Source: Escherichia coli
GTDB taxonomy: Bacteria > Pseudomonadota > Gammaproteobacteria > Enterobacterales > Enterobacteriaceae
Length of the DNA: 64,000 nucleotides
Assembly: GCA_009729775.1 (NCBI GenBank)
Contig: GCA_009729775.1_4081.1
Strand: one strand, 5' to 3'
Below the pieces are notes generated by a model. The model did not search any database. It was given only the letters and a program-made list of their open reading frames with translations, and was not told the DNA's origin. Both the position numbers and the translations under genes were made by a program. Shown one piece after another: positions 1 to 64,000 of the stretch; the first letter of the stretch is position 1; the number at the start of each line of letters is the position of its first letter.

Positions 1-586
1 AAACATCAAACTCGGCACTTACACTAGTTACATTATCACTGACAATTTTAAAAATTGATTTGATGCGTTCATGTAGTGGCACTTTTGATTCATTTTCAAC
101 TTCAATATATGCTTGCATTGCTGCAATAGCATGATATGTTCCGCTACCTACGGCGGTGATTCGTGTTTTCGGTTGAAGAACTGAAAAATCTTCTTGAACT
201 TCATAAATTGTATGATTGTGAAGAATGATGAACTGTCCACCACCTACTTCTTGTGAAGGATCACGAGAACCCCATTCCTCTTTGAACATTTGACGAATAA
301 TAGGAATAACTTTCAGTACTAAGTACTGTGGAAACGTCTCATTTGCATCTTGCTGTGGTAGATTCAAACTGTAAGTAAGAAGTTGACCCATACGGAATGA
401 TGTGGTGTAACCAATCGCCATAATTTCTTTTGTACGGGTCAAACCAGCATCATCATTGATTTTAATGAATTCTTTCTCAAATACTTTAGGCTCAGTTTGA
501 ACGGACTTTGTGAACCCGTTACTTCCCAGTTTGTCCCCTGCAATAAAAGAAGTTACACCATCAGTGTGTGCAATGATACATGTCAT
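1..586 (-). CDS. HslV/proteasome-type Ntn-hydrolase peptidase (3' end outside window)
   Basis: Minus ORF open from ATG at 586 to window edge (absent from track, no stop in window); translation MTCIIAHTDGVTSFIAGDKLGS...AIGY...AVGSGTYHAIAAMQA resembles HslV (Thr2 nucleophile, GSG motif); GGAG 8 nt upstream. Confidence 0.6.
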   Translation of the reverse strand, partial: MTCIIAHTDGVTSFIAGDKLGSNGFTKSVQTEPKVFEKEFIKINDDAGLTRTKEIMAIGYTTSFRMGQLLTYSLNLPQQDANETFPQYLVLKVIPIIRQMFKEEWGSRDPSQEVGGGQFIILHNHTIYEVQEDFSVLQPKTRITAVGSGTYHAIAAMQAYIEVENESKVPLHERIKSIFKIVSDNVTSVSAEFDV

Positions 587-843
587 AAAATAGCTCCAAT
601 TGCAAATAAAGTTGTATATAAAATATAAATCAATGTACCTAATAACATTAGACACACCAAATATGATGTTGCCAGAACATAATAAATTATTGCTTCAAAC
701 TTTGAATTGAACTTCATTGTTGTGTTATCAATAAAGCCATTTTTGTAATCTTTGTAAATGAAAACTGTTAGGAAAAGTACAGTAATATACATCACTACTG
801 TAGCATAAAAAATAATAGATGTCAAATTTTGGATGTTTGTCAT
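583..843 (-). CDS. small hydrophobic membrane protein
   Basis: 86 aa ORF, two predicted TM helices; ATGA-type overlap with downstream gene. Confidence 0.45.
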   Translation of the reverse strand: MTNIQNLTSIIFYATVVMYITVLFLTVFIYKDYKNGFIDNTTMKFNSKFEAIIYYVLATSYLVCLMLLGTLIYILYTTLFAIGAIL

Positions 844-913
844 AGTTATATAATCTCAATATAATTAATAACAAAGGAAGTACATCATAATCATCCTGTT
901 ATTTTAATTATTT

Positions 914-1522
914 TTATTGTTTGACTGAACCGTAAAAAACCAGTTCTGGTTTTGTTAATATTACAACATCTTCACCACGCGAACGGCTAACTTTATATAG
1001 AACGTCTGGTGGAATTCCATTTGCAGAATATAGTGTAAATAGAAAACCTACTTTAGTTGCCATTTCTTCAGTAAAAGTTGATAGCTGCCTAACTGATACA
1101 AAAGAATTATCACCGTCTTTAACATTACTTTTAATAGAAATGTTATGAAGTCCCAGTACTGAGCGATTTATCATGTATCGCTTTTCAAAAGCTACACTGA
1201 AGAATACCACAGTACATGCTGAGTTGCAATACCTAGAAACAATTAAATTTATACCATTGTCTCTAACGAAGTTTGCCATTTTAATCCCAGCATCAAAATC
1301 ACCACCTGGCGATGTGATGGTAATGGTATCATAGTGTTCTTTATCATACAACTCCATCATACGCTTTAGTGACCCATCCGTAATATCTGAGATGAAATAT
1401 ACATTACGTGTTTCAGGATTGTACTTTATCACATTTTTACTTTCAACACCAGCACTGGCTGGAAAATTTATCAACATCAGAAGCATTACTGCTTGTACTA
1501 CCTCAAGCCATAGTCTTTTCAT
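914..1522 (-). CDS. ClpP/S14-like serine peptidase with N-terminal signal/TM segment
   Basis: 202 aa; hydrophobic N-terminus (AVMLLMLINFPASAG), then ITITSPGGDFDAG...NSAC...LGLHN resembling ClpP SPGG / Ser / His motifs. Confidence 0.6.
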   Translation of the reverse strand: MKRLWLEVVQAVMLLMLINFPASAGVESKNVIKYNPETRNVYFISDITDGSLKRMMELYDKEHYDTITITSPGGDFDAGIKMANFVRDNGINLIVSRYCNSACTVVFFSVAFEKRYMINRSVLGLHNISIKSNVKDGDNSFVSVRQLSTFTEEMATKVGFLFTLYSANGIPPDVLYKVSRSRGEDVVILTKPELVFYGSVKQ

Positions 1523-1555
1523 AACAAATCCTTAATTTTGGTTAGGAAGATATAA

Positions 1556-1584
1556 ATAATATAGTACTTAAACACTTAAGTCAA
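1556..1584 (-). promoter_or_regulatory. sigma70-like promoter (TTGACT-17-TATTAT) upstream of 914..1522
   Basis: Reverse complement reads TTGACTtaagtgtttaagtactaTATTAT, then AAGGAT RBS before the ATG at 1522. Confidence 0.35.
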
Positions 1585-1831
1585 ACTTTTTCTGTACTTA
1601 ACTCAAATTTCCCTCATCTGATAATCCCCTTAGTACAATCACTGTGAAGATTCTATCACAAACCCATACCAAATGTAAAGCTTTTTTATAAGGAGTGCCC
1701 TTAATGGGGGAACCAATCGCAGGACAAGACCAATTTCCATTCACTTTAGGTGGATATTTAGTTGACGGTGTAAATATAAAAGGTACAACAATCTGTAAAA
1801 GTAGTTGTTTATTAATAAGAGGAAATAAAAT

Positions 1832-2209
1832 ATGAAAGCTATAGCAGCACAAGGTAAATTACCATTCAATATCGGCGGCTTTTGTGTAACCGCCGCTAAT
1901 ATAAACGGTGAATTGAAATATAACTTGAACATCTTTAATCAACGTTCTAGTTGTGTTTACGATCTTATCGACACTGATTTTAATGTTTATCGTTTTGTAA
2001 CTATAACAAGTTTTGATAAAGATAAAATCAGATTAGATGCAACTAAAACTGCACTAGAGATTGCACCAACTTTAGCAAAAAATACTTTTTGTATTAAGAT
2101 TGATGATAGTGCATTTGCCGAATCATTCCAGTTTCATAAAATTAAATTGAGTACTGGAGAAATGAAATATCACCCTTGGGATTTGTATTATTGTAACATC
2201 CCTGGTTAA
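1832..2209 (+). CDS. hypothetical protein (only convincing plus-strand gene)
   Basis: 125 aa ORF; GAGGA RBS 7 nt upstream of ATG; followed by hairpin terminator. Confidence 0.55.
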   Translation: MKAIAAQGKLPFNIGGFCVTAANINGELKYNLNIFNQRSSCVYDLIDTDFNVYRFVTITSFDKDKIRLDATKTALEIAPTLAKNTFCIKIDDSAFAESFQFHKIKLSTGEMKYHPWDLYYCNIPG

Positions 2210-2210
2210 C

Positions 2211-2240
2211 AAAAAAGGAGCCTTCTGGCTCCTTTTTTTA
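2211..2240. terminator. bidirectional rho-independent terminator between convergent genes
   Basis: A6-GGAGCC-ttct-GGCTCC-T7; usable on both strands. Confidence 0.7.
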
Positions 2241-2492
2241 TTCTACAGTATTAAGCTTCTGACAAATCATGTCAGCTTCTACTCGGTCTTTATAATAAAT
2301 GGTAAATCCAAATCTACTTGTTACCCTTTTCTCACTACGGTGTATACAGTTTACAATATAGTACTTATTATTTTGTGCAGAAAAACGCACTTCATAGTTT
2401 CGTTGAGAAATGTCATTATCATCAATAACAAACATTACTGTTATAAAAAATAATACTAATATTGATAGTAATCCAACAATCATAAATGTCAT
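2238..2492 (-). CDS. small membrane protein
   Basis: 84 aa, N-terminal TM helix (MIVGLLSILVLFFITVMFVI). Confidence 0.45.
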   Translation of the reverse strand: MTFMIVGLLSILVLFFITVMFVIDDNDISQRNYEVRFSAQNNKYYIVNCIHRSEKRVTSRFGFTIYYKDRVEADMICQKLNTVE

Positions 2493-2980
2493 TGATTCAT
2501 ACCCTTGTCATAAATGCAGTTAACAATAATCCCAGCATCTTCCAGTACTTTAATCGCTTCAGGTGGTGTTCGTGGATAACTTTTGTGATAAATTACACGG
2601 GTAATCCCACTACCTGCGATTAACTTAGAACAAGTATAGCATGGTTGTAGAGTTGTGTAAAGAGTTGCTCCTTGGCGTTCAGTAGGAGAACTATACAGTA
2701 AAGCGTTCATCTCTGCATGGATCTCATGAATATTACTCCACTCATGATGTTCATGTTTTGCTGCATCATCAACCCAGTCTTGAAAACGACCATCGTTCAC
2801 TAAATGTTGATTTACATCACAACAGTTTGGCTGCTTAGATGGCGTTCCATTGTATCCAGTACTCAATACTCTATTATTTTTAACAATAACACAACCAACT
2901 TTTTGTGAAATACATTTACTTTCCTCAGCAACTACTTCTGCTATCTTCAACCAAGTCGTATGTTTCATTATAAGCTCCAA
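2489..2980 (-). CDS. cd: deoxycytidylate (dCMP) deaminase
   Basis: 163 aa; HAEMNAL and PCYTCSKLI zinc-binding motifs typical of dCMP/cytidine deaminase fold; T4 cd-like. Confidence 0.85.
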   Translation of the reverse strand: MELIMKHTTWLKIAEVVAEESKCISQKVGCVIVKNNRVLSTGYNGTPSKQPNCCDVNQHLVNDGRFQDWVDDAAKHEHHEWSNIHEIHAEMNALLYSSPTERQGATLYTTLQPCYTCSKLIAGSGITRVIYHKSYPRTPPEAIKVLEDAGIIVNCIYDKGMNQ

Positions 2981-3449
2981 TACTTAACAATGCGTTTTTA
3001 CACAAATCATGAATTTTCATAACTCGAATATAGTTTAACACATCTGTTTCATTAATTTCAAATGGTTTATCTGCATATGTAGACCATGTTTGATTTAATT
3101 CAATCACAAATGTAATTTTGTCTGTATCCATAATATTATCACAAAATCTACGAAAATCTTGCTCTTCATCGGAAAGTCTGAAATTTAAATCATTTTTTAA
3201 ACCATTAACAGTGAAGCAAATACCAGTACTGTAACCGATGCAAATATCTTCAATATCATATAATCCATAAATTAATTTAGAGATAAAAGTGCTATATTTG
3301 TTTCTATGATAATAGTTTAATATTTCTTGTTTAATATTAATTTCAATATCAGTAGTTTTTTGTAATGTAAGTTTAATTAATTCTAATGTCTTGATTATGT
3401 TATCTAACCAGATATTAGTATCATCTATACTTAGGTGTGTGTATTTCAT
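2925..3449 (-). CDS. hypothetical protein
   Basis: 174 aa ORF; true start may be internal (overlaps upstream gene end). Confidence 0.45.
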   Translation of the reverse strand: MKYTHLSIDDTNIWLDNIIKTLELIKLTLQKTTDIEINIKQEILNYYHRNKYSTFISKLIYGLYDIEDICIGYSTGICFTVNGLKNDLNFRLSDEEQDFRRFCDNIMDTDKITFVIELNQTWSTYADKPFEINETDVLNYIRVMKIHDLCKNALLSIGAYNETYDLVEDSRSSC

Positions 3450-3975
3450 TATGTCCCTCTAGATTCCAATCATCAACGAGTTTAGAACAAACTTCCATAT
3501 GATTATAGTACTTTTCATTCAATACATAAGGTTTATTATGATATTGACGTACATCAGTGAATATATCATAATTTCTATATATGAATGACATATTTTTGTG
3601 CATGAATTCTATAGTTTTCCAAATCTTTTCTATATCATATAAAATTGTTTTTAATGATAAACCTGTAAGCTTTGAAATTCTTTCAACTTTAAAACCGGAT
3701 AATATCATAGTATTATTGTGTTTAGTCAAATAACTATATCCAATTGAACTATGTATCATTTCTACACTATCAACTTGTGTTATTGTTTTTAAAAATGACT
3801 TTAAATTTCTATTAAACCAATACCACTTTTTGTTTTTATTATAACATGAATACCATTTCTTCAATATATCAATTGCTTCAGAATTAATTTTCAAAGCAAA
3901 CTCATCAATTAAAAACATATGATGATAAAAAATATCACTTTGTTCTTCAGTTAAATTATATTGCTGCATATTCAC
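3421..3975 (-). CDS. hypothetical protein
   Basis: 184 aa ORF. Confidence 0.5.
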   Translation of the reverse strand: MNMQQYNLTEEQSDIFYHHMFLIDEFALKINSEAIDILKKWYSCYNKNKKWYWFNRNLKSFLKTITQVDSVEMIHSSIGYSYLTKHNNTMILSGFKVERISKLTGLSLKTILYDIEKIWKTIEFMHKNMSFIYRNYDIFTDVRQYHNKPYVLNEKYYNHMEVCSKLVDDWNLEGHNEIHTPKYR

Positions 3976-4054
3976 CTACCCTAGTAACAATGATTCCTTG
4001 GGTATTTAGCTTATATAGATCATTTTTTGATCGATGAAAATTGATATACAGCAA

Positions 4055-4086
4055 TAAAAAGAGGAATCCAGTACTGGATTCCTATT
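4055..4086 (-). terminator. rho-independent terminator
   Basis: Perfect palindrome AGGAATCCAGTACTGGATTCCT followed on minus strand by CTTTTTATT. Confidence 0.65.
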
Positions 4087-4093
4087 TGTAATA

Positions 4094-4540
4094 TTATTTT
4101 TGATATGGGGTGTACTGATATTTTTCACAATCAGAAACAGTTAGGACACCTTCGTCATAACCATATTGAAGAACGAGGTCGAAAGCTTTATCAACCATAG
4201 CCACAACATCTTTATAACGAACAATTTTATGCGATTGATTCTCAACAGCTTTCATAATACCCATTAGTAGCCAACGTCCTTCATCTGTATGAAGTTTAGC
4301 AAAACGAGGTCGTTTAGTAGCTGCCATAATATCAGTCCATTCAGCTTTAAAAATGTGTGGACGTTTTGGAATATCATATAGTGTAGTAGGGAAAGTTACA
4401 TTATTTTTCTTCATTGCTTCTGCTTGGGCTGCACGATAACCCTGACGATATAATGGATGCTGCATTTTTAGTTGTTCAGCACTTAGAACTACTTTTGCTT
4501 TGTATGCGTCATAACCATCTTTATATTGTGCATTAGACAT
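4094..4540 (-). CDS. hypothetical protein
   Basis: 148 aa ORF. Confidence 0.5.
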   Translation of the reverse strand: MSNAQYKDGYDAYKAKVVLSAEQLKMQHPLYRQGYRAAQAEAMKKNNVTFPTTLYDIPKRPHIFKAEWTDIMAATKRPRFAKLHTDEGRWLLMGIMKAVENQSHKIVRYKDVVAMVDKAFDLVLQYGYDEGVLTVSDCEKYQYTPYQK

Positions 4541-4541
4541 A

Positions 4542-4859
4542 TTATTCTTTTACCTCATCAGTTTGAATGTATTTTTTATCAGAGAATGTACCGTGTTCTT
4601 TACGCATAGCTTCTGCATGTTGAACCGCATCAACTGGATTAATGTTCTTTTTAATTAGTACTTCTTTCATTAATTCAAGTACAATTGCAAAACCATTCAG
4701 TACACGCTCAGATTCATCCACGTTTTTTAATTCAAGTGCTACTGCACTAATTTGATCGAACGCAACATTAATAAAATCGGAATCTTCTAATACATTTGCA
4801 ACTTCAGTATTATTACGCACTAGTACTTTCATATAATCTCCACAAAGATGATGCCCCAT
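4542..4859 (-). CDS. hypothetical protein
   Basis: 105 aa ORF; start may be internal Met (MKVLVRNN) with GGAG RBS. Confidence 0.5.
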   Translation of the reverse strand: MGHHLCGDYMKVLVRNNTEVANVLEDSDFINVAFDQISAVALELKNVDESERVLNGFAIVLELMKEVLIKKNINPVDAVQHAEAMRKEHGTFSDKKYIQTDEVKE

Positions 4860-4880
4860 ATTGAGGCATCAAAAACCATC

Positions 4881-5576
4881 TTACACCCACTCTTCCACGC
4901 CACCGCGACGCTTAACTAAGTACTTACCTTCTTCATTGCGTGGCCCAAGAATAATACCATCGATGAAACCATGTTCACCATATTCAAGAGCTTCTTCTGC
5001 ATTTAGCCACAAATCACGGTCTGCATCTTTAAGTAGTTGTTCGTGTGTTACACCAACTGCTTCTGCAATTTCTTTAGTCAATAGAGTGTTTAGGGCATCA
5101 GAATGTTTAAGTGAAATCTTCTGGTCAGTAATTAGACCTTGTGTACCAGAACTTACTTGGTGACACATGAAATAAGAACGCTTACCACCTAAACGGAAAC
5201 CTTTAGTGCCAATTACAGATTGTGTATAGCAACCCATTGATGCTGCATAGCCCATTACTACTGTGCGAATTGGCGAAATACAAGACTTGGCAACATCTGC
5301 AATACCCAAACCTGCGTGTACTGAACCACCAGGAGAACTAATGTAAAATGTAATAGGGGAATCACCTTGTGAATCTAGCCAAACCAATTGTTGTTTGATG
5401 ATATGTGCCATTTGATCATTAAAGTCAGTATCAAGGAAAATGATACGGTCTTGCATCATTCGAGATGCTAGATCATATGTACGCTCTGACCCATTAACTT
5501 TTTCAACTACATAAGGAATAGAAATGTTACGTACTTCACCACCAGCATAACCACCAAAATTGAATTGTTCAACCAT
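4881..5576 (-). CDS. clpP: ATP-dependent Clp protease proteolytic subunit ClpP
   Basis: 231 aa; IPYVVE..ERTYDL..SRMMQDRIIFL..YISSPGGSV.AGL..AASMG..MCHQ motifs match ClpP; AGAGGA RBS. Confidence 0.85.
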   Translation of the reverse strand: MVEQFNFGGYAGGEVRNISIPYVVEKVNGSERTYDLASRMMQDRIIFLDTDFNDQMAHIIKQQLVWLDSQGDSPITFYISSPGGSVHAGLGIADVAKSCISPIRTVVMGYAASMGCYTQSVIGTKGFRLGGKRSYFMCHQVSSGTQGLITDQKISLKHSDALNTLLTKEIAEAVGVTHEQLLKDADRDLWLNAEEALEYGEHGFIDGIILGPRNEEGKYLVKRRGGVEEWV

Positions 5577-5610
5577 TATTAATTTCCTCTATTGTTTCAA
5601 TGTTGTGAGT

Positions 5611-5639
5611 ATTATATCACTAAGATTTAAAATGTCCAA
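5611..5639 (-). promoter_or_regulatory. sigma70-like promoter (TTGGAC-17-TATAAT) upstream of clpP
   Basis: Reverse complement reads TTGGACattttaaatcttagtgaTATAAT about 35 nt before the clpP ATG. Confidence 0.4.
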
Positions 5640-5640
5640 A

Positions 5641-6081
5641 CTATTTTACTGGAATATTTGAAAAGAAATCAGTCATCCAATACGCCGTCTCTTTGTTGAA
5701 TAATACTGGATCAAACTTAAGTAACTCAACATGACTTGTATCATACACGCTTGTATCGGTAATGTCAAACAAAGTTTTAGTACTGAATAGTGGATTACTC
5801 ACTAGAAAGTAGTAATCAGCAGTAGTGCTAATGTCATCATAAAACACACCGTCATACCATCCATCATCATATACATAAACAGAATCGTCATGAAGATAGT
5901 AAACTTCTATATGTAAACTCAAGTTCTTCATGGTTTCAATCATTTTTGCCGTATGAGGATTTAACTTATTGACATTTTCAAACACATAAGAGTGTTTTTT
6001 ATTCATATCAACAAATGAAAATATTCGTACTGAACGTATATTCATATTACTCCAAATAAACAAGTGAATTAATGAAATCAT
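5641..6081 (-). CDS. hypothetical protein
   Basis: 146 aa ORF. Confidence 0.5.
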   Translation of the reverse strand: MISLIHLFIWSNMNIRSVRIFSFVDMNKKHSYVFENVNKLNPHTAKMIETMKNLSLHIEVYYLHDDSVYVYDDGWYDGVFYDDISTTADYYFLVSNPLFSTKTLFDITDTSVYDTSHVELLKFDPVLFNKETAYWMTDFFSNIPVK

Positions 6082-6430
6082 ATTTCAATTTATCATCAAC
6101 ATAATTCAAATCAACTTTAATCATCGGAGCATGGGAACGTATAGACAGTGTTTCCATAAAGTACTGATTAAGTTTGTATGTATGGAAAAGATGAATATCT
6201 CGTTTCAACACCACCATTACTTCCCCGAACAGATCACAGAGTTCAACTTCAGTGTTAGTAGGGTCAAACCCATAACGATTCTTTAATGTACGTGGTTCTT
6301 TATTTCGATAATAATGCACAGCTTTATTACTATTCACTAACAAGTGATGATATGCATTACTATAAACTGAGCAAATAACTCGGCTTGGATAATTGGTATA
6401 TTCTGGTAGTTCAAAATAAATTAATGACAC
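6047..6430 (-). CDS. hypothetical protein
   Basis: 127 aa ORF. Confidence 0.5.
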   Translation of the reverse strand: MSLIYFELPEYTNYPSRVICSVYSNAYHHLLVNSNKAVHYYRNKEPRTLKNRYGFDPTNTEVELCDLFGEVMVVLKRDIHLFHTYKLNQYFMETLSIRSHAPMIKVDLNYVDDKLKYDFINSLVYLE

Positions 6431-6442
6431 AATATCCTCTCA

Positions 6443-7234
6443 TTAAATTTCAAATACAAATTTAGGATTGTAATCAAAATTCTCACAAGCTCCACTGTAT
6501 GATTCATAGCCTCGTGGATTACAAATGATACGTGTCTTACCAATGTGGTAGTCAAAGCTACTATGAACATGACCATGAATCCAAACATCAGCACCCAAAT
6601 CTTCAATGTACTGATCCATATCGGAACAGTAACAACCATTCAGTGAATCATTTTTATATTTTGGTGAAACACTTTGATAACTTGGTGCGTGATGGGTAAC
6701 CACGATGACCTTGAAATCATTATCATGCATAAAGCGAACTGTGTCAATAGAATTTTTGATAAATTGTTTATCTTTGTGATGCATAAACTCAGTATCATCT
6801 GGTGTCAGTTTCTTACGCCAAGGCTCTGATGTTGTTCCATGACGGATATGTTTGTAATCGTTCATCTTCAGACGAGCATCAAACTTCGTTAAAGAATTAC
6901 CTTTATCGAAGTCTGTCCACAGAGTACTACCAACAAGCAGTACTCCATCCAGCCATACAAATTTGTTTTGCAAAAAGATGAAATTTGGAATCTCATCTTG
7001 CATATCAGACAGTACTTTATGCGTTTTGTGGATATTGGAACCATAGTATTCGTGATTACCGGGAACCAGTACTACATTCTTAAACTGCTTACATAGTGAT
7101 TCGATGCCAGTACGGTAACGACTGCGTTTAACTTCATCGAAGTCCCCAGCAATAATCAGTACTACATCACTGTAATCACCGCTATGGAGGTAATCAGTTC
7201 CACCGTGTACGTCAGATGTTACAACAAATTTCAT
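6443..7234 (-). CDS. calcineurin-like metallophosphoesterase
   Basis: MKFVVTSDVHGG..GDFDE..GNHEY..HGHVH motifs; start trimmed to MKFVV. Confidence 0.75.
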   Translation of the reverse strand: MKFVVTSDVHGGTDYLHSGDYSDVVLIIAGDFDEVKRSRYRTGIESLCKQFKNVVLVPGNHEYYGSNIHKTHKVLSDMQDEIPNFIFLQNKFVWLDGVLLVGSTLWTDFDKGNSLTKFDARLKMNDYKHIRHGTTSEPWRKKLTPDDTEFMHHKDKQFIKNSIDTVRFMHDNDFKVIVVTHHAPSYQSVSPKYKNDSLNGCYCSDMDQYIEDLGADVWIHGHVHSSFDYHIGKTRIICNPRGYESYSGACENFDYNPKFVFEI

Positions 7235-7253
7235 AATTACCCCCAATAAATGG

Positions 7254-8672
7254 TTAACCTAATGCGTCAATAATACTGTTTGAGAATACTTCAACTGCAC
7301 TCTCACGAATTTCTAAGATACGAGTATAATCATCACAAGTGTTTTTGTCAAATCTAAATTCAATAAACACTGGTAAGAACAGTGATGGCTCACCAGTACG
7401 CTTGTCGAATACAATGTCATTACACTCAACTGTAACCACTTTACCAATAAGTTCTTGCATTCTTTCCCAAATGGTTTTAAATGTCCATTCAGCATCTTTC
7501 TCTTTGATACCAGTACCCACATTAACTTTCAATGAACCACAAGCACTTTCCAGTTGTAAAGAACCTAGGCTTCCTTTACGTTTACCTTCACCTTCATTGA
7601 AACCAACAATACGTAAGTCCAGTTGCATTTTCAATTTCATTTTCAACTGCTTCGGAGAAGTGTGAGATTTCCAGATGCCATCTTCACATTTCAGTACTGA
7701 ACCCTCTTCACCTTCGTTCATTAGTTCACTATTGTACTCAAATGCTTCTTTGATGTTTAGAACTTTACGGAATCCAACCATACGAACAAAATCACTATTG
7801 AGTTCGTTAATTGCATCTACTAAGATCTCGCGACGTTCTTTACGTTTTACATCCCATACGCCTTCACAAAATGCATCATATGGAACAACATCCCATAGAA
7901 CGAATACAGTACGCATTGCTTCATTCTGACTGATGCTATCTTTTCCAGCTTTCTGAATTATACCGTTGCCAGTAGTGCGTGGGAGAATTGTTTCCCCATC
8001 ATTGTCCAGTACTACACCTTCACCCATAAAGACTACACCACTACTAAAACGTTCATCTTTACTTTGGATGATGTGAGCAAGACCTGCCATCTCACCATCT
8101 CGACAACCCAGGAAGTCGTATAGTTTACCATTACGGGATGTAGAAGTTAATGAACCATTAATGACAACGTGGTTCAAGTACTGACCATCCATTTTCACTT
8201 CTGATATAGCATAACCATAATCTTTGAAGTTAATGTTCTTTGCAGTCTTTTTGTCAATCAAAGAACAACGCATATATGGTTCGTCTTTGATGAATCCTTT
8301 ACCAAACACATCATTGCAGTTTTTCTCCTGAATACCACAATCAAGGTTCTTCGTGAGCATTTTACGAAGAACTTCCTGGTCATCTTCTGATACAGAACCC
8401 AGTACTGAAGCAATGAAATCACGCCCAGCATTTCCTGTCACGCCACGCTTGTAAATGCATTCTAGCTTATCAATTGCTTCATCTAACGTCATATGTTGAT
8501 ATACGTCATCAGCGTCAGGGAGCTTCTTATAGCCACTTACGATAGAAGGGTCTAGAGTATATTTCAGTACTTTTTGTAAAGTTACATTATCTTTATTTTG
8601 TTCAAGAATAGCTTTTTTGCCTAGTGTACTGCTAGTATTTTTAATGCTTTCAAGAATTGCTAAAATGCTCAT
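7254..8672 (-). CDS. ATP-dependent DNA ligase (T4 gp30-like)
   Basis: 472 aa; N-terminus GKKAILEQNKDN resembles T4 ligase; adenylation motif SEVKMDGQ (KxDG); length and layout match T4 DNA ligase. Confidence 0.85.
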   Translation of the reverse strand: MSILAILESIKNTSSTLGKKAILEQNKDNVTLQKVLKYTLDPSIVSGYKKLPDADDVYQHMTLDEAIDKLECIYKRGVTGNAGRDFIASVLGSVSEDDQEVLRKMLTKNLDCGIQEKNCNDVFGKGFIKDEPYMRCSLIDKKTAKNINFKDYGYAISEVKMDGQYLNHVVINGSLTSTSRNGKLYDFLGCRDGEMAGLAHIIQSKDERFSSGVVFMGEGVVLDNDGETILPRTTGNGIIQKAGKDSISQNEAMRTVFVLWDVVPYDAFCEGVWDVKRKERREILVDAINELNSDFVRMVGFRKVLNIKEAFEYNSELMNEGEEGSVLKCEDGIWKSHTSPKQLKMKLKMQLDLRIVGFNEGEGKRKGSLGSLQLESACGSLKVNVGTGIKEKDAEWTFKTIWERMQELIGKVVTVECNDIVFDKRTGEPSLFLPVFIEFRFDKNTCDDYTRILEIRESAVEVFSNSIIDALG

Positions 8673-8683
8673 TGTATATTCCT

Positions 8684-9886
8684 TTATAGATAATACTTTC
8701 CAATATAAAGTGGATTACTAATTGATAGTTGAACGTGACATGGTTTGTCTTGGTAGTAACGAGTGCTTGATGTTTTGCGTTCATTTGGTGGGAAGAATGG
8801 GGAACGATAGCCATTCCATGTACTAAATGATGAGTGTTCATTAATATCAACATCCATTACCATAATCCCATTATCATCAATTTGAACCGGATATGCACTA
8901 AAGCGTTCAAATTTATCATTATAATGGATATTATAATCTCCACTACGCCCATAATAACTACGCGTTGTATTATTACTTACACCAAAAAATACGCGATATG
9001 TTTGTTCATTATCTTTAGTCATAAATGGTACGTTCTCATTGAAACGTCCATTATTCATAAGATCATCAACATTTATTTCTTCGTATTTAATTTTAAGGTC
9101 TTTTGCTTTAAATGATTTATTGTGTACCAGTACTGGAATGTTAGATTCACCTAATGGGTTATGTCTGTTTGTTCTATAGCTTTGCCAAAATTCATTAGCA
9201 AGTTTAATTTCTTCATCTGCCGTAGTCTTCTTATTCAAGAGTGCACGAGGTTCCAGATTGTAATTATCCAAACGTTGATTCAATGCATAAGTTCCACGAG
9301 TACTGTTAAAAAGTAAATGATAAACTGAACTCTTATCGGGATATGCAAATTCCTTAGTTTTCTTTATACAAATTGCATGTACTTTACCGCAGTAATAGTA
9401 ATCTTCTTTAAGATAAGTGAAACCATCACCAACTTTAAGACCTGCTACAGTTTCTTTTTGTTGTTCTTTTTTATTTTCTTTTTCAACTAACTTAGCAAAC
9501 GTTTTTGTTTTACCATTAATTAATTCTAAGTTATTGTTGAAAAACATTGGGTCTACAAAAACACCTTTGATTATATCGTTATTGATAATTAAATCATTCA
9601 TGTTTTTTGCACTAATCATAAATTCAAATCCTTCTGGGTGACGGATTGTGAAATATGTTTCTCGTGCATGAGTTGTTAATTTATCAACTACACAAAATCC
9701 CGTAGTTGGAACGTTGTCAATATATAACGATGGAAGATTGTTCTTCTTTGCCCAGTACTCTGCTCTCTCTTTCTTTGTTTCAAACGCTTTTGTATGTGAT
9801 TTTGTTGCATCGATAATAAAACCATCAACTTGGTTGTGGTTTACATAGGAACGTGCAACAAATAACTTCTCTGGAAAATCCATCAA
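8684..9886 (-). CDS. hypothetical protein
   Basis: 400 aa ORF, no motif recognised. Confidence 0.55.
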   Translation of the reverse strand: MMDFPEKLFVARSYVNHNQVDGFIIDATKSHTKAFETKKERAEYWAKKNNLPSLYIDNVPTTGFCVVDKLTTHARETYFTIRHPEGFEFMISAKNMNDLIINNDIIKGVFVDPMFFNNNLELINGKTKTFAKLVEKENKKEQQKETVAGLKVGDGFTYLKEDYYYCGKVHAICIKKTKEFAYPDKSSVYHLLFNSTRGTYALNQRLDNYNLEPRALLNKKTTADEEIKLANEFWQSYRTNRHNPLGESNIPVLVHNKSFKAKDLKIKYEEINVDDLMNNGRFNENVPFMTKDNEQTYRVFFGVSNNTTRSYYGRSGDYNIHYNDKFERFSAYPVQIDDNGIMVMDVDINEHSSFSTWNGYRSPFFPPNERKTSSTRYYQDKPCHVQLSISNPLYIGKYYL

Positions 9887-10302
9887 ATAGTCCTCATTGT
9901 ACTGATTGCTTTTAATGTGTCAAACAATGCACCATATTTTACTTGCATTAGTTGATCACCAGCAGGAAGATTCATACGCATAACAGCCATGTCTTCAATC
10001 ATTTCAGACGTACACAGTACTGCTACACAGGTAATAGCATCATTCAATCCAGCTTCATTGAATTTGGCAAACGGAACTTTTCCCTGTTTGCTGAGGTTGT
10101 TATAATAAGAATTTAACTTATCATGTCCACCAGCATTTAGTACTACAATAGTTTCGTGTTCATTGTACCATTCATCAATAATAGTACTGAAAGCAGTACC
10201 TTCATATTCTTTAATTAGTTTAACACCAGCATGGAATGCTTGAATACCAGCTTGGACACCCTGGCAGTACATATTGGTTAAGCAATATAATTTCATTTCC
10301 AT
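9883..10302 (-). CDS. hypothetical protein
   Basis: 139 aa ORF, ATGA overlap with neighbour. Confidence 0.5.
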   Translation of the reverse strand: MEMKLYCLTNMYCQGVQAGIQAFHAGVKLIKEYEGTAFSTIIDEWYNEHETIVVLNAGGHDKLNSYYNNLSKQGKVPFAKFNEAGLNDAITCVAVLCTSEMIEDMAVMRMNLPAGDQLMQVKYGALFDTLKAISTMRTI

Positions 10303-10520
10303 ACCTCTTGTTTTTCTACGTAGCCTTTCCCATCACAGTGTGGACAAGCATAAAAGCTGCGGTAATCTTCTGACGGTACTTGTTGTGTTCCATTACATGT
10401 AGGACATACTTTACGTGCACCCGAAATAATACGTTCATGGTGTTCAGCTTGTTTAGCTGAATCAAAAATACGACCATCTTCAGTTTGGTATTTTTCTACC
10501 ATAACTTGAATTACTTTCAT
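10293..10520 (-). CDS. zinc-ribbon protein
   Basis: 75 aa; CPTCNG...CPHCDGKG (CxxC...CxxC). Confidence 0.55.
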   Translation of the reverse strand: MKVIQVMVEKYQTEDGRIFDSAKQAEHHERIISGARKVCPTCNGTQQVPSEDYRSFYACPHCDGKGYVEKQEVWK

Positions 10521-10530
10521 TTCTATTTCC

Positions 10531-10800
10531 TTATAAAAATGTTAAATCTTCAGTACTTAATTGTGATAATTTACCATCATATTCAATTTCAACATATACA
10601 TTTTGGTCATAAACAGCAACTACACGTTTAATAACTCCAACCTTCACGACATTCTTTTTGTAGTTGAACTCAACTGAACAACCAATAAGTTTATTTGATA
10701 GAATCTCACGTATTTGATTTGCATGATCTTTTAGGATAGAATTAATAGATTTTTTCATAATATATCTATCATTCAAATATTTTTTAACTACATCATGCAT
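10531..10800 (-). CDS. small hypothetical protein (family C-like)
   Basis: 89 aa; N-terminal helix then LIGCSV...V.V...YDG beta-rich pattern shared with other small ORFs. Confidence 0.45.
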   Translation of the reverse strand: MHDVVKKYLNDRYIMKKSINSILKDHANQIREILSNKLIGCSVEFNYKKNVVKVGVIKRVVAVYDQNVYVEIEYDGKLSQLSTEDLTFL

Positions 10801-10805
10801 AATTA

Positions 10806-11549
10806 TTACCTTTTGAAACGATTGAATGAGTACTCATCTTTTTCTTTACGTAAGTATCTCATTCCACCACTTTGTGGAGTAGCGAGAGTTAAGTCACCCG
10901 TCAAGAACTGACTATCAATCCATATGCGATTTCCGTAAATGAGTGGGTCTGTAACTGCTGTATGTCCACTAAAGACACAATGCACTCCATCTAACTTAGG
11001 TGCATAATATGTATTATTAGTTCTACAATAATCGAATGTTTTTCTATCCCACAAGCACTTATCAATTATATCAGCACTAAGTGATTTTGTCCCATTGACA
11101 AATCGTTCCCATGTTGTATATTCCAACGGAACTCCAGCATGAACTAACCCAATCTTCAATCCTCGGTGATTGATTTGGATAATCATAGGGAGATCCTTTA
11201 AGTACTGACGAAAGAATTGAATGCCTGTTCCCCCAACTTCATCAAGGAATTTATCACCACCATTACTTATCCAACAGTGATACCAATCTCGAAGTGTTTC
11301 CGAATCAACGCACATCATCTCATGATTACCAGCAATCATGTAACGATTTTCTCCGAACAAAAATTCAAAAAGGAGCTTTGAATTTTGTTCTCCACGGTCG
11401 ATAATATCACCTACACTGAAAACATAATCATTGTGTGTAATACCAAATTCTTTCACTGTAGCATCCCATAGTTTACCATTACCATGCAAATCACCTACAA
11501 TGTATAAATCTTTATCATCAGGTACGGTTACTTCTAAGAAGTGTTTCAT
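10806..11549 (-). CDS. PPP-family Ser/Thr protein phosphatase (lambda-phosphatase-like)
   Basis: GDLHGN, GDIIDRG, GNHE motifs; start trimmed to MKHFLEV with GGAG RBS. Confidence 0.8.
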   Translation of the reverse strand: MKHFLEVTVPDDKDLYIVGDLHGNGKLWDATVKEFGITHNDYVFSVGDIIDRGEQNSKLLFEFLFGENRYMIAGNHEMMCVDSETLRDWYHCWISNGGDKFLDEVGGTGIQFFRQYLKDLPMIIQINHRGLKIGLVHAGVPLEYTTWERFVNGTKSLSADIIDKCLWDRKTFDYCRTNNTYYAPKLDGVHCVFSGHTAVTDPLIYGNRIWIDSQFLTGDLTLATPQSGGMRYLRKEKDEYSFNRFKR

Positions 11550-11551
11550 TA

Positions 11552-11803
11552 TTACTCCAACCATATAATATTAGTGTGTTTAGTAACTTGTGTTCCAGCA
11601 AAAGAACCATCTTTAAGATAAGTATTAATTTTAAAACGCCATTCACCCCCACTAATATACATATCAGTAATAATATACTTTCCATACCCTCTGGAGTTTA
11701 TTAATCGTACTTCTTGACCAATATATTTTGGCTTCAGATCATTTATAAAATCATCAGCCAAAGACATAAGATATCGCAAATGTGATAAGTCGGTGTTGAA
11801 CAT
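11552..11803 (-). CDS. small hypothetical protein (family C-like)
   Basis: 83 aa; KYIGQEVRL...G.W.F.I pattern. Confidence 0.45.
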   Translation of the reverse strand: MFNTDLSHLRYLMSLADDFINDLKPKYIGQEVRLINSRGYGKYIITDMYISGGEWRFKINTYLKDGSFAGTQVTKHTNIIWLE

Positions 11804-12018
11804 TATTTCTTTCTCTTATATTTGTTAATAATATCTTGGGTAAGTGAAATAAAAATATATACTAACGTTACAGGCCAAATAATAGCCATCAGTGCTGCTG
11901 TTTGGAGATTCATGATAATCATGATTTCATCTTTAAAACAACCCCAATTAAGTACTAGAAAGTTGGTTATAAATGTAACAAATGCTACAAAACCATATAT
12001 TGCAAAAAATGTTATCAT
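11803..12018 (-). CDS. small membrane protein
   Basis: 71 aa, two hydrophobic helices. Confidence 0.45.
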   Translation of the reverse strand: MITFFAIYGFVAFVTFITNFLVLNWGCFKDEIMIIMNLQTAALMAIIWPVTLVYIFISLTQDIINKYKRKK

Positions 12019-12020
12019 AA

Positions 12021-12350
12021 TTATTCCTCATCATCCACTAAAACAAGATAATCCAAACTTAACTCGGTATCTATGTAACAATCACAATTCAAGTACTCAA
12101 TTTCAGCACCTATAGTTCTCCCATTCTTAAATATCTCAATGATTTTCATTCTAGTATTGGGATTAATGTGTTCAATGTCGTATTCGTATTCAGGGTCAAT
12201 ATACTCACTTGTCATACGTTTGATGTATTGTTCCGAATATCGTACAGTTTTACCTATAAGATCATTACTCAACGTCTGATAAAAATCATCTTGAATTTTG
12301 AATAATGACCTATAAAAAATATTATGTTGAATTAGTGGTTTCATTGACAT
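12021..12350 (-). CDS. small hypothetical protein (family C-like)
   Basis: 109 aa ORF. Confidence 0.45.
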   Translation of the reverse strand: MSMKPLIQHNIFYRSLFKIQDDFYQTLSNDLIGKTVRYSEQYIKRMTSEYIDPEYEYDIEHINPNTRMKIIEIFKNGRTIGAEIEYLNCDCYIDTELSLDYLVLVDDEE

Positions 12351-12979
12351 TAATCACAACTTCCAGACGATGAACTTGAATCAGAACTAGAGCTATCATA
12401 GGAACAAGAATCAGAGGAAGAACTGCTGTGACGGCTATAATCACTGTAATCATCATTGTTGTAGATTGGTGATGTTACGATTGCTGCTGCGGTCGCTGCC
12501 GTTGCAATTTGTGCAGTATGGTCATGAACACCTAGTTGTGGTTCATCCTTAGATTTACCTTTGTTCTTACCTTTAGTGTAACGAGCTTTCTTTGCAGTTT
12601 TAGTATTTTTCTGTACTTTAGGAGCTTTTGGTTTCACATCTTCAACTACTGGAACTACATTCACTACAACTTTAGGATCAGTTTCTTCAAGTGTATTATA
12701 CACTTTAACTTGCATTTGAACTTCAACTTCTTTAACTTCTTCTTTAACTTCTGGAATAACTGTTTCTGGTGCTGGAGTGATTTTATCAAGTTCTTTAGTA
12801 ATAAAGAAGCTTGTATTTTTCTCACCTAGCATAACAAGAAGACCAATGGCAATCACTGGACTTAGTACTGTACCAAGTACTACATAACCTAGAACACTTC
12901 TGTTATAGTTATATGCAAGCATACCAGAAATAATAATACCGATTACATATGCACTGCTAAGAATAATTGGGGTTAACAT
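12350..12979 (-). CDS. membrane protein with Lys-rich linker and Ser/Asp-rich low-complexity tail
   Basis: 209 aa; two N-terminal TM helices, EVKEEVKEVEV, KGKNKGKSK, C-terminal SSSSSDSCSYDSSSSDSSSSSGSCD. Confidence 0.55.
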   Translation of the reverse strand: MLTPIILSSAYVIGIIISGMLAYNYNRSVLGYVVLGTVLSPVIAIGLLVMLGEKNTSFFITKELDKITPAPETVIPEVKEEVKEVEVQMQVKVYNTLEETDPKVVVNVVPVVEDVKPKAPKVQKNTKTAKKARYTKGKNKGKSKDEPQLGVHDHTAQIATAATAAAIVTSPIYNNDDYSDYSRHSSSSSDSCSYDSSSSDSSSSSGSCD

Positions 12980-13283
12980 ATTCTACTCCTTTGTATATAA
13001 ATTTACTAACTTCTTCGATGTATAAAGACGTTCCTGAACGTTCATTTAGAACTAACCAAGCACCAAAACCACATCGAATCTCGGATATATGAAACTCTTC
13101 TACACTATAATTTGAATACGCGTTAAATGGACATATTTCATCAGATATACTTACCACATAGTTATTATTAATTGAATCTAACACCTGGGTATTGTATAAA
13201 TTATTAGTACTGAAAATCTGCATTAACGAGCTAGAAAGCATCTCGGTTGTCTTTTCTAATATTGTTAAAAACGAACCATTCAC
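12957..13283 (-). CDS. hypothetical protein
   Basis: 108 aa ORF. Confidence 0.45.
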   Translation of the reverse strand: MNGSFLTILEKTTEMLSSSLMQIFSTNNLYNTQVLDSINNNYVVSISDEICPFNAYSNYSVEEFHISEIRCGFGAWLVLNERSGTSLYIEEVSKFIYKGVEYVNPNYS

Positions 13284-13340
13284 TTCAACTTCTCCCTATT
13301 GGTGATGTAATCAAATTATATCACCGAATTCTGATACGTC

Positions 13341-13646
13341 TCATGATATTCGCATTTCATCTATATATAATGAACATGATTCAGAATTATCGTCTAAACT
13401 TAAACCTAAATCGACCATTAAACCACAATGCGTTCCCCAGAATTTTTTTATGTATAGTTTTTTGCTACTATTACCTAAATCATAAACATATTCATTTTTA
13501 AACATACTTTTTAATTCTTCACATATACATTTTACTATCTTCATTAATTGATTATGATATTCGTATGGTATCCCATCAAGTTCGTTAATTATTAATGCAA
13601 AACCATTATCATAGTACTTTAGCTTATTGAATGTTTGTATATCCAT
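13341..13646 (-). CDS. hypothetical protein
   Basis: 101 aa ORF. Confidence 0.45.
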   Translation of the reverse strand: MDIQTFNKLKYYDNGFALIINELDGIPYEYHNQLMKIVKCICEELKSMFKNEYVYDLGNSSKKLYIKKFWGTHCGLMVDLGLSLDDNSESCSLYIDEMRIS

Positions 13647-13943
13647 TTAATATATAATCTCACTAGCTTCTATTGTGTAGACACCATCATCAGTCATTAA
13701 TCTTACTGCAACTTTAATATTACTAGACATTCGTGTAACTATCAATCCAATAATTATACCATTCTTTAAAGTACCATTATGGTATCTAACTTTTACTTCA
13801 GTTTTATTATCAATTAAGTATCTTCTAATTATGTGTATTTCATTTCTGAATAATTCTAAAAAAGCTTCACTATTTTCTTTATCTGACCCGTCTGAACACC
13901 AGTACAATAAATTTACTTGTTCAAATAATTTTTTTATATTCAT
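13647..13943 (-). CDS. small hypothetical protein (family C-like)
   Basis: 98 aa ORF. Confidence 0.45.
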   Translation of the reverse strand: MNIKKLFEQVNLLYWCSDGSDKENSEAFLELFRNEIHIIRRYLIDNKTEVKVRYHNGTLKNGIIIGLIVTRMSSNIKVAVRLMTDDGVYTIEASEIIY

Positions 13944-14299
13944 AAAAATCTCACAGATTTAATATTACTGGTTACATGATTTACCCAAGTGTTATCGAAC
14001 TTGTAAACAATTGTATTAAGTGATTTATGAAAATTAACCTCGCACACTAATGCCTTGGAACCATTGATTGTACAGACCGTGGATGGTAAGTTGTTTGCTA
14101 ATATCTCTTTTTCATCTAAACAAAGTGAACTAATACAATCATAATAGAGAGGTTCAAGAACTTTTTCAGTACTGAGAAATTCAAAAGAAAGATCATCTAT
14201 TAGTTTTATGTAATCGAATAAATTATGATAATATTCATTCATTGTAGATCCTTTTAAATTTAGCATTATTAGAATATGTATATGAATGACCAAAATCAT
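13940..14299 (-). CDS. hypothetical protein
   Basis: 119 aa ORF. Confidence 0.45.
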   Translation of the reverse strand: MILVIHIHILIMLNLKGSTMNEYYHNLFDYIKLIDDLSFEFLSTEKVLEPLYYDCISSLCLDEKEILANNLPSTVCTINGSKALVCEVNFHKSLNTIVYKFDNTWVNHVTSNIKSVRFL

Positions 14300-14489
14300 T
14301 TACACCATGTACATTTAGTACACCGTCACTGAAATAAATTCGATCAATAGTGAGTTCACGTTTATAATCCCAATCATCATACCAGCACAGAACACGAATA
14401 CCTTTGTACTTTGTAGTTAAATCATTTTCTAATATAGTCAAGTAATCAATATGACTTTTGAATATCTCTAAGTCCTGCTCAAACATCAT
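14235..14489 (-). CDS. small hypothetical protein (family C-like)
   Basis: 84 aa; KYKGIRVLCW pattern. Confidence 0.45.
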   Translation of the reverse strand: MMFEQDLEIFKSHIDYLTILENDLTTKYKGIRVLCWYDDWDYKRELTIDRIYFSDGVLNVHGVNDFGHSYTYSNNAKFKRIYNE

Positions 14490-14746
14490 TGTTCCTCGTA
14501 TAATTCTATATCATCAACTCCAACTTGGCGAATTGCAGTACTTCTGTTGAATGTATTTTTTTCAAACAAACATACTGTTAAACGTATTTCACACTTCAAT
14601 GCACTGTAATAAATCATATCAATAACACCATATGTTTCATACATTTCTACGTATACATTTCGACCTAAATACTTTTCTTCTAAATCAGTAATTAGACTAT
14701 TGATAAGATTACCTATCTGTGTTATATCTGTGTGAAATTTATCCAT
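14486..14746 (-). CDS. small hypothetical protein (family C-like)
   Basis: 86 aa; KYLGRNVYVE pattern. Confidence 0.45.
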   Translation of the reverse strand: MDKFHTDITQIGNLINSLITDLEEKYLGRNVYVEMYETYGVIDMIYYSALKCEIRLTVCLFEKNTFNRSTAIRQVGVDDIELYEEQ

Positions 14747-14923
14747 TATAATAAACCTCTCACATAAAACATTGATGAAAATAGATAATCATTAGTACTT
14801 GTGTTTAGTTGTTTAGAAAAGTTATATTTTTTATCTTTATTTTCGTATAAAGACAATCTATAGAACATTTCTATATTTTCTAAGTATTCTTTTTGTAACA
14901 ACATCTGTGTTTTTACATTCATT
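14746..14923 (-). CDS. small hypothetical protein
   Basis: Track ORF 14746..14991 trimmed to internal Met (MNVKTQ) because a hairpin and the PNK 3' end occupy the upstream part. Confidence 0.3.
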
Positions 14924-14940
14924 ATAATATACCTTAAAAG

Positions 14941-14970
14941 AAAAAGGGACCAACATATGATCCCTTTTGT
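14941..14970 (-). terminator. possible weak terminator after pseT
   Basis: A5-GGGA-loop-TCCC-T4; short stem, low confidence. Confidence 0.3.
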
Positions 14971-14971
14971 A

Positions 14972-15904
14972 TTAGAAATTTCCTTCTGCAACTTGCATTA
15001 CTTTCAAGCCAAGTAGCTTACGCCACATGAATACAACTTGATCGCGGTCATCATAAACCTTTTTAACATCGTAATGATCAACCACATTTTTCATGTACAG
15101 GTCGAATTTTACAACATCATCGGGACGTTTATCATCTATGTCTCGCATAAACAATGCATCGTAAGGAATACCCCAATTCTTAAGCCACTGTTCGGTATCA
15201 GCACGACACCCTTCAGTACGCCCACTCATGACGATAATCTTGCGTTTATGAAAAACTGCTTCAGCGATAATAGACAAAATAACTTCTTCATCTGGTGTAT
15301 CCTGAAGAACAGTACTTTCATCGTAAGGATTACGACCCCATTTATGAGCAAGAGTACCGTCAATATCAACGATAACAGCAGCTTCTCGTGAATTACCATA
15401 GTAACCAATGTGCATGGCCTTACTATAATAGTACGTATCTGCCATAGTGTCAATGATATTATCTTGTACTGAACGCTCACGCATGAGGTTACGTTTCTTA
15501 CAAAGTTTTACGAACTCTTTAATCTTAAAGAAAACATGAACATCTGCACCACGATCTTCATTCGGTACAAAATCTTCGTAGAAGTTCTTTTCTTTGTAGT
15601 CGTATTCATTATCTTTAGCCCAACGTTTCCATTCATCACGGAAATGTTGTTTAAGGTTCGTATCGGACACAATGATGTTCCAACCATTCTCTGCTGCTGA
15701 ATTTGCTGCACTGAACTGCATTTTAGTTACGTACTGCTCATTAGCGTCGTTGAATTTGTATGCATCATGTGACCCTGCCATTGATTCTCGAATGTCATCA
15801 CGGTTAATGTTGATAGTCTTCGATTTGGCATTTTTAATTTCTTGAACTGCCCATGTGGTTTTACCACAACCAGGCAACCCAACTGTTAGTGTAATAGTTG
15901 GCAT
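14972..15904 (-). CDS. pseT: polynucleotide 5'-kinase / 3'-phosphatase (T4 PseT-like)
   Basis: 310 aa; P-loop GLPGCGKTTWA, NINRDD, VIVDIDGTLA (HAD DxDGT), KVYDDRDQVV; collinear with T4 Pnk (GCPGSGKSTWA...NINRDD...FDVDGTLA). Confidence 0.9.
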   Translation of the reverse strand: MPTITLTVGLPGCGKTTWAVQEIKNAKSKTININRDDIRESMAGSHDAYKFNDANEQYVTKMQFSAANSAAENGWNIIVSDTNLKQHFRDEWKRWAKDNEYDYKEKNFYEDFVPNEDRGADVHVFFKIKEFVKLCKKRNLMRERSVQDNIIDTMADTYYYSKAMHIGYYGNSREAAVIVDIDGTLAHKWGRNPYDESTVLQDTPDEEVILSIIAEAVFHKRKIIVMSGRTEGCRADTEQWLKNWGIPYDALFMRDIDDKRPDDVVKFDLYMKNVVDHYDVKKVYDDRDQVVFMWRKLLGLKVMQVAEGNF

Positions 15905-15916
15905 TATTACTCCTTG

Positions 15917-16231
15917 TTACTCAATGAATTCTACATCTTCGAGTTTGTGCCATCCTCTTGAAAGGTTTCTTGTTCCGTTATTGTATTCAGTGTATACAAA
16001 GCATTCACCATTTACTAAATTACCAATAGCAGTACGCGATACTTTAACATCAAGAATTATAGTACTGAACCATTCTCTGATTGTATGATCCCAGCATTTA
16101 ACTTTACATCCAATCAATGTTTTCTTAAAATCGAAAACGTAATCTTCGACCATTGATTCGACAGATTCTATTAGTTCCTTTTCAATGTACTTTAACTTTT
16201 CGATCCTCTCAAATGCAAGTTCTTTATTCAT
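15917..16231 (-). CDS. small hypothetical protein (family C-like)
   Basis: 104 aa ORF. Confidence 0.45.
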   Translation of the reverse strand: MNKELAFERIEKLKYIEKELIESVESMVEDYVFDFKKTLIGCKVKCWDHTIREWFSTIILDVKVSRTAIGNLVNGECFVYTEYNNGTRNLSRGWHKLEDVEFIE

Positions 16232-16237
16232 ATGTCC

Positions 16238-16492
16238 TCAATTATCTAGAACATCCACTATCAAACAAGCTTCAATAACGAAACAATCATCTAATTCAAA
16301 GAGTAATTGATAGTCATCAGAAAACTTCACTTTAGTAATGTAAGCACTTTCAATTCCACCACTATGATAAGAACTATATAAAATACATTTACCTGTATAT
16401 TCCTTACGGATACGACTAAATTCTTCATATAAATGAGTAATAAACGTATCCGCAGTTTTGTTGTAGTATTTTAGGTCACTTACTGTGCTCAT
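16238..16492 (-). CDS. small hypothetical protein (family C-like)
   Basis: 84 aa ORF. Confidence 0.45.
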   Translation of the reverse strand: MSTVSDLKYYNKTADTFITHLYEEFSRIRKEYTGKCILYSSYHSGGIESAYITKVKFSDDYQLLFELDDCFVIEACLIVDVLDN

Positions 16493-16706
16493 TAACTTTT
16501 CCTACTCCAAATCGTTTGGAGATTTTCACAAGTACAGATTCATCACAACGAATACTAGCTGTATCATTGGATGAACTGTACTTTAATGGGGTCCACTGTA
16601 ATTGAGATTCTTCTAGGAACTTGATACATCTGAAGTAATCTTTCAGAGAAAGAAATTTAACTACTGACATATCCTGAACAATACTATGCTGAACTTCAAC
16701 TTTCAT
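16476..16706 (-). CDS. small hypothetical protein
   Basis: 76 aa ORF. Confidence 0.4.
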   Translation of the reverse strand: MKVEVQHSIVQDMSVVKFLSLKDYFRCIKFLEESQLQWTPLKYSSSNDTASIRCDESVLVKISKRFGVGKVNEHSK

Positions 16707-16715
16707 ATGAACTCC

Positions 16716-16973
16716 TTATAGTGGATCAAATTTATTTTCACGTTTCGATGTATAGCGAGTTACATCATGTATTCTCGGCTTAACACCTTTTGGTTTCCTT
16801 TTCTTCTTGTATTCAGTACTACTACATCCGAAGGTATTCTCGATTCGTTTCTTACTTATCTTCACACCTTTCATTGAGCGTTTGTGCTGTAATTCATCGA
16901 TTTCTTCTTGTATTTTCCTGAACTCAGTCGGAGAAAGGGAACCGTCATTTTTATACTTAGGTTTAGCCATCAC
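16716..16973 (-). CDS. small basic Lys/Arg-rich protein (possible nucleic-acid binding)
   Basis: 85 aa, KKRKPKGVKPR; AAGGAG RBS. Confidence 0.5.
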   Translation of the reverse strand: MMAKPKYKNDGSLSPTEFRKIQEEIDELQHKRSMKGVKISKKRIENTFGCSSTEYKKKRKPKGVKPRIHDVTRYTSKRENKFDPL

Positions 16974-17000
16974 TTCTCCTTGTGCTTAGGCTAGATAGTA

Positions 17001-18143
17001 CTAAAAATCCTTTAGTACAATTTTCATGTATTTTATAAGAGTCTCTTTGTAATCAACTTTCTTATTGTTATACATTGCAAAGGCCAAGCCCTGACGATTC
17101 AGTTCATTAGTTAAACACTCCTGAACCTTCATTGCGAATTCCTTTCGCTCCAAGTGCTTGTGTTCCTTGACGAAGCTTTCTACTTCATCTTGTAATGCAT
17201 TATAGCACGAAAATACCAATTGTTCCATTCTTAATATCTTTTGCATAGCATATTCATCAGTACTGAACAATTGTTTTAAATCATCACTAGAACCATTTAA
17301 TACTGCTTCATATAAATGAGAATCAATAATAATACTATCTTTTGTAAGATGTAATGAACTGTACCAGTCAGTCTTTATTTTACACATTGTCCCATTATTT
17401 AGGATGCACACAAAACCCTCAATATCAAGCATTTTATGAACTTCCTCCACGCTTTCACGGAAGGTATTTCGTACCGGAAAAGTGTGATGAATATCTTTTC
17501 CAGTCATATTAGTACTGTACTGTGCAAGACATGGAAACTTATCACGTAGTGCTTTACCACATAGCAACTCACCACTCACACGATGACGAACGTTCAGTAC
17601 AAACAGTTGTTCTACCTGATATGGTAATACAATTCGGTACTCTGGGCTTGTATACTCCATATTAACTGTGTAACCTAAACGTTCCGCTTCGTCGATGTAC
17701 TGATACAAATTCTGGTTCTCGTTAATAAGTCGAGTACTGTTAATCGCATGGTCAGAGTACAATGCAGTATGTGATTTACAACGAATCTCACCATCATTAT
17801 CACGGTAAGTACTGATTACTGAACCATCCAACTTAGGCATCACTACTGCAATGTCATTACATGTGGTGTTGGCAGGGAACATTGTAGCAGGATTCTCATA
17901 AGCATTAAAGAACTTTTTCATAGTACGGGCAGCACAACGAATCATTTCACCTTCTTCATCAATTTCCCACATAGATCCACGGGTTTCTAATGCATTGGGT
18001 TGCATGAAATCAGTATATGATGCTAGTCGGTAACTGAATACACGATACGTGCCACCAGCAGGACTTTTATGATCTACATAAAAGAACGCATCGTTTGTAT
18101 TACATAAGTGCATTAAATCTTCATATATTTGCAAAAGGGTCAT
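17001..18143 (-). CDS. rnlA: RNA ligase 1 (T4 Rnl1 / gp63-like)
   Basis: 380 aa; YRVFSYRLASYTDF, ETRGSMWE, nucleotidyl-transfer motif KLDGSV, IEGFVCI, KIKTDWY; collinear with T4 Rnl1 (YRIFSYNYASYSDW...KEDGSL...KIKSDWY). Confidence 0.9.
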   Translation of the reverse strand: MTLLQIYEDLMHLCNTNDAFFYVDHKSPAGGTYRVFSYRLASYTDFMQPNALETRGSMWEIDEEGEMIRCAARTMKKFFNAYENPATMFPANTTCNDIAVVMPKLDGSVISTYRDNDGEIRCKSHTALYSDHAINSTRLINENQNLYQYIDEAERLGYTVNMEYTSPEYRIVLPYQVEQLFVLNVRHRVSGELLCGKALRDKFPCLAQYSTNMTGKDIHHTFPVRNTFRESVEEVHKMLDIEGFVCILNNGTMCKIKTDWYSSLHLTKDSIIIDSHLYEAVLNGSSDDLKQLFSTDEYAMQKILRMEQLVFSCYNALQDEVESFVKEHKHLERKEFAMKVQECLTNELNRQGLAFAMYNNKKVDYKETLIKYMKIVLKDF

Positions 18144-18448
18144 TTTATTACCTCTATATCTACATCAGTTCCATAATATGATATTAATCCATCATCAGAT
18201 TCACACTGAATAGACAACTCAGATTCATAGTATGTTACTTTATTCACTGTTAGTACGTGTTCTTCAATTTTTCCAGAAAAATAATTCATTTCACGCACAC
18301 GAACTTTAGTTCCTTTAGGTAGTTCATCTGAGATTTTTTGAACAAGTTCATAAGCAGCCTGTTCAAGTGTGTACAGTAATTGTAATCTATCTTGAATATT
18401 CATATTATTTCCACCAACTTGTATCACGTCCATTAGACAAAGATTCAT
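18140..18448 (-). CDS. small hypothetical protein (family C-like)
   Basis: 102 aa ORF. Confidence 0.45.
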   Translation of the reverse strand: MNLCLMDVIQVGGNNMNIQDRLQLLYTLEQAAYELVQKISDELPKGTKVRVREMNYFSGKIEEHVLTVNKVTYYESELSIQCESDDGLISYYGTDVDIEVIK

Positions 18449-19094
18449 TGTACTGATGCCTAAAATTAGTTTTTGGATTATTGTTCATAGTACTAATAAA
18501 ATCAAATTTAACATTCTCTTGAATATATTTTTTAACACTATCTTTAAATTTAATAGTACTGAAGTCTAAATCTAGATGTTCATACAATACCGGATGACAA
18601 AACTCATGTGTACGCAACGATGGCATAGTATCCTTAATGTATTGCACAGTGTTAATCATTGCATTGTATTCAGGCATAGCACGCATCATCATTAGCTGAA
18701 AGTGTTCTTCCTCTGACATTGACTCATCCAAATCAATAACGACTTCATCATTTTTAGAGTCATAAACTTTAATGGTACTCTTGGTTGGATCAAGCATCGC
18801 CCACTCTGGATACAGGCATGTTTTCCAAAAAGGATTATTGCACTGAAACATACTAATGAGATTTTGATCTTTATCAAAAATAGCAAATCCAAGATCCGAA
18901 CTTGGTTGTACTTCACATACACAAATATCGTAAGACGAGTCTTCAGTACTGAGTGAACCAACTACATTTGATATATGTGAATATGGAGTTTCTCTTGACT
19001 CCAACTGAAATGTACTTTCAATTCGATTGATTTGTGGATGTAATGTAATTACACCCCTTAGTACATATAAAATTCTATCTAAATCTTTAATCAA
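18405..19094 (-). CDS. family A paralog (outlier)
   Basis: 229 aa; motif SEEEHFQLMMM. Confidence 0.5.
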   Translation of the reverse strand: MIKDLDRILYVLRGVITLHPQINRIESTFQLESRETPYSHISNVVGSLSTEDSSYDICVCEVQPSSDLGFAIFDKDQNLISMFQCNNPFWKTCLYPEWAMLDPTKSTIKVYDSKNDEVVIDLDESMSEEEHFQLMMMRAMPEYNAMINTVQYIKDTMPSLRTHEFCHPVLYEHLDLDFSTIKFKDSVKKYIQENVKFDFISTMNNNPKTNFRHQYNESLSNGRDTSWWK

Positions 19095-19669
19095 AATTCT
19101 ATCCCCGTATCGGTTAATTTCGTTCCGTCCATGTACTTAACAGTTATTTCAATGCGTCGATCAGTACTCAATTTTTGAAGATCATTGTAGTACAATTTAA
19201 ATTCTTCAAAGAACTCAAGTGGTGGAATATCGTATAAAGTACTAATCTGGAAGTGCTCAGGTAATCCAAATTCCAATATATCAATCTTAGGCATAAGTCC
19301 ATCGGCTGCTGCACCTTCTGGAGTACTGCTGTCTGCTACATAAAACATAGAATTACCATGACGCTGGATAACGAATATGCAATCATCTTCACTTACATAA
19401 ATCATATTTCCAAGGTATGGATCGTTATCACACCAATTATCATGGACGAGTTGTTCAACTTGAAGTAAATCTTTTATAATTCCCTGACCACTATCGTCAA
19501 CTAGAATATGTAAACCAGAACAATCTTTGCTCAACCAGCGGTATCTTGCATCACATCCTGATTCCATAAATGGATATTTTGAAAAATCCATATCAGTACC
19601 ATTATAAAACCAATCGTACCACTCGTTACGCATAGTAATCAGCTTAGTACTTAATTCTAATACATTCAT
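19091..19669 (-). CDS. family A paralog (outlier)
   Basis: 192 aa; motif PEHFQISTLYD...FEEF. Confidence 0.55.
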   Translation of the reverse strand: MNVLELSTKLITMRNEWYDWFYNGTDMDFSKYPFMESGCDARYRWLSKDCSGLHILVDDSGQGIIKDLLQVEQLVHDNWCDNDPYLGNMIYVSEDDCIFVIQRHGNSMFYVADSSTPEGAAADGLMPKIDILEFGLPEHFQISTLYDIPPLEFFEEFKLYYNDLQKLSTDRRIEITVKYMDGTKLTDTGIEF

Positions 19670-19676
19670 TTTAGTT

Positions 19677-19979
19677 TTATCCTCTTAATTTAATAGTACT
19701 GGCTGGATATTCTACCAAAGTATTATCAGGTAATCCTATACAGTAATAAGGGAAATACCCCATCTTTATATTAATACCAATTAAAATTCCTGTTTTATAT
19801 GAAGTATTAATTCCATAGTAATCGTCTATATCAACAGCAAGTCCATATAATGATATGTTACAATCCTTGATATATCGGTCAAACATTTTATACATTGCAG
19901 AATATAAAGTTCCATTGGATTGTCTCACCAAATCAGCCAACATTTTGATAGTACTGTTAATTAAATCTATACTGAACAT
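19677..19979 (-). CDS. small hypothetical protein
   Basis: 100 aa ORF. Confidence 0.45.
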   Translation of the reverse strand: MFSIDLINSTIKMLADLVRQSNGTLYSAMYKMFDRYIKDCNISLYGLAVDIDDYYGINTSYKTGILIGINIKMGYFPYYCIGLPDNTLVEYPASTIKLRG

Positions 19980-19992
19980 CTTTGTACCTGCG

Positions 19993-20016
19993 AAAAAAGA
20001 CCAGCAAACGCTGGCC
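19993..20016 (-). terminator. rho-independent terminator
   Basis: Minus strand GGCCAGC-gttt-GCTGGTC followed by TTTTTT. Confidence 0.55.
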
Positions 20017-20023
20017 TAAGAAT

Positions 20024-20305
20024 TTAAATTATTTCATAAAGACAATATACACCATCAACACCAGCATCAGGAAAATCAACATAGAAATTCACACTAACAG
20101 TGTCGTAATCTATATCAGTGATTCGTCCGGTTTTACCTACACTTTTTACAAATATATCAGTACCAAGATACACAAACTCAAATTCGTCAGCATACTCTTT
20201 TATGATATCTGCGAACCAACAACCACACCTAGGTTCTGTGTTAATAATTTCAAGATATAATGTAATATATTGTTCGTATGTCCATGTGTGTAGATAAAAA
20301 TCCAT
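20024..20305 (-). CDS. small hypothetical protein (family C-like)
   Basis: 93 aa ORF. Confidence 0.45.
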   Translation of the reverse strand: MDFYLHTWTYEQYITLYLEIINTEPRCGCWFADIIKEYADEFEFVYLGTDIFVKSVGKTGRITDIDYDTVSVNFYVDFPDAGVDGVYCLYEII

Positions 20306-20315
20306 AGCAGTTTCC

Positions 20316-21053
20316 TTAGAAATATATCATACCCATCAATTCAGAATCGGCGGGGCGAGTATAACCTTGCTTCTTAACTTTAAAATAGAATGATTCATGC
20401 TCTTCTAAATTATAACGTTTTTTCAAGCAACGAGTGTATGTCTGACAATTTGGGTGAACCCATTCATAAATGTGAATGCCATTTTCGTCATAACCATTTA
20501 TACTACAACGATTTCCTTCATGCTTCATAAAGTTTTTACTTTTTTCAGTAAATTCTTTCACTGTAGTTGTATATGGAGATTTGTATTCAAAAGGAACTTC
20601 AGTCATACGAAAATAATAGTATTCTTCGTCTTCATCATATCCCAAGAGCACTGTGTTAGTTTCACGTACATTGTAATGATTCTTACTTTTTAATTCATTT
20701 TCGTATATATCTTTCAGTACTTCTGCAAAAACTTCATCGCTTGATGCATTAGGATTAGATACACCTGATACTCGGCGTTCAATAATAAAATCAGTGAATT
20801 TGCGGTCTTCGGCAATATCTTCGTTCATATAAAGACTAACAAACTTATCCTTATATGTCTTTACACTATATTGCTTACTTTGTACTTCACTATAAACATC
20901 TGCTAACATATTCTCCTGACCACACTGCACACCACTTACAGAATAAGCACATGCATGTTCAGCCATTACTGATGTTAACATTTGGAAATTTGCCATGTTT
21001 AATTCATTCGCCATCTCTGTAGCGAAACGGATACGGTCAAGCATTTCACACAC
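20316..21053 (-). CDS. hypothetical protein
   Basis: 245 aa; AAGGAG RBS. Confidence 0.55.
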   Translation of the reverse strand: MCEMLDRIRFATEMANELNMANFQMLTSVMAEHACAYSVSGVQCGQENMLADVYSEVQSKQYSVKTYKDKFVSLYMNEDIAEDRKFTDFIIERRVSGVSNPNASSDEVFAEVLKDIYENELKSKNHYNVRETNTVLLGYDEDEEYYYFRMTEVPFEYKSPYTTTVKEFTEKSKNFMKHEGNRCSINGYDENGIHIYEWVHPNCQTYTRCLKKRYNLEEHESFYFKVKKQGYTRPADSELMGMIYF

Positions 21054-21084
21054 TCCTTGTGTTAATTATTGTTCCTTACCCATT

Positions 21085-21113
21085 ATTATATCATGAATTA
21101 AACTATTGTCCCT
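21085..21113 (-). promoter_or_regulatory. possible promoter with extended -10 (TGaTATAAT) upstream of 20316..21053
   Basis: Reverse complement contains catgaTATAAT about 30 nt before the ATG; -35 element weak. Confidence 0.3.
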
Positions 21114-21399
21114 GTTTATAGCAATAAAGATTCTCTAATTTAAAGTCCACTAGGTCACATTCAGAACGTACTCGATTCTTGTTCCAGAATAAAATACGAA
21201 TCCTTTCATAATCACGATAAACACTAATAATGCTTCGGTGCTTGGATTTGTAGTACTCCTGTACTATCCCCAGATACACAGTCCTCAATAAAGACTTAGT
21301 TGGATAGGGCATATTCTGTGCTGACGTGATATTGTAAATCATCTTCATTGTTTCAGCAATAAGTACTTCATTTGTTCTCATTGTAATCCTTACATACAC
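21103..21399 (-). CDS. hypothetical protein
   Basis: 98 aa ORF. Confidence 0.45.
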   Translation of the reverse strand: MYVRITMRTNEVLIAETMKMIYNITSAQNMPYPTKSLLRTVYLGIVQEYYKSKHRSIISVYRDYERIRILFWNKNRVRSECDLVDFKLENLYCYKQGQ

Positions 21400-21540
21400 T
21401 ATGCAAAGTAAACCCTAAACCAACACCGACAAATGGAAATAGTAAATTGATATACCAAGTATTAATTGATGAAAGGAAACAAATCCCACATACTGTCAGT
21501 ACTGCCAATGAAAAAAGACTCCAGATAAAAAATACTGTTC

Positions 21541-21831
21541 TCATAAAAATGTTACCTCATCAAATGAAAAGTTTAAGTACGTTGTTGAATCTTGGTCTAA
21601 ACTATGAATAGTAATATGACCATTGAAATAAAAAGAAACATCAACTATTTGAAGTTTTGGGTATTTTCTAGTACTGAAATACCTTCCTACTACTAAGTCA
21701 GAAAACATATTTCTGTATTCTTGTGTTACGTTTTTGTATAGGTTATGTAGAGCACTTTCTTGTGAATCGAAAGTAATGGAATAATCTTTCACCAATATAG
21801 CATATGTTTTCTGCATTAAAATGATATTCAT
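21541..21831 (-). CDS. small hypothetical protein (family C-like)
   Basis: 96 aa ORF. Confidence 0.45.
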   Translation of the reverse strand: MNIILMQKTYAILVKDYSITFDSQESALHNLYKNVTQEYRNMFSDLVVGRYFSTRKYPKLQIVDVSFYFNGHITIHSLDQDSTTYLNFSFDEVTFL

Positions 21832-22088
21832 AAATCTCCTAATACCTCAAAAATTACTGATATTGGGTATAATGGGTTACCAGTTGAAGTAATACATACA
21901 ATTAGTACGTTTTTTCCTGGTCCCACATCCGTTATAGTGAAATTAATATTATTAATATTCAGTGATTTACCAATATAATGCTCTTTCAATAATTCAACAA
22001 AATAATCCAGTACTGGATTATCTGCACTATATGATAACTCAGTACTTGATATCATTTTATATGTATGAACTATTAGTTCAGCTTTAGT
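21828..22088 (-). CDS. hypothetical protein
   Basis: Track ORF 21828..22214 trimmed to Met giving ATGA overlap with the upstream zinc-ribbon gene. Confidence 0.45.
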   Translation of the reverse strand, partial: TKAELIVHTYKMISSTELSYSADNPVLDYFVELLKEHYIGKSLNINNINFTITDVGPGKNVLIVCITSTGNPLYPISVIFEVLGDL

Positions 22089-22284
22089 CATGAACACGCT
22101 CACAATTAAGGCAATAAATGCACTCAATGTCAGGTCGCCATGATTTATCAAAATCTTTGTGCTGTTCTTCGGTGTATTCTGCATCATCATTAATAGGGAA
22201 GAAATCACCAGCACCAGTCGCCCAGTCTGAATCTAAACGGAAACGAGCTAATTGAGTACTGTTACAATATGGACACTTATTCAA
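22084..22284 (-). CDS. zinc-ribbon protein
   Basis: 66 aa; CPYCNS...CIYCLNC. Confidence 0.5.
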   Translation of the reverse strand: MNKCPYCNSTQLARFRLDSDWATGAGDFFPINDDAEYTEEQHKDFDKSWRPDIECIYCLNCERVHD

Positions 22285-22561
22285 AATTTATTCCTTCTAA
22301 CTGATATACGTTTAATGAAAATGACCCACTATTATTATCGCATCTGAAACACAGTGTTAAAGAACCATTAAAACTAACTACATCCGTACAGATACATTTT
22401 TCACCATTGGATATGATAGATTTTCCTATATATAAATCTCTTACTATAGTACGGTAATGTTGCCATAAAAAATAATACACACTTTCATAGTACTCATCTT
22501 TTACATATGATAAGTATAAGAATTTATAAAATACTTGTATTTCCTTTAAGTTGTTTTTCAT
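22277..22561 (-). CDS. family C tandem paralog
   Basis: 94 aa; N-terminus EIQVFYKFLYLSY, then YIGKS...G.L.L. Confidence 0.5.
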   Translation of the reverse strand: MKNNLKEIQVFYKFLYLSYVKDEYYESVYYFLWQHYRTIVRDLYIGKSIISNGEKCICTDVVSFNGSLTLCFRCDNNSGSFSLNVYQLEGINFE

Positions 22562-22835
22562 TCTCCAACTCCAGTAAATTTACACCAATCCAATCAACAT
22601 CACTATCAGTACTTAATTCCAATCGTAGCTTACCGCTATGACTAACAATATCGCGGAATTTGTATATTTTATTATCACGAACTATACACAAATCATGGTA
22701 ATATTCATGTAATTCATCCAAAAACTTTATCCATACCGAACGATAGATTTCACCGTAGAGATATTCTCCAGCATCAACCGTAGCGTATTGGATATACAAA
22801 AATTTATATGTGAATTGTATATCATTTAATAACAT
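22524..22835 (-). CDS. family C tandem paralog
   Basis: 103 aa; N-terminus LLNDIQFTYKFLYIQY. Confidence 0.5.
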   Translation of the reverse strand: MLLNDIQFTYKFLYIQYATVDAGEYLYGEIYRSVWIKFLDELHEYYHDLCIVRDNKIYKFRDIVSHSGKLRLELSTDSDVDWIGVNLLELENEKQLKGNTSIL

Positions 22836-22845
22836 ATGTAACCTC

Positions 22846-23157
22846 TTATAAATTCACCAACTTCACAACTTTAATCTCGATAAATCCCCTATCGGTTATT
22901 TCAAGAAATTCAACATGGATAATCCCATTGTATGATTTAACTCCAGAGAACTCGAATATATCATTTCCGTCGATAAAAGTACTGTAATTCTTTTTTATAT
23001 ATTCACCTACTGAATCTAAGTACTCAATATATAAATCAATAAATGGTTGTTCTTTGTATGGGTTATGTGAACCTATTTTGTTACTAACAAGGTATACATC
23101 ATACAAATCATATAGGATCTTATAAGTGAATTGTATATCATTTAAATTTAATCCCAA
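22846..23157 (-). CDS. family C tandem paralog
   Basis: 103 aa; N-terminus LNLNDIQFTYKILYDLY. Confidence 0.5.
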   Translation of the reverse strand: MGLNLNDIQFTYKILYDLYDVYLVSNKIGSHNPYKEQPFIDLYIEYLDSVGEYIKKNYSTFIDGNDIFEFSGVKSYNGIIHVEFLEITDRGFIEIKVVKLVNL

Positions 23158-23414
23158 GGGAATATCTCCAACGGAATACTGGTAAATCCAAAATCAGTGT
23201 AGTACTGAACCTCAACTTTACCATCACGTCTAATGATTATATCAGAAAATTCTGCATGGTCATCACCAATAATAACAGTACTGAATTTTTTTTTAATCTT
23301 ACCACGAATCGTATGAATCATTTCAGTGCATGTGTCTTCTAGACTAGGGCTATCATTGTCGTGTGCTAAATCTCGAATAATCTTGTATGTTAGTAGGAAA
23401 TCTTTATAATTCAT
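23148..23414 (-). CDS. family C tandem paralog
   Basis: 88 aa; N-terminus MNYKDFLLTYKIIRDL. Confidence 0.5.
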   Translation of the reverse strand: MNYKDFLLTYKIIRDLAHDNDSPSLEDTCTEMIHTIRGKIKKKFSTVIIGDDHAEFSDIIIRRDGKVEVQYYTDFGFTSIPLEIFPWD

Positions 23415-23686
23415 ATGTCCACCAAATCTATACTATATCTTTCATTAGTATTACTATCTATAAATGATAGTACTAATTTACCACCAAAACTATTAACTTG
23501 TTCTATCTTCTGTTTTTTACCACGAATGATTATCTCACTATTAACAAAATATTCACGTATCATTATTAAGTGATTAATCCAGATAGTATGAGTGAATGTG
23601 TTTTCTCGTATTGTATTGAGATATCTTCCATTGTGATGTAAATCAAACAAAACACTGTATGTATATTGTAGAACTTTATAATTCAT
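23411..23686 (-). CDS. family C tandem paralog
   Basis: 91 aa; N-terminus MNYKVLQYTYSVLFDL; AAGGGGA RBS. Confidence 0.5.
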   Translation of the reverse strand: MNYKVLQYTYSVLFDLHHNGRYLNTIRENTFTHTIWINHLIMIREYFVNSEIIIRGKKQKIEQVNSFGGKLVLSFIDSNTNERYSIDLVDI

Positions 23687-23702
23687 ATATCCCCTTACAA
23701 AA

Positions 23703-23727
23703 ATAGCCCGAACTTATGTCGGGCTAT
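23703..23727 (-). terminator. rho-independent terminator
   Basis: ATAGCCCGA-actta-TGTCGGGCTAT; minus strand followed by TTTTTGT. Confidence 0.7.
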
Positions 23728-23732
23728 GTACA

Positions 23733-24419
23733 TTATTCATCGTCGTCATCGTCATCTAGATCGATATAGATACTATCATCACCATCATCAAAGTACTCCA
23801 CAATAACTCCTGGAATATTAAGGGCAGTAAACATTGCATCATATTTCTCATCAGATGGAATCAAAACAAATTCATCAATGTTTTGAACTTCTGGCATTTT
23901 ATCTTCGGGGATACCCATATCAACAAGTGACTGAATAATCTTTTCTTTGAATTCTAAAAACTTCTCTTCAGATTCAAAATCCATAATAAGCTGTGCAACA
24001 TATCCTTCATCGTTACCGAATGAAATTGACATTTGTGCATCAGTGCCGACATAGCACCAAACACGTTTACCTGTGTGCTGCTCAATAAAGTTTTGAATCT
24101 GTAACACAATGTCATGGCGAGAACTGTTAGCAATGTTGTTAAGATTTTCTACACCAGCATTAATTCCAGTACTGTCATTTGTTTCTTCAAATTCACCATA
24201 ATCACCCAATACATACTGTACACCTTCATGATGTAATGCATATGCATAGTCAAGGTCAGCGAGTGAATCGCACTTTCCACGGATCGGACGTAGGGAAAGA
24301 CCTAAGCGAAGATAACGGAAGTATGTATTAGTATTTGTATTTGTCAACGTAATGCTCCTTAACAATATAAAAGTAGTTGCTGTTATTGTCAAAAAAGATA
24401 ACCATCCCTTTATAGACAT
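23733..24419 (-). CDS. hypothetical protein with poly-Asp C-terminus
   Basis: 228 aa as tracked; ends IDLDDDDDDE; N-terminal region overlaps 24328..24627 and a (GTATTT)n simple repeat, so the true start is uncertain. Confidence 0.5.
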   Translation of the reverse strand: MSIKGWLSFLTITATTFILLRSITLTNTNTNTYFRYLRLGLSLRPIRGKCDSLADLDYAYALHHEGVQYVLGDYGEFEETNDSTGINAGVENLNNIANSSRHDIVLQIQNFIEQHTGKRVWCYVGTDAQMSISFGNDEGYVAQLIMDFESEEKFLEFKEKIIQSLVDMGIPEDKMPEVQNIDEFVLIPSDEKYDAMFTALNIPGVIVEYFDDGDDSIYIDLDDDDDDE

Positions 24420-24627
24420 TTACACCAATTTTGATTTCACATATGTTATTTGATTTACTCGCTTCAGTCAATAACATTTTGTGCTCTTTACTGAAAGTGT
24501 GGAACAGTGGTTTGACATGCCACATTTCGATACCATCCAGTACTGAAAATTTTTCACTAAATTTAATCATTGATTCTTGTAAAAAATATCCTGTAAGATT
24601 TATTTCATCACACATGCAAGTTTCCAA
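24328..24627 (-). CDS. hypothetical protein
   Basis: 99 aa ORF; 3' end overlaps 23733..24419 by about 90 nt. Confidence 0.35.
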   Translation of the reverse strand: METCMCDEINLTGYFLQESMIKFSEKFSVLDGIEMWHVKPLFHTFSKEHKMLLTEASKSNNICEIKIGVNVYKGMVIFFDNNSNYFYIVKEHYVDKYKY

Positions 24628-24901
24628 GAAAATTAATCACATCTGCATGTGATAATGTATCATTACCTTCTAGTACATTAATGATAAACGGCACTTGGCG
24701 ATATAGTTCAGCCAAGAATTGTACCTCATCAGATGTGTAAGAATATCCCATAGGAACAACCTGTGCAGTCCAGTTTCCTAGAGTTTTGTTAGCAATAATT
24801 GCAACTACAGTATTACCTTTGTATTCAACATGGATGGAACGAAATCCTGATTGCTCATTTTGATCCCAAAGTACTGGATTGGTTTTGAACAGTACTGACA
24901 T
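24608..24901 (-). CDS. hypothetical protein
   Basis: 97 aa ORF. Confidence 0.45.
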   Translation of the reverse strand: MSVLFKTNPVLWDQNEQSGFRSIHVEYKGNTVVAIIANKTLGNWTAQVVPMGYSYTSDEVQFLAELYRQVPFIINVLEGNDTLSHADVINFLGNLHV

Positions 24902-24903
24902 AA

Positions 24904-25437
24904 TTATTTCCTCATGTATTTTATAACGTCTTCAAATAATTGTATTTTTAAGTCCTCGTCATTTCCAGGTAAAAACTCACGAAAACTAGCAAAATCTTCA
25001 TTTTTTGCGAAGTTACGCATTTGTGTTGAGCTATATTGACTTACATTACGGTCAATACCTGCCTGAATTGCTTTTATACTACAAAAATTATACAACTTAC
25101 CATTGTACATGTCAAGAGTTTTTTGAAAAGAATCAATACGGTCAGAACCACAAATGAAAAGAACATCTAAGTACTTTCCATCCAGTTCTCTCATTATATC
25201 AAATAGATTGTCTTCTGTGTAGATGTTCTCTTGCACTGAAGGATAGAATCCCTCTGTATAATACATTTTTAGTTCAGGTGGGAGTGGGTTTTTTATATTG
25301 TCAGTACTGGTGCTTAGATATATTTTTAAATCAGCATTGTACTGTTCTTGTAATGTTTTGGCCTTTTCAAAAACTAAACCATGTCCACGATGTACAGGAT
25401 TAATACGACCAAACGTTAATACACATGTTTCTTTCAT
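24904..25437 (-). CDS. nucleotidyltransferase (NMNAT/PPAT-like cytidylyltransferase fold)
   Basis: 177 aa; FGRINPVHRGH (HxGH motif) and SSTQMR (ISSTxxR-like). Confidence 0.6.
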   Translation of the reverse strand: MKETCVLTFGRINPVHRGHGLVFEKAKTLQEQYNADLKIYLSTSTDNIKNPLPPELKMYYTEGFYPSVQENIYTEDNLFDIMRELDGKYLDVLFICGSDRIDSFQKTLDMYNGKLYNFCSIKAIQAGIDRNVSQYSSTQMRNFAKNEDFASFREFLPGNDEDLKIQLFEDVIKYMRK

Positions 25438-25955
25438 AAATTCTTCATCACCAACCCAAGAGATTTAAGATAATTGATTTTAGCAGTGGTTAAGTACTTA
25501 TCCAGTACTATCAGACACGAAGGAAATGGTGCTGAATCTGTTTTCTTATCGGGTTCTTCTGGTATACCAAATCGTAATCTTCCCTTAATAAAACAAATAC
25601 AATCACATATTTTAGCAGCATAATCCTGAAAAGCAATTGTGTCGGTTCTTGAGGGTACAAGAATAACTACAGTTGCCCCGTTATTATATGCATCTACTGC
25701 TTTAGATAACCAAGTTTTCAAGTCACTGTATGGTGGATTCAACCAAACTATATTATTTCCCCAATCCTGTGATAGTGAATCATCTTCTGGAGTGAAAAAA
25801 TTATCACACAATGCAGTCTCATCTACACAAGCAGCATCAAGTGTAAATCCCCATAACTCATCCAAATCTTCAAAGAAATCTTTGGGAGTTGTCCAGTTAT
25901 CTTTTCCAGTACTGAAATGTACTGAATGTTTTTTCGAAGCATCCTTCTTCGACAT
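25434..25955 (-). CDS. phage-type DNA N6-adenine methyltransferase
   Basis: 173 aa; NWTTPKDFF...FTLDAAC...VWLNPPYSD (NPPY catalytic motif); ATGA overlap with downstream nucleotidyltransferase; AAGGA RBS. Confidence 0.75.
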   Translation of the reverse strand: MSKKDASKKHSVHFSTGKDNWTTPKDFFEDLDELWGFTLDAACVDETALCDNFFTPEDDSLSQDWGNNIVWLNPPYSDLKTWLSKAVDAYNNGATVVILVPSRTDTIAFQDYAAKICDCICFIKGRLRFGIPEEPDKKTDSAPFPSCLIVLDKYLTTAKINYLKSLGLVMKNL

Positions 25956-25971
25956 TATATAATTCCTTTTG

Positions 25972-26592
25972 TTAGAGACAGTTGTGTACTATCTTATCAA
26001 AAGTACTACTGTCAATGTTATATTCATATAAAAATTTAAAATGTGAACCGTAACGCATCATCAGATTAAACTCTTCTTCAGTATTGAACTTGTAATCATG
26101 AATAGTCTCAGGGGTACATTTTAAACCCAAGAACTCTATAATTTCAGATGTTACATCATATCCTGAATTGAAGTATTTAACCCAAACACATTTTCCTTGT
26201 GGGTTGTATTTTCTATATTCTCCTTCTAGTTCTCCTTTAATAATATGAGCCTTAACACTTATTGAATTATTACTATATCTTTCTTCAAAATAATTACCAT
26301 ACTGGGCTTTTGATATTGTTGGTTTTTGAGTAGGAAGTAATTTAACTGAAGTCACTTCAATTCCATTTTGTAATTCCTTTATATAAGAAATGCATCCTTT
26401 TTCTTTAATAACCACATATCCAGTAAAGATATCTTCGTCTTGTGATTGATTAATGCAATCATCAAAATTCAAAGTTTTATAAGTAACAGTTTTTTCTTTT
26501 CTAATAAATGCCATCATTATTCCTATGGAAACATCAATGAATATACGTGACGTTGATTGCATCAACATCAGTAGAATTATCATGCTACGCAT
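25972..26592 (-). CDS. hypothetical protein
   Basis: 206 aa; hydrophobic N-terminus. Confidence 0.5.
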   Translation of the reverse strand: MRSMIILLMLMQSTSRIFIDVSIGIMMAFIRKEKTVTYKTLNFDDCINQSQDEDIFTGYVVIKEKGCISYIKELQNGIEVTSVKLLPTQKPTISKAQYGNYFEERYSNNSISVKAHIIKGELEGEYRKYNPQGKCVWVKYFNSGYDVTSEIIEFLGLKCTPETIHDYKFNTEEEFNLMMRYGSHFKFLYEYNIDSSTFDKIVHNCL

Positions 26593-27130
26593 GTCTAATT
26601 CTACAAGTACTATTTTCTTTTAATTAATATTGACGGGGTTTGCTTGAGCATATTTCATCCCCCCGCAGGGGAAAGAACAAAAAAATTTGACGCTGGTGGC
26701 CTTCACATAGTTCATATCACGAATTCTCTTACGAGACGAAAGCGGGTTGCTCTGTTTCTCTCTATCGCGGTTCTTGTAGCAACGGTCGTCGGTCTTAAAC
26801 ATCCCGACACATAATACAAATACCATATGACCAGTACTTGTATTTGATTTCACAAAATTTGGACGCAACTATATTGTATAATTCCGACCGCATATTTCTT
26901 ATGAAATCTCCCTTAGATAATTGGTAAGGTGCGATCCTTATATGTCTATCGAGGAACTCTCTTTATCCTATTGGAGTTCTTTATACAGCCGCATTGCCGT
27001 GAGTGGTTCAAACTATGCCATCATCTAACGGGTTTCATCTGCTGTTCGTACTGAAAGGACTACTCATCTACCCTCTACATTTTCGAGTGGATTAGGCTTT
27101 TAATCATTTCCTTATGGGAACCTTTCAGGA
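26593..27130. other. GC-rich non-coding island (candidate structured RNA or degenerate acquired element)
   Basis: About 540 bp with no credible ORF, visibly higher GC than flanks; contains CCCCCCGCAGGGG, GTTGCT...AGCAAC inverted repeats; terminator immediately upstream on minus strand. Confidence 0.3.
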
Positions 27131-27166
27131 TTAAAAAAGGTGACTAACATATTATGTTGTCACCTT
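27131..27166 (-). terminator. rho-independent terminator
   Basis: AAGGTGAC-loop-GTCACCTT followed on minus strand by TTTTTT. Confidence 0.7.
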
Positions 27167-27194
27167 ATATTATATCATTAACTTATCATTTGTC

Positions 27195-28049
27195 TCAGTT
27201 ATATTCGGTTTTTTCTGTGAAATTTGTTAGTATATCAACACTAAAACTTCGAATAACCTCAATCTTGCTTGGCATGAAACGGTGTTTATTTTTAATATAC
27301 AACTCATCATCTTCAATAAAAGATGTAAAAATGAATGCCATATCTTCACGTGGAATTTGTAAAATATCACACATTTCATTTGCCGATGCTACTGGTGAAT
27401 CATTATAGTACTGAGAGTATGCACTAGATTGGCGACCGATTATAATAGAATTTCTGATTAGAAAATTACTACAGTACTGAAAATCTTTGTAGTACTTTTC
27501 AATAATGTACGGCATAAGTGCTTCTTTCACGTCTTCATAACCATTAGTACTATCAATTGCTATACAGTAATCTTCACGTTCTTTTTTCTCATGATGGTAA
27601 TCATAAACATACTCAAAGAATGAATTTTTATTTAATGAATCATTTAAACCAACTGACCCACTATAGTATGATTTTCTATCATTCATTCGATCATCTGGGC
27701 ATGATGCATACATAGAAGTGTCATGTGATGATGTACCAATATAAATTTTCTTAGTAATATGATTATACGCTATGTAATCATAATCTTGAACTCCAGTCAG
27801 CATTAACTGGAACATTAAATCATCAGGAACATCAATTAACGGGTACTCAAACTTCGAATATCTACTGCGGCAGAAGTTCTTTTCAAATGCTCGGTATGCG
27901 ATAAAATCTTTTAGATTTTTACAAGATTCATGTTCATGAGCACTACTGCTACGTACATTGACATTAGTCGATGTGCAATATCCATCCGAATCTTCGGTGA
28001 AGTTACCAGCATAATCCTTATTGTAGTCAACGATTAGATAAAGTTTCAT
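27195..28049 (-). CDS. hypothetical protein (possible family A relative)
   Basis: Start trimmed to MKLYLIV (GGAG RBS; longer form would run through terminator hairpin); contains DDLMFQLMLTG. Confidence 0.5.
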   Translation of the reverse strand: MKLYLIVDYNKDYAGNFTEDSDGYCTSTNVNVRSSSAHEHESCKNLKDFIAYRAFEKNFCRSRYSKFEYPLIDVPDDLMFQLMLTGVQDYDYIAYNHITKKIYIGTSSHDTSMYASCPDDRMNDRKSYYSGSVGLNDSLNKNSFFEYVYDYHHEKKEREDYCIAIDSTNGYEDVKEALMPYIIEKYYKDFQYCSNFLIRNSIIIGRQSSAYSQYYNDSPVASANEMCDILQIPREDMAFIFTSFIEDDELYIKNKHRFMPSKIEVIRSFSVDILTNFTEKTEYN

Positions 28050-28068
28050 ACATCTCCAGACAAAAAAA

Positions 28069-28091
28069 GGACGAGATAACAAATCCCGTCC
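28069..28091 (-). terminator. rho-independent terminator
   Basis: Minus strand GGACG-ggatttgttatct-CGTCC followed by TTTTTTT. Confidence 0.55.
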
Positions 28092-28100
28092 TTTGGTTTA

Positions 28101-28406
28101 TTAGTGACTTGCCCAGCAGTAAACAGGACGTAGATTTTCCATTGGATTTACTTCAGGCTTCAGTACTGTTACACGTACTTCATATGGAGTTCCATCTGCG
28201 TGATGGAATGTTTCATAATGAATACTTTCAATAAATGTTTCGTATTCTTCTTGTGAACGTGAACGTACTGATGATGAATATTTCTTTTTAGAATCTGCTT
28301 TAAGTGTAACACTAACTAGTTCTGATTCCTCACCTTCTTCAAGTTTGTTGAAATCGAACTCTGGTACACCTTCAAACATATCAAATTTCATTCCATTTTC
28401 TTCCAT
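28101..28406 (-). CDS. hypothetical protein
   Basis: 101 aa ORF. Confidence 0.5.
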   Translation of the reverse strand: MEENGMKFDMFEGVPEFDFNKLEEGEESELVSVTLKADSKKKYSSSVRSRSQEEYETFIESIHYETFHHADGTPYEVRVTVLKPEVNPMENLRPVYCWASH

Positions 28407-28455
28407 TTTTAAATTCCTTTTATATAATGTTAATTAGATATTTTTAATAAGCAGA

Positions 28456-28842
28456 TTAGATTGTGTCATACTGTAGTGTTCCGTGACGGAATTTTTCAAG
28501 TCGTGCTAGAACTTCTTTTCGTTCAACAATTTCTGGAACATCTTCTTGTAGTTGATCACAAACTTCAACAATGAAGTCCCAATCACTCTCACAACTTTGT
28601 CGTACCGCCTCAATTGTTTTCCAATCAGTACTGATATCACCATCAGCATTTTGATATACAGGCCAAACTTTTCCATAATCAGCAATGGATTTGTCATTTA
28701 GAATACGAATGGCATTGAAAATCTGACCAGTACTGAAGTGTTTTGTATTCTTCATATCTTCTAAACAGCATAGCTTTGGCTCACCTTTTACTTCAATGAG
28801 TAAAACACCACCAATTGCTTTTAGGACTGAACTTGTATTCAT
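28456..28842 (-). CDS. hypothetical protein
   Basis: 128 aa ORF. Confidence 0.5.
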   Translation of the reverse strand: MNTSSVLKAIGGVLLIEVKGEPKLCCLEDMKNTKHFSTGQIFNAIRILNDKSIADYGKVWPVYQNADGDISTDWKTIEAVRQSCESDWDFIVEVCDQLQEDVPEIVERKEVLARLEKFRHGTLQYDTI

Positions 28843-28913
28843 CTATATCTCCGTTATCAAAAAAAGATGTGAACATTATATCACAAGAATCTAATATGTT
28901 CACATTATTTTCA

Positions 28914-29207
28914 TTAGATTTTAATAATATTGTACCAGTTATCAAAATCCTCAATTGCTAGAATGAACATATTTTCATCATTGAAATCTAAAATATGTTC
29001 ATTGTATAGGTAACTAATGTACTTGTTTTTGCATAGTCTAGCATTCATTAGTAACATTTCTACTGCACGTTCATAAGAACAAGGAACAAGGTATAACTTA
29101 GTACCATCTTGGTGAATAATTTCCTCAGCACCATGTGGTATAAAACGTTCTGCTGTATGTGGAATATACGGCTTAGTTTTAAAAATAATTTTGAATTTAG
29201 TATCCAT
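28914..29207 (-). CDS. hypothetical protein
   Basis: 97 aa ORF. Confidence 0.45.
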   Translation of the reverse strand: MDTKFKIIFKTKPYIPHTAERFIPHGAEEIIHQDGTKLYLVPCSYERAVEMLLMNARLCKNKYISYLYNEHILDFNDENMFILAIEDFDNWYNIIKI

Positions 29208-29223
29208 ACCAAATCCTCCAGAT

Positions 29224-30078
29224 TTATAATGTTTCTTTTATGTTATGTAACATAGTATTAACTATGCACATCTTACCACCTAACTTGTAGTAATATTCTA
29301 ACTTATTAATAATATTACTTTTTAATATATCAAATATTTGATATTCATTTGGATCGAAACTAAGTTCGAATTGGAATGTATATAAATTGTTAAAGAGGTG
29401 AACTAATGATGCATCTGGTGATTCCATTGTAACTGTATATTTTTCACGATAACCAGTACTAATCACTACTTCGGATATATCACCTTTCATGTATATGTCA
29501 ATATTGTACATCATTGGTCTGCCCGTGGCAATATCTTTCATGCGAAAGAATGCAGTACTACGATATACAATGCCTTCTGAAACCTGTTCTTGTATAGTGA
29601 TATTTGAAACTTCACTCTCTTGGAATTTGGACTCGAATGAATGAGTGTAATTTGTTTTTTCATTATCCGTGTGCATAGTACATGTGTATTTTCCAAAATC
29701 ATCTCTAGATGTATATGATTTATCACTGCTAGTTTTATAGAACGAAACACCATTGATATGTTGTTCTTTATACATCATCGTGTCATGGGATTTGTAGTAT
29801 GAACAATTAGGTGTTGAAAGAGATTCAAACTTGTTCACGTCATGACAGTAAGAAATAGAAGAATCGCTATACATTACTACATCACGAATTGCAACTTCTT
29901 TTGTAAAACCTTTTTTGACGGAAATTTGAAAGTCATTGTATGGGAAGATTGTATATCCATCGTATGCATTTGATGTACTGATACCAAATGGTGTAGTAGA
30001 ATTCAGAAATTCGTTGATATGTTCAAGTACTGAATACTTTTTAAAATTAAGAAAATCTGAAATGTCTAACATATACAA
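29224..30078 (-). CDS. hypothetical protein
   Basis: 284 aa ORF. Confidence 0.5.
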   Translation of the reverse strand: MYMLDISDFLNFKKYSVLEHINEFLNSTTPFGISTSNAYDGYTIFPYNDFQISVKKGFTKEVAIRDVVMYSDSSISYCHDVNKFESLSTPNCSYYKSHDTMMYKEQHINGVSFYKTSSDKSYTSRDDFGKYTCTMHTDNEKTNYTHSFESKFQESEVSNITIQEQVSEGIVYRSTAFFRMKDIATGRPMMYNIDIYMKGDISEVVISTGYREKYTVTMESPDASLVHLFNNLYTFQFELSFDPNEYQIFDILKSNIINKLEYYYKLGGKMCIVNTMLHNIKETL

Positions 30079-30092
30079 TCCTCATAAATTTA

Positions 30093-30233
30093 GACAAAAA
30101 ATTAGTCGAGAATAAATCTCGACTTGTGTTTTACTTTACCATTTTTCATTTCTTTTTTACGATCCACATGTGTCTGAGGCTTGTTAAACTCATTCATGTG
30201 TTTCTGTACGAAATTGTTTACTTTCTTAGCCAT
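30093..30233 (-). CDS. small basic protein (46 aa, below track cutoff)
   Basis: MAKKVNNFVQKHMNEFNKPQTHVDRKKEMKNGKVKHKSRFILD; GGAG RBS 5 nt upstream; 3' end overlaps a hairpin plus T-tract. Confidence 0.35.
30095..30124 (-). terminator. rho-independent terminator
   Basis: AGTCGAG-aataaat-CTCGACT with T6 on minus strand. Confidence 0.55.
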
Positions 30234-30235
30234 AC

Positions 30236-30709
30236 TTACTCCAAACTGGGATCTTTAACTGTTAGACTTTCTATGTCACTCGCATAAAGAACTACATTGG
30301 ATTGATTTTCAGACACTTTAAAGTCGTGATAACTGTCTTTGACGATAAAATTATCTAATATAAACCCTTTACTACAGCACATCATAATTTTATCATCTTT
30401 GATTGTGTAGGTGTTTTTCTTTTTACGTACTTCAGATTGTGGCGTAATACTATCGTTATTACGAATAACACAATCAATATATTGTTCATTTGTACTCATA
30501 GGCATACCCATGATAAACGAGTTTTCAGTACTGATTGTTAGTATAAAAACGTTAGTATTTGGGTTGTGAAAAAAATCATGCATTGTCTTGCTACACAAAA
30601 ATAGACATTGAATAATGTCCTTCACATTAAACATTATATCATGAACTTTGAATGCGTCCAACTCTAAAATGTCATCAATTTTCCCATTTTCAACAGTTTT
30701 AATCTCCAT
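30236..30709 (-). CDS. hypothetical protein
   Basis: 157 aa ORF. Confidence 0.5.
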   Translation of the reverse strand: MEIKTVENGKIDDILELDAFKVHDIMFNVKDIIQCLFLCSKTMHDFFHNPNTNVFILTISTENSFIMGMPMSTNEQYIDCVIRNNDSITPQSEVRKKKNTYTIKDDKIMMCCSKGFILDNFIVKDSYHDFKVSENQSNVVLYASDIESLTVKDPSLE

Positions 30710-30751
30710 GATCTATCCTTGATCTTCTAATGCACTCCATGTGCGTTTTTA

Positions 30752-31249
30752 TTAAGTCACTGCATTATACTTCTCTATAGCATTAGTAATATTTAATATA
30801 GCTTCAGGAACCATTTCTTTATTGTATTCACGTTTTAAATTTTCCATTTTCTTAATAATTTCCAAGAAAAATGGCAAAATACATGAAGTATCTGTAAAAT
30901 TACATGAGTACAAAGTACTCATTTGAAATAATTCACCTGAATCAATATTAAGAGATTTGTATTCCTTAACAATGTTTTCGTTTGTATTGAAAATATGAAA
31001 TACTGTTCCCATGTGATGAAGATATACACCATTCTCATTTTGAATATGGCATGGTGTGATTACAATAGCAGTGTTGTCAATATTATTTACTATTGATAAA
31101 CGTAGACTATGTAAACCTAAAATAACAGTACAATCACTTGAACTGCTTTGAATTTGGTCAGCAGTTTGTGTAACACTTGTAATATTTTCCCCATCAAGAC
31201 AACTCTTGATTTTATCAAATGAATTTTTCATTGATTTAGTTAGATACAT
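30752..31249 (-). CDS. family A paralog
   Basis: motif SGELFQMSTLYS. Confidence 0.5.
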   Translation of the reverse strand: MYLTKSMKNSFDKIKSCLDGENITSVTQTADQIQSSSSDCTVILGLHSLRLSIVNNIDNTAIVITPCHIQNENGVYLHHMGTVFHIFNTNENIVKEYKSLNIDSGELFQMSTLYSCNFTDTSCILPFFLEIIKKMENLKREYNKEMVPEAILNITNAIEKYNAVT

Positions 31250-31653
31250 TTATGAACACCTTCGAAATATTTGATTAATGATTTTATCATATCGCTACTA
31301 ATGCCATGTAAGTCAACACCTAAACACTCGTATTGAAAAAAATCAATATCCTCCAGTGTGTTTAGATCAATTTCCACCTTATCATGACCCAACGAATTCA
31401 TAATAACGTTTTTATCATTAATTGTCAAGAAAGTTTTTTTATTTGAACCTAAAAAGATTTTTACATGTTTTTTTGGCATTACATCATAAGATAAAGATTG
31501 TGAACCATAAATGTATATGCCTTCCATTGAACCAATATCTATAAAATATAGACGAATCCCTTTGTGGTATTTTGACTCCTTAGTCATCGCCTCTATTAGT
31601 TCATCTGTGGTTGTTAACCTTGTTTCTTTCTTCTCTAAATTGCTCAAATGCAT
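31240..31653 (-). CDS. family A-like paralog (divergent)
   Basis: motif EDIDFFQYECLG. Confidence 0.45.
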   Translation of the reverse strand: MHLSNLEKKETRLTTTDELIEAMTKESKYHKGIRLYFIDIGSMEGIYIYGSQSLSYDVMPKKHVKIFLGSNKKTFLTINDKNVIMNSLGHDKVEIDLNTLEDIDFFQYECLGVDLHGISSDMIKSLIKYFEGVHKCI

Positions 31654-32074
31654 AAAATAATACCTTGATCATTTGTAATGTTTCTGACATTACATCAGCA
31701 GAAAATTGAACATCAGTGTATTTTACCATAGTACTTTGAGTAAAGAAAGTAGCTTCAATATCTTCAAGGTCAAATGGCTCATCAAATAAATTAGTACTGA
31801 ACATATCAGTTTTTTTCTTATAAGTCAACATAAACTTAGCACTGTATCTCAATACAATTTCATCTTTACTTACTAAAATTCGTGCAATGTTCTGTCTACC
31901 CAGTGTTGTAATGTTAACATTAAACGTATTCTTTCGTGCCTCAACAATATCAACGAAATAACCATCACCTTGGTAAACGTTATGACGAACTTCTAATCCT
32001 TGTTGAACTGTATTGAACAGTGCGTCCTGGATAAAATAATTTGCAGTATCGATGTTTCCTAAAATATCTAACAT
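31601..32074 (-). CDS. family A-like paralog (divergent)
   Basis: motif EATFFTQSTMV. Confidence 0.45.
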   Translation of the reverse strand: MLDILGNIDTANYFIQDALFNTVQQGLEVRHNVYQGDGYFVDIVEARKNTFNVNITTLGRQNIARILVSKDEIVLRYSAKFMLTYKKKTDMFSTNLFDEPFDLEDIEATFFTQSTMVKYTDVQFSADVMSETLQMIKVLFYAFEQFREERNKVNNHR

Positions 32075-32604
32075 AACTTCTCCTTTATAGCTGTCATATT
32101 TAGAAGAAATTCAGTAAGCAATTCCTCCGTAACATGCTCTGTATACCAGAATATCACAATATCTTTTGAAAGTCTAGTATTCATAAAAATATCTACTAAC
32201 TCTTTGTAGTACTCTAGCGTTTCGAGATTTGTGAGAATTAACGAGTACTGAAAGAGTAATTCTTCAGTTAGATTAAATTCTGGATAAAGTAAATCATTGA
32301 ACTCATGTGATGCAGTTTGAACTTGAATTCGGTCAAAGTTATTGGTTATACAACCGGAATAACTATTTCTGTACAACGCTCTGTACAACGCAGCATAATC
32401 TATGAATTTTGCTTTAGGGTTAAAATCAAGAACACTTTCACCTTTATATGACAATCGGTGGAACGCCGAGAACATAGTCACTTCCCACGGTTGCTTAATA
32501 TCTAGCTCAGTGATATCAATATTATTGGACAGAAGAACCGTAAAAATCTCACCAATCTTTAATAGTAATTTTGTACGTGCCAGTGCTACCATCGGATCAG
32601 ACAT
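32068..32604 (-). CDS. family A paralog
   Basis: motif TEELLFQYSLIL. Confidence 0.5.
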   Translation of the reverse strand: MSDPMVALARTKLLLKIGEIFTVLLSNNIDITELDIKQPWEVTMFSAFHRLSYKGESVLDFNPKAKFIDYAALYRALYRNSYSGCITNNFDRIQVQTASHEFNDLLYPEFNLTEELLFQYSLILTNLETLEYYKELVDIFMNTRLSKDIVIFWYTEHVTEELLTEFLLNMTAIKEKLC

Positions 32605-33017
32605 TATACACCTTCATATTCATCAAGAAAATCTTCGATAATCATTTCAGCTTCATCCATATGCATAGCATCAACTTCAATGATGCGAACTTTAGATGCA
32701 TCCCAAATCATATAACTAGGAACATTATCAGGCTCGTAGTCATTTTTGTACTGAACAGCATCATAACCTTGAGCAGTGCAATTCTCAATAAGTGAACGCC
32801 ACTCATCATCACTGCCTAAATCTTCACACAGAAGCACGTTATCAACATCAACTTCTAAGGTATGCAAGTATACTGTACATGCGTCTACTACGTTCAGTGG
32901 GCTTCTCAGCTTGCGTAATGCAGCTTCCAAAGCACTGTGTTTACCTCCCATATGAAGACCACCATACGGGATATAAAAGTTATCAATTTTTACAGTACTC
33001 GCATGATACAGTTTCAT
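32604..33017 (-). CDS. hypothetical protein
   Basis: 137 aa ORF; acidic C-terminus. Confidence 0.5.
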   Translation of the reverse strand: MKLYHASTVKIDNFYIPYGGLHMGGKHSALEAALRKLRSPLNVVDACTVYLHTLEVDVDNVLLCEDLGSDDEWRSLIENCTAQGYDAVQYKNDYEPDNVPSYMIWDASKVRIIEVDAMHMDEAEMIIEDFLDEYEGV

Positions 33018-33026
33018 ATTTCATTC

Positions 33027-33611
33027 CTATTTCAGTACTTTAGTCAATGCTTTCACAGCGGTTTCGAGTTGAGCATAGTCGTTAATTGTAAGGTAATGAA
33101 TACCATGTGCCTTCATTTCAGCATCTATTTTACTATATAAATCAAACATGTCAAGGATATGATTGTATGCATATGAAGTATTTGAAACACACAATTCTTG
33201 GAACAAACGTTCTTCCAAGTCATTCACAACTTCTCCATGAATATCAAGTACTACACCATCTTTGTAAGTGTAGTACTCTTCACTCCACTCTTCAGAAAGT
33301 CGGAACAGTAACGGATTCCCGCCGAACACTTCCATGTCATAGGAATTTATCTCACTAAGTAGTGTTTCACCTGGTTCTGGTGTGAAGTCAAAATATGCGA
33401 GTGTTGTACCATCATAGTCCTTGAGTGATATACCAGTATGATTTAAGGTTACTTCACCATAATTATTATTCTTGAACTTGATTTTGATATTAATCTCAAT
33501 GTATTTTATTGTCTCATCATCACTGAAATTGTAATCAACTTTATACTTTTTCCAAAGAAGTTTGATATCTTTGAAGTACTTTAATTTACTTTCAATTTCT
33601 TTAAAGTCCAT
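33027..33611 (-). CDS. family A paralog
   Basis: motif EERLFQELCVS. Confidence 0.5.
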   Translation of the reverse strand: MDFKEIESKLKYFKDIKLLWKKYKVDYNFSDDETIKYIEINIKIKFKNNNYGEVTLNHTGISLKDYDGTTLAYFDFTPEPGETLLSEINSYDMEVFGGNPLLFRLSEEWSEEYYTYKDGVVLDIHGEVVNDLEERLFQELCVSNTSYAYNHILDMFDLYSKIDAEMKAHGIHYLTINDYAQLETAVKALTKVLK

Positions 33612-34203
33612 CTGGAACCACCATTTCTTGAATGTGCTTACATTTTATATTTGCCATATTGGTATGTAATATAATGCTGTGTTTACGCAATGATTTTACT
33701 TTGTAGCACTCATTGAGTACTGAAATAATTCCCCATAACTCTTCTACACTAATAGTGATAGGTTCACTTGTACTCAGTTGCATCAGTGCTGCTTGAACAT
33801 CATCTTTGTTATTAATAGTGAACTGGATTCCTCTTTTGAGAATTTTAGTTTTTGGATTGTACTCAGCTAATACATCACCTTCTGGATAACCCTCATGAAG
33901 TAATAATGTTGTTTCAAAATCACCGCAGTTGAAGTTAATTTCATCATAATCAGGTACACAAATGTTCCCTTCCCCGTACTCATTAGGTTCAGATTCTAGT
34001 GTTAAAATACGCTGAGTCTCATTGCTCAGGATGATAGAATCATTCCAGTACTGGGTAGTGAATGCTCTACGTTTCTTTTGAAAGCACATACTCGACATTG
34101 AACCATACTTCTTGTATATGGACTTCTTGAACTCAATAGCAGCAGGAGCCACCTTGATAACTTCACGAATTAAGTCAATAGCTTCTTGATAACTTTTTCT
34201 CAT
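33601..34203 (-). CDS. family A paralog (divergent)
   Basis: motif QAALMQLSTSE. Confidence 0.5.
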   Translation of the reverse strand: MRKSYQEAIDLIREVIKVAPAAIEFKKSIYKKYGSMSSMCFQKKRRAFTTQYWNDSIILSNETQRILTLESEPNEYGEGNICVPDYDEINFNCGDFETTLLLHEGYPEGDVLAEYNPKTKILKRGIQFTINNKDDVQAALMQLSTSEPITISVEELWGIISVLNECYKVKSLRKHSIILHTNMANIKCKHIQEMVVPDGL

Positions 34204-34751
34204 TTATCGTATCCATATAAAATATGATCTAGTGTACTTTGTACTTCTTCATGAAAGAATGAAGGGTAAACTTGTATCAATTTATCTTTAAGTTCAAGGG
34301 AATGGCATAGTTCTAATGTTTTGTAACAATCCTCGTACTGTGCCAGATCATGTAATGTACTTAACTGAAAATGTTGTTCTTCGGAGTACAATAAATCATA
34401 AACCATATTATCGGATAAAAGATTAGATTTGATTGAAGGATCAAGTACTGTCTGGTGGTGACCAACCCAAAAGATAGCTTTTGAGTTAATGTTATTACAA
34501 CCCCATCCTTTCCCCATCTTTTGGTGAATAGCAAATACACAGGAATCATACAAATTAATGCTCAGACGTTCTTCGTCTGCATGGATAGTTACACCATCAA
34601 TAGATAGTGTATATTTGAAATCCATAGCCCCCTCACTTCGTGCACGAGAACTAAAGACCAGATATCGATGAATTATGGTATTGATTTTATCTGTCCATCC
34701 ATCAACACATTTGGATGCACATAATGTAAAAAGATCATGATTGTAGTTCAT
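34200..34751 (-). CDS. family A paralog
   Basis: motif EEQHFQLSTLHD. Confidence 0.6.
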   Translation of the reverse strand: MNYNHDLFTLCASKCVDGWTDKINTIIHRYLVFSSRARSEGAMDFKYTLSIDGVTIHADEERLSINLYDSCVFAIHQKMGKGWGCNNINSKAIFWVGHHQTVLDPSIKSNLLSDNMVYDLLYSEEQHFQLSTLHDLAQYEDCYKTLELCHSLELKDKLIQVYPSFFHEEVQSTLDHILYGYDK

Positions 34752-34769
34752 AAAATTCTCCTTTAGGAC

Positions 34770-34798
34770 AATGTATCATACAAAAATACCAGAGTCAA
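34770..34798 (-). promoter_or_regulatory. sigma70-like promoter (TTGACT-17-TACATT, TGn extended -10)
   Basis: Reverse complement reads TTGACTctggtatttttgtatgaTACATT upstream of AAAGGAG RBS and the ATG at 34751. Confidence 0.35.
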
Positions 34799-34812
34799 CC
34801 CCTGGTACGAAT

Positions 34813-35394
34813 TTAATCCATCATAAGTGGGATAATTGCCCATATCTTTTTCATAATCATATCTTCAGTAAAAACAAATGTTTTAGGAGCAGTATATGAT
34901 ATTGACACACCAAATGGAAGTTTGATTGCATCATCAATTATATTATGAATATCAAACCATGTTTTAACATAATCATACGGTGGAAGTTCATGAATTGTAC
35001 TTAACTGAAAGTAATTCTCTTCACCAAAATCACTATATTCAATTTCACAAATTTTAGTGAATTGATGATTCCATTTAGATATAATACTATTTTTATTATT
35101 GTACATAGTAGTTCTATGCATAAAACCATTTTTGCTAGTATGATTTGATATTACGTTTTCTTCAATGTCAGTATCTATTTTAAAATTCATATCAAAGTTG
35201 TAGTACGGACTTGACGATTCTTTGAATTTTAAATGTAAATTGCGATTGTTATTAATTTCAATTTCAATACAAAACACATCTGAATCAAAACGATTAAACT
35301 TGTAATCGTTATCTTCCGGTAGATTCTGTATTTTTTTCATAATACTAAGCATAGGGTGTACTACACTTTTAATAAAATCATTTGTTATTTTCAT
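34813..35394 (-). CDS. family A paralog
   Basis: motif EENYFQLSTIHE. Confidence 0.6.
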   Translation of the reverse strand: MKITNDFIKSVVHPMLSIMKKIQNLPEDNDYKFNRFDSDVFCIEIEINNNRNLHLKFKESSSPYYNFDMNFKIDTDIEENVISNHTSKNGFMHRTTMYNNKNSIISKWNHQFTKICEIEYSDFGEENYFQLSTIHELPPYDYVKTWFDIHNIIDDAIKLPFGVSISYTAPKTFVFTEDMIMKKIWAIIPLMMD

Positions 35395-35887
35395 AGTATT
35401 CCTTTAGAACTTTATATGATTCAACAATACTATCTTGTGTATAATTTGAACTATATACAACAGCACTTGTTTTAGTTGACCATAGATATGACATAAAGGT
35501 TATAACACTACTACATGGACTTAATGTATTGTTTTGAAATTCAATTTCTTCAATGTTATCAGTACTGGTATAGATGAATTGGAAAGTATCCATTGATTTA
35601 TTGGACAGCGATACTATAGTAGAATCCGTACCAGGACTATACATGAATGTCTCATTGCTAATAGTACTATCATTAGTATATGATGGTTTAGGAATATAAA
35701 TCAAACGCATGATATCACGCTCCAGACCTGACTTATTACTTTCCACCAAAGAAATCATATCTATATTTGTTATATGTTCAACACTGACATGGAACTTTTT
35801 GTTTAGAATTACATCTTTTGGTGAATTTTTATATGAAGACAAAATCTCATACAGCTCAACCAATTCTCGTGCATTTAATAAACTCAT
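35378..35887 (-). CDS. family A paralog
   Basis: motif EEIEFQNNTLS. Confidence 0.5.
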   Translation of the reverse strand: MSLLNARELVELYEILSSYKNSPKDVILNKKFHVSVEHITNIDMISLVESNKSGLERDIMRLIYIPKPSYTNDSTISNETFMYSPGTDSTIVSLSNKSMDTFQFIYTSTDNIEEIEFQNNTLSPCSSVITFMSYLWSTKTSAVVYSSNYTQDSIVESYKVLKEYYENNK

Positions 35888-36312
35888 GTTTTGTCTCTTA
35901 ATGAAAGAATATCCTTAGTATAAACTGAAACAGAAATATGATTATATTTCATCATTAATTTATACACATAAGAAGCTAGTACTAAATCGTAAATTAATTT
36001 AGTATTATACAGTACTTGGTATTGTAACGCAAGTGAATCAATATCATCTTTACTTTCAATATCCAGAAATGTACCAAAAATTGTAGTACCGTGTAGATGA
36101 AAAGTGGAATTAATGCAATCAATGCATTCATTGTCCAATAGAGTAGATGATGATGCCCTCGGTGAATCCCAAATAGTCACTGCGTGTATGCCCTCAACGA
36201 ACAAATCTATCCATATTTTGTGTCGTTGTCTTTTTTTTGTTTTATAATTTTCTGGATTTGAAAGTGTAGTTTCAATTATATCCCATATGTACAAACAATC
36301 ATCTCTTGTCAT
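35884..36312 (-). CDS. family A-like paralog (divergent)
   Basis: weak motif DSLALQYQVLYN. Confidence 0.4.
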   Translation of the reverse strand: MTRDDCLYIWDIIETTLSNPENYKTKKRQRHKIWIDLFVEGIHAVTIWDSPRASSSTLLDNECIDCINSTFHLHGTTIFGTFLDIESKDDIDSLALQYQVLYNTKLIYDLVLASYVYKLMMKYNHISVSVYTKDILSLRDKT

Positions 36313-36890
36313 TATAGAACCTTATCCATTGCTGCATTTAATGCTTTTAAACGATCTACATTCAAATTATTGAAGATGTATGTTCCTAACATGTGGAAAT
36401 CGAACTGGTACTTTTTGTATTCATGATAAATTAAACTACAAAAAATAACAGTACTAAGAACCTCTTCAGGTATAACAGTGCTCATCTGGAACAGGTCTTC
36501 TTCAACTGTACTTGATTCTGGATCGATAGCTTTTAACTCATACTCTTCATCACCGAATAGTACTTTAATATTATATAAAACACCAACAGTACTAATATGG
36601 AATGGGTGGTGTGAAAAACTTCCATCATCCTTAATTTGTATATCGGTTCTAATCTCACACTCTTGATTACTTTTATTTTTATTTTTTACAATACAAATAT
36701 TTCTAGCCCCAGAAATAGTAAGAATGCCGTGATCGTAATATTCATTGGACCAACATTTAGATGAAATTGCTACATCACGGATGAGGTATTGTTTTTCAAT
36801 TTCTTTTGAACTACTAACAATTGATAACATTTTTGTACTGATATCATATAATAACTGATGGCGTTCTGTCATATAACTATAAGCGTTCAT
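36312..36890 (-). CDS. family A paralog
   Basis: motif VEEDLFQMSTVI. Confidence 0.6.
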   Translation of the reverse strand: MNAYSYMTERHQLLYDISTKMLSIVSSSKEIEKQYLIRDVAISSKCWSNEYYDHGILTISGARNICIVKNKNKSNQECEIRTDIQIKDDGSFSHHPFHISTVGVLYNIKVLFGDEEYELKAIDPESSTVEEDLFQMSTVIPEEVLSTVIFCSLIYHEYKKYQFDFHMLGTYIFNNLNVDRLKALNAAMDKVL

Positions 36891-37461
36891 ATTTTTCCTT
36901 AACCAATTCTATATTTTGAAGTAGTGTATTCAGAACATCAGTCTTGTAATTGATAAAATCATTGTACATAACTAGTTCACCACAATCAAGAACTTTTGCA
37001 GTATCGTAACAAAGCATTAAGTACTCGAATTCTTTGTAATTGTCCAACAATGATTTCTGGAAAATGAATGCATCTCGAATATCTTCACTTTGGTCTAATT
37101 CTGGTGGAACATCCAACCCAATAAAACCATCATCTTCACTGAAATCAGATTCTACAATTTTATTAATTTTTTCATGTAATGCATTCGCAAATACCATATT
37201 AGAAGAAATAGAACCAATACGTTCACGATTTCTGGATGTGCGAATGTACATAGTAATCGTATCCCATGAACTTTTAATTTTTTTAGAAAATTCATAAGTT
37301 TTATATACATCCAACTGAACTGATCCAAAACGATGTTTGGATTTGTTTTCAATTTTCAATCGATAATCATCAAATTCAACAATTTCTGTAATGTCATGAA
37401 TCTCTGAAAGTTCTGCAATGTCATGCATGAGTCTCAAAATTTTAGTTCTGATATGGTTCAT
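36877..37461 (-). CDS. family A paralog
   Basis: motif RDAFIFQKSLLD. Confidence 0.5.
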   Translation of the reverse strand: MNHIRTKILRLMHDIAELSEIHDITEIVEFDDYRLKIENKSKHRFGSVQLDVYKTYEFSKKIKSSWDTITMYIRTSRNRERIGSISSNMVFANALHEKINKIVESDFSEDDGFIGLDVPPELDQSEDIRDAFIFQKSLLDNYKEFEYLMLCYDTAKVLDCGELVMYNDFINYKTDVLNTLLQNIELVKEKYERL

Positions 37462-38036
37462 TGTGCATCCTCGAATTTAACAGGTACATGTTCATTAATG
37501 AAATTCTTAAGAGCCTGTACTAAATCCTCTAATTCTTTTGTACTGTATTTTAAAATAGTTTTAAAGTGAATCAAATCTTTTCTTTCCATGATCTTTGGAA
37601 TTTTATATGCTAACTCTAAACAGCGTACAGTACTGGCATCATACAAAAGGTTTGCGTTGAACATTAGAACATTGTATTCATCAGATGAAATTTTATAATT
37701 ATATGTATCAATCACTTCATGTGTGTATAAATTCTTATACACAATTTTATTCTCACTGAAGTTTGAGCAAACGCACAGATAATCGTTGTAAAATGAAGAA
37801 CGATAATCTTGTTTACGTTGTACATCTGCTATGATTTGTAATACTGTATATTTTTCTTCAGAATCCAACTCAATGTTAGCATAACTGCTCGCAGTTTCAG
37901 ATACAAGGATATTGATGTTATATTTCTCATTAACTTTAATGTACTGGCGTGAGCCAGTATCAGGAATGAACTTAAAACAATGCTTCAGAAGTAATGTGAC
38001 TTCTTTAATTAATTCAGTACTCATAGATTCCTCCAA
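37458..38036 (-). CDS. family A-like paralog (divergent)
   Basis: weak motif DEYNVLMFNANLLYD; GGAGG RBS. Confidence 0.45.
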   Translation of the reverse strand: MEESMSTELIKEVTLLLKHCFKFIPDTGSRQYIKVNEKYNINILVSETASSYANIELDSEEKYTVLQIIADVQRKQDYRSSFYNDYLCVCSNFSENKIVYKNLYTHEVIDTYNYKISSDEYNVLMFNANLLYDASTVRCLELAYKIPKIMERKDLIHFKTILKYSTKELEDLVQALKNFINEHVPVKFEDAQ

Positions 38037-38051
38037 CTCTAGTTAAAATCA

Positions 38052-38080
38052 AGTATAACACACCTGAATGCTCTTGTAAA
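38052..38080 (-). promoter_or_regulatory. sigma70-like promoter (TTTACA-17-TATACT)
   Basis: Reverse complement reads TTTACAagagcattcaggtgtgtTATACT between a terminator and the gene starting at 38036. Confidence 0.35.
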
Positions 38081-38089
38081 GCCATAAAC

Positions 38090-38112
38090 ACAAAAAGACC
38101 CATACGGGTCTT
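38090..38112 (-). terminator. rho-independent terminator
   Basis: AGACCC-atac-GGGTCT with T5 on minus strand. Confidence 0.6.
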
Positions 38113-38630
38113 TATTTTGGTAAAACACTGTCAATGTACGCTAGAACCTCATCTCGAAGGTACGTTCCATCTATAGTTAGGTAATAGTTCATGGGAATAT
38201 CACTCCCAACCTTCTCATAAATTTTCATACATGATATCACATCTTCATCACAAATGGTACTCAATTGAAAAAGAACTTCATCGGTTAACGGTACGATATC
38301 ATGTTTAGATAGGGGATTTGTATTTTCATTCAACACAATATTAATCAAGTTAGGAGTATTCTTTGACGAAATATAACGATGCTTACTACGAATTACCATT
38401 CTCGATAGTGAAATACTGGAACTCCATCTTGGATCAACATCTTCATATGATAACGATATTAACATCTCGTGAAAATCTTGAAATTTCATTGACGCATAAT
38501 ATGTTTTATCCTCACCGTACATACCAAATGATTTAAATTCAATATCCCCCACTTTGTATGTATCGACATCATTATTTGAGAACTTTATTAAACTATTAAT
38601 TAGTCTAATTAGAATATCATCTTTATCCAT
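38112..38630 (-). CDS. family A paralog
   Basis: motif TDEVLFQLSTICD; start trimmed to MDKDD to remove overlap. Confidence 0.55.
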   Translation of the reverse strand: MDKDDILIRLINSLIKFSNNDVDTYKVGDIEFKSFGMYGEDKTYYASMKFQDFHEMLISLSYEDVDPRWSSSISLSRMVIRSKHRYISSKNTPNLINIVLNENTNPLSKHDIVPLTDEVLFQLSTICDEDVISCMKIYEKVGSDIPMNYYLTIDGTYLRDEVLAYIDSVLPK

Positions 38631-39186
38631 TCTTAAATAACTCCAAGTGCATGTCGTATAAATCTCTGAAGTCTTCATAGAAATCTTTTTCTTCGAGAAT
38701 ATTCTTTAAACTGGGAATCTCTTCCATAATTTCATCTATATCTGATTCTATGAAAAATCCTGATGGATTATCGTAGTTTTGTAACAGATAACTGAAAGTA
38801 ATAATGTAAAGAAGTTCATTAGGATTGTGAATTAAACTTAGCTGGAACATAGCTGATTCTAAATCTGATTCAGTACTAAGATCAACCCAACGTGAATTTC
38901 TATAATCAACTCGTACTTGACTTGTATTTGGATTCCATGTGAAGCAATGTGTACCAATATGACCTATACAACCAACCCTTGTACTGTCTCCGGTATCAAC
39001 ACTGATATCAACAAATAGTTCAATACCGATATCGGTTGATGTTACACGACCTTTTTTCAGAAATAAATCATTATCCTTACGAAATTGTTTGGATGAAAGA
39101 GTGTCAATGATGCACATCAATGTTTTTGCAAATGCAACACAATGACGAAATTCAAGCCTATGAAATTGGTAATCATTGATATTCAT
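38623..39186 (-). CDS. family A paralog
   Basis: motif LESAMFQLSLIHN. Confidence 0.55.
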   Translation of the reverse strand: MNINDYQFHRLEFRHCVAFAKTLMCIIDTLSSKQFRKDNDLFLKKGRVTSTDIGIELFVDISVDTGDSTRVGCIGHIGTHCFTWNPNTSQVRVDYRNSRWVDLSTESDLESAMFQLSLIHNPNELLYIITFSYLLQNYDNPSGFFIESDIDEIMEEIPSLKNILEEKDFYEDFRDLYDMHLELFKNG

Positions 39187-39725
39187 AATTCAACCCTCAA
39201 TATTTTATCAGCAATTGATATAACCTTATCATTGAATACATTACCAATCTCAATCCTTATATACATAGCAGGTGGAATCTTTCCTTGTAGTGAATAATAT
39301 GTTTGTATACCTAAGTACTCATTATCTGATAATGAAAATTTGATTCTCTCCATATCAATGTCTGTTACTGGTAAATCTATCATTTCATAATGGTAGTCAA
39401 CGTTTTCAGTGTATATTTTATCGAAGTAATTTGAATAATCACTACTAATATAGATGCTATCATCACGAATAATCACTTTATAATCAGAAGGTTCAAATTT
39501 ATCTTTAGAAGAAAAGAATGCATCATCTATCTTCTCTTCTCTTATACCGAATAACATTTTACCATCATATTTTACATCAAGAATACTACCTAGTATATTA
39601 ATGGTACAATGCTCATCAATATTATGACGTAAAGAACGAGTCTTGTATTTTGGGTTAATGAAAATTTTCATTAATTTTATACAAATTTCAGTAATGCATT
39701 TTACATTCTCATTTTCTATGTACAT
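39183..39725 (-). CDS. family A-like paralog (divergent)
   Basis: weak motif ERIKFSLSDNEY. Confidence 0.4.
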   Translation of the reverse strand: MYIENENVKCITEICIKLMKIFINPKYKTRSLRHNIDEHCTINILGSILDVKYDGKMLFGIREEKIDDAFFSSKDKFEPSDYKVIIRDDSIYISSDYSNYFDKIYTENVDYHYEMIDLPVTDIDMERIKFSLSDNEYLGIQTYYSLQGKIPPAMYIRIEIGNVFNDKVISIADKILRVEL

Positions 39726-40212
39726 TAAAAGCCCTCTTTAATTCTTTTACATTTTTAATGAATACTTTCATTGCAGAAATCTCAAAAGATAATGTATTAA
39801 ATTTGCAGTACTTTTTAAAGTACGACATAATATATAACATTTTGAGTTCTTTTTCTGTATAAATTAAACTGTTTTGAAAGTAACTTTCTTCGGAAATGTC
39901 CGTAAGAAAAGAATAAAATGTATTTTGCTTGTGCACAATTTTAATACTATCAGACCAAGATTTGTAAGAAACGTAATCAGTACGTGCAAAATCATATAGT
40001 GAATTAGATGTATCTGTGTATGTTTCCGAGAACACAATCTTATATATCTTATCTTGAATTCGAGAACATATGTACCTATGGTCATCTGTCTCACTGATTG
40101 CAATGTATCTATGGAGTAAATCTTTATGAGCATTGATGAACTCAAACACTTCTAAACACTCCCTAGCGAACTTCATAGTTTCTCTGTACTTTCGGTTCAT
40201 TAGTCTCTCCAA
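39709..40212 (-). CDS. family A paralog
   Basis: motif SEESYFQNSLIY. Confidence 0.6.
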   Translation of the reverse strand: MERLMNRKYRETMKFARECLEVFEFINAHKDLLHRYIAISETDDHRYICSRIQDKIYKIVFSETYTDTSNSLYDFARTDYVSYKSWSDSIKIVHKQNTFYSFLTDISEESYFQNSLIYTEKELKMLYIMSYFKKYCKFNTLSFEISAMKVFIKNVKELKRAFNVHRK

Positions 40213-40613
40213 ACTTTACCAGGGAAGTGTTTCTCGTAGTACTCATCATCACTTAACATATAATCAGGAGTTTCTACTTCTATGGTTTTGAAGATTGTTT
40301 CTGGAATGTGTGTGACTTTATTGGGTTGTACTTTATGTTCGCGTAAAACCTTCTGTATCGCTCCTAGACGTTGTAAATCGATACATGTAGGAAAGACTAA
40401 GCTGTACTGAAATAACTCATCAGGGGTCATTATAGACACATCTTTAGCTTGTTTGATTTGATAATTAGTACTAATGAATATATCAAATCCTTGTACAGCA
40501 TTATAGCTTACATAGGTTGTTTTATTTTTGTCAATAGGAGCACTTAAACGATATCCATATATCCCGTGTTGGTCAACAACACATCGTTGCATAATTTTAA
40601 TCATTTCGAACAT
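40200..40613 (-). CDS. family A paralog
   Basis: motif PDELFQYSLVF. Confidence 0.6.
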   Translation of the reverse strand: MFEMIKIMQRCVVDQHGIYGYRLSAPIDKNKTTYVSYNAVQGFDIFISTNYQIKQAKDVSIMTPDELFQYSLVFPTCIDLQRLGAIQKVLREHKVQPNKVTHIPETIFKTIEVETPDYMLSDDEYYEKHFPGKVWRD

Positions 40614-40959
40614 AATTTACCTCGTGTGTGATATAACTCCACGCAGTAAGAATATCTATTTGTATATCCTGTACTTCATGAAAATATTTAAGTACCTTCT
40701 GGTATTCCATTATTTTGTACACATCTTCAGTACTGATAGTGCTCTGCTGAAACAATTCCTCTTCTGATAAAGTACTATAATCAGGGATTTTTATTTCTGA
40801 ATATATATCATTTATCTTTCCATTGTCTTGATAAATCTGGATATAAAATTGATTGTATTCTGGAATATAGGTTACATAATGATTGTGTCTGATTACATAT
40901 CTTGAAACAAAGTATTCAGTACCATCAGTCATGTACTGAATTGTTGTCGTATTTTGCAT
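40597..40959 (-). CDS. family A paralog
   Basis: motif SEEELFQQSTIS. Confidence 0.6.
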   Translation of the reverse strand: MQNTTTIQYMTDGTEYFVSRYVIRHNHYVTYIPEYNQFYIQIYQDNGKINDIYSEIKIPDYSTLSEEELFQQSTISTEDVYKIMEYQKVLKYFHEVQDIQIDILTAWSYITHEVNYVRND

Positions 40960-41419
40960 TCAAATAATCCACGCATTTATAGTATACTACTAAATCTAAA
41001 AAGAATCGTTGTTTGTATTTGTAATGATGAAGTAGTGCACCATAAAATAACATAGCATTAAGTACTTTTACATCATGAATACAAGAACCCTGAAAGTACA
41101 TTTCCTCTGACATGAACACTAAATCATCATACTTAACAAATACTGCTTCTCTATAATTGTCAATATTAATCTTCAAATCAGACCCAGGGCAATATGAAAT
41201 GTATCCGGCTTTGTAATGAAAGTCATTGTCATCAAAGTACTCGGTATAGATTTGATTACCTCTTTCATTAGTAAATGCAAGTCTTCCGTTGGATGAACTA
41301 AACTCATCGTATTCGAACATACCACCAAATGGGTCAGGACTTCTGAACTCCTTTGCAATGCGATAGATATTTTCTGCAAATTCTAAAACACCATCGTAAT
41401 CATATTCTGTAGTAATCAT
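40925..41419 (-). CDS. family A paralog
   Basis: motif SEEMYFQGSCIHD. Confidence 0.6.
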   Translation of the reverse strand: MITTEYDYDGVLEFAENIYRIAKEFRSPDPFGGMFEYDEFSSSNGRLAFTNERGNQIYTEYFDDNDFHYKAGYISYCPGSDLKINIDNYREAVFVKYDDLVFMSEEMYFQGSCIHDVKVLNAMLFYGALLHHYKYKQRFFLDLVVYYKCVDYLNAKYDNNSVHD

Positions 41420-41892
41420 AAACCATTTTTCTCCAGGTACTCAATAATACAATCGAGATTGTTCAGGTCCAAGTAGAAATGATCACTATCTGAATTTAGT
41501 TCATTTTTAAGGGCAGTGTAAATCACTGAACTGAAAACAATCCTCTCTGGATACACAGTACTGTACTGGAAGAACTCTTCTTCAGTGTTAATTTCAGCCG
41601 TATCAAATCCTTCATTTATAAGATGATGATTGTAGTATTTGAAATTATCTGAACTTGGGAAATGGTATGAAATAAAATCACCACTTGGTACTTCATCAAG
41701 CACTCTAATACTACAAGTTGATTCATCTGAACTATAGAGTAACACATCCATAAAGGAAAGGTATCCATTTCGTTTTTTGACTGTATGTTTGCCTACGGAA
41801 AAATCTTCAGTAACATTTGTAAGGAATTTATAAACCCTGATAATGTCTTTTGCTATTTTTTGTGCATTGCTAAATGATAGGTCTTTGGACAT
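41416..41892 (-). CDS. family A paralog
   Basis: motif TEEEFFQYSTVY; N-terminus MSKDLSFSNAQKIAKDI. Confidence 0.6.
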   Translation of the reverse strand: MSKDLSFSNAQKIAKDIIRVYKFLTNVTEDFSVGKHTVKKRNGYLSFMDVLLYSSDESTCSIRVLDEVPSGDFISYHFPSSDNFKYYNHHLINEGFDTAEINTEEEFFQYSTVYPERIVFSSVIYTALKNELNSDSDHFYLDLNNLDCIIEYLEKNGL

Positions 41893-41925
41893 TGTGATAT
41901 AACCCTTTACAATTAATATAAAGAG

Positions 41926-41955
41926 ATTATATCACAAAGAATCGGAGGGTGTCAA
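41926..41955 (-). promoter_or_regulatory. near-consensus sigma70 promoter (TTGACA-18-TGaTATAAT)
   Basis: Reverse complement reads CTTGACAccctccgattctttgtgaTATAAT about 30 nt before the ATG at 41892. Confidence 0.45.
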
Positions 41956-42488
41956 GATGGGTTGCGAAGTTCTACCATTTCTTTCCAAACTAATTGGTAA
42001 TCTTCTAAGTCCAGATAGAAGTCTTCATTCCAGTGCTCATGAAAGTACTTATACATGAATAGAACTCCTAAATCGTATGCAGGAAACAATAATGATAGTT
42101 GAAAGTAGTATTCCTGATTTAAAACTATATCAATAAACTCTAATGTACGTATGCCACCTTTCGATGAACGTATCTCAATGTGTGAGGTATCCTTCATACA
42201 GTAACACATGAAACCACCTCTAAATTCTGGATCATATTCACATTCGAACTGCTCACTGTTGTTATAGAAATCTCTCCCACTTTCTTGATCTTTCGGTCTA
42301 CGTACTGATACATGAATATTTTTATCACGGTACATTGAACGATTTAGTATTTTCAAACATTTGAACTTATCTTCTTTAATGAACTTGATAATATCAATTA
42401 TATCTTGTGCTGTACTGATAGCTGATTCGAATGTATCCAACTTAAGATGATTATATTGGGTTCCAGAGTTCATTTTTTTATCTAACAT
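41952..42488 (-). CDS. family A paralog
   Basis: motif NQEYYFQLSLLF; start trimmed to MLDKK. Confidence 0.55.
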   Translation of the reverse strand: MLDKKMNSGTQYNHLKLDTFESAISTAQDIIDIIKFIKEDKFKCLKILNRSMYRDKNIHVSVRRPKDQESGRDFYNNSEQFECEYDPEFRGGFMCYCMKDTSHIEIRSSKGGIRTLEFIDIVLNQEYYFQLSLLFPAYDLGVLFMYKYFHEHWNEDFYLDLEDYQLVWKEMVELRNPS

Positions 42489-42495
42489 ATAAACC

Positions 42496-42837
42496 TCATA
42501 ATTCATACATTTTTGATTTGAACTGCATATGACCACCTATTTCACATGGATAACAATTCATAATTTTGTTCAATAGAATCTGGTATTTTTTAATAACTTC
42601 TATATCAATTTTTATATTACTATTAAAAACTAATGATTCTTGAAATAATTCCCCCTCGTCAAGTGAAGTAAAATCATTTATCTTCAAGGGTATATTGTTG
42701 CATCGCAAGGAGAATGTATTTTCATCACGAATTAAAGTATAGAAATCATTATGTTTTTTATTATAATCAAATTTAACAAGTAGTAGTTTAATATGAGTAG
42801 CGTACATTACTTTAACTAATTCAGATTCACGTCGCAT
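42496..42837 (-). CDS. family A paralog
   Basis: motif DEGELFQESLVF. Confidence 0.6.
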   Translation of the reverse strand: MRRESELVKVMYATHIKLLLVKFDYNKKHNDFYTLIRDENTFSLRCNNIPLKINDFTSLDEGELFQESLVFNSNIKIDIEVIKKYQILLNKIMNCYPCEIGGHMQFKSKMYEL

Positions 42838-43193
42838 ACCATACCTCTCTTATGATGCAAACATTCTTGCATAATGTGTTGTATTTTTCGTAACAGAAAC
42901 ACATCCAGTTCATTAAAAACAGTACTGTACTGGAACATCTCTTCTTCCCCGTACTCAGTTAAATCATCAATTTCATCTCTAGAAACAGCTACAATATTAA
43001 AACCACGTGTACTACAATAACCCTTAGTAAGATAATATATGTACTTGTACTCTCCGTTGATATCTAAGAGATCTTGTGTGATACAGAAGCTTTTGGGTGA
43101 CAGTTTATCATCAGGAACCATATGCCTTGCTTGTACATAGCAACGGATACCATCACCTATACTATATGTAATAACTTCAAATTCAATCTTCAT
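42816..43193 (-). CDS. family A paralog
   Basis: motif GEEEMFQYSTVF; start trimmed to MKIEFEV. Confidence 0.55.
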   Translation of the reverse strand: MKIEFEVITYSIGDGIRCYVQARHMVPDDKLSPKSFCITQDLLDINGEYKYIYYLTKGYCSTRGFNIVAVSRDEIDDLTEYGEEEMFQYSTVFNELDVFLLRKIQHIMQECLHHKRGMVCDVNLN

Positions 43194-43545
43194 AGGTGAA
43201 TATAATCCTTTTATATTGCTCAGGTGCAGTACTGAAACGTTTGATTGGATAATTATCAAAGATTCTTTTCATTTCTTTCTGGATTAAACATAAGAAATCA
43301 AAGTTACAATCGTACTTATTATCCCATACTAAACTTTCTTGGAATAACTCATCCTCTTGCATTAGTGTAGTGTCAATTACATCTTCACGGACATAGCTAT
43401 ATACTTCATAGCTCTTGAAGCCATCTTCTGATAATTCTAATTCATATGCAGCCATATCAAACATATCATCATGGTTTGTCTTCAAAGATATTAAACAAGT
43501 AACTAATTTTTTAGTTGTATAGTATGTAATACTTAATGTGTTCAT
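43183..43545 (-). CDS. family A paralog
   Basis: motif QEDELFQESLVWD. Confidence 0.6.
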   Translation of the reverse strand: MNTLSITYYTTKKLVTCLISLKTNHDDMFDMAAYELELSEDGFKSYEVYSYVREDVIDTTLMQEDELFQESLVWDNKYDCNFDFLCLIQKEMKRIFDNYPIKRFSTAPEQYKRIIFTYED

Positions 43546-43550
43546 TTGTT

Positions 43551-44153
43551 TTATACCTCAGTATATAGCTTACAATAGCTTTCATCGAAATTACAAACAC
43601 TTCTCAAGTACTGACACAGGTCATTGAAAATATTTACATTTGATATATATACATTATCAAATTCTGTTCGTTGAAAGAATGTATGCATAGAATTTGTAAT
43701 ATATCGCATTGCATCTTCACGTCCCATAGTTATATCATTTGTGAACATTGCATCTTCATCAGTACTGATGTGTTCTATTTTAAATGATTTCATAAATGGA
43801 ATACTCTTTCCTAGGGCATAACCATCACCATATGATGCTTCTACTGCACCTTTAGAATAAAGGAATTGATATAAGTCCGAATCACGATTATAAAAAGTAC
43901 GACATACGGAGGAACATAATTTATTATCTATATGAAATAAAAATCTTTTAGCATTTTTGTCTAATACTATTCGCAATGCATCACTCTCTAGAAATATATC
44001 ACCATCAAGCATAAATGAGAACTGTACTAATGCTTTTTCTAAATCCGCTCGTTTGTGATAAATCATTTCCTGCATATATATAATATCATTTGCTAATTTC
44101 TTAAAAAACAAATGCACATCTGCACTACAACATTTATTTGCATTTATTGACAT
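43551..44153 (-). CDS. family A-like paralog (divergent)
   Basis: weak motif DEDAMFTNDIT. Confidence 0.4.
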   Translation of the reverse strand: MSINANKCCSADVHLFFKKLANDIIYMQEMIYHKRADLEKALVQFSFMLDGDIFLESDALRIVLDKNAKRFLFHIDNKLCSSVCRTFYNRDSDLYQFLYSKGAVEASYGDGYALGKSIPFMKSFKIEHISTDEDAMFTNDITMGREDAMRYITNSMHTFFQRTEFDNVYISNVNIFNDLCQYLRSVCNFDESYCKLYTEV

Positions 44154-44704
44154 AATAGTTCCTTATACATATGATGTACTTTACAAATCTCATTATAGTA
44201 TTTCATATCAATGTCATTTGTATTAAAAACGGAAACAGACAATACTGCTAACTTATCAATTAAGTAATTATTATCGGCGTACTCTTTTAACTTATTGAAC
44301 ATATAGATGCATTTTATGCTTAATTCATCATGCAACACACTGTTCTGAAAAATATTCTCTTCAGTATTAGGAGATAAGTAATCTTCAATTATATACGATA
44401 AACTACTATCGCAATCTTTATAGATTGAAATTGATGGATGTAATGTGTCATACATTACACTAAACAGAACACCGTCATATGTGGATATTAAACTATTATT
44501 GGAAACAGTAGGATGATAATATTTCAGTACTGAAAACTTTGAACAATCAGTGCAGTAAAAATGATCCATCCCTCGACGACTTTCGTATGAGAATAGTTTA
44601 CTTGTATATTCAATCCCTTTGGTGCGACGGATTGTTTCATGCATTTCTGCACATTGCATTAAAATTACCATACGTTCAAACGCAATATCTAAATCATCGT
44701 ACAT
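44144..44704 (-). CDS. family A paralog
   Basis: motif TEENIFQNSVLHD. Confidence 0.6.
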   Translation of the reverse strand: MYDDLDIAFERMVILMQCAEMHETIRRTKGIEYTSKLFSYESRRGMDHFYCTDCSKFSVLKYYHPTVSNNSLISTYDGVLFSVMYDTLHPSISIYKDCDSSLSYIIEDYLSPNTEENIFQNSVLHDELSIKCIYMFNKLKEYADNNYLIDKLAVLSVSVFNTNDIDMKYYNEICKVHHMYKELLCQ

Positions 44705-44885
44705 AACGGATATCCTTCTTCAGCGAATTAATATATTCCAAAATAACTTGTTCCTGATATTGGGTTCCCAAGTACATCAGGACTTTCAACTCTTTGAATT
44801 CAGTACTATATGAGTCTGTTTGCATCATTCTAGTAGAATATATATTGAATAGTTTAGCAATGTCATTTTGGTCTATTATTTTCAT
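44694..44885 (-). CDS. family B paralog (embedded in family A array)
   Basis: 63 aa; motif LMYLGTQYQEQVILEYINSLKK. Confidence 0.5.
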   Translation of the reverse strand: MKIIDQNDIAKLFNIYSTRMMQTDSYSTEFKELKVLMYLGTQYQEQVILEYINSLKKDIRYVR

Positions 44886-45084
44886 ATATTCTCTTCTGGA
44901 TTAGTTCCTGTAAGTGCTGAATATAACCCTTCATTGCAACATCCTGTTTGTTAGAGCCAACGAAGAACAAGAGCTTAAAGTCATGGTAATCCATTTTTGG
45001 TTTAGTAGTGAACCATATGTCCCACACTGCACTCACAGTTCTCATGTATTCAATTCGATTAAATGTTTTTGAATACTTCATCAA
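44863..45084 (-). CDS. family B-like paralog (embedded in family A array)
   Basis: 73 aa; motif FFVGSNKQDVAMKGYIQHLQEL. Confidence 0.45.
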   Translation of the reverse strand: MMKYSKTFNRIEYMRTVSAVWDIWFTTKPKMDYHDFKLLFFVGSNKQDVAMKGYIQHLQELIQKRIYENNRPK

Positions 45085-45595
45085 TGTTAATCGCCAATAA
45101 GTTAATATACAAATTACTGTTAAATGCTATCTGCAATTCCATATAGAACTGAATGATAGCATAGTCAGGGTCAGTACACGATAGTTGAAAACACTGTTCG
45201 TCAAATGCATTGTAATTGTACTTAGGGATGTGAATTTCACGCTTCAAATCAGGTTGACCCCACTTCATCGCATACACACCAATGTTATTGTTCTTTTTCC
45301 TTTTCTTAAATGTTAATTGTTGAATATTTCCAGCGTTGTCTAGGAAAATAGTATTATTCGACACAGGTGCACCAATAGAAAACAATGATGTATCAATTAC
45401 GTGTGTCTCACGCACCTCACACTTCTGGAATGCCCCAGTACCCTGTAATACATAATGAAAATTGTACTTCTCATTAACAACAGTACTAGGATCGATTAAA
45501 CCAGTACTGCATTTTTTGAGTACTGGTACAATGGTGCGAATCTTTTTTGATAAATCTTGTAATGCATCAAAGTCATTGATGTTAACTTTCATCAC
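45059..45595 (-). CDS. family A paralog
   Basis: motif FDEQCFQLSCTD. Confidence 0.55.
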   Translation of the reverse strand: MMKVNINDFDALQDLSKKIRTIVPVLKKCSTGLIDPSTVVNEKYNFHYVLQGTGAFQKCEVRETHVIDTSLFSIGAPVSNNTIFLDNAGNIQQLTFKKRKKNNNIGVYAMKWGQPDLKREIHIPKYNYNAFDEQCFQLSCTDPDYAIIQFYMELQIAFNSNLYINLLAINIDEVFKNI

Positions 45596-46041
45596 TCGAA
45601 TGTAGCCTCTTCAGTAGTAACAAAATTGGTTAGTGTATCCAGTTCAGCAGTGTCAAGATAAAATACATCTAGTACAGATTTCTGATATATTACACTGAAT
45701 GTGCATAGATTGTCAAGTGTCCCTTGTTCATAAACAGTACTACCCTGGAAGTACCCTTCTTCAGTACTCAGGGATAAAATATCTGAAATTTTAAAAGATT
45801 CTTCAGTTGCATGTCTTTCTATATTAACTATATTGCCGTTTCGGTTCAATGAAATATAATCGTATGCTAACTCAATTAGACTATAATTATCCGCATTAGT
45901 GTCAAATAAAGCGACAATTTTTCGTCTCAATCTCTCATCGTGATCATGGTTTTCATCAGCTAAGTATTCAGGATTTTCTTTGAAGAATTTAACGACGCGT
46001 AGAATATCATTTGCTTTCTTGATTGCACTTTCGTAACTCAT
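45592..46041 (-). CDS. family A paralog
   Basis: motif TEEGYFQGSTVY; N-terminus MSYESAIKKANDIL. Confidence 0.6.
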   Translation of the reverse strand: MSYESAIKKANDILRVVKFFKENPEYLADENHDHDERLRRKIVALFDTNADNYSLIELAYDYISLNRNGNIVNIERHATEESFKISDILSLSTEEGYFQGSTVYEQGTLDNLCTFSVIYQKSVLDVFYLDTAELDTLTNFVTTEEATFE

Positions 46042-46346
46042 AATAATTCAACCACTCCATCTCTAAAGTACATATAACTACCACCATTGGATACTGTGAA
46101 TTCTATTGTCCCCAATAATATATTATATTTTTTTATTTCACATGTAGTACTTGTAGTGTAAGGCTCACCATCTCCTAAGTACATTGACATATGACATAGA
46201 ACTTTTCTACCAGCATATTTCTCTTCAAACGATTGTTCAAAACTATGCATAATTTGATTTAAAGCTGAAATGTAATTAATAAAGTCAGGTATTTCTGTTA
46301 ATGAATTATAAACCGTACAAAGTGAATCAAATTCATTTTTAGTCAT
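46038..46346 (-). CDS. small hypothetical protein (family C-like, embedded in family A array)
   Basis: 102 aa; KYAGRKVLCH...GG beta-rich C-terminus. Confidence 0.45.
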   Translation of the reverse strand: MTKNEFDSLCTVYNSLTEIPDFINYISALNQIMHSFEQSFEEKYAGRKVLCHMSMYLGDGEPYTTSTTCEIKKYNILLGTIEFTVSNGGSYMYFRDGVVELL

Positions 46347-46660
46347 TATATTTCTATCTCAATGTAATCCTGTGTGATTAAGTAATTCCAATGATACTTC
46401 ACCTGCTTTTGTAATTCAATTAACGTAAAGAAGTTGATCGATTTATCCCACACGAGCGATTCCTGGAAAATAAATGATTCATGTTCATCGTAATAATCAC
46501 ACTCTAAAAAATCAGGTATATATTCACTATCGTGAATGTATTCAACAAATGAACTAGCTTGGCATTTCTTTACTACTAGTAATAATGAATTATCATGATC
46601 AAACAGATACAATAAACTAATTTCACCAGGGACGTACTGAACACTGAATAAGTTTTTCAT
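46346..46660 (-). CDS. family A paralog
   Basis: motif HESFIFQESLVWD. Confidence 0.6.
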   Translation of the reverse strand: MKNLFSVQYVPGEISLLYLFDHDNSLLLVVKKCQASSFVEYIHDSEYIPDFLECDYYDEHESFIFQESLVWDKSINFFTLIELQKQVKYHWNYLITQDYIEIEI

Positions 46661-47109
46661 TCTATACCTTCTGGATCTTTACGAAGTTCTTCGAAATCCA
46701 AATAAAATCGAGGACAGTTAACACTCTTTAAGTACCACATAATAACTAATGCTTCAAGTACTTCATCATCGTAAACAGTACTGTTTTGGAAGTAATACTC
46801 TTCACTATCCCACGGACCTTCCAGTACTTCATAATTCAAAATTAATGGTTTTTTGCGATTAATAAAACGAATGCTACCATTTTCAACATAACTAATAAAT
46901 TCTGCATCTCTATTGTATTCAGAAAACGATATAGGACTATTGGAATTCAACCCAAGAATAACCCTTACACCAACGGAGTTATTATACATTTCATCCTTGT
47001 AGTAGTTGCCGTTCTCGGCTTTGTACACTTCTTTGAACTTTCCTGCCTTTATATCGTCAAAGTATCCATGTAGTTCTTTTGCTTTTTCAAGAGCACTTTG
47101 TAATGACAT
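46657..47109 (-). CDS. family A paralog (subgroup MSLQSALEKAK)
   Basis: motif VLEGPWDSEEYYFQNSTVYDDEVL...WYLKS...FYLDFEE. Confidence 0.65.
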   Translation of the reverse strand: MSLQSALEKAKELHGYFDDIKAGKFKEVYKAENGNYYKDEMYNNSVGVRVILGLNSNSPISFSEYNRDAEFISYVENGSIRFINRKKPLILNYEVLEGPWDSEEYYFQNSTVYDDEVLEALVIMWYLKSVNCPRFYLDFEELRKDPEGIE

Positions 47110-47575
47110 TACCTTCTCCTACAGTATTCTCTACATATTCATAATCAAAATAGAAACTACTGGAGTCAATACTTTTGAAATACCACATAATTACAATAAC
47201 ATCTAATTCTTCTTCATTGTACAACGTACTATTCTGGAAGTAATATTCTTCACTATCCCACGGTCCTTCCAGTACTGAATAAGGAATGATAGTGTCATCA
47301 GCATCACTATCTGTGTTGTAGATGGTAATATCTTCATTACGACAATAACTAATGTACTGATTGTACATATGATATTCACAGTTATCACTGTCACCAGTAT
47401 CAGTGTGCAGTACTAATGTTTCTGCACATATCTCGGACTCGTCATAATCGTCACGGTCTTTTACAAAAAATTCAGTATCAGATGTTTTATATACACCTGG
47501 TACTGAACCTTCCTGTACCATAATCATGTACTCATGAATCTTCTTTGCTTCTTTCAATGCACTTTGTAATGACAT
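47087..47575 (-). CDS. family A paralog (subgroup MSLQSALKEAK)
   Basis: motif SEEYYFQNSTLYNEEEL...WYFKS. Confidence 0.65.
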   Translation of the reverse strand: MSLQSALKEAKKIHEYMIMVQEGSVPGVYKTSDTEFFVKDRDDYDESEICAETLVLHTDTGDSDNCEYHMYNQYISYCRNEDITIYNTDSDADDTIIPYSVLEGPWDSEEYYFQNSTLYNEEELDVIVIMWYFKSIDSSSFYFDYEYVENTVGEGNVITKCS

Positions 47576-48018
47576 TACAAATCCCCTGTACTTAAATATT
47601 CACATGCTCCCCAGTCAAGAAAGAATGGTTCAAAATTCAATTCCTTAAAGTACCACAACACAACCAAGGAATCAAGAATTTCTTGGTTAAAAATGAGACT
47701 CTGTTGGAAGTAATACTCTTCAGTACCCCACGGGCCATCAAGTACCCCGAAGTCAACAGGTGTATTTGTTGTGTCAAAAGTAATCTTAGTACCTGGAATA
47801 TATACAAAAAAATTAGTATATTGACTACATGAAGAGTACTGTATAGTATTGTCTTTATCCTGTCCCATAAGTAAAATATCATCAGAGTATGTCTTTATAC
47901 CTGATAGATAATACTCATCACCAAATGCACTTACTTTATCACCATAGAAACCACTTTTTATGTTATCGTGGAAGTGATGTATTCTGTGTGCTAGTTCAAG
48001 TGCACTTGCTAAACTCAT
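47575..48018 (-). CDS. family A paralog (subgroup MSLASALELAH)
   Basis: motif TEEYYFQQSLIFNQEIL...WYFKE. Confidence 0.65.
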   Translation of the reverse strand: MSLASALELAHRIHHFHDNIKSGFYGDKVSAFGDEYYLSGIKTYSDDILLMGQDKDNTIQYSSCSQYTNFFVYIPGTKITFDTTNTPVDFGVLDGPWGTEEYYFQQSLIFNQEILDSLVVLWYFKELNFEPFFLDWGACEYLSTGDL

Positions 48019-48485
48019 ATATCCTCTTTAATAACTCGTAGTAGATCCAAGTCCAAATAGAAGCTAGGACAATCTGTATTATTAAAGTACCACAGAATGA
48101 CAAGCTTGTCAAGTACATCTTCCTCGTAGATAGTATTCTGCTGGAAGTAGTACTCTTCACTTCCCCAGTCATTATCCAGTACTGAATACGGAAGATGTTT
48201 CTCTGCTGCACCAGATATAATGTCAGAATCTTGTATTAAAATATCAGCATCACGACAGAAGTACATGTAATTATCTTCCAAATTAACATCACACCCATTG
48301 AGTGTTGTTTCAGAAGAATCTAAGTTTTCTTCATACATGTGAATGTACTCACTACTGTCATCGTATCTCATTCGACAATATGATTTACCTTCCTTGAATA
48401 GATATCCATTAAGACAATTTGCTACAATTTCTTTGCTGCATAAATCAATTAACTTCGCAATCTCTAATGCTCTTTCTAAACTCAT
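48015..48485 (-). CDS. family A paralog (subgroup MSLERALEIAK)
   Basis: motif SEEYYFQQNTIYEEDVL...WYFNN. Confidence 0.65.
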   Translation of the reverse strand: MSLERALEIAKLIDLCSKEIVANCLNGYLFKEGKSYCRMRYDDSSEYIHMYEENLDSSETTLNGCDVNLEDNYMYFCRDADILIQDSDIISGAAEKHLPYSVLDNDWGSEEYYFQQNTIYEEDVLDKLVILWYFNNTDCPSFYLDLDLLRVIKEDI

Positions 48486-48486
48486 T

Positions 48487-48978
48487 TCAACCCCTGTTAA
48501 TACCGTTATCTACAGTTTTCTTTACGTATTTGTAATCGAAATAGAAGTTCCCAGAACCAATACTTTTAAAGTACCACATAATTATAATAACATCAAGTAC
48601 TTCATTATCATATACAGTACTTTGTTGGAAGTAATACTCTTCACTATCCCACGGACCTTCCAGTACTTCACTCGGAATTATAATGTCATTGGAATCGCTG
48701 TCAGTACTGTTGATGGTATCTGTATCATTAATATAGACCATGTACTCATTATGCATATTAATGAAGCATTCATAATCATTAGGGTCGGTATCTAGTATGC
48801 ACGTTTCTGTATCCAGTACGCACGTTTCTGTATCTGAGCAGTCATTATAAAGGAGGTTATCCGGTACATAATATTGAGTACTTGTGTCTTTGAAAACACC
48901 GTAAACTGAACCTTCTTTTGCCATATTCATGTACTCATGAATCTTCTTTGCTTTTTCCAATGAACTCTGTAATGTCAT
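48487..48978 (-). CDS. family A paralog (subgroup MTLQSSLEKAK)
   Basis: motif SEEYYFQQSTVYDNEVL...WYFKS. Confidence 0.65.
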   Translation of the reverse strand: MTLQSSLEKAKKIHEYMNMAKEGSVYGVFKDTSTQYYVPDNLLYNDCSDTETCVLDTETCILDTDPNDYECFINMHNEYMVYINDTDTINSTDSDSNDIIIPSEVLEGPWDSEEYYFQQSTVYDNEVLDVIIIMWYFKSIGSGNFYFDYKYVKKTVDNGINRG

Positions 48979-48987
48979 TTTATAATC

Positions 48988-49347
48988 TCATATATTGAAA
49001 TAATAATTATTCGTTCTTGATGGGGATGGATTAAATACGTTTTCTTTTTCAAATCTCTTCATTTCATTTTGCAAAGAAACCATTTCTTCAAATGTACAGG
49101 AGTACTTATTCTTATCAAACACTAATGCAGCCTGAAATAGTTCACCATCGTCCAGTACTGTATAATCTATAAGACTCTCAGATTCATAGTCATAGTCGTC
49201 ATGTGATACATGAATAAATTTAAAACAAGAATCTTTGTAATGCATATATAAACTCAACTCATGTTCCGAGTCGCCCTTAATAAGATTACAGCACAAGTCC
49301 CATCCTTTAGGTAACTTATAATAGTACATAGAATAATCATATGTCAT
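48988..49347 (-). CDS. family A paralog (subgroup FQxxLVFDKK)
   Basis: motif DDGELFQAALVFDKNKYSCTFEEM. Confidence 0.6.
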   Translation of the reverse strand: MTYDYSMYYYKLPKGWDLCCNLIKGDSEHELSLYMHYKDSCFKFIHVSHDDYDYESESLIDYTVLDDGELFQAALVFDKNKYSCTFEEMVSLQNEMKRFEKENVFNPSPSRTNNYYFNI

Positions 49348-49700
49348 TCTTGAATTCCTAAATTGAATTTGTATTCTTGATTAATACTTGCATTGGGTTT
49401 ATGCAAAGCAGCATACTCTTTCATTTCATTTTGTATTGCAATAACTTCTTCAAATGTACACAAGTACTTCTTATCAAATACTAATGATTCTTGGAATAGT
49501 TCTGCGGTATCCATTAATGTATAGTCCGGCATATCTTGGTGTGGATACTGTAATGAACTGTAATCAATGAATGTAAATTTACCCTGAGTGTAATGAATAT
49601 ACTCATTTGCACTGTGCATTAAATCACCTTTGTTTAAATTACAAAAGTACTGATAACTGTGCTTGAAAGTATGTACTGATATTAAAAAATCAAATTCCAT
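49344..49700 (-). CDS. family A paralog (subgroup FQxxLVFDKK)
   Basis: motif DTAELFQESLVFDKKYLCTFEEV; N-terminal 27 codons duplicated at 50150..50231. Confidence 0.6.
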   Translation of the reverse strand: MEFDFLISVHTFKHSYQYFCNLNKGDLMHSANEYIHYTQGKFTFIDYSSLQYPHQDMPDYTLMDTAELFQESLVFDKKYLCTFEEVIAIQNEMKEYAALHKPNASINQEYKFNLGIQE

Positions 49701-50071
49701 CAGTACTCAACCTCTACATAAATAGATTCAGGAAACTTAGTCATATAATCTTCTGGATAGTTCTGCATTACTTTGATCATTTCTGCCTGTGTAGCACGGA
49801 CGTATTCAATTGGTGCTCCTGGTAAATTCCAGACAGTACTTTCCTGAAAGAATTCCTCTTCTGACAGTACTGTCAGATTTACAAAATCATTACGGTAATT
49901 TTTTGAATCATCATATGTGAAGATTTTAAAAGACCCATTTTCATATAGTACAAGAACAAAATGGGAGAATTTTTGTAATGCACCACCAAGGCTTTCCACG
50001 ACCGCATGATTCAGTGTACAGATGACCTCTTTTTTCCTCATACCGAATTGAATTCTAATTTCTTTTTTCAT
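49700..50071 (-). CDS. family A paralog
   Basis: motif SEEEFFQESTVWN. Confidence 0.6.
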   Translation of the reverse strand: MKKEIRIQFGMRKKEVICTLNHAVVESLGGALQKFSHFVLVLYENGSFKIFTYDDSKNYRNDFVNLTVLSEEEFFQESTVWNLPGAPIEYVRATQAEMIKVMQNYPEDYMTKFPESIYVEVEY

Positions 50072-50229
50072 AAAATCTCCTTCAGATTAGTACTGAATTT
50101 GTACAGAATATTAGAACTGTATACAGCCTCTGTATCTGTATCCATAATCAAATCACCTTTGTTTAAATTACAAAAGTACTGATAACTGTGCTTAAAAGAA
50201 TGTACTGATATTAAAAAATCAAATTCCAT
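50068..50229 (-). pseudogene. chimeric N-terminal fragment of a family A gene (53-codon ORF)
   Basis: First about 27 codons (MEFDFLISVHSFKHSYQYFCNLNKGDL) near-identical to the start of 49344..49700, then unrelated sequence to an early stop; lies inside an 82-bp direct repeat. Confidence 0.45.
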
Positions 50230-50606
50230 CACTCTTCCCCTAGATTGAAATGATTACAAAAATCATCTTCACCAGTACTGCACCAGATGTCTATACATTC
50301 TCTGTGAATACATTTAATTCTACGCTGTAATTCAATCATCTCTTCTAATGTACAGATGTACTTCTTATCAAATACTAATGCCGCCTGAAACAGTGCAGCA
50401 TCATCAAGTACTGTATAGTCCAACATCTCGGTTGCTTTACCCCTAAACCCAGTACTAAAATCCATCAAATAAAAGTCAGCATTCCAGTACTTTAAAATCT
50501 TGTCCCTAGCGTAGTTTAAATCACCCTTGTATAAGTTAGAGTGCGTAACTAACTCACCAGTGTACATCCATGTCCTTGCACAAAATTCATTATATTTTAT
50601 TTCCAT
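50229..50606 (-). CDS. family A paralog (subgroup FQxxLVFDKK)
   Basis: motif DDAALFQAALVFDKKYICTLEEM; start trimmed to MEIKYNEF. Confidence 0.55.
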   Translation of the reverse strand: MEIKYNEFCARTWMYTGELVTHSNLYKGDLNYARDKILKYWNADFYLMDFSTGFRGKATEMLDYTVLDDAALFQAALVFDKKYICTLEEMIELQRRIKCIHRECIDIWCSTGEDDFCNHFNLGEE

Positions 50607-50801
50607 CTTAATCTCTACTATAATTAATAAGGTAAACTCCAATATAAGGAGAACGTTCGGCGGCGGGGTATTTTTTGTTTCAAGAAACATGAACTGTACT
50701 CTGAAAAACACAATATAAAACTTTATATTAAACATATACCTTAGCATGTTTTTCAGCGGAAATTTTTTTGACCCCCTGCGGCCTGTCAAAATGAAACGTC
50801 T

Positions 50802-51026
50802 CTATTTATTCAGCATAGAAAGCTTGATTTCTTCAATCCTTTTCATTGCACAAAGCCTTCGACTCGTCCTCTCGTATATATTCAATACTCGCTGTAATGC
50901 ATTATCTGTATTATCTGGAACTGCAATCTGAACCAAATATGTATCCTTCAAAATAGAATCCATCATGAATTCAAAACCTTTCACACTAAAGCAATATGCC
51001 ACTTCCGGCTCTTCAAACGTAATCAT
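50802..51026 (-). CDS. small hypothetical protein
   Basis: 74 aa ORF. Confidence 0.4.
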   Translation of the reverse strand: MITFEEPEVAYCFSVKGFEFMMDSILKDTYLVQIAVPDNTDNALQRVLNIYERTSRRLCAMKRIEEIKLSMLNK

Positions 51027-51243
51027 AATTCCAATCCCCTATTCCCTCTAACCTTCTAAGATATCTTGCGTAAATTATTTCGAAATATCTGTGCAACGAA
51101 ATTACGGATTGCTCATAATCATCATTCCTGTACATTGTGCATGTCAGAAAATCATTTAACCCAAAATCTAAACTGCACTTGAACTTCTCCTTTGCAATAT
51201 CACTATTACTTGCACTTTTCATAATAAACCCTTTGTACCGCAT
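51013..51243 (-). CDS. small hypothetical protein
   Basis: 76 aa ORF. Confidence 0.4.
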   Translation of the reverse strand: MRYKGFIMKSASNSDIAKEKFKCSLDFGLNDFLTCTMYRNDDYEQSVISLHRYFEIIYARYLRRLEGIGDWNYDYV

Positions 51244-51397
51244 TGGTGTACTGTGAACTCAGCACCACTAATAGGTAATCTATATTGTAAGCACGATTTC
51301 CTCGTTGACTAGCACGGCTGGAATAAAGAATATTATCCACATATGTATTGAACTGATCTTCAAATAACTCTTTCATCAGCATTATCCCATCACATAA

Positions 51398-51940
51398 TCA
51401 TACATTAACAACTTTATCGATGTAATCTTCTAACATATCAATATATCTGGTATTGGTTCTAACTAAAAGGTATGCAAATCCAGAAAACTCCTGTGTATAA
51501 TGCTTTACAGCGTACATACAACGAAGCTTATCATTGTCATACATTGTACTGTACTGAAACAAACTCTCGTCTGATAGCTCTAATAACGCTTGGGCTTCAC
51601 TTCTCGTGAACTTCATAGGGTCATGTACTGCATCACAAAAACAAACCTGTGTCTCGCTATTGAAACCCTGTGATAGATATATACCTTCACACTCTGAACG
51701 CACCGATACTGCATTATAACTATGTGTTGCCCCCATCATATCTGAACTCAAAACTAAAATCAACCCATTTTTATTTTTAATCAACAAATCTGACTTAAGG
51801 GATTTGATCTCCGTATGGGAAATATCACCAAATCTTCCTGGAACTTCAAACTTATCAACGTTGTATACAATCTTTTGTACTTGCTCTTTTAAACGCTTAA
51901 TTGCACTTCTGTCTTTTTCTAATGTATCTAATAAACTCAT
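51398..51940 (-). CDS. family A paralog
   Basis: motif SDESLFQYSTMYD; start trimmed to MSLLDTLEKD. Confidence 0.55.
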   Translation of the reverse strand: MSLLDTLEKDRSAIKRLKEQVQKIVYNVDKFEVPGRFGDISHTEIKSLKSDLLIKNKNGLILVLSSDMMGATHSYNAVSVRSECEGIYLSQGFNSETQVCFCDAVHDPMKFTRSEAQALLELSDESLFQYSTMYDNDKLRCMYAVKHYTQEFSGFAYLLVRTNTRYIDMLEDYIDKVVNV

Positions 51941-51950
51941 TGTACTTTCC

Positions 51951-52295
51951 TTACATATTTGTACCGAACAAAACGGAACTTTGAATGCCATTAATCGACA
52001 CTTCATGTACATATATATTTTGTCTGAATACCTGAAGCAATTGAACTAAACTTTGTTGCATAATAATATGCATATGTACATTATCAAAGGCCGTTTCGTA
52101 TTGGAATCGTGCAGCTTCATCTTCTATGAAATTCGGAACTTGGACTGGATTTTCAAAATTTGTCCTTGTACTGAACTGTACATCATTGTCCTGTACCTTA
52201 ATACCATATGAATTATCATTGTTATCAACTACATCAAATTCAATTAAACTACCATCTTTACTGACGTTTACTATATAAACCGAAAATCGACTCAT
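51951..52295 (-). CDS. family A-like paralog
   Basis: motif EDEAARFQYETAFD. Confidence 0.5.
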   Translation of the reverse strand: MSRFSVYIVNVSKDGSLIEFDVVDNNDNSYGIKVQDNDVQFSTRTNFENPVQVPNFIEDEAARFQYETAFDNVHMHIIMQQSLVQLLQVFRQNIYVHEVSINGIQSSVLFGTNM

Positions 52296-52807
52296 AAACC
52301 TATTTCCTCTAAATCTTTGACAAATGTATCATAATCCGATAATGACAAAAATATGTCTGTACTGATGTTTTGACGTAATGTATTAAACAAATTATGTACC
52401 TGTAATAAATCAGGTGCATAAATCAGGGATTGCTGGAAATACGATTCTTCTGTATCTAATATATCCCTGCACTCTATTTCACGAACTCGTTGGTATATTG
52501 AATTTAATAATACATTTTCATCTTTGAGCATTGGAAGGTATCGGATGTACATGTGCTCCATCATCTCATCCTGGATTGAACCCCTGAACTGCAACACGTA
52601 TTCAAAACACATCACTACATCTTGTAGGTAATTGGCACTGTAATTATTGCTGTAAACAATCTTATGACTTCTGAACTCATCATCATTTCTGAACCAATTG
52701 TCACCTACTTTGGTGTACTTATGACTAAGCTTCCCATCCTCCAACGCTCGAATGAACTTCATAATGTTAATTGCAAAATCATATGAATGATGCTTGTGTT
52801 GATGCAT
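52292..52807 (-). CDS. family A paralog
   Basis: motif TEESYFQQSLIY. Confidence 0.6.
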   Translation of the reverse strand: MHQHKHHSYDFAINIMKFIRALEDGKLSHKYTKVGDNWFRNDDEFRSHKIVYSNNYSANYLQDVVMCFEYVLQFRGSIQDEMMEHMYIRYLPMLKDENVLLNSIYQRVREIECRDILDTEESYFQQSLIYAPDLLQVHNLFNTLRQNISTDIFLSLSDYDTFVKDLEEIGL

Positions 52808-52815
52808 TTTTTACC

Positions 52816-53010
52816 TCAATTCTGTCCGAAAAAATAACCAAAATGTTTAAAGCAAGAAAGCATTACTATGTTCATCACTCTATCATCAAATTCATCTTGT
52901 GTTTCTGCACATAATGTTTCACAGATATTCAAATGTAATAATTCAAGCTGGAAACTGTCGGTGAACCAATCAAACTTACGGTATTTTTGTTTAACATCAA
53001 CTGTAAGCAT
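52816..53010 (-). CDS. small hypothetical protein
   Basis: 64 aa ORF filling the gap between neighbours. Confidence 0.4.
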   Translation of the reverse strand: MLTVDVKQKYRKFDWFTDSFQLELLHLNICETLCAETQDEFDDRVMNIVMLSCFKHFGYFFGQN

Positions 53011-53011
53011 A

Positions 53012-53635
53012 CTATATATCCAACCCTTTTACAACATCTACGAAATGTTCAAACACTTCTTTTGAAAAATAACCACCTTCACAAAAAAGCATACTAAACG
53101 GTGGCAGCATGTCCGATAACTCTTTAGCTAAATTGATTTCTGCTCTTAACTCTTGAACATCAATGATATCATGTACTAAAGATAATTGAAACATGAATGC
53201 ATCTACATCTTCATTCATTTCTGAATTGTAATATAACTCTTCAGGGAATTTGTCGGTTTCGTAATAATAAAAAACTTTATTGTTGAACACACCACTAATA
53301 GGAACATCATTTTCATCTTTCTTTGAAATGTTTGTTTCCCATGACTCTATATTATTAGGAACAAAAAAATCATAGGCTGACTTTGAACCCTGTACTGAAT
53401 CCAACTTTATTCCATAATATTCCGTATCCATGTATTTCTGCTGTAATGTAATACCACGTGTACTGACATTCACTTGGAATATATCATCTTTATCTGGAAC
53501 ACTAAATGGAATACATAACACTGAATTCTCAGGGTATTTGGCAATGAATGCATCCAGCACTTTATTAAGCACCGGAATGGCAATTTTACTGTACTGCATC
53601 AAATCATACATTTTAATTCTGGTCATATCATTCAC
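53012..53635 (-). CDS. family A paralog
   Basis: motif DVDAFMFQLSLVHD. Confidence 0.55.
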   Translation of the reverse strand: MNDMTRIKMYDLMQYSKIAIPVLNKVLDAFIAKYPENSVLCIPFSVPDKDDIFQVNVSTRGITLQQKYMDTEYYGIKLDSVQGSKSAYDFFVPNNIESWETNISKKDENDVPISGVFNNKVFYYYETDKFPEELYYNSEMNEDVDAFMFQLSLVHDIIDVQELRAEINLAKELSDMLPPFSMLFCEGGYFSKEVFEHFVDVVKGLDI

Positions 53636-54167
53636 CTGTGTATGTTTTCACCCTTAGCGATTCAAAATCCCATACATCACTGATTGTACCATTGTGCCTG
53701 TAATCATAATATTCTACTAATACATTATACAATAACTTCAACGATACAAATTCATGATTCCACGGAGCTTTATTCTCATGAACACATTTGGTGATATAAG
53801 GTATAATATATAAACTAAACAACACTAATGGTGAATGTATACATTGCATTTGAAAATATTCTTCTTCTTGCATACAATGTTCAGGAATAATTAGATCATA
53901 ATGTGTCTCAAATAAATGTAAACCTATTGTGGTTTTTTTCGTATCACATGCGTACCATATTGTACTATCCGAAATAAATGGAATGATACCATTATTGTTT
54001 GCAATGTACATCATATGGTAAGAGCGATTTGTCTTGTTAAATATCTCGATACTTTCGATATTACTACAAATCATGTATTCAAGGCAATCAATGATCTTAT
54101 CTTTAAATGTACCAATTTCATTGAATGACATTGCTTTCTGTACTTTTGATACTGTTGTACTGCTCAT
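53628..54167 (-). CDS. family A paralog
   Basis: motif QEEEYFQMQCIH. Confidence 0.55.
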   Translation of the reverse strand: MSSTTVSKVQKAMSFNEIGTFKDKIIDCLEYMICSNIESIEIFNKTNRSYHMMYIANNNGIIPFISDSTIWYACDTKKTTIGLHLFETHYDLIIPEHCMQEEEYFQMQCIHSPLVLFSLYIIPYITKCVHENKAPWNHEFVSLKLLYNVLVEYYDYRHNGTISDVWDFESLRVKTYTGE

Positions 54168-54706
54168 ATGTTATCCTTAAAAAAATCCAAATACTCTTCA
54201 TTGAAAGCATATGTATCATCTTTTTTGTTATGCACCACATAATCATAAAGAGCTATGAATGCAGGGATTATGATCTTACATGATTTATTATTGTATTTGT
54301 GGTACTCCAAATCAACGGTGTTCAATTTAGCAATAAGCATAGCAACAAAGATATCTTCATGGCGATGTACTGTACTGTACTGAAAATACTCATCCTCTCC
54401 AATATCTGGATGATATAACGGTATAACCAAATTATTACGAATTGACATCTTATATTTTTGTAATGCAGCTAAATGTATGAACCACAATCTATCTTCATTG
54501 AAATATGGAAAAATAATTTTGTCTGTGCTAATAAAAATTTCTTCATTTCGATTATTTGTCACAAGAGGTGCATACATTTTAATTTTTGCAGATCTAATAA
54601 TTAAATTAAAAATATAATGAATCTTATGAACTGCACTTGATGCATCTTCGTATGTACTTGGGATTATGAAACTCACTATATGTTCTCCTTTAAAATGATT
54701 ACACAT
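54164..54706 (-). CDS. family A paralog
   Basis: motif GEDEYFQYSTVH; start trimmed to MCNHFKG (uncertain). Confidence 0.5.
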   Translation of the reverse strand: MCNHFKGEHIVSFIIPSTYEDASSAVHKIHYIFNLIIRSAKIKMYAPLVTNNRNEEIFISTDKIIFPYFNEDRLWFIHLAALQKYKMSIRNNLVIPLYHPDIGEDEYFQYSTVHRHEDIFVAMLIAKLNTVDLEYHKYNNKSCKIIIPAFIALYDYVVHNKKDDTYAFNEEYLDFFKDNI

Positions 54707-54758
54707 GATAACAGCTTTGCACTTCTTTGTCAATACCAAAACGAAAAAAGCCCATATC

Positions 54759-55265
54759 TTACGATACAGGCGTGCTGGGAATGTTGATTTGGATTTCATT
54801 GTACAAATCATCAATATATAGACATGAAAAAAACACACTATCTTTTAATATATTGTTGTGATAAAGCATTTTAAATACTACATAAAAAAATAAATCAATA
54901 TCATCGTGGACTAAATTCTGCTGGAACCACCACTCGTCTGTTAAATCTTGTGCATTAAAATCATCAGGAACTTCAATGAACGACATATCACAATCTTCTT
55001 TGTACTCAAACCACATGTCGTCATTCGGATAACGTTCATGCTTCTCTGGGTAACAATTGCTGGGATTAAATGTTAAAATATTAAACCCCGTAGAGCAACG
55101 TTCTTTATTTAAAAATGTATTATTCCATACCTGATATTTTTCACCAACATCAAGCTCTTCTGTTACTGATTTTATTGCACATAATGTACTGTATATTGTT
55201 TCTATCTTGTGAACATATTTAAATGCAGCATCTAAGCTGAACTCTAAATCATACATGTACTGCAT
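54759..55265 (-). CDS. family A paralog
   Basis: motif TDEWWFQQNLVHDD. Confidence 0.55.
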   Translation of the reverse strand: MQYMYDLEFSLDAAFKYVHKIETIYSTLCAIKSVTEELDVGEKYQVWNNTFLNKERCSTGFNILTFNPSNCYPEKHERYPNDDMWFEYKEDCDMSFIEVPDDFNAQDLTDEWWFQQNLVHDDIDLFFYVVFKMLYHNNILKDSVFFSCLYIDDLYNEIQINIPSTPVS

Positions 55266-55585
55266 AAAATTACCTCAACTAAAGCAAGGACTGTATTGAA
55301 TTCCACTATACTTGTAATTCCTTGAAGGTACATGTACTTTGCTACTACATATTTCTGTACTAAATTATAATTTTTAAATTCCTCAAAATTGTAATTCAAA
55401 ATGAAATTTGTACTCAAAAATAACTTATGCATCTCTAATGCACTCTGATAATATTGGTACAACTCTCTGATATCAATACTTTGTAAATCACTTTGTTCAT
55501 ATGTATGATAAGGAATGGCTTCAATTTCAATACGATGAAACCATTCTCTTAACTTATTAATATCAAATGTATTATTCAGCTTCAT
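55244..55585 (-). CDS. hypothetical protein
   Basis: 113 aa ORF. Confidence 0.45.
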   Translation of the reverse strand: MKLNNTFDINKLREWFHRIEIEAIPYHTYEQSDLQSIDIRELYQYYQSALEMHKLFLSTNFILNYNFEEFKNYNLVQKYVVAKYMYLQGITSIVEFNTVLALVEVILCSTCMI

Positions 55586-56138
55586 AACTCAATATCTCCA
55601 TTAAACACTCATAAACACCATCAATCGCATAAGCACAAAAATTGAAATTAATTTTATGATTCTTGTGTAATGGACTATTGTGTACTGTACTAATAAGGAC
55701 ATTATAAAACAACAAACGCACTGGCACAAGCAATGAACCTTGGAAAAATTCTTCCTCTGATTTATATGTATTGTACTCTATTGTTTTGTTCGTTTCTGTA
55801 TCATATTTTACCATTACTAATGGGGAATTTTTATTATACCATGCGTACTCTAAATCATTCTTTCCAATAACAGCACCAGGTGCGAAATCCAAAAGACCAA
55901 TAACACTATGGGCATTTGGTGTATCAGGTGTATTGAATCGTTTATCAAAATGACTCGTGCACGCAATATATGTATTGTACTTCGATGGAATGATACCAAT
56001 ACATTTGTGGATGTGACGCTTGTAATCTTTCTGGGCATTATATAAGGCTGCAACAATACAAGCTAACTTTTGTCCCATAAGGATTGCATTAGCGTAGGTG
56101 TACTGAATTTCATTGCTGGTACGGTACTTCGAGGTCAT
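55572..56138 (-). CDS. family A paralog
   Basis: motif SEEEFFQGSLLV. Confidence 0.6.
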   Translation of the reverse strand: MTSKYRTSNEIQYTYANAILMGQKLACIVAALYNAQKDYKRHIHKCIGIIPSKYNTYIACTSHFDKRFNTPDTPNAHSVIGLLDFAPGAVIGKNDLEYAWYNKNSPLVMVKYDTETNKTIEYNTYKSEEEFFQGSLLVPVRLLFYNVLISTVHNSPLHKNHKINFNFCAYAIDGVYECLMEILSYEAE

Positions 56139-56421
56139 AATATTTCCTTTGCCATATCATGGGCTTAAAATCAATAACAGCTTTCTGTATCTTTTTTAAT
56201 AATAAGACATCATAACCACCCGTATCAATCACTAATTGCTGTTGGAACAATTCTTCATCGGATAATGTATTGAAATCTACAAAATAATCTGTGACTATCG
56301 AATCATTTAAATGTGCCATGTACCAACCTGAACTTCTTGAATAAATCAAATTCCACCCATCGTCATTGTCTTCTAATTCAACATAAATCATATCTGGGGT
56401 ATACATCATTTTATACTTCAT
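56110..56421 (-). CDS. family A paralog
   Basis: motif SDEELFQQQLVID. Confidence 0.6.
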   Translation of the reverse strand: MKYKMMYTPDMIYVELEDNDDGWNLIYSRSSGWYMAHLNDSIVTDYFVDFNTLSDEELFQQQLVIDTGGYDVLLLKKIQKAVIDFKPMIWQRKYYDLEVPYQQ

Positions 56422-56965
56422 AACTATATCCTTGCATTAATAAATCATAAACTACATGGACTAAATTTAATTGAATATAAAATTTTAAACCTTTAATTAA
56501 TGGATTCAAATGCATTGTACTGAATAACATTAGATACATCATCTCATGCGGTTTTGTGATTAATGATTTTTGAAATACTTCAGCTTCATCATAAGGGTCT
56601 ATGAACTGAAATTTGTCTTCATCATAATTTGTATTGGAATGCTGATATATAAAATAATCATCATTGGTATTGTACCACAAATACCCTTCGAATCCTGTAC
56701 TAACACCTTTGGTCAATGGGGATGCTGATACTGGATTTGAACTGATTAATGCACCTACATCAACAATCCCCGTTGTATCATATTCGATTTCAACATCAAT
56801 GTCAATATCAATGTATTTCCTTGCGATATCTGCGTTTATGGACAAATACAAACTACCACCTGTCCTCTGACTCAGGATTCCATCTATCTGCGATATAGGA
56901 TGGTTGTTATTGAGGATAAGCATTATTGTACTTATCTTGTGTGCTAATAACTCTATCTCATTCAT
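56411..56965 (-). CDS. family A paralog
   Basis: motif DEAEVFQKSLIT. Confidence 0.55.
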   Translation of the reverse strand: MNEIELLAHKISTIMLILNNNHPISQIDGILSQRTGGSLYLSINADIARKYIDIDIDVEIEYDTTGIVDVGALISSNPVSASPLTKGVSTGFEGYLWYNTNDDYFIYQHSNTNYDEDKFQFIDPYDEAEVFQKSLITKPHEMMYLMLFSTMHLNPLIKGLKFYIQLNLVHVVYDLLMQGYSYEV

Positions 56966-57298
56966 AATTTACCTTATGGATTCGGGTGCAATAAATGATC
57001 TTGATAACTTAAATGCTCTTGTGATATTGCACTTAAATAATAACTAAAATTTTCAATACCACCCTTTAAATGTATATTGTAATACAACTTAATACTTACT
57101 AATAAAGAATCATTTAAATCATTTATTGCTTTTGTATTAACCACTTTCATTAATGTTCTTCTCTTAAAAATCGTTTGATAGCATAATCTAAATAAAATTC
57201 ATAACACATGCTATCTCTGTTCTTTATCCATATTTTGTAATCGGATTTTATATTACTTAACAAATAATTTGTATTAATTGTGTAATAATCTAATCGCC

Positions 57299-57688
57299 CT
57301 AATCGTGCCATTTAATAGGATACTCCTTTCCTTGTACTACATAAGATATAATCCATCCGTAATGAATAGGACTATTCTTTTCTCCTTTAGGAATAAAATA
57401 TAAAGATGTACTAGGATTATAACTGAATAAATCATTATTGTCAAATGTAAAATGAGATAACGTTATCTTCCTTGTACTTGGACTAATAACATTCTTAACA
57501 CCAAACACGGTATCTTGATATTTCTCTGAAAATTCAAACAATGCATCTGTAATTAAATCATTGAATTCTATACATAATGGTTTAAAAGAACCATCATTAT
57601 CTTTGAATTCCTTATATAAAGAGCTTCTTGTATTCAAAAGAAATATTACTTTTTTAAGATCCTGAACTATTTCTGGATTCATATTCAT
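57299..57688 (-). CDS. hypothetical protein
   Basis: 129 aa ORF. Confidence 0.5.
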   Translation of the reverse strand: MNMNPEIVQDLKKVIFLLNTRSSLYKEFKDNDGSFKPLCIEFNDLITDALFEFSEKYQDTVFGVKNVISPSTRKITLSHFTFDNNDLFSYNPSTSLYFIPKGEKNSPIHYGWIISYVVQGKEYPIKWHD

Positions 57689-57920
57689 TTATCTCATTCT
57701 GTATCTTAAGCATCAAAATTTGCATATTAATTTTTTGTACAAGGTGCTTGATAAATTTCTGTGCCATTTCTTCTTGTTCTTTTGTACCAAGATAAAATAA
57801 CAGATTAAATTCTGATAATCGCAAAGAAAAATCTTCATCACCACCCTTTAAACAAAAATCCCTGTACTTTGTAGCGTACAAATATTGGTTTACCTTTTTA
57901 TAATACCCTGTGTTTTGCAT
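57654..57920 (-). CDS. family B paralog
   Basis: motif LFYLGTKEQEEMAQKFIKHL. Confidence 0.55.
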   Translation of the reverse strand: MQNTGYYKKVNQYLYATKYRDFCLKGGDEDFSLRLSEFNLLFYLGTKEQEEMAQKFIKHLVQKINMQILMLKIQNEINEYESRNSSGS

Positions 57921-58108
57921 ACTATCTCCGTTCGCAACGAATTTATATAATAATGAACAAATTGTTCTTGTGAACGTGTTCCAAGAAAAATAAACATATC
58001 AAACTCTGTTGTTTTTAAATTCAATGCATCTTTTGTAAAATTCCTGTTGAATTCCCTGTACTTTTGGGTCTTCCATTCTTGATTAATTGTCTTGTATATC
58101 GATTTCAA
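57890..58108 (-). CDS. family B paralog
   Basis: motif FIFLGTRSQEQFVHYYINSL. Confidence 0.55.
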   Translation of the reverse strand: MKSIYKTINQEWKTQKYREFNRNFTKDALNLKTTEFDMFIFLGTRSQEQFVHYYINSLRTEIVCKTQGIIKR

Positions 58109-58409
58109 TGATTCTCCCTGACATACCTTGTATTAGCTTATCATACATATCGAGCATCACTTTTTGAATATTAATTAGTACTGGCATCGTGCAAATATCA
58201 ATGTCGTATACTAAGCTGTACTGGAATAATTCATCTTCCTGCATTTGTACTAAATTAGGTAAAGGATAATTGTCTGCCTCTTCATCCTGATACTTGAAAT
58301 GCATAACACCATCCTTTTTGTACAAAAGAATGTCAATATCACCTAACTCTTCTGCATAACCAAAAATACATATACTCGATGTTTTTGCTATATTAAATTT
58401 CATATACAT
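58083..58409 (-). CDS. family A paralog
   Basis: motif QEDELFQYSLVYD. Confidence 0.6.
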   Translation of the reverse strand: MYMKFNIAKTSSICIFGYAEELGDIDILLYKKDGVMHFKYQDEEADNYPLPNLVQMQEDELFQYSLVYDIDICTMPVLINIQKVMLDMYDKLIQGMSGRIIEIDIQDN

Positions 58410-58411
58410 CC

Positions 58412-58753
58412 TTATACATAAATTTGATAGACATTTTGAACAAAATACTTTGGAAGACTACTATATGATATCATCTGCCTTTGTACTTCCTTCATCTCTT
58501 CCAATGTCAATCCCAAAGAATCATCGTGTACTATCATGTACTGAAACTCGTCTTCTTCAGAGATATCAAATAAATTCGGTACTGCAATTATATCAATACC
58601 TACCATCCAAAAAAAAGAATTATTACTTTTTCTGTACTCAAAAAAATTCAAAGAAGAACCACTCTGTAAATCAGATACCATAATGGAACATTCATCGTTA
58701 CGTACAATACAATTGAATTTACGCATTATCTCCACCTCTCTCCGTCTGTACAA
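58412..58753 (-). CDS. family A paralog
   Basis: motif SEEDEFQYMIVHD. Confidence 0.55.
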   Translation of the reverse strand: MYRRREVEIMRKFNCIVRNDECSIMVSDLQSGSSLNFFEYRKSNNSFFWMVGIDIIAVPNLFDISEEDEFQYMIVHDDSLGLTLEEMKEVQRQMISYSSLPKYFVQNVYQIYV

Positions 58754-58971
58754 GAGTACTGGTACGTTGTCGTTAGGGTAGGGACCATGTTTGTAATGGG
58801 CATGTTGTTAACAATAACCGTAACAGGCATAAGAATCGTCTCTTCTCTACTCTGTCCTGTCCTTGTGCAATTCATCTTTTGCATTTCATCTGAATCCATG
58901 AAATACAATACAAATGGTGCAATCCCAAGAACAATACACAAGACGATAAGGAAATTTAAAAAATTTAACAT
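58726..58971 (-). CDS. small membrane protein (start uncertain)
   Basis: 81 aa; hydrophobic N-terminus FLIVLCIVLGIAPFVLYF. Confidence 0.35.
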   Translation of the reverse strand: MLNFLNFLIVLCIVLGIAPFVLYFMDSDEMQKMNCTRTGQSREETILMPVTVIVNNMPITNMVPTLTTTYQYSCTDGERWR

Positions 58972-59030
58972 AATTTTTACCCTATGATTAACGTTAGTGT
59001 ACTATATCAGTAATGAAAAGTACTATCAAG

Positions 59031-59417
59031 CTAGTATTGCACTGTTCTAATGAAAGTGCCTGAACTCATGGATTTAAGCTTATGAACCTCTTCCTGTATA
59101 CCCTTGATTAACCCTAAAGGTATAGGTACATCATGTACTAAGCTGTACTGAAAGTATTCTTCTTCAGATAAAGTACTAACATCTGGAACTCCAATTTTAG
59201 TTAGATAATCTTGATGTGTTGACCAATAAATTATATCTTCAGTAGAATTGTACTCCCCATATACTGAACAATATTGATGAATATCTTTCCTGTACCCTTG
59301 AGCAATAAAGAACTTATCTACTGCATTACCAGCATTAATAGAATTCACTTCGATTGTCACAGTACTTGAGCTTGTATAACTCTTAATACTCAACTGTGTG
59401 TTCTTCATAATCACCAT
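59031..59417 (-). CDS. family A paralog
   Basis: motif SEEEYFQYSLVHD. Confidence 0.6.
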   Translation of the reverse strand: MVIMKNTQLSIKSYTSSSTVTIEVNSINAGNAVDKFFIAQGYRKDIHQYCSVYGEYNSTEDIIYWSTHQDYLTKIGVPDVSTLSEEEYFQYSLVHDVPIPLGLIKGIQEEVHKLKSMSSGTFIRTVQY

Positions 59418-59727
59418 TAGGCTCCTGTTTAGATTCTTTCATTAGTACTATCATCTTATGTACTAATGGCATAGGGAACTCTAAATCCCATACTAATGAT
59501 TCCTGGAAGTATTCCTCTGGTGATAAAGTACTTAAATCTTTAATATCAACGTGCTTGTATATTTTATTTTCGTAATTAACAAATGATATATATAAATCAC
59601 TAACATAAGAATCATAGGTAATTGTGAATGGCTTACCCTTGTAATCCATTACATCTCTACATAGACTACTTTTGATATATGTATGTTCAAATGATTTATA
59701 TACCTTGAGTTGTATATTAGTTTTCAT
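59383..59727 (-). CDS. family A paralog
   Basis: motif SPEEYFQESLVWD. Confidence 0.6.
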   Translation of the reverse strand: MKTNIQLKVYKSFEHTYIKSSLCRDVMDYKGKPFTITYDSYVSDLYISFVNYENKIYKHVDIKDLSTLSPEEYFQESLVWDLEFPMPLVHKMIVLMKESKQEPNGDYEEHTVEY

Positions 59728-59992
59728 ATTTCTCTTTATTAGCTTGTTTGGTTTTATAGTGAATTAAATCTATTAATGTAATCAAGTACAACTTCAAAAA
59801 GTACTCTTGATGGTTCGTACCTAATGATACAAAGAATTTATGCTCATAAATTAAAACCTGTTTCACTTCAAAAGGACACTTAATCCTCTGTATAGGTTTA
59901 AGTAAATGGTAGTACTTGTATAATCTATTATGCATTTCTAATTCAGATAGTACTTTCATATTAAACACATACTCCATTAGCTGTAGCATCAC
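59717..59992 (-). CDS. family B paralog
   Basis: motif FFVSLGTNHQEYFLKLYLITL. Confidence 0.55.
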   Translation of the reverse strand: MMLQLMEYVFNMKVLSELEMHNRLYKYYHLLKPIQRIKCPFEVKQVLIYEHKFFVSLGTNHQEYFLKLYLITLIDLIHYKTKQANKEKYEN

Positions 59993-60182
59993 GTAAAGCT
60001 GTCAAATACTTCTGTACTGCTTGCTCTTGCTTATTTGTACCTAAAAGTATATACATCCATAATTCACTGTAATGTACATCTTGTGTATAAGGGTTGTTGT
60101 AACTTTTTGATAATATAGCATCAAATTCAGATGCATGAACCCTTGTGAACTTAAGCATATCTTGTTGTGTTATGATTCTCAT
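59961..60182 (-). CDS. family B paralog
   Basis: motif YILLGTNKQEQAVQKYLTAL. Confidence 0.6.
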   Translation of the reverse strand: MRIITQQDMLKFTRVHASEFDAILSKSYNNPYTQDVHYSELWMYILLGTNKQEQAVQKYLTALRDATANGVCV

Positions 60183-60394
60183 ATCTTTTCCTGTATAAGC
60201 TTCTTAAGAATCTCAATATATGAATTAACAGTTCTCTCTTGATGCTGTGTTCCTAAGAGTGTCAGTACTATCATATCTGAACGCAAAAGATTTTTTTCAA
60301 GTTCACTTATATCAGTTCTTGAATCAAGTGCCATATATTTGTGATTATTCTTCCTGAATAGTGCCAAGTACTCTTGATTTGATATTTCCTTCAT
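60179..60394 (-). CDS. family B paralog
   Basis: motif VLTLLGTQHQERTVNSYIEIL. Confidence 0.6.
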   Translation of the reverse strand: MKEISNQEYLALFRKNNHKYMALDSRTDISELEKNLLRSDMIVLTLLGTQHQERTVNSYIEILKKLIQEKI

Positions 60395-60618
60395 AGTCTA
60401 TCCTTGATGCCATTTAAAAGTGCTCTAATATGCTCATTGACAAAACGCTCTTGGGAATCTGTGTTTAGAGTGAGAAGCATTCTTAAATCTGAACTTTTTA
60501 TATGATATTCTAAATCATTCTTTGATTCTCGCATAAGTTTCTGAAAGGATGAGAAGTGTAATCCCATGAGTTCAATGTATTCTGCTGTTCCTAGGGGTTT
60601 GTGTATATGTTTGTGCAT
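60391..60618 (-). CDS. family B paralog
   Basis: motif LLTLNTDSQERFVNEHIRAL. Confidence 0.55.
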   Translation of the reverse strand: MHKHIHKPLGTAEYIELMGLHFSSFQKLMRESKNDLEYHIKSSDLRMLLTLNTDSQERFVNEHIRALLNGIKDRL

Positions 60619-60830
60619 TTTAATTGTATTACCCTTTTGAGTGTATTAATGTAATTATACACATTGGCTTCTTGATAGTTAGTTCCTAGAGTAGCTTGAA
60701 CGTAGATTTCATTTAACTTAATGATTTTATCAGTATCTGGTAGTTTTGATGTGTTAATGGCAAATAACTTCAAAAACAGTCCATTTATGATTGTTAGGTA
60801 TTCTTCTTCTGTAATGATTTTCATTTGCAT
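60591..60830 (-). CDS. family B paralog
   Basis: motif VQATLGTNYQEANVYNYINTL. Confidence 0.6.
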   Translation of the reverse strand: MQMKIITEEEYLTIINGLFLKLFAINTSKLPDTDKIIKLNEIYVQATLGTNYQEANVYNYINTLKRVIQLKCTNIYTNP

Positions 60831-61036
60831 TTTCTCAGTACTGATTCTTTAAGTTCATTGATGTAGTCCTCAATGTATTGCTCTTGTAAGTTAGTTCCAA
60901 CATATAAAAGAACTCTTAAATCGGCTCTAAGTACTTCTTTGTCATCATCATCTATATCAGACAGTGTTATGTTTAAGAATTTACTTGCATTCTCTATAAG
61001 TAATATTACTGAATCACCTTCGCTTAAAATTTTCAT
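60821..61036 (-). CDS. family B paralog
   Basis: motif LLYVGTNLQEQYIEDYINEL. Confidence 0.6.
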   Translation of the reverse strand: MKILSEGDSVILLIENASKFLNITLSDIDDDDKEVLRADLRVLLYVGTNLQEQYIEDYINELKESVLRKCK

Positions 61037-61244
61037 AATCTCTTTTTGCTTTCCTCGCCAAAAGGTACATATACGATTCTTCGTATTGTGCTTGATAGTT
61101 TGTGTTTAAGAGTCGAAACAACTTCTGTTCTGCTAGAACGAGTTGCTTATCTTCATAACAACGATAGCGTATCAACTTTTTGTATTCGATGTTGATTACA
61201 TCCATTACTATAAGCCCATGTTCATCATCTGTCAAGTGTTTCAT
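61014..61244 (-). CDS. family B paralog
   Basis: motif FRLLNTNYQAQYEESYMYLL. Confidence 0.55.
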   Translation of the reverse strand: MKHLTDDEHGLIVMDVINIEYKKLIRYRCYEDKQLVLAEQKLFRLLNTNYQAQYEESYMYLLARKAKRDYENFKRR

Positions 61245-61470
61245 GTATCTTTTCCTTAATAGTGATTTTAAGAGATTTAATTATACGTTCAACGTGATAC
61301 TCCTGTCTATCAGTTCCAAGAAGGTATGGTAGTGCTTGGAATAGAGCTTCCGCATTCTTTTCCTCTGGGGTTTGGTTTGGATCATTAGGAAGTTGATTGG
61401 CATATCTCTTGGCACTAACTAATCTCTCGACGTATTCATTATATGTTAAGTATATCATTTCATTTTGCAT
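61225..61470 (-). CDS. family B paralog
   Basis: motif LPYLLGTDRQEYHVERIIKSL; close paralog of the next gene. Confidence 0.6.
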   Translation of the reverse strand: MQNEMIYLTYNEYVERLVSAKRYANQLPNDPNQTPEEKNAEALFQALPYLLGTDRQEYHVERIIKSLKITIKEKIHETLDR

Positions 61471-61696
61471 TTACTTTTTCCTTAATAGTAATTTTAAGAT
61501 ATTTAATTATACGTTCAATGTGATACTCTTGCCTATCAGTTCCAAGAAGGTATGGTAATCTTTGGAATAAAACTTCTGCACTCCTTTCTGCTGGGGTTTG
61601 GTTTGTGTTGTGAGGAAGTTTATTTGTAAGTCTTTTGGATTTATCTAGTCTTTCTGTTAACTCATCATGTGTTAAGTATATCATTTCCTTTTGCAT
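61460..61696 (-). CDS. family B paralog
   Basis: motif LPYLLGTDRQEYHIERIIKYL. Confidence 0.6.
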   Translation of the reverse strand: MQKEMIYLTHDELTERLDKSKRLTNKLPHNTNQTPAERSAEVLFQRLPYLLGTDRQEYHIERIIKYLKITIKEKVNAK

Positions 61697-61923
61697 TTAA
61701 TGTTCCTTACGTAAATTGTCTGGATTAAACAATCAATCCACGTTTGAATATATTGGTTTTGATACTGTGTGCCTAAAAGACTCTGCATTTTAAACTCTGC
61801 TTCAAGTTCATATCTCTTTTCTATAGAAAAGCTTAAATGACCATATTCCCTATCGTATCTTCTATGAGCTTCGCCAAGTCTATCAAATCTTTCTGATAAT
61901 CTGATGTTATTAATTTTATTCAT
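61681..61923 (-). CDS. family B paralog
   Basis: motif MQSLLGTQYQNQYIQTWIDCL. Confidence 0.6.
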   Translation of the reverse strand: MNKINNIRLSERFDRLGEAHRRYDREYGHLSFSIEKRYELEAEFKMQSLLGTQYQNQYIQTWIDCLIQTIYVRNIKCKRK

Positions 61924-62210
61924 CGCTCAGTACACCTTAGTGGACGGGTCATTTGATAAAAGTACAGCTTACCTCTGATTTCCATTAGTAATTCATTTAA
62001 TACGCGTTCTACCTCTTGTTCTTGATAGTTCGTGCCTAACAATGCACCCATCTTTAACTCACGCATCATAATCATCTTCTTACTGTGTTGAATTTCTGGG
62101 TTGTGATAGATTGTATTACGTTTAAGAGTAATTTTTGCCATACGCTCGGTATATTCATCTTTACTTAAATTAATCATTTTCATGTTAATTACCCTTACAT
62201 TTATTTTCAA
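61920..62210 (-). CDS. family B paralog
   Basis: motif MGALLGTNYQEQEVERVLNEL. Confidence 0.6.
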   Translation of the reverse strand: MKINVRVINMKMINLSKDEYTERMAKITLKRNTIYHNPEIQHSKKMIMMRELKMGALLGTNYQEQEVERVLNELLMEIRGKLYFYQMTRPLRCTER

Positions 62211-62415
62211 TACTATTCATGAGTTCTATAAGATAGTTTTCTACCTTACCTTCCTGATAGTTAGTCCCTAGGAAGTTGCACAACACGGCTTCTATAATTT
62301 TGATTTTCCTGATATCCGACTTCAATCTTTTGTTATTGAATATTTGAATCCTTATATCTCTGGATGCATTTAAACGTTTTTGATAGTCATGGTAAGTTAA
62401 ATGAATCATTTTCAT
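62185..62415 (-). CDS. family B paralog
   Basis: motif LCNFLGTNYQEGKVENYLIEL. Confidence 0.6.
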   Translation of the reverse strand: MKMIHLTYHDYQKRLNASRDIRIQIFNNKRLKSDIRKIKIIEAVLCNFLGTNYQEGKVENYLIELMNSIENKCKGN

Positions 62416-62630
62416 TTACGTTTAACCTCTCGCTGGAGGGCATCAATTAACATTAGTACAGCATTCTCTTGATAGTTTGTTCCTAAGACTGAAAGCATCT
62501 TTATCTCATTTACTAAAATCAACTTCTTTGAGGGTTCAATAATGTGACTATCATAAACGGCCTTACGTGCTGGATAAGTTTTCGCCAGTATAACATAAAA
62601 TTCGTCTTTACTTAAATTAATCATTTGCAT
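62412..62630 (-). CDS. family B paralog
   Basis: motif LSVLGTNYQENAVLMLIDAL. Confidence 0.6.
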   Translation of the reverse strand: MQMINLSKDEFYVILAKTYPARKAVYDSHIIEPSKKLILVNEIKMLSVLGTNYQENAVLMLIDALQREVKRK

Positions 62631-62839
62631 TTACTTTTAACCTCTTTCTGTAGAGCGTCAATCCATAGATCTACATACATTTGTTGATAGTTTGTGTCTA
62701 TTAGTGCACCTACATAGAGTTCAGCTACCATTGCGTGCTTTATGTCAATAGGGATGCTCTTATCAGATTGAATCTTTCTCCTTCTGCTTCCACATGTTTT
62801 CAGGAGCCTGATGTATTCAAAACCTTGTAAATTTCTCAT
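62621..62839 (-). CDS. family B paralog
   Basis: motif GALIDTNYQQMYVDLWIDAL. Confidence 0.55.
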   Translation of the reverse strand: MRNLQGFEYIRLLKTCGSRRRKIQSDKSIPIDIKHAMVAELYVGALIDTNYQQMYVDLWIDALQKEVKSKCK

Positions 62840-63051
62840 ATTTTGGATACCACCTTGTTACGTAAGGAACTTAATAATACGTCAGTGTAGATGTTTTGAT
62901 AGTTTGTTCCTACGAATGCACCCAACTTCATTTCAGCTATTATAACACATTTGTCCTCTTGTGCAATAGACTTGTCTAAAGAAATACTAACAACTTTCCC
63001 TCTTATAGTTTGTAACCTCCAATGATACTGATACTCATTAAGGATTATCAT
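62836..63051 (-). CDS. family B paralog
   Basis: motif GAFVGTNYQNIYTDVLLSSL. Confidence 0.6.
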   Translation of the reverse strand: MIILNEYQYHWRLQTIRGKVVSISLDKSIAQEDKCVIIAEMKLGAFVGTNYQNIYTDVLLSSLRNKVVSKI

Positions 63052-63298
63052 TCTCTCGTCTCCAGATTTCGGTTCTCATGTGTTGGCAGTGTGCATCAAT
63101 ATATTGCTCTATCGATCTGGCGATTGCTGTTTTATCAGTGCCTGTCATCAGTACAAGCATCTCTGCCTCACTATGAATTAAACGCATGATATCATAGGGT
63201 AATATTTCAGATACTGTATCATAGTGTTTGTGTGTCAGTGTCTGCAATAGTTTACAATACATTTTGTGATTTAGTCTTTGTCGCATTGTTTCTTCCAT
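63038..63298 (-). CDS. family B-like paralog (divergent)
   Basis: motif LVLMTGTDKTAIARSIEQYIDA. Confidence 0.45.
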   Translation of the reverse strand: MEETMRQRLNHKMYCKLLQTLTHKHYDTVSEILPYDIMRLIHSEAEMLVLMTGTDKTAIARSIEQYIDAHCQHMRTEIWRRENDNP

Positions 63299-63543
63299 TC
63301 TCTTCTGGCTTGACGGGTTTTTTCTGATATTTCGTTTCTCAATGCAGAGATATATCGTAGAGTGAACAGTTCTTGATAGTTAGTCCCTATGAATTTATTA
63401 AGATATACATCAGCGTTGACGATATCAGCTTCACGGGAATTATAAAGTTTATTGTTCGTGCGAAGGGTGTTTAGAAGAGAGAAGAGGGCAGTCTGATACT
63501 CAGTGCTTGATAAAGTTTTCATATTTTTCCACAATTCGTTCAT
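63271..63543 (-). CDS. family B paralog
   Basis: motif NKFIGTNYQELFTLRYISAL. Confidence 0.6.
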   Translation of the reverse strand: MNELWKNMKTLSSTEYQTALFSLLNTLRTNNKLYNSREADIVNADVYLNKFIGTNYQELFTLRYISALRNEISEKTRQARREWKKQCDKD

Positions 63544-63757
63544 TTAGTTTTATCTGTATAAGATCCATTAGTTGTTCAAGATAATCGGTACAATATTTCT
63601 CTTGATATTGGGTTCCCACAAAGTACAGCAACCATAGCTCATGAACTTTAACTTTCATCTCGTTCCATGAAAGTGCATCGTCATCGTAGATTACTCTTGC
63701 TTCTGGGGTGAGCTTTCTAACTCTAATTGAATATTCATCGTCAGTTAAGTGTTTCAT
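63500..63757 (-). CDS. family B paralog
   Basis: motif LLYFVGTQYQEKYCTDYLEQL. Confidence 0.6.
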   Translation of the reverse strand: MKHLTDDEYSIRVRKLTPEARVIYDDDALSWNEMKVKVHELWLLYFVGTQYQEKYCTDYLEQLMDLIQIKLNERIVEKYENFIKH

Positions 63758-63972
63758 TTACATTTATCCCTTATTAGATTTGTGAGGGCAACTATGTGTG
63801 CAACAACATACTCTTCCTGAAAGTTCGTCCCCAGTACAGCCATCATGCGTATATCGGTGGTGTTTATCCTGTGTTCCCTTACACATAAACCTTCTTTGTG
63901 AGGAAGTGTAAAATATTTGTTTATTGCAGCAATGACAATTTTATTCTTCTCGGTGATACTTAAATGTTTCAT
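63754..63972 (-). CDS. family B paralog
   Basis: motif MAVLGTNFQEEYVVAHIVAL. Confidence 0.6.
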   Translation of the reverse strand: MKHLSITEKNKIVIAAINKYFTLPHKEGLCVREHRINTTDIRMMAVLGTNFQEEYVVAHIVALTNLIRDKCK

Positions 63973-64000
63973 AGTTTACTCCTGATATAATTCTGAAGTG

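Follow-up and report, generated by a model that had tools for sequence, protein, structure and literature searches.

Multigene families with dozens of tandem paralogs that have diverged and lie close to one end of the genome are known from large DNA viruses, as in ASFV (MGF360/505) and the poxviruses (ankyrin/PRANC and Bcl-2-like families), and from the hyperplastic early regions of T4-like phages. In the Rak2-like jumbo phages, more than 80% of the genes are 'hypothetical'. The jumbo-phage literature makes only generic statements on their paralogs, putting them at about 10% of gene products or at 22 ORFs. Here, such an array was analysed in a window of 64,000 nucleotides, the whole stretch of DNA under study, whose source is a 121Q/PBECO4/G17-type jumbo coliphage with a genome of about 350 kb. 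The family is undescribed in the literature on 121Q, PBECO4, RaK2, CBB, phAPEC6, Sharanji, fEgEco12 and Asteriusvirus and, going by the genome papers searched, is a previously undescribed one. Six PHROGs families of 'unknown function' (phrog_9317, 12674, 13866, 15629, 30243 and 32253) match its genes with weak cross-matches. PHROGs keeps the six separate, whereas here an iterated profile unites them, together with an invariant motif and a predicted fold that they have in common.

The FQ-motif array and its five-gene sub-cluster

Five ORFs were found exactly where the sequence-only reading had placed them, at 46657-48978. They and the surrounding features are as follows.

46657..47109, minus strand: copy A, 150 aa, net charge -10 (ORF list)
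47087..47575, minus strand: copy B, 162 aa, net charge -26
47575..48018, minus strand: copy C, 147 aa, net charge -14
48015..48485, minus strand: copy D, 156 aa, net charge -21
48487..48978, minus strand: copy E, 163 aa, net charge -20
48788..48834, minus strand: 21-bp tandem repeat, 2.2 copies, within copy E (TRF)
45592..46041, minus strand: nearest further member of the long form (phrog_12674, 149 aa, motif STEEGYFQGSTV), which clusters with the five by BLAST
48988..50789, minus strand: adjacent short-form sub-cluster (48988-49347, 49344-49700, 49700-50071 and 50229-50789)
30752..59727, minus strand: full tandem array of the FQ-motif superfamily, about 29 kb (iterated HMM and motif census)

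The five genes are true paralogs, with mutual BLASTP E values from 1e-24 to 1e-56. All of them match the phrog_9317 HMM over its full length (E values of about 1e-55 to 1e-66, 8e-60 for copy A; profile positions 1 to 155-158 of 160). The N-terminus M[ST]Lx[SR][AS]L[EK]xA[KH] is shared by the five copies, as are the block VL[ED]GPW[DG][ST]EEYYFQ[NQ][SN][TL] and the block WY[FL][KN]...F[YF][LF]D. In copy A the FQ motif reads DSEEYYFQNSTV (residues 101-112, coding positions about 46775-46803). The genes are tightly packed with overlapping stop and start codons, and at the DNA level their 3' parts form a 5-copy direct repeat family of 145 nt with 65-78% identity.

The five copies are only part of a much larger set. 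Iterated HMM searches collected 37 members, and a motif census added 8 motif-only members, which brings the array to 45 of its 69 genes. The superfamily signature is an invariant F-Q within [ST]xEExxFQxS[TL][VIL][YFWH], followed by a long helix. The HMM gave zero matches in reversed or shuffled sequences, and the motif was found in none of the 63 upstream genes and in 1 of 206 off-frame ORFs. It is present in all HMM members (37/37) and in all members from phage RaK2 (25/25). In a 34-sequence alignment F107 and Q108 never vary, and the conservation of S110 is at least 90%. Outside the motif, family members are only 11-25% identical, and the conserved N-terminus of the five copies is not kept in the other 40. 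The multigene family is specific to the lineage of Rak2-like jumbo phages, and its proteins are small (about 100-220 aa), mostly acidic and non-virion. The five ORFs (phrog_9317) form its tightest and most coherent sub-cluster.

The adjacent short-form sub-cluster is devoid of the N-terminal helix and carries the motif D[DT][GA][EA]LFQ[AE][AS]LVFD; its BLASTP comparison gave 39% identity with E values of 1e-18 to 1e-24. It also holds an 85-nt repeat with 96% identity (49618-49702 and 50147-50231), which is a recent partial duplication.

The median net charge of the family is -9 against -4 for the other genes of the window. Copies B, D and E rank 2-4 in net charge among the 150 window genes and are the top three per residue, copy B being the most acidic. 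Small phage proteins are commonly acidic, and this is a counterweight to any argument from acidity.

Age, turnover and selection

The five genes had been taken for close paralogs from a recent tandem expansion. Neither part of this description held. Their amino acid identities are 30-40%, apart from 58% for the closest pair, B and E; copy C is the most divergent (30-32% against the others). Every paralog pair is synonymously saturated, with overall dS values from 1.2 to infinity, whereas the dS of orthologs across the genus is about 0.06-0.6. The gene order is syntenic across Asteriusvirus, and the order of the five is kept in 121Q, UE-S1, slurp01, BF17, EC.P1 and PBECO4. Therefore, the duplications are older than the radiation of the genus. 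They were probably part of an array already present in the common ancestor with Klebsiella phage RaK2. At least 25 members were found in the 50-kb slice of RaK2 examined, in a 29-kb block at the syntenic position and on the same side of dam, rnlA and pseT as the array. Phages 121Q and A4 contain 36 members each. Among 1.84 billion proteins the family has 124 cluster representatives, and all those with a name belong to jumbo phages of E. coli or Klebsiella, with contigs of about 350 kb.

The co-oriented, tightly packed array arose through old tandem duplications, after which the copies diverged deeply. It is still remodelled by gene loss, gene replacement and loop slippage, probably also by short gene-conversion tracts. 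Against phage A4, the flanking genes have a median amino acid identity of 74-75%, compared with 37% for family members, of which 7 of 45 have no match; most members are replaced there. Ortholog identity is a mosaic, gene by gene. Even in A4, a divergent phage, copies C and D retain 92-93% identity, and the ortholog of copy C is 93% identical in A4 and only 82% in 121Q. The gene for copy E is absent in fEgEco12 and ph0011 and frameshifted in SD-1_S14. Its 21-bp repeat encodes DTETC[VI]L twice, while only one unit is found in the UE-S1 and A4 orthologs; this loop is slippage-prone.

A hypervariable centre between conserved ends had also been described. Among the paralogs, the mean pairwise identity is indeed 0.21 in the central segment, against 0.48 in the N-terminal helix and 0.49 in the C-terminal part, and 30 columns of the central alignment are gapped. 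The segment is longer than the 40-60 residues given, at 67-80 residues. Asp/Thr-rich sequence was confirmed in two copies, B and E, and copy D is also rich in Asp, Thr and Ser. Copy D has in addition a 10-residue insertion directly past the N-terminal helix, and copy E has two Asp/Thr/Ser-rich loops (residues about 41-60 and 91-100). The picture of a conserved scaffold with a variable insert was borne out in part by two AlphaFold models. In these, a conserved helical frame, composed of the N-terminal helix and the C-terminal helices with the FQ motif, packs against a beta-sheet of conserved topology and very divergent sequence. Variability is not confined to loops, however, and within the central segment the identity is 25% in strands and 19% in coil.

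Selection was examined by region-wise dN/dS with 9-11 orthologs of the five genes, and no positive selection was detected. Values were 0.08-0.57 across all segments of all five genes, and modestly higher in the central segment (0.18-0.57) than in the C-terminal part (0.14-0.37). Each retained copy is under purifying selection. With no segment reaching a dN/dS of 1, diversifying selection at present is not demonstrated. The proposal of a diversifying binding surface was to fall if the centre were no more diverse than the flanks; among the paralogs it is more diverse, so the proposal is weakened though not refuted. A family in an arms race might be expected to show positive selection, which is a counterweight to an effector role. 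A DGR-type mechanism was rejected because no near-identical template/variable repeat pair involves the central segments. In genomes that are about 99% identical, the central segments of orthologs are identical or nearly so.

A recent burst of five genes, whose central segment is a binding surface under continuing positive selection, is rather unlikely. The low central identity with its many indels agrees with it, as do the polymorphic repeat number of the loop, the mosaic of ortholog identities and a central dN/dS that exceeds those of both other segments in four of the genes. However, saturated paralog dS and genus-wide synteny contradict a recent origin. The central dN/dS values themselves indicate purifying selection, and the conservation of copies C and D in A4 and the lack of a DGR-like repeat pair also argue against it.

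Predicted fold, genome position and proposed function

The AF2 model of copy A has a pLDDT of 90.6 and a pTM of 0.85. That of copy E has a pLDDT of 87.5, with the same order of secondary-structure elements and low-confidence blocks exactly at its two Asp/Thr/Ser-rich loops, which are modelled as coil. The predicted common domain is of the alpha/beta type: a seven-stranded sheet, then a short helix with the invariant F-Q and then a long helix. In the models of long-form members, the N-terminal helix is added to this domain. Among BFVD models, copy A matches 121Q (TM 0.86) and RaK2 (TM 0.62-0.63), as well as models from SP27, GAP32 and Serratia phage BF. A profile search against PDB sequences gave nothing at E <= 10, and the FQ domain is without a solved structural relative.

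The FQ motif region is the most confidently predicted part of the copy A model (pLDDT 97-98), in which the motif Phe is probably buried. The invariant motif could be purely structural. Its resemblance to a 3C/TEV-like protease site, E-x-x-Y-x-Q-(G/S), is a probable coincidence; this reading was rejected because the position that follows Q varies strongly and because the model places the motif in a confident helix rather than in a loop.

Pfam and NCBIfam returned nothing meaningful for the five copies and 34 family members, and PADLOC-DB gave only two isolated weak matches for the 34 members (E 0.002 and 0.04).

The termini of fEgEco12 were confirmed experimentally, with terminal repeats of 20,993 bp (PMC13070987). 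The five-gene block lies there at 38.8-40.6 kb on the plus strand, and thus it is transcribed away from the left end. In the related phage CBB, most RpoD-like promoters lie in the corresponding stretch of short ORFs, for which a role as the early host-takeover region has been proposed (PMC5259590). Two promoter-like sites were noted in the window.

41926..41955, minus strand: sigma-70-type promoter-like site within the array, in the intergenic gap 41893-41951 (TTGACA, 18 nt, TATAAT, extended -10 TG)
57416..57444, minus strand: putative promoter with a perfect 12/12 sigma-70 consensus (TTGACA, 17 nt, TATAAT)

The extended -10 word TGATATAAT is enriched in the window, with 12 occurrences against 4.0 +/- 2.0 expected, and it is strand-specific, since 11 of the 12 lie on the coding strand. 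The site at 57416..57444 is upstream of the five-gene block in the sense of transcription. It comes from a generic scan of 42-61.5 kb for sigma-70 promoters and terminators that showed no overall enrichment relative to shuffled sequence, with 102 sigma-70 hits against 125.6 expected. No Rfam family was found between 30 and 64 kb.

Our leading explanation, held tentatively, is that the five ORFs are a sub-cluster of a lineage-specific, non-virion family that is expressed early and forms a battery of host-takeover or anti-defence effectors. Judging from position and promoter-like motifs, sigma-70-type promoters would drive long polycistronic early messages inward from the left genome end, and the products would act in the host cytoplasm. 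The conserved helical frame with the FQ motif may supply the fold or a docking function common to all members, and the specificity for targets may come from the beta-sheet face, which is divergent, and the acidic loops. Copies B, D and E, being extremely acidic, would be candidate nucleic-acid mimics or decoys.

It is considerably less probable that the proteins are adaptors, in which the C-terminal FQ module docks one common partner and the variable sheet recruits different targets. The partner might be one of the downstream phage ClpP-like or ClpYQ-like proteases, or a host protease or RNA polymerase. An invariant motif in proteins that are otherwise so dissimilar speaks for this, and a ClpP gene (4881-5576) is transcribed in the same direction as the array, with further ClpP-like and ClpYQ-like proteases annotated nearby in 121Q. 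However, the ClpP gene is about 25 kb distant, and the confident prediction of the motif region, with a probably buried Phe, fits a structural role equally well. In its fullest form, which we likewise regard as a long shot, this would be a modular adaptor/effector system on a new fold. The FQ helix would dock a shared machine (a phage Clp-type protease, host RNA polymerase or proteolytic machinery), and each of about 45 divergent beta-sheet faces would bind a host target of its own, defence proteins among them. If so, the targeting modules of a jumbo phage would form a hard-wired repertoire comparable to the ankyrin/F-box families of poxviruses.

That the duplicated ORFs are neutral or selfish, and the array mere debris of evolution without organismal function, might be suggested by the loss or frameshift of copy E in some phages and the replacement of most members in A4, but it is very improbable in view of dN/dS well below 1 in all five genes, a motif and fold conserved across genera, tight packing with overlapping stop and start codons, and confidently predicted folds.

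Comparison with known systems

The T4 internal proteins IPI, IPII and IPIII are encoded by similarly polymorphic genes and have a conserved targeting peptide in front of a divergent body. The five copies resemble them in the short N-terminus, 11 residues conserved on otherwise divergent proteins, and in the polymorphic locus. They could be packaged internal or ejected virion proteins, with MSLQSALEKAK as a capsid-targeting or protease-processing signal, and phAPEC6 does have an inner body (PMC7247149). Yet the orthologs of the five in this phage, gp438c-442c (gp438c for copy A), and the whole range gp348-gp548 are absent from its 62-protein virion proteome, which low-abundance proteins could escape (PMC7247149). 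The N-terminal helix (residues 3-21, pLDDT 96 in the copy A model) is integral to the predicted fold, and the N-terminus is not a family-wide feature. There is also no homology to the T4 proteins. A capsid-targeting N-terminus of the T4 type was rejected because the virion proteome lacks the orthologs and the helix is structural, and we consider a virion role scarcely credible.

The DNA-mimic anti-restriction proteins T7 Ocr, ArdA and T4 Arn are like the FQ family in being small, cytoplasmic, probably early and extremely acidic, as far as copies B, D and E are concerned (net charge -20 to -26 in about 160 aa). In contrast, acidity is only moderate in copy A and in many others of the family, and the predicted alpha/beta fold differs from the all-helical fold of Ocr. 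The five copies gave no relevant match at E <= 1 in Pfam-A, which is presumed to include models of both Ocr and ArdA.

About 8% of a 350-kb phage genome (29 kb, at least 45 genes) is devoted to this one unannotated family. Its unification as one superfamily with a single invariant motif turns dozens of unknowns into one experimentally tractable question. If the array is a host-takeover or anti-defence repertoire, it would help to explain how these jumbo phages, which are of therapeutic interest, deal with the diversity of their E. coli and Klebsiella hosts, and the protein folds known from counter-defence would gain a new one. If it is not, the array still illustrates cleanly how genes of an ancient tandem expansion keep turning over in a phage genome.

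A further likeness is to the multigene families of the large DNA viruses and the T4-like early regions. All are non-structural and lineage-specific, and in all of them the copy content varies between close relatives. The FQ family has no relationship in sequence or fold to those families or to the T4-like early regions, and the likeness is one of analogy.

The five-gene block and the FQ array

Over 45–51 kb, the window matches the Escherichia jumbo myoviruses SHEFM2K, G17, BF17, phAPEC6, and PBECO4 at 98–99% nucleotide identity, and 121Q at 94%. All are members of the genus Asteriusvirus, whose genomes measure about 350 kb. The G+C content of the window is about 32%, and almost all genes are carried by the minus strand. 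A sequence-only reading had described five consecutive genes as close paralogs from a recent tandem burst. All five ORFs were confirmed exactly.

Copies A–E (all minus strand), with net charge and ortholog identity in phages 121Q and EC.P1
A, 46657-47109: 150 aa; charge -10; 92% and 68%
B, 47087-47575: 162 aa; charge -26; 98% and 92%
C, 47575-48018: 147 aa; charge -14; 82% and 95%
D, 48015-48485: 156 aa; charge -21; 89% and 93%
E, 48487-48978: 163 aa; charge -20; 94% and 98%

The proposed common N-terminus (M[ST]Lx[SR][AS]L[EK]xA[KH]) and common blocks (VL[ED]GPW..EEYYFQ and WYF...FY.D) were also found. The paralogy is beyond doubt: BLASTP gave 1e-24 to 1e-56 between copies, all five matched phrog_9317 (E 1e-55 to 1e-66), and their DNA contains a 145-nt repeat family with one member in each of the five. 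They are not close, as pairwise identity is 30–40% and reaches 58% for B–E only.

Iterative searching with an HMM built from A–E, covering every window ORF of 40 aa or longer, converged on 37 ORFs, all on the minus strand at 30752-59727, with zero matches in reversed and shuffled controls. With 8 further ORFs from a motif regular expression, 45 of this interval's 69 genes belong to the family; the expression matched 0 of 63 upstream genes and a single one of 206 off-frame ORFs. The motif has the core [ST]xEExxFQxS[TL][VIL][YFWH]. In a 34-sequence alignment, whose members are only 11–25% identical to copy A, F107 and Q108 (hence FQ) never vary, and conservation of S110 is 90% or higher. PHROGs divides the genes of the array into at least six families, all of 'unknown function'. 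Copies A–E are its only tight sub-cluster, and a looser second one adjoins at 48988-50789 (BLASTP). In several members the motif reads EEGYFQ(G/S), such as 45592-46041 (STEEGYFQGS) and 24823-25314 of the Klebsiella phage RaK2 locus. The TEV protease recognition consensus is E-x-x-Y-x-Q-(G/S). The resemblance is probably a coincidence, and it matters when FQ proteins are purified via TEV-cleavable tags.

A HMMER profile search, run exhaustively against 1.84 billion cluster representatives, returned no more than 124 proteins (E <= 1e-3), which measure 39–210 aa. All named members are encoded on contigs of about 350 kb, and their sources are E. coli jumbo phages and the Klebsiella phages RaK2, K64-1, Muenster, and phiKp_21. 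Phages 121Q and A4 have 36 HMM members apiece. A 50-kb slice of RaK2 (genus Alcyoneusvirus) gave 25 HMM matches, all 25 with the motif. These share one orientation, occupy a 29-kb block, and lie to the same side of dam, rnlA, and pseT as the array does in the window. On paralogs, the RaK2 and CBB genome papers say only that they make up about 10% of gene products, or 22 ORFs. No description of the FQ family was found in the literature searched, these two papers included. Neither the family nor its invariant motif, size, or fold appears to have been described before, and the family is well defined and sizeable.

Two other tandem families and a repair and proteolysis cluster (4881-18143, minus strand) were also observed. 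The second family, unrelated to FQ, comprises 20 ORFs of 63–96 aa with the motif LGTxxQE...I..L...I..K. The cluster lies downstream of the array in terms of transcription, and its PNKP and RNA ligase 1 form the classic tRNA-repair, anti-PrrC pair.

Neighbouring features (all minus strand)
44694-45084, 57654-58108, 59717-63972: second tandem family, interleaved with the FQ array and continuing past it toward the genome end
22277-23686: third tandem family, five consecutive ORFs of 88–103 aa, motif (F/Y)TYK(F/I)LY near the N-terminus
4881-5576: ClpP
6443-7246 and 10806-11564: two metallophosphoesterases
7254-8672: ATP-dependent DNA ligase
14972-15904: PNKP
17001-18143: T4-type RNA ligase 1

Age, selection, and turnover

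Synonymous divergence (Nei–Gojobori) is saturated in every paralog pair, with overall dS from 1.2 to infinity, and orthologs of A–E from ten other phages gave dS of about 0.06–0.6. The five-gene order is kept in 121Q (gp370-374), UE-S1, slurp01, BF17, EC.P1, and PBECO4. Therefore, the expansion is old, and its proposed recency was abandoned. The immediate neighbour is the best paralog in 7 of 44 members (chance expectation 2.1 ± 1.6), an excess that fits tandem duplication with long divergence afterwards. Low dS is confined to one tract, the first 22 codons of B and E (47510-47575 and 48913-48978), with a dS of 0.23 against 0.96 or more in the remainder of the pair. Since a B-type N-terminus (MSLESALKEAKK...) also occurs in the A4 ortholog of E, there is a hint, in a small sample, of short gene conversion between B and E. 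The only truly recent duplication near the block is an 85-nt direct repeat of 96% identity (49618-49702 and 50147-50231), a partial duplication that copied the N-terminus of ORF 49344-49700 again as a 54-aa ORF (50068-50232).

With 9–11 orthologs per gene, dN/dS was 0.08–0.45 in the N-terminal helix, 0.18–0.57 in the central segment, and 0.14–0.37 in the C-terminal part. These ratios point to purifying selection in all segments, with a modestly relaxed centre. The ongoing diversification that had been suggested is thus unsupported at segment resolution. Positive selection still acting on a recent burst is an unlikely explanation.

The array as a whole turns over quickly. Against phage A4, flanking genes have a median amino acid identity of 74–75% and FQ members one of 37%, which mostly reflects paralog matches; 7 of the 45 members have no match in A4. 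Ortholog identities form a mosaic along the five genes, as listed for 121Q and EC.P1. Copy E is missing from fEgEco12 and ph0011, is frameshifted in SD-1_S14, and contains a variable repeat.

48788-48834, minus strand: 21-bp tandem repeat inside copy E, two units in most phages and one in UE-S1 and A4

The A4 version of the array includes a gene for a 470-aa 'methyl-accepting chemotaxis protein' (29131-30543 of its locus L016), and HNH endonuclease genes lie just past the A4-type array (locus L017, 4568-4945 and 6881-7189). These are examples of foreign insertions in the variable array region. Overall, the results showed that the tandem array is ancient and syntenic, is being remodelled rapidly, and consists of a clade-specific family, with A–E as its most coherent sub-cluster.

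Conserved ends and predicted fold

Mean pairwise identity among A–E is 0.48 in the N-terminal helix, 0.21 in the central segment, and 0.49 in the C-terminal part. The ends are therefore conserved and the middle is variable, as had been suggested; the variable stretch spans 67–80 residues (30 gapped alignment columns) instead of 40–60. AlphaFold2 models of copies A and E, run on the family alignment, were both confident. The model of A (pLDDT 90.6, pTM 0.85) has a helix at 3-21, seven strands within residues 28-91, helices at 93-97, 103-109 (EEYYFQN), and 115-129, a strand at 135-138, and a helix at 140-144. The model of E (pLDDT 87.5) has the same element order, and its two Asp/Thr/Ser-rich stretches (residues ~41-60 and 91-100) were modelled as coil with low confidence. 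A comparison with predicted viral structures matched only uncharacterised proteins of 121Q, SP27, RaK2, GAP32, and Serratia phage BF, and the modelled fold is apparently new.

Helices keep a paralog identity of 0.50, strands 0.30, and coil 0.28; within the central segment, the value is 0.25 for strands and 0.19 for coil. These low values indicate that the variable part is the whole beta-sheet subdomain together with its loops. Variable loops are predicted, and the idea of an insert alone on a conserved scaffold was too narrow. An adaptor family with a common partner, which the invariant F-Q would suit, is improbable.

Genome position, expression, and possible function

The phAPEC6 orthologs of A–E are gp438c-442c. 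Mass spectrometry of phAPEC6 virions identified 62 proteins, and gp348-gp548 were not among them (PMC7247149); the FQ family is therefore non-structural as far as known. Packaged internal proteins are accordingly very improbable. Non-functional debris, which the lost and frameshifted forms of E might recall, is likewise very improbable beside the purifying selection.

In fEgEco12, whose termini were experimentally confirmed (20,993-bp terminal repeats; PMC13070987), the five-gene block lies at 38.8–40.6 kb on the plus strand. By extrapolation, the array would lie about 27.6–56.6 kb from the left physical end and be transcribed inward. Phage CBB is related, and its corresponding stretch of short hypothetical ORFs beside the terminal repeat holds 11 of 18 predicted RpoD-like promoters; its authors proposed this stretch as the early host-takeover region (PMC5259590). 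The window has 12 copies of the extended -10 word TGATATAAT against 4.0 ± 2.0 expected, 11 of them on the coding strand. A word scan placed two sites in the array.

41926-41934, minus strand: TGATATAAT
58587-58595, minus strand: TGATATAAT

One site in an intergenic gap inside the array has a perfect TTGACA 18 nt upstream, and several are intergenic, read GTGATATAAT, and have a -35-like hexamer upstream. The sites are likely host sigma-70 promoters. Because a generic sigma-70 promoter scan of 42–61.5 kb gave no enrichment over shuffles, we only infer early expression of the array.

A tentative functional reading, favoured here at somewhat less than even chances, is that the array genes are early and driven by host RNA polymerase. 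Their products would be cytoplasmic effectors of host takeover or counter-defence, in which a conserved helical frame may carry a target-specific sheet-and-loop face. Copies B, D, and E could be nucleic-acid mimics. The remaining probability falls to something else. B, D, and E rank 2–4 by net charge among 150 window genes and are the top three per residue. A Pfam-A search gave no homology of A–E to DNA-mimic proteins, and the strong acidity of B, D, and E is reminiscent of them. Large viruses are known to carry tandem multigene families in their early or terminal regions.

Follow-up and report, generated by a model that had tools for sequence, protein, structure and literature searches.

A repeat-flanked chimeric reading frame in an Asteriusvirus paralog array as the probable scar of a single ectopic insertion

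How does the start of a phage gene come to stand a second time, almost unchanged, a few hundred base pairs upstream of itself, and why does the second copy open a small reading frame that soon stops resembling that gene? We asked this of a locus in a 64-kb stretch of DNA (the window) belonging to an Asteriusvirus jumbo coliphage of the G17/Sharanji type. An earlier note on the same DNA had taken the repeat for the footprint of a recent unequal or illegitimate recombination between paralogs. Comparison with related phages led us to a more definite reading, which we hold to be very probable: the repeat and the small ORF are together the scar of a single ectopic insertion.

Among Escherichia jumbo phages, the locus was 99.5 to 99.9% identical to that of G17, phAPEC6, SHEFM2K, and Sharanji; for 121Q the figure was 94%. 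It lies in an array of about 45 tandem minus-strand genes, spanning approximately 30.7 to 59.7 kb of the window, which have a common motif, E-E-x-(F/Y)-F-Q-x-S. The gene order along the direction of transcription is U, the short ORF, X, A, and a further A-like gene (49347-48988), and every gene boundary at the locus is a stop/start overlap, TGATG or ATGA. The A-like gene belongs to phrog_15629, as do A and U. No Pfam domain was found in A, U, X, or the A-like gene, and their PHROGs families are all listed as of "unknown function." Neither the array nor its rearrangement is discussed in the Asteriusvirus papers checked (Sharanji, CBB). The features of the locus are collected in the table.

Table. 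Features of the insertion locus and of its counterpart region, in window coordinates
Feature	Position	Strand	Description
Gene A	49344..49700	-	118 aa, phrog_15629; insertion target, intact, probably regenerated by the 82-nt duplication
Repeat copy 1	49621..49702	-	The 80 nt that open gene A and 2 nt from the stop codon of X, which overlaps it; haplotype 1
Junction 2	49696..49702	-	7-nt microhomology TGATGGA, stop/start overlap at the gene boundary
Gene X	49700..50071	-	123 aa, 372 nt, phrog_13866; complete cargo gene
Chimeric ORF	50068..50229	-	53 codons plus stop; 54 codons if read from the GTG at 50232
Remnant of the 364-type 3' end	50068..50149	-	From alignment with A4, L024, L027, and L028
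Site of the 63-bp in-frame deletion	50103..50113	-	Within the 364 remnant, between imperfect 11-nt direct repeats
Junction 1	50147..50154	-	8-nt microhomology GATTTGAT (sense strand), common to the G allele of gene A and the 364-type gene
Repeat copy 2	50150..50231	-	5' part of the chimeric ORF; haplotype 2
Gene U	50229..50606	-	125 aa, phrog_15629; upstream neighbor, abuts A directly in all short forms
Syntenic counterparts of the donor pair	43183..44153	-	Strongly diverged

The two copies of the repeat are offset by 529 bp and differ at two of their 82 positions (49665, G/A; 49670, T/A), with exact runs of 44 and 32 nt. The earlier note had placed them at the same coordinates, which the alignment confirmed, the two segments not differing substantially. 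Its count of three mismatches does not hold over 82 nt and becomes correct only when the repeat is stretched by 3 nt to 49618/50147 (85 nt, 96% identity), the third mismatch being at 49620. This pair is the longest near-exact repeat of the window and lies far beyond chance, since in 20 window sequences simulated with a first-order Markov model the longest exact repeats reached only 15 to 18 nt. Each copy also contains one AGTACT (at 49646 and 50175), as had been noted, but this is unremarkable given a density of one site per 344 bp; the palindrome (C)AGTACT(G) is strongly over-represented. At that density a further site at junction 2 (49702-49707) is not significant either, and AGTACT was dropped as a candidate joint-specific signal.

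Relatives were then aligned base by base. Presence/absence variation and breakpoints, which the earlier note had proposed to look for by such an alignment, were both found, and the breakpoints turned out to be exact. The short form has A immediately after U and a single 82-nt copy, and it is smaller by exactly 529 bp. This empty site was checked in 13 phages (E9.1, PBECO4, SD-15_S21, JP4, SP27, EC.P1, Ecwhy_1, WPEC3, CMSTMSU, fEgEco12, ph0011, UE-S1, and vB_Ec-M-J), and several further genomes were judged from match coverage to be short too. The long form, as in the window, was present in G17, phAPEC6, SHEFM2K, Sharanji, CRJP21, BF17, ECO103 4-12-1, EC22.5-2, slurp01, and Turkey3. A still longer form was found in 121Q and in the ENA metagenome contig L025, where the short ORF is longer by 63 bp and has 74 codons (PBI_121Q_366). 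The insertion is thus common to 11 sequenced phages and this contig.

The short ORF consists of codons 1 to 27 of gene A joined in frame to the last 26 codons of a gene of the A4_364 type, so that its chimeric origin can be read directly from the alignment; residues 1 to 27 are those of gene A, with the single exception of T11S. This bears out the earlier description of a 53-codon ORF that begins in the second repeat copy, resembles A for about 27 residues, and then diverges to a stop. Its start overlaps the stop of U (TGATG) and its own stop overlaps the start of X (ATGA), and because it sits between these overlapping signals it is probably translated, probably as a by-product. Relatives carry it under the annotations G17_00559, PSLUR01_00268, and PBI_121Q_366. 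It does not behave as an independent conserved gene: it is open in every relative that bears the insertion, yet never occurs without X. The phrog_15629 profile (about 121 positions) matched the 53-aa product at positions 1 to 39 only (E = 1.2e-9), and the E-L-F-Q-x-S-L-V core was absent, so that membership in this family was rejected. The 364-type remnant still holds the Shine-Dalgarno sequence of X, AAGGAG (50077-50082), 6 nt upstream of its ATG. Within the remnant, 121Q and the native 364-type gene retain both 11-nt direct repeats (ACAGAAyATTA), while the window lineage has lost one of them together with the interval (63 bp, 21 codons), the frame being kept.

The source of the remaining sequence was indicated by the unique segment 49703-50149, which occurs in only one other kind of context. 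In phage A4, a full-length 192-aa gene (A4_364) is followed by X (A4_365) and then by a different gene (A4_366). The last 47 residues of A4_364 (...FQQDL-IMDVDSAATYSSNVLCKEFQNSKILELLYIADCNILYKFCTHLKEIL) match the tail of the 121Q chimera (...NKGDL-IMDTDTEVVYSSNVLCKEFQNSKMLELLCIADCNILYKFSTNLKEIL), and they match the tail of the window ORF as well, apart from the 21 deleted codons. The same 364-X-366 order was found in four assemblies, in which the 364-type gene encodes 192 to 198 aa: two Logan run assemblies (L024 and L026), a 358-kb contig filed under E. coli (L027; GCA_012813795.2), and a 4.4-kb Logan contig (L028). To judge from these alignments, X has traveled with the 3' end of its former upstream neighbor. 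The window X was 93 to 98% identical to the native X of A4-type genomes (93.5% is also given as the lower figure), the X of L028 being 98% identical.

All the native contexts that were found place the 364-X pair past the phrog_9317 genes, about 5 kb farther along the array. The arrays of A4 and the window are colinear, A4_350 corresponding to A and U, A4_354-357 to 48978-47126, and A4_359-361 to 45592-44706. At the place of 364 and X in A4, the window has its own syntenic counterparts of the donor pair, which are strongly diverged: the gene at 43551-44153 (200 aa) is 23% identical to the 364 type over 191 residues, and that at 43183-43545 (120 aa), a phrog_13866 member, is 28% identical to X. 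Since the ectopic X is 93.5 to 98% identical to native X, against only 23% and 28% for the window's own counterparts, the cassette (X plus the tail) appears to derive from an A4-type allele.

Both joints could be located to the nucleotide range of a short shared word. At junction 1, gene A reads GGT GAT TT(A/G) ATG, the 364-type gene CAG GAT TTG ATT ATG, and the chimera GGT GAT TTG ATT ATG, which places the switch from A to 364 sequence inside GATTTGAT; several alleles of gene A carry the G that gives identity at all eight positions. At junction 2, the native end of X reads GAGTAC TGATGGA TTTAG, the U/A boundary of the short form GAAGAG TGATGGA ATTTG, and the window GAGTAC TGATGGA ATTTG, which places the switch from X/366 to A sequence inside TGATGGA. 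The identical heptamer recurs at the U/chimera boundary (50225-50231). Junction 1 connects codon 27 of A to approximately codon 146 of a 192- to 198-aa gene of another family, and it falls just after the FQ motif in the 364-type gene and about 40 codons before the motif in A; as the offsets to the motif differ, the exchange was between nonhomologous positions. The joints are therefore of the illegitimate type, with nonhomologous positions, identities of 8 and 7 nt, and both the empty site and the intact donor context preserved in relatives. All the chimeras differ from all the sampled native 364 tails by eight substitutions clustered within 25 nt after junction 1, a cluster that is only suggestive of template switching.

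We then considered the age of the event. Genomes with a single copy vary in the 82-nt segment too, and their haplotypes are those of the copies in the long form. The haplotype of window copy 1 is the sole copy in JP4, SP27, and WPEC3; that of window copy 2 is the sole copy in PBECO4, SD-15_S21, and E9.1 and is copy 1 in 121Q; and a third haplotype is the sole copy in EC.P1, Ecwhy_1, CMSTMSU, fEgEco12, and EcMJ and is copy 2 in Turkey3. Because the mismatching bases thus also occur as alleles in single-copy genomes, the near-identity of the copies is no clock; the two mismatches are, on this comparison, standing alleles of the 5' end of gene A. Conservation of the segment (94 to 100%) moreover exceeds that of the rest of gene A (85 to 93% in diverged alleles). 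The view of the earlier note that the event was recent therefore loses its basis in the near-identity of the copies; the insertion is also present in 121Q, in which the body of gene A is only 85% identical to that of the window. The insertion is, as far as the sequences tell, younger than the allelic diversity around the locus. Among the long forms the cassette is 96 to 100% identical, whereas in the same genomes the body of A is 85 to 100% and U is 85 to 99% identical, and the more divergent lineages (ph0011, UE-S1, EcMJ, and CMSTMSU) all have the short form. The presence of the same junctions in 121Q-type and G17-type genomes argues for a single insertion event, and the direction must have been from the 364-X context to the chimera, since no more than the end of the 364-type gene is present in the chimera.

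The cassette has since moved. Turkey3 has the flanks of fEgEco12 (body of A, 274 of 274 positions; downstream gene, 356 of 356; U, 99.5%), which are only 81 to 90% identical to those of the window, and its copy 1, X, and tail are 100% identical to the window's. Its exchange points fall at 49620-49665 and 50150-50183, both inside the repeat, and the aligned genomes thereby show a horizontal gain of the cassette by homologous recombination within the repeats. CRJP21 is likewise a recombinant, with copy 2 and U of the 121Q type and the tail, X, copy 1, and A of the window type. In SD-15_S21 the flanks are 99 to 100% identical to the window and the cassette is absent. Since rampant short-tract recombination blurs any tree, only for Turkey3 can one be sure which way the change went, and a given short form could be either primary or the result of a secondary loss through recombination between the copies. 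The sampled genomes included no intermediate and no exact donor.

We infer that the insertion arose when a replicating or invading 3' end switched templates twice or, equivalently, by two break-joins. The ancestor would have had the U-A arrangement still seen in PBECO4, E9.1, SD-15_S21, and others, and the inserted stretch would have comprised the last ~142 nt of an A4_364-type gene of ~195 aa and the complete X with its own ribosome-binding site, both from an A4-type version of the same paralog array, most simply in a mixed infection. A growing 3' end would have copied U and the first 82 nt of A, switched after codon 27 of A, at GATTTGAT, to the 364-type gene of the other genome, continued to the end of X, and switched back at TGATGGA to the start codon of A, giving the order U, A(1-82), 364 tail, X, full A. 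A return point 82 nt upstream of where copying had left A would duplicate the initial 82 nt of the gene, A itself being kept intact and the chimeric ORF (A 1-27 plus the 364 tail) being left upstream of X. Two microhomology-mediated break-join events would give the identical product. At a later time, a 63-bp in-frame deletion between the 11-nt repeats shortened the chimera in the window lineage, and the 82-nt copies, with their 44-nt exact block, then gave the cassette a homologous way into other genomes and probably also out of them.

The literature makes such events plausible. For T4-like phages, illegitimate invasion by 3' ends has been put forward as a source of additions (PMC2993671). RecET can join homologies of 5 to 13 bp, and RecA- and Red-mediated recombination is reported to need at least about 30 bp (PMC2327257); the 44-nt exact block is longer than that, in keeping with its later use in Turkey3. 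We also considered a more far-reaching version, in which the repeat-flanked cassette is self-propagating: recombination between the copies would excise a 529-bp circle (one copy, the 364 tail, and X) able to re-enter single-copy genomes Campbell-style, and such events, perhaps stimulated by AGTACT, would be a general way in which the ~45-gene array expands and reshuffles. We regard this as unlikely. The Turkey3 exchange points do map to the same 33 to 45 nt of the repeat, and that gain would fit a circle, but an ordinary double crossover would account for it just as well.

Several other readings of the locus have to be set against a single ectopic insertion. The long form could be ancestral, in which case the chimera would be a full A-type paralog fused by deletion to a downstream 364-type gene and all the short forms would be secondary deletions. 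Copy 2 of 121Q, CRJP21, and L025 carries a diverged patch of ~20 nt, as an old paralog might, and copy 2 could indeed descend from an older, separate A-type gene; no other occurrence of the patch, as read in 121Q and CRJP21, was found with up to 5 mismatches in the window or the loci compared. The reach of the phrog_15629 profile in the chimera (residues 1 to 39), slightly past the repeat, and the lack of the cassette between the window-like flanks of SD-15_S21 point the same way, and repeats with a 44-nt exact block are a good substrate for deletion (PMC2327257). This history, however, needs a 364-X pair between two A-type genes, whereas the native pairs all sit ~5 kb farther along it; diversity is far lower in the cassette than in the flanks, and the divergent lineages are all short; and Turkey3 represents a gain, not a loss. 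We therefore think it improbable that the long form came first. Still less can be said for plain unequal crossing-over between family A paralogs, with the tail as meaningless out-of-register sequence. It would account for the duplicated start of gene A, and the flanking genes U and A are both of phrog_15629, but the tail is homologous over its whole length to the 3' end of another kind of gene, and such a crossover cannot supply X, which belongs to a different family and is 93 to 98% identical to a gene elsewhere in the array of other phages; we consider it very improbable. A tandem partial duplication was likewise rejected, 447 of the 529 bp originating at another place in the array and in another lineage of phages. 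The earlier proposal of unequal or illegitimate recombination between paralogs therefore stands as regards the illegitimate joint and the reality of the chimera, and fails as regards the partners, since the tail and X come from outside family A.

An assembly or sequencing artefact, for which nothing speaks except the difficulty that any repeat can cause in assembly, can be set aside with near certainty, as the same structure was found in 11 independently sequenced phage genomes from different groups and in an ENA metagenome contig. A separate question, which can be answered either way alongside an ectopic insertion, is whether selection has kept the small ORF, either as a functional gene or as a bridge for translation. 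It is open in 11 of 11 long-form phages and in contig L025, both its ends are stop/start overlaps like those of the rest of the array, and the 63-bp deletion is in frame and leaves the end of the ORF at the ATGA that overlaps the start of X. The in-frame outcome, however, had a chance of one in three and is at most weak evidence for constraint, and coupling is not needed, as X has its own AAGGAG. Moreover, the window version does without 21 codons that 121Q keeps, and the 27 A-derived residues, when aligned to the model of X, are predicted to give only the first two beta strands of a six-stranded domain. On balance, selection for the ORF itself seems improbable. Mobility by a dedicated element was rejected as well. 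Neither X nor the chimera had any match in Pfam, NCBIfam, or PADLOC, and no inverted repeat was found at the ends of the cassette, which speaks against a transposon or insertion sequence; as for homing endonucleases, the searches turned up no nuclease domain in X, A, U, or the chimera, and the model of X had no nuclease-like fold match.

A single ectopic insertion of this kind invites comparison with known systems. Hendrix, Juhala, and Pedulla are said to have put forward a model in which mosaic joints in tailed phages arise by illegitimate recombination. The mosaic-joint model has been summarized (PMC2327257), also for T4-like phages (PMC2993671). The locus agrees with it in having a novel joint at nonhomologous positions with few shared bases, one joint at a gene boundary, and a whole gene gained that is present or absent among relatives. 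It is unusual among the described joints in that 82 nt of the target are duplicated. Such joints are usually seen late, when donor, target, and joint are past reconstruction, whereas here every step is legible: the empty site, the donor context, both joints, an 82-nt duplication that would have rescued the target gene, a later decay step by microhomology deletion, and spread into another lineage by crossovers within ~45 nt. Complete to an unusual degree, the case is nonetheless no surprise: mosaic joints like it have long been proposed for tailed phages. For lambdoid phages, exchange of modules through short conserved flanks, or "linkers," has been suggested (cited in PMC2327257). The 82-nt copies resemble linkers in their conservation (94 to 100%, versus 80 to 90% for neighboring gene bodies) and in having hosted the exchanges of Turkey3 and CRJP21; unlike linkers, they represent the beginning of the gene A coding sequence, which the insertion itself doubled, rather than a boundary element conserved from long ago.

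Copy-number changes in humans and bacteria have been described in terms of template switching at microhomology during replication (FoSTeS/MMBIR). The features of the locus that recall it are two switches at 7- to 8-nt microhomologies, the insertion of remote sequence, substitutions clustered by one joint, and a short duplication attributable to a return point upstream of the departure point; the analogy is one of outcome only, as break-and-join could give the same product. Morons are extra genes inserted between phage genes, and here, too, a single small accessory gene has been added between two genes of an operon-like array. Unlike a moron, however, X is of the same superfamily as its new neighbors, and the insertion was inside a gene, not between genes; a consensus scan, which does not extend to phage-specific promoters, detected no promoter or terminator belonging to the cassette above chance. 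Transposable elements typically duplicate 2 to 14 nt of their target. The locus shares with them a direct repeat of the target on both sides of the inserted DNA and differs in having no transposase and no terminal inverted repeats, in the length of the duplication (82 nt), and in that one "end" is an arbitrary point inside the donor gene. The locus thus reveals no new kind of element and no new function, and is a very cleanly resolved yet ordinary example of how phage genomes turn mosaic, in which a large Asteriusvirus paralog array is being remodeled gene by gene. As long- and short-form phages are both in culture, it makes a convenient natural test case in which to measure both illegitimate and short-homology recombination in jumbo phages.

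Finally, we examined the cargo gene itself. X matched phrog_13866, a distant relative of phrog_15629, over its full length (E = 2e-41; residues 2 to 118 on profile positions 1 to 112 of 115). A word-based protein search for X yielded five clusters only, all at least 94% identical, and supplied the four native contexts; a scan of IMG/VR returned only 121Q itself and a relative with 38% identity, and a metagenome scan gave no match. No match to X, A, the 364-type gene, or the chimera was found in Pfam, NCBIfam, or PADLOC, nor in PDB sequences by profile search. An AlphaFold model of X, built with 103 family members (pLDDT, 83; pTM, 0.78), predicted five N-terminal beta strands, a helix with EEFFQES, two more helices, and a final strand; structure and sequence comparison found no informative relative. 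Between 48800 and 51400, 14 promoter-like sites were counted, versus 13.7 expected, with a consensus that excludes phage-specific promoters, and a terminator scan found none in the cassette. The alleles of X are common to native and ectopic sites: the indel AGCCTTGG occurs in both the window and L028, and the allele TGGGTGG in 121Q, L025, L024, and L027.

We compared the tails of all the chimeras (in the window, in 121Q, and in the ENA contig L025) with all the native 364-type tails (in A4 and in the A4-type array assemblies L024, L027, and L028). Immediately 3' of junction 1, the point at which the first codons of gene A are fused to the 364-type tail (window 50120-50146, sense strand), the two groups are separated by 8 substitutions in 25 nt, the chimeras reading GATACAGATACAGAGG and the native tails GATGTGGATTCAGCAG. 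The remainder of the tail showed few, scattered differences only. The cluster could stem from an unsampled donor allele, from relaxed constraint, or from error-prone synthesis at the joint. A diverged patch of ~20 nt, ACGGTCAAGGGTGCACCTCAGTACC, is found in the second copy of the 82-nt repeat, at the start of the chimeric ORF, in 121Q, CRJP21, and L025, where it alters 5 residues; no further occurrence of it was found in the window or in the loci of relatives compared here.

Positions of the paralog array, of its longest exact repeat, and of the repeat copies with a diverged patch
Feature	Sequence	Position	Strand	Description
Paralog array	window	about 30700-59700	minus	~45 tandem genes, 100-215 aa
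46-nt exact repeat	window	46786-46831 and 48625-48670		shared by two phrog_9317 paralogs
Copy 2 with diverged patch	121Q (L004)	2811-2892		patch of ~20 nt
Copy 2 with diverged patch	CRJP21 (L008)	2751-2832		patch of ~20 nt
Copy 2 with diverged patch	ENA contig (L025)	about 2810		patch of ~20 nt

The array genes share the motif E-E-x-(F/Y)-F-Q-x-S-(L/T)-V and are split among many PHROG families without an assigned function (15629, 13866, 9317, 12674, 28680, 33775, and others). When 1.84 billion proteins were searched with a profile built on the shorter array proteins, 142 cluster representatives matched, every one of them small, and structure comparison gave no informative match for the fold of the array genes. 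The 46-nt exact repeat, the longest in the whole window, falls in the part coding for GPWDSEEYYFQ; the two paralogs sharing it are about 78% identical elsewhere, and gene conversion may account for the tract. Another exact match, shorter than this one, is present at an offset of 1403 (47524 versus 48927).

Gene-by-gene mosaicism was also observed at window 48487-48978 and 51398-51940 relative to eight loci of relatives (L005, L014-L019, and L021). Each of these two array genes occurs in two allele classes, with a DNA identity of only about 52% and about 66%. The adjoining genes are 90-100% identical in the same genomes. In Turkey3, WPEC3, fEgEco12, ph0011, and EcMJ, two smaller ORFs take the place of the 163-aa gene of this pair.

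The individual sites of the palindrome AGTACT showed no excess of conservation in 20 relatives (79% versus 76% for average hexamers). The whole window holds 186 copies versus 21 expected from base composition; within ORFs there are 168 versus 41 ± 6 under synonymous-codon shuffling, distributed over all three reading frames of the codons. GTACTG and CAGTAC are the top over-represented hexamers, and a longer form, CAGTACTG, is frequent around the palindrome (41 copies). AGTACT is absent from 52000-55999 and sparse at 60000-64000 (4 copies only).

In the UE-S1 annotation, a single 729-nt CDS, UES1_321 (L020 1945-2673), spans the genes A and U of other genomes; the two may be truly fused there, or the CDS may only reflect how the genome was annotated. 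L027 (GCA_012813795.2) is filed as Escherichia coli; its contig AATHYQ020000001.1, in which the phage array is of the A4 type (364-X-366), matches the Asteriusvirus genome size at 357,761 bp and is probably a phage genome within a bacterial assembly.

Follow-up and report, generated by a model that had tools for sequence, protein, structure and literature searches.

A tandem array of about 30 genes for small, predicted three-helix-bundle proteins beside the terminal repeat of Asteriusvirus jumbo phages

Gene content and boundaries of the array

The window analyzed here is a 64,000-nucleotide stretch of DNA whose source is an Asteriusvirus, a PBECO4/121Q-like jumbo phage of E. coli. It contains 23 co-oriented minus-strand genes for a family of small proteins (family B), 22 of them robust members and one marginal. 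All 23 open reading frames (ORFs) of the original prediction were found on the minus strand at their coordinates. A profile built from them and applied to the six-frame translation of the window recovered exactly these 23 and none besides, and in a leave-one-out profile test 22 of the 23 were recovered at E <= 4e-7. The remaining ORF, 63038..63298 (86 aa), reached E = 0.1 in this test and is a marginal, degenerate member of the family: its GTDKT variant of the motif keeps the GT, an insertion is present, the Q is lost, and there is no PHROG match. Its syntenic ortholog in the phages UB and G17 is 87-94% identical.

In the direction of transcription, the main array includes, as the final complete copy before the window end, 63754..63972 (72 aa; leave-one-out E 1.2e-16, E-values in brackets below being of the same kind), which has a strong Shine-Dalgarno sequence, AGGAG. 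It is followed by 63500..63757 (85 aa; 8.2e-19), the copy modeled with AlphaFold2, which matches phrog_4148 at E 1.6e-24; by 63271..63543 (90 aa; 4.7e-13) and the marginal copy; by 62836..63051 (71 aa; 2e-13) and 62621..62839 (72 aa; 5.7e-17); by 62412..62630 (72 aa; 7.4e-18), whose UB and G17 orthologs are 100% identical; and by 62185..62415 (76 aa; 1e-17), for which tblastn found matches in 36 records, from Asteriusvirus only. The next genes are 61920..62210 (96 aa as listed; 2.1e-19), 61681..61923 (80 aa; 2.8e-9), whose G17 counterpart is just 45% identical, and the two members of a recent duplicate pair, 61460..61696 (78 aa; 2.8e-17) and 61225..61470 (81 aa; 9.5e-19). Beyond them lie 61014..61244 (76 aa; 4e-7), with the variant NTNYQA; 60821..61036 (71 aa; 1.3e-16), the most acidic copy (pI 4.4); 60591..60830 (79 aa; 1.4e-18); 60391..60618 (75 aa; 2.4e-11), with the variant NTDSQ; 60179..60394 (71 aa; 1.6e-15); 59961..60182 (73 aa; 9.9e-13); and, at the promoter-distal end of the main array, 59717..59992 (91 aa as listed; 3e-10).

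The other four members form two pairs located inside the array of a second family, family A. The pair at 57.7-58.1 kb comprises 57890..58108 (72 aa; 4.3e-13; UB ortholog 100% identical) and 57654..57920 (88 aa; 1.9e-7). The A-type genes that separate it from the main array (58.1-59.7 kb) are four in number and are accompanied by one membrane-protein gene. The pair at 44.7-45.1 kb comprises 44863..45084 (73 aa; 2e-7), with the variant GSNKQD and a 97% identical G17 ortholog, and 44694..44885 (63 aa; 4.5e-12).

As originally described, starts and stops of neighboring genes overlap, by 4-44 nt and often as ATGA, and a Shine-Dalgarno core lies 6-13 nt from the start codon in 13-14 of the 19 main-array genes. 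For three ORFs an internal ATG is the probable start, the resulting N-termini matching that of the family: 61920..62210 at 62183 (MKMINL...), which a Shine-Dalgarno sequence precedes, 59717..59992 at 59959 (MKVLSELEM), and perhaps 63271..63543 at 63522.

The expectation that the array would continue past position 64000 was borne out in UB and G17, each of which has five further copies before the array ends. The stretches examined contain 30 copies in UB, 33 in G17, 31 in Sharanji and 30 in fEgEco12; these stretches cover the main array and the 57.7-kb pair, and in G17 alone the 44.7-kb pair as well. There are about 30 family B genes per phage genome, with 28-33 copies in relatives. Together, families A and B, both orphan, occupy ~30 kb beside the terminal repeat in Asteriusviruses.

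In G17, the direct terminal repeat (DTR) is exact and 20,668 bp long, and the first array gene begins 98 bp downstream of its end; the same distance of 98 bp was found in fEgEco12. No family B match was detected in G17 positions 1-25,000, which include the whole DTR. The array is a discrete block with defined boundaries, namely the promoter, the DTR junction and the last gene. The promoter, located directly upstream of the array and conserved in two phages, is sigma-70-like (TTGACT-16-TAAAAT/TATTAT, 10/12), and the G17 DTR contains nine perfect 12/12 promoters (TTGACA-16/17-TATAAT), every one of them on the strand of the array. The early transcripts of the related phage PA5oct come from its DTR genes (bioRxiv 10.1101/679506). 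An early timing of the array is suggested by the promoter matches and by this analogy. As the array starts outside the DTR, it does not strictly belong to the part of the genome for which early expression was shown in PA5oct. The downstream co-oriented genes of the window include those for PNK and Rnl1. A possible ability to counteract the Prr abortive-infection system was proposed for phAPEC6 (PMC7247149); by analogy with T4, PNK and Rnl1 might take part in this.

Family identity, predicted fold and distribution

The family B consensus is LLGTNYQExYVxxxIxxLxxxIxxK. In agreement with the motif initially described, conservation reaches at least 90% at G48, T49, Q52 and L63; the conserved columns comprise hydrophobic heptad positions together with E40, G48, T49, N50, Q52, E53 and K70, and the most variable ones are columns 14-35. 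The motif had not been recognized in the original prediction, and its sole match is PHROG 4148, which is the same family: its profile aligns over the full length of 21 of the 23 window proteins (best E 1e-25) and misses the two most divergent copies. This entry has no annotated function and carries neither structure nor context. A Pfam-A scan of all 23 members returned no family at E<=0.001, the lone NCBIfam match (one member, E 0.002) was judged spurious, and a PDB sequence search with a 66-sequence profile gave nothing at E<=1.

The proposed small helical module agrees with structure prediction. AlphaFold2, supplied with the 66-sequence alignment, modeled the protein of 63500..63757 as a three-helix bundle (pLDDT 97, pTM 0.80). 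The helices span residues 6-24, 31-46 and 52-84, and residue 2 is bridged to residue 49. Structural matches of the model are generic only, and a BFVD fold search found nothing below E 0.1 except proteins of the same phage family. No enzyme-like motif was found in family B. A helix-turn-helix (HTH) identity found no support: Pfam scans returned no HTH family, and the structural neighbors of the three-helix fold are not HTH or homeodomain proteins.

Family B is distinctly basic, with a median pI of 9.1 versus 5.3 for the other ORFs of the window; acidic proteins make up 17% of family B versus 87-89% of family A and the other window ORFs. Lysine or arginine is semi-conserved at positions 2, 11, 19, 34, 42, 64 and 70. 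Such a charge could point to one shared nucleic-acid ligand instead of many targets.

Outside Asteriusvirus, family B occurs in Klebsiella phage K64-1 and in uncultured relatives, always mixed with family A, the "FQ-motif" family. K64-1 has 13 B and 25 A matches, intermingled, and the same mixing is seen in the uncultured contigs L006, L007 and L008; the uncultured lineages carrying family B have no nucleotide similarity to the window. Comparison of the two families by hhalign revealed no relation (probability 0.3%), and their predicted folds differ, family A being a beta-sheet with two helices and family B a three-helix bundle.

Divergence and conservation among related phages

Adjacent copies had been described as ranging from close to highly divergent. 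The range holds, with a single close pair: 61225..61470 and 61460..61696, which are 67% identical in amino acid sequence, have a dN/dS of 0.39 and are underlain by a DNA tandem duplication at 61250..61699 (period 226, two copies, 81% match). Other paralog pairs are 20-35% identical, a divergence that marks the family B paralogs as old. The claim of a module multiplied about 20-fold and diversified is likewise upheld by this divergence and by the copy numbers in relatives.

Conservation in related genomes was also confirmed: for every copy in the window, an intact ortholog lies in syntenic position in UB and G17. The pooled pN/pS of window genes against these orthologs is about 0.38, and for a single genome pair the dS of individual genes varies between 0 and 1.07. 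These values point to relaxed purifying selection on family B and to an array that is kept by selection. Gene-wide dN/dS tests gave no signature of positive selection, all values being below 1; the lack of a statistical signature of diversifying selection counts against reading the family as a panel of binders (see below).

The array is 89.6% identical to that of UB and, over only 59% coverage, 92% identical to that of G17. In the same two phages, the ligase-Rnl1 block shows 97.7% identity at 96-100% coverage. Alleles are swapped in a mosaic pattern, and entire genes are present or absent between strains. By these comparisons the array appears to be a fast-changing accessory locus.

Possible functions and comparison with known systems

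The virion proteome of phAPEC6, comprising 62 proteins, includes none from gp348-gp548, the range that holds the arrays (PMC7247149). The phAPEC6 protein gp481c is a member of family B. Virion mass spectrometry can miss small proteins. Family B is tentatively read here as a set of ~8-kDa, soluble, mostly basic three-helix-bundle proteins that are absent from the virion, would be expressed early, and possibly form a non-structural panel of small binding proteins serving host takeover or counter-defence. This reading is proposed because the genes are real and maintained, and because of their fold, early-type position, non-structural nature and fast-changing locus. While the helical, multiplied, diversified and unrecognized character of the family stands, the binding role of the original prediction is one that we infer; it is in keeping with the small protein size, the absence of a catalytic-looking motif, the conserved core with a variable surface, and the absence from the virion.

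In the mechanism envisaged, host RNA polymerase would start transcribing the array at the sigma-70-like promoter, 98 bp into the unique region; transcripts reading through from the neighboring terminal repeat, rich in perfect sigma-70 promoters, might contribute. Translation would be coupled from gene to gene by overlapping stop and start codons and by Shine-Dalgarno sequences that lie within the gene before. All copies would share a scaffold with a hydrophobic core and an N-terminal residue bridged to the loop between helices 2 and 3, in which the LGTNYQE segment would open helix 3, and the exposed positions of helix 1, the loop between helices 1 and 2 and part of helix 2 would provide a copy-specific surface. 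Each paralog may bind a different host macromolecule, protein or nucleic acid, stoichiometrically. Together, the paralogs would constitute a takeover or counter-defence panel, the repertoire of which could change from strain to strain by allele exchange and by gene gain and loss.

Several other explanations were weighed against the binder panel. It is unlikely that family B consists of small nucleic-acid-binding proteins (regulators, RNA chaperones or DNA coaters) acting on phage or host DNA or RNA, with paralogs differing in sequence preference or timing, even though the basic charge and the semi-conserved lysines and arginines agree with this idea. In our reading, the segment hydrophobic-G-T-x-x-Q also superficially resembles an HTH turn with the start of a recognition helix, and transcription-factor or DNA-binding roles were proposed for the ~35-copy zinc ribbons of phage G (Iyer et al. 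2021, PMC7824862). We consider it quite unlikely that family B partners family A ("EE-x-FQ-x-S") as subunits, inhibitors or adaptors of one combinatorial system. In all lineages examined, genes of the two families lie interleaved or side by side, and the proteins are opposite in charge, B being basic and A acidic; however, the acidic pI of family A is the norm of the proteome, there is neither regular one-to-one pairing nor a fixed order, hhalign relates neither family to the other, and the family A profile does not match the C-terminal part of P0194, the only long B fusion. The co-location could merely reflect the placing of early accessory genes in one expandable region.

Two further explanations have still less to recommend them. 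Hua et al. interpreted a tandem array of 121Q (family unspecified) as the result of duplication that enlarged the genome to fit a larger head-full capsid (PMC5646251), and an array of largely neutral filler would agree with the one recent duplication visible, with a constraint relaxed relative to typical core genes (pN/pS 0.38), and with the variation of copy number between strains. For family B this is improbable, since its copies are 20-35% identical rather than "very similar" and all keep the frame and the fold-defining residues, the syntenic orthologs are under purifying selection even at dS 0.5-1.0, and the family persists in another genus (K64-1) and in uncultured lineages. That family B proteins are minor constituents of the virion or the internal head, or chaperones of assembly, connected for instance with the hairy fibres or the inner body, is highly improbable: the components of the unusual Asteriusvirus fibres and inner body are not all assigned (PMC7247149) and small basic proteins could accompany packaged DNA, but no family B protein is among the 62 virion proteins of phAPEC6, though a 4.7-kDa protein was detected, and the array belongs to a block of small genes for non-structural proteins, next to sigma-70 promoters and distant from the structural modules.

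Jumbo phages are therapy candidates, and more than 80% of their genes have no assigned function. If family B consists of diversified early host-binders, it could offer a large and so far unexploited supply of inhibitors against defence or housekeeping proteins of bacteria and may help to explain host-range differences among near-identical therapeutic phages. If the array is dispensable, it would be a clear case of capsid-size-driven padding that selection still keeps in frame. With the family profile, a confident fold and the array boundaries now defined, the question is testable, and the block could be deleted or swapped.

The only published mentions found of the probable locus are single sentences on genome expansion by duplication (PMC5646251; PMC7247149). 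The arrays they describe are from the same genus, have a similar copy number and are probably this locus, family A or B not being specified; the published copies are "very similar", whereas those of family B are strongly diverged and individually conserved. Phage G is likewise a jumbo phage, and it encodes a very small protein of conjectural function in ~30-35 copies (Iyer et al. 2021, PMC7824862). That protein is a zinc ribbon from an unrelated phage lineage, whereas family B is a three-helix bundle without a conserved Cys/His pattern.

The pre-early first-step-transfer genes of T5 form a block of small, co-oriented and functionally unassigned genes at the genome end, which is transcribed by host RNA polymerase and has classically been associated with host takeover. 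Like these genes and the DTR genes of PA5oct, family B comprises small co-oriented genes at a genome end; unlike them, it begins only after the repeat, at a distance of 98 bp, and is not represented within it. Colicin Im and polymorphic-toxin immunity proteins are helical bundles of ~70-90 aa, sometimes encoded in tandem diverged arrays. With colicin Im proteins, family B shares the helical bundle and a conserved scaffold with a variable surface, but it has three helices versus four in Im7/Im9. An immunity-protein identity was rejected: Pfam scans gave no immunity-family match and no toxin gene lies beside the array, the neighboring genes scanned being family A or unannotated, with no toxin domain.

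The MGF110/360/505 families of African swine fever virus (ASFV) and the host-range families of poxviruses are tandem paralog arrays near terminal repeats. No homology to them was detected by Pfam scan or BFVD fold search, and family B belongs to a bacterial virus and has far smaller proteins. The array nevertheless resembles them in consisting of co-oriented tandem genes that flank a terminal repeat in a large, linear dsDNA genome, in the gain and loss of copies between strains, and in its non-structural proteins. A bolder form of the binder-panel reading, which we regard as doubtful, would make family B the phage counterpart of these terminal multigene families: ~30 mini-binders built on a common three-helix scaffold and made first, from the end of the genome, each neutralizing its own host target (a defence protein, a toxin or a nucleic-acid sensor), possibly in cooperation with family A. 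By this analogy, shuffling between strains would set the host range, and the scaffold would be an evolvable 70-residue binder platform.

Gene content and organization of the array

The window is AT-rich (GC content about 32%), carries nearly all of its genes on the minus strand and matches the ~350-kb genomes of the Asteriusvirus jumbo phages of E. coli and Salmonella (PBECO4, 121Q, UB, G17, Sharanji and others). All 23 open reading frames of family B, the small proteins with an 'LGTNYQE' core, were present where the original prediction had placed them and are all encoded on the minus strand: in the main array (59717..63972) and in two further pairs at 57654..58108 (57.7 kb) and 44694..45084 (44.7 kb). 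A profile of the 23 members, compared with all six-frame stop-to-stop segments of the window, recovered the same 23 and no others, and a leave-one-out test recovered 22 of the 23 copies with E <= 4e-7. The remaining copy, 63038..63298 (E = 0.1 only), contains GTDKT followed by an insertion and has no PHROG match; it is best called a degenerate member of the family. In the alignment of the 23 proteins the mean column identity is 26%, with T, Q and L almost invariant; after addition of 43 database relatives, conservation reaches at least 90% at G48, T49, Q52 and L63, with the consensus LLGTNYQExYVxxxIxxLxxxIxxK.

Adjacent array genes share 4-44 nt, in many cases as ATGA, and for 13-14 of the 19 genes a Shine-Dalgarno core is located 6-13 nt before the start, within the end of the upstream gene. 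Promoters and terminators inside the window's array showed no enrichment over shuffles, and an Rfam search for an RNA element hidden in the array gave no match. These real small genes make up one long operon with probable translational coupling. At junctions such as 61460..61470, 61225..61244, 62412..62415 and similar ones, the conserved codons for the basic C-terminus of the upstream product (...I-K-E-K / V-K-R-K...) supply the Shine-Dalgarno core (AAGGA, GAGG) of the gene that follows. Because those codons encode Shine-Dalgarno cores, the conservation of K70 and of the basic tail may partly reflect translational coupling and not protein function.

Between the family B blocks, the minus-strand gene 58726..58971 encodes a probable membrane protein of 81 aa (phrog_8826), hydrophobic in its N-terminal segment. 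Phage UB has another insert in this slot, encoding the 269-aa B-fusion AXC36995; the slot is therefore a variable spot inside the locus. Downstream of the array, on the same strand, are the genes for a ClpP-family protease (4881..5576), two metallophosphoesterases (6443..7246 and 10806..11564), an ATP-dependent DNA ligase (7254..8672), a T4-type polynucleotide kinase/phosphatase (PNK, 14972..15904) and RNA ligase 1 (Rnl1, 17001..18143). PNK and Rnl1 constitute the tRNA-repair pair of T4, and by analogy with T4 we infer that they would be the source of an anti-Prr function. The authors of the phAPEC6 study raised the possibility that this phage counteracts Prr, an abortive-infection system (PMC7247149).

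Predicted fold, copy turnover and distribution

No Pfam or NCBIfam model matched any of the 23 family B proteins, and a 66-sequence family profile found no match among PDB sequences. The family is already catalogued without function, 21 of the 23 window proteins belonging to PHROG 4148 (function unassigned). Searched with HMMER, 1.84 billion cluster representatives yielded only 87 matching proteins at E <= 0.001, almost all of them 50-96 aa long, and a word-indexed search of 5.8 billion proteins returned 147 family B proteins, the named ones all being E. coli/Salmonella phage records or E. coli assemblies. The proposed helical module was supported by AlphaFold2 on the alignment (pLDDT 97, pTM 0.80), which predicted three helices (residues 6-24, 31-46 and 52-84) and one beta-bridge from residue 2 to T49. 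The conserved columns are the heptad positions with hydrophobic residues, M-K-x-L at the N-terminus, and a polar set made up of E40, G48, T49, N50, Q52, E53 and K70; variability peaks at residues 14-35, which run from the last part of helix 1 through the loop into the first part of helix 2. In our reading, the LGTNYQE block forms the clasp and begins helix 3, which would make it a fold determinant; alternatively, it could be an exposed shared site.

The expectation that the array continues past 64000 was borne out in related phages: UB has five more copies beyond the ortholog of the window's last gene, and so does G17, where the array then ends. In total, 30 copies were counted in UB (32-kb stretch examined), 33 in G17 (46 kb), 31 in Sharanji (24 kb) and 30 in fEgEco12 (12 kb); these counts vary with stretch length, all four including the main array and the equivalent of the 57.7-kb pair, and the equivalent of the 44.7-kb pair falling within the examined stretch for G17 only. 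The main array consists of 29 contiguous copies in G17 and 28 in fEgEco12 (21,091 to 27,277), and whole family B genes are present in some strains and absent in others.

Paralogs are 20-35% identical regardless of their spacing within the array, except for one 44% pair and one recent pair (67% at the amino acid level, with an 81% DNA repeat at 61250..61699) that corresponds to a single gene in G17. For most copies of the window, G17 and UB contain a syntenic ortholog with 82-100% identity; a few are much more diverged, down to 45%. The pooled pN/pS of orthologs is 0.38, and the dN/dS of the recent pair is 0.39, with 24 of 30 non-synonymous changes in the N-terminal 60%. From the orthologs and these ratios we conclude that the copies are old and individually maintained under relaxed purifying selection; the same values gave no gene-wide signal of positive selection. 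The block from the DNA ligase to Rnl1 shares 97.7% identity with G17 and UB (coverage 96-100%). For the family B region the figure is 89.6% with UB across the entire length, and 88-95% with other Asteriusvirus phages at partial coverage (for the array in G17, 92% over 59% of the length only). The array locus is thus evolving much more rapidly than the sequence around it. Values of dS for single genes span 0 to 1.07 in one genome pair, a spread indicating that alleles have been replaced through recombination.

Family B was detected by tblastn in 36 phage records, all Asteriusvirus-like. A tblastn search started from one divergent member lacks sensitivity, and relatives outside the genus were instead found via exact-protein contig look-ups and profile scans. 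By profile scan, the Klebsiella phage K64-1 (Alcyoneusvirus) has 13 family B copies in groups of one to three among 25 matches to family A, the 'FQ-motif' proteins that form the other expanded family of the window. Four uncultured contigs carry 12-17 tandem family B copies essentially without nucleotide similarity to the window; family A genes adjoin or interrupt the B genes in three of them, and one is from a 101-kb assembly, the upstream part of which resembles repeat-region genes of Asteriusvirus and K64-1. Members from different genera are no more identical to each other than paralogs are, so cross-genus orthology is untraceable.

Some non-Asteriusvirus members have in common a ~50-residue C-terminal extension (...F.V......E....A..Y.K.NNY...), namely 17322..17687 and 20667..21014 in the K64-1 stretch and 12370..12768 and 8428..8835 in the uncultured contigs L007 and L006, respectively. 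The extension looks like a small separate domain; a search for a family match found none. Homology between families A and B, considered in view of their FQxS and YQE motifs, was rejected (hhalign probability 0.3%). The UB protein P0194 (269 aa) has an N-terminal B domain (E 1e-13); it was rejected as a B-A 'Rosetta stone' fusion, its remaining 205 aa having no family A profile match. This orphan extension has no relative in Pfam, PHROG or PDB and matched only itself among 5.8 billion proteins.

Terminal-repeat junction and expression timing

The G17 record (MK327931) has an exact 20,668-bp direct terminal repeat (DTR; 1-20,668 = 350,150-370,817, 0 mismatches), the right copy of which occupies 25151..45818 of the examined G17 stretch. 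The main array reaches up to the DTR, with the start of its first gene 98 bp from the boundary; no family B copies were found inside the G17 DTR. A conserved sigma-70-like promoter is located between the boundary and the first array gene (TTGACT-16-TAAAAT in G17, TATTAT in fEgEco12). The DTR itself contains nine perfect TTGACA-16/17-TATAAT promoters in ~10 kb, all on the array strand and alternating with terminators (for example, 26934..26907, 28458..28431 and 35379..35352 of the G17 stretch); from base frequencies, we estimate that far below one would be expected by chance. A composite element repeated in the 20.7-kb DTR, AAAGGGATTGACTCCGGTCAGTCCCTTT GCTATTATAT, comprises a terminator-like hairpin containing the -35 box, then the -10 box, and may be a terminator-promoter cassette between small genes. 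In the window, a perfect 12/12 sigma-70 promoter (TTGACA-17-TATAAT; 57444..57416, minus strand) is located inside the open reading frame 57299..57688, just downstream of the two-gene B block, and might reinitiate transcription toward the family A array.

The early transcripts of PA5oct, a related jumbo phage, are those of its terminal-repeat genes (bioRxiv 10.1101/679506); a literature search for an Asteriusvirus transcriptome found none. Because of the DTR junction, the promoters, the early DTR genes of PA5oct and the nature of the downstream genes, the setting of the array is that of early, non-structural genes, and we infer early expression. The repeat-like early regions upstream of other arrays encode ParE-like or YafQ-like toxin-family proteins (3046..3297 in the uncultured contig L007; 12613..12861 in the K64-1 stretch), and that of K64-1 also encodes a protein kinase.

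Candidate functions and comparison with known systems

We tentatively favor, at somewhat less than even odds, the reading of the array as a panel of small, early, cytoplasmic binding proteins that share a three-helix scaffold and act in host takeover or counter-defence, with a repertoire that would turn over between strains. The original observation stands, and its reading as a diversified helical module is reasonable but unproven. The main rival is binding of nucleic acids, suggested by the basic charge of family B (median pI 9.1, with 17% of copies acidic, n=4, lowest pI 4.4, versus medians of 4.8 for family A and 5.3 for other window ORFs, of which 87-89% are acidic); we consider it unlikely. 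Somewhat less probable still is a functional partnership with family A, which the constant co-location of the two families suggests. That the array is neutral genome filler is improbable, since each of the deeply diverged copies is conserved, which contradicts this idea. Least probable by our estimate is a role in the virion: phAPEC6 gp481c is a family B member, and mass spectrometry of phAPEC6 virions, which did detect a 4.7-kDa protein, placed none of 62 proteins within gp348-gp548 (PMC7247149), the range holding the arrays. By this proteome, family B is not structural.

A literature search on the function, structure and genomic placement of family B found nothing; a single sentence in the literature may have mentioned the array's existence before. 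Hua et al. (PMC5646251) read such an array as tandem duplication helping genome expansion and did not name the family, both A and B reaching the reported size in this genus; Wagemans et al. 2020 repeated this view for phAPEC6 (PMC7247149). New in the present analysis are the confident predicted fold of family B, its basic charge, the exact position of the array, which follows a conserved promoter at the border of the terminal repeat, the recognition of its copies as ancient genes, each maintained in its own right and not 'very similar', their mosaic turnover between strains, and the spread of the family to another genus, always alongside family A. A comparable expansion, ~35 copies of a zinc ribbon in phage G, was described by Iyer et al. 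2021, who did not discuss family B (PMC7824862). In kind, the closest analogues come from poxviruses and African swine fever virus, whose terminal multigene families, without homology to family B, are like the array in architecture and dynamics only.
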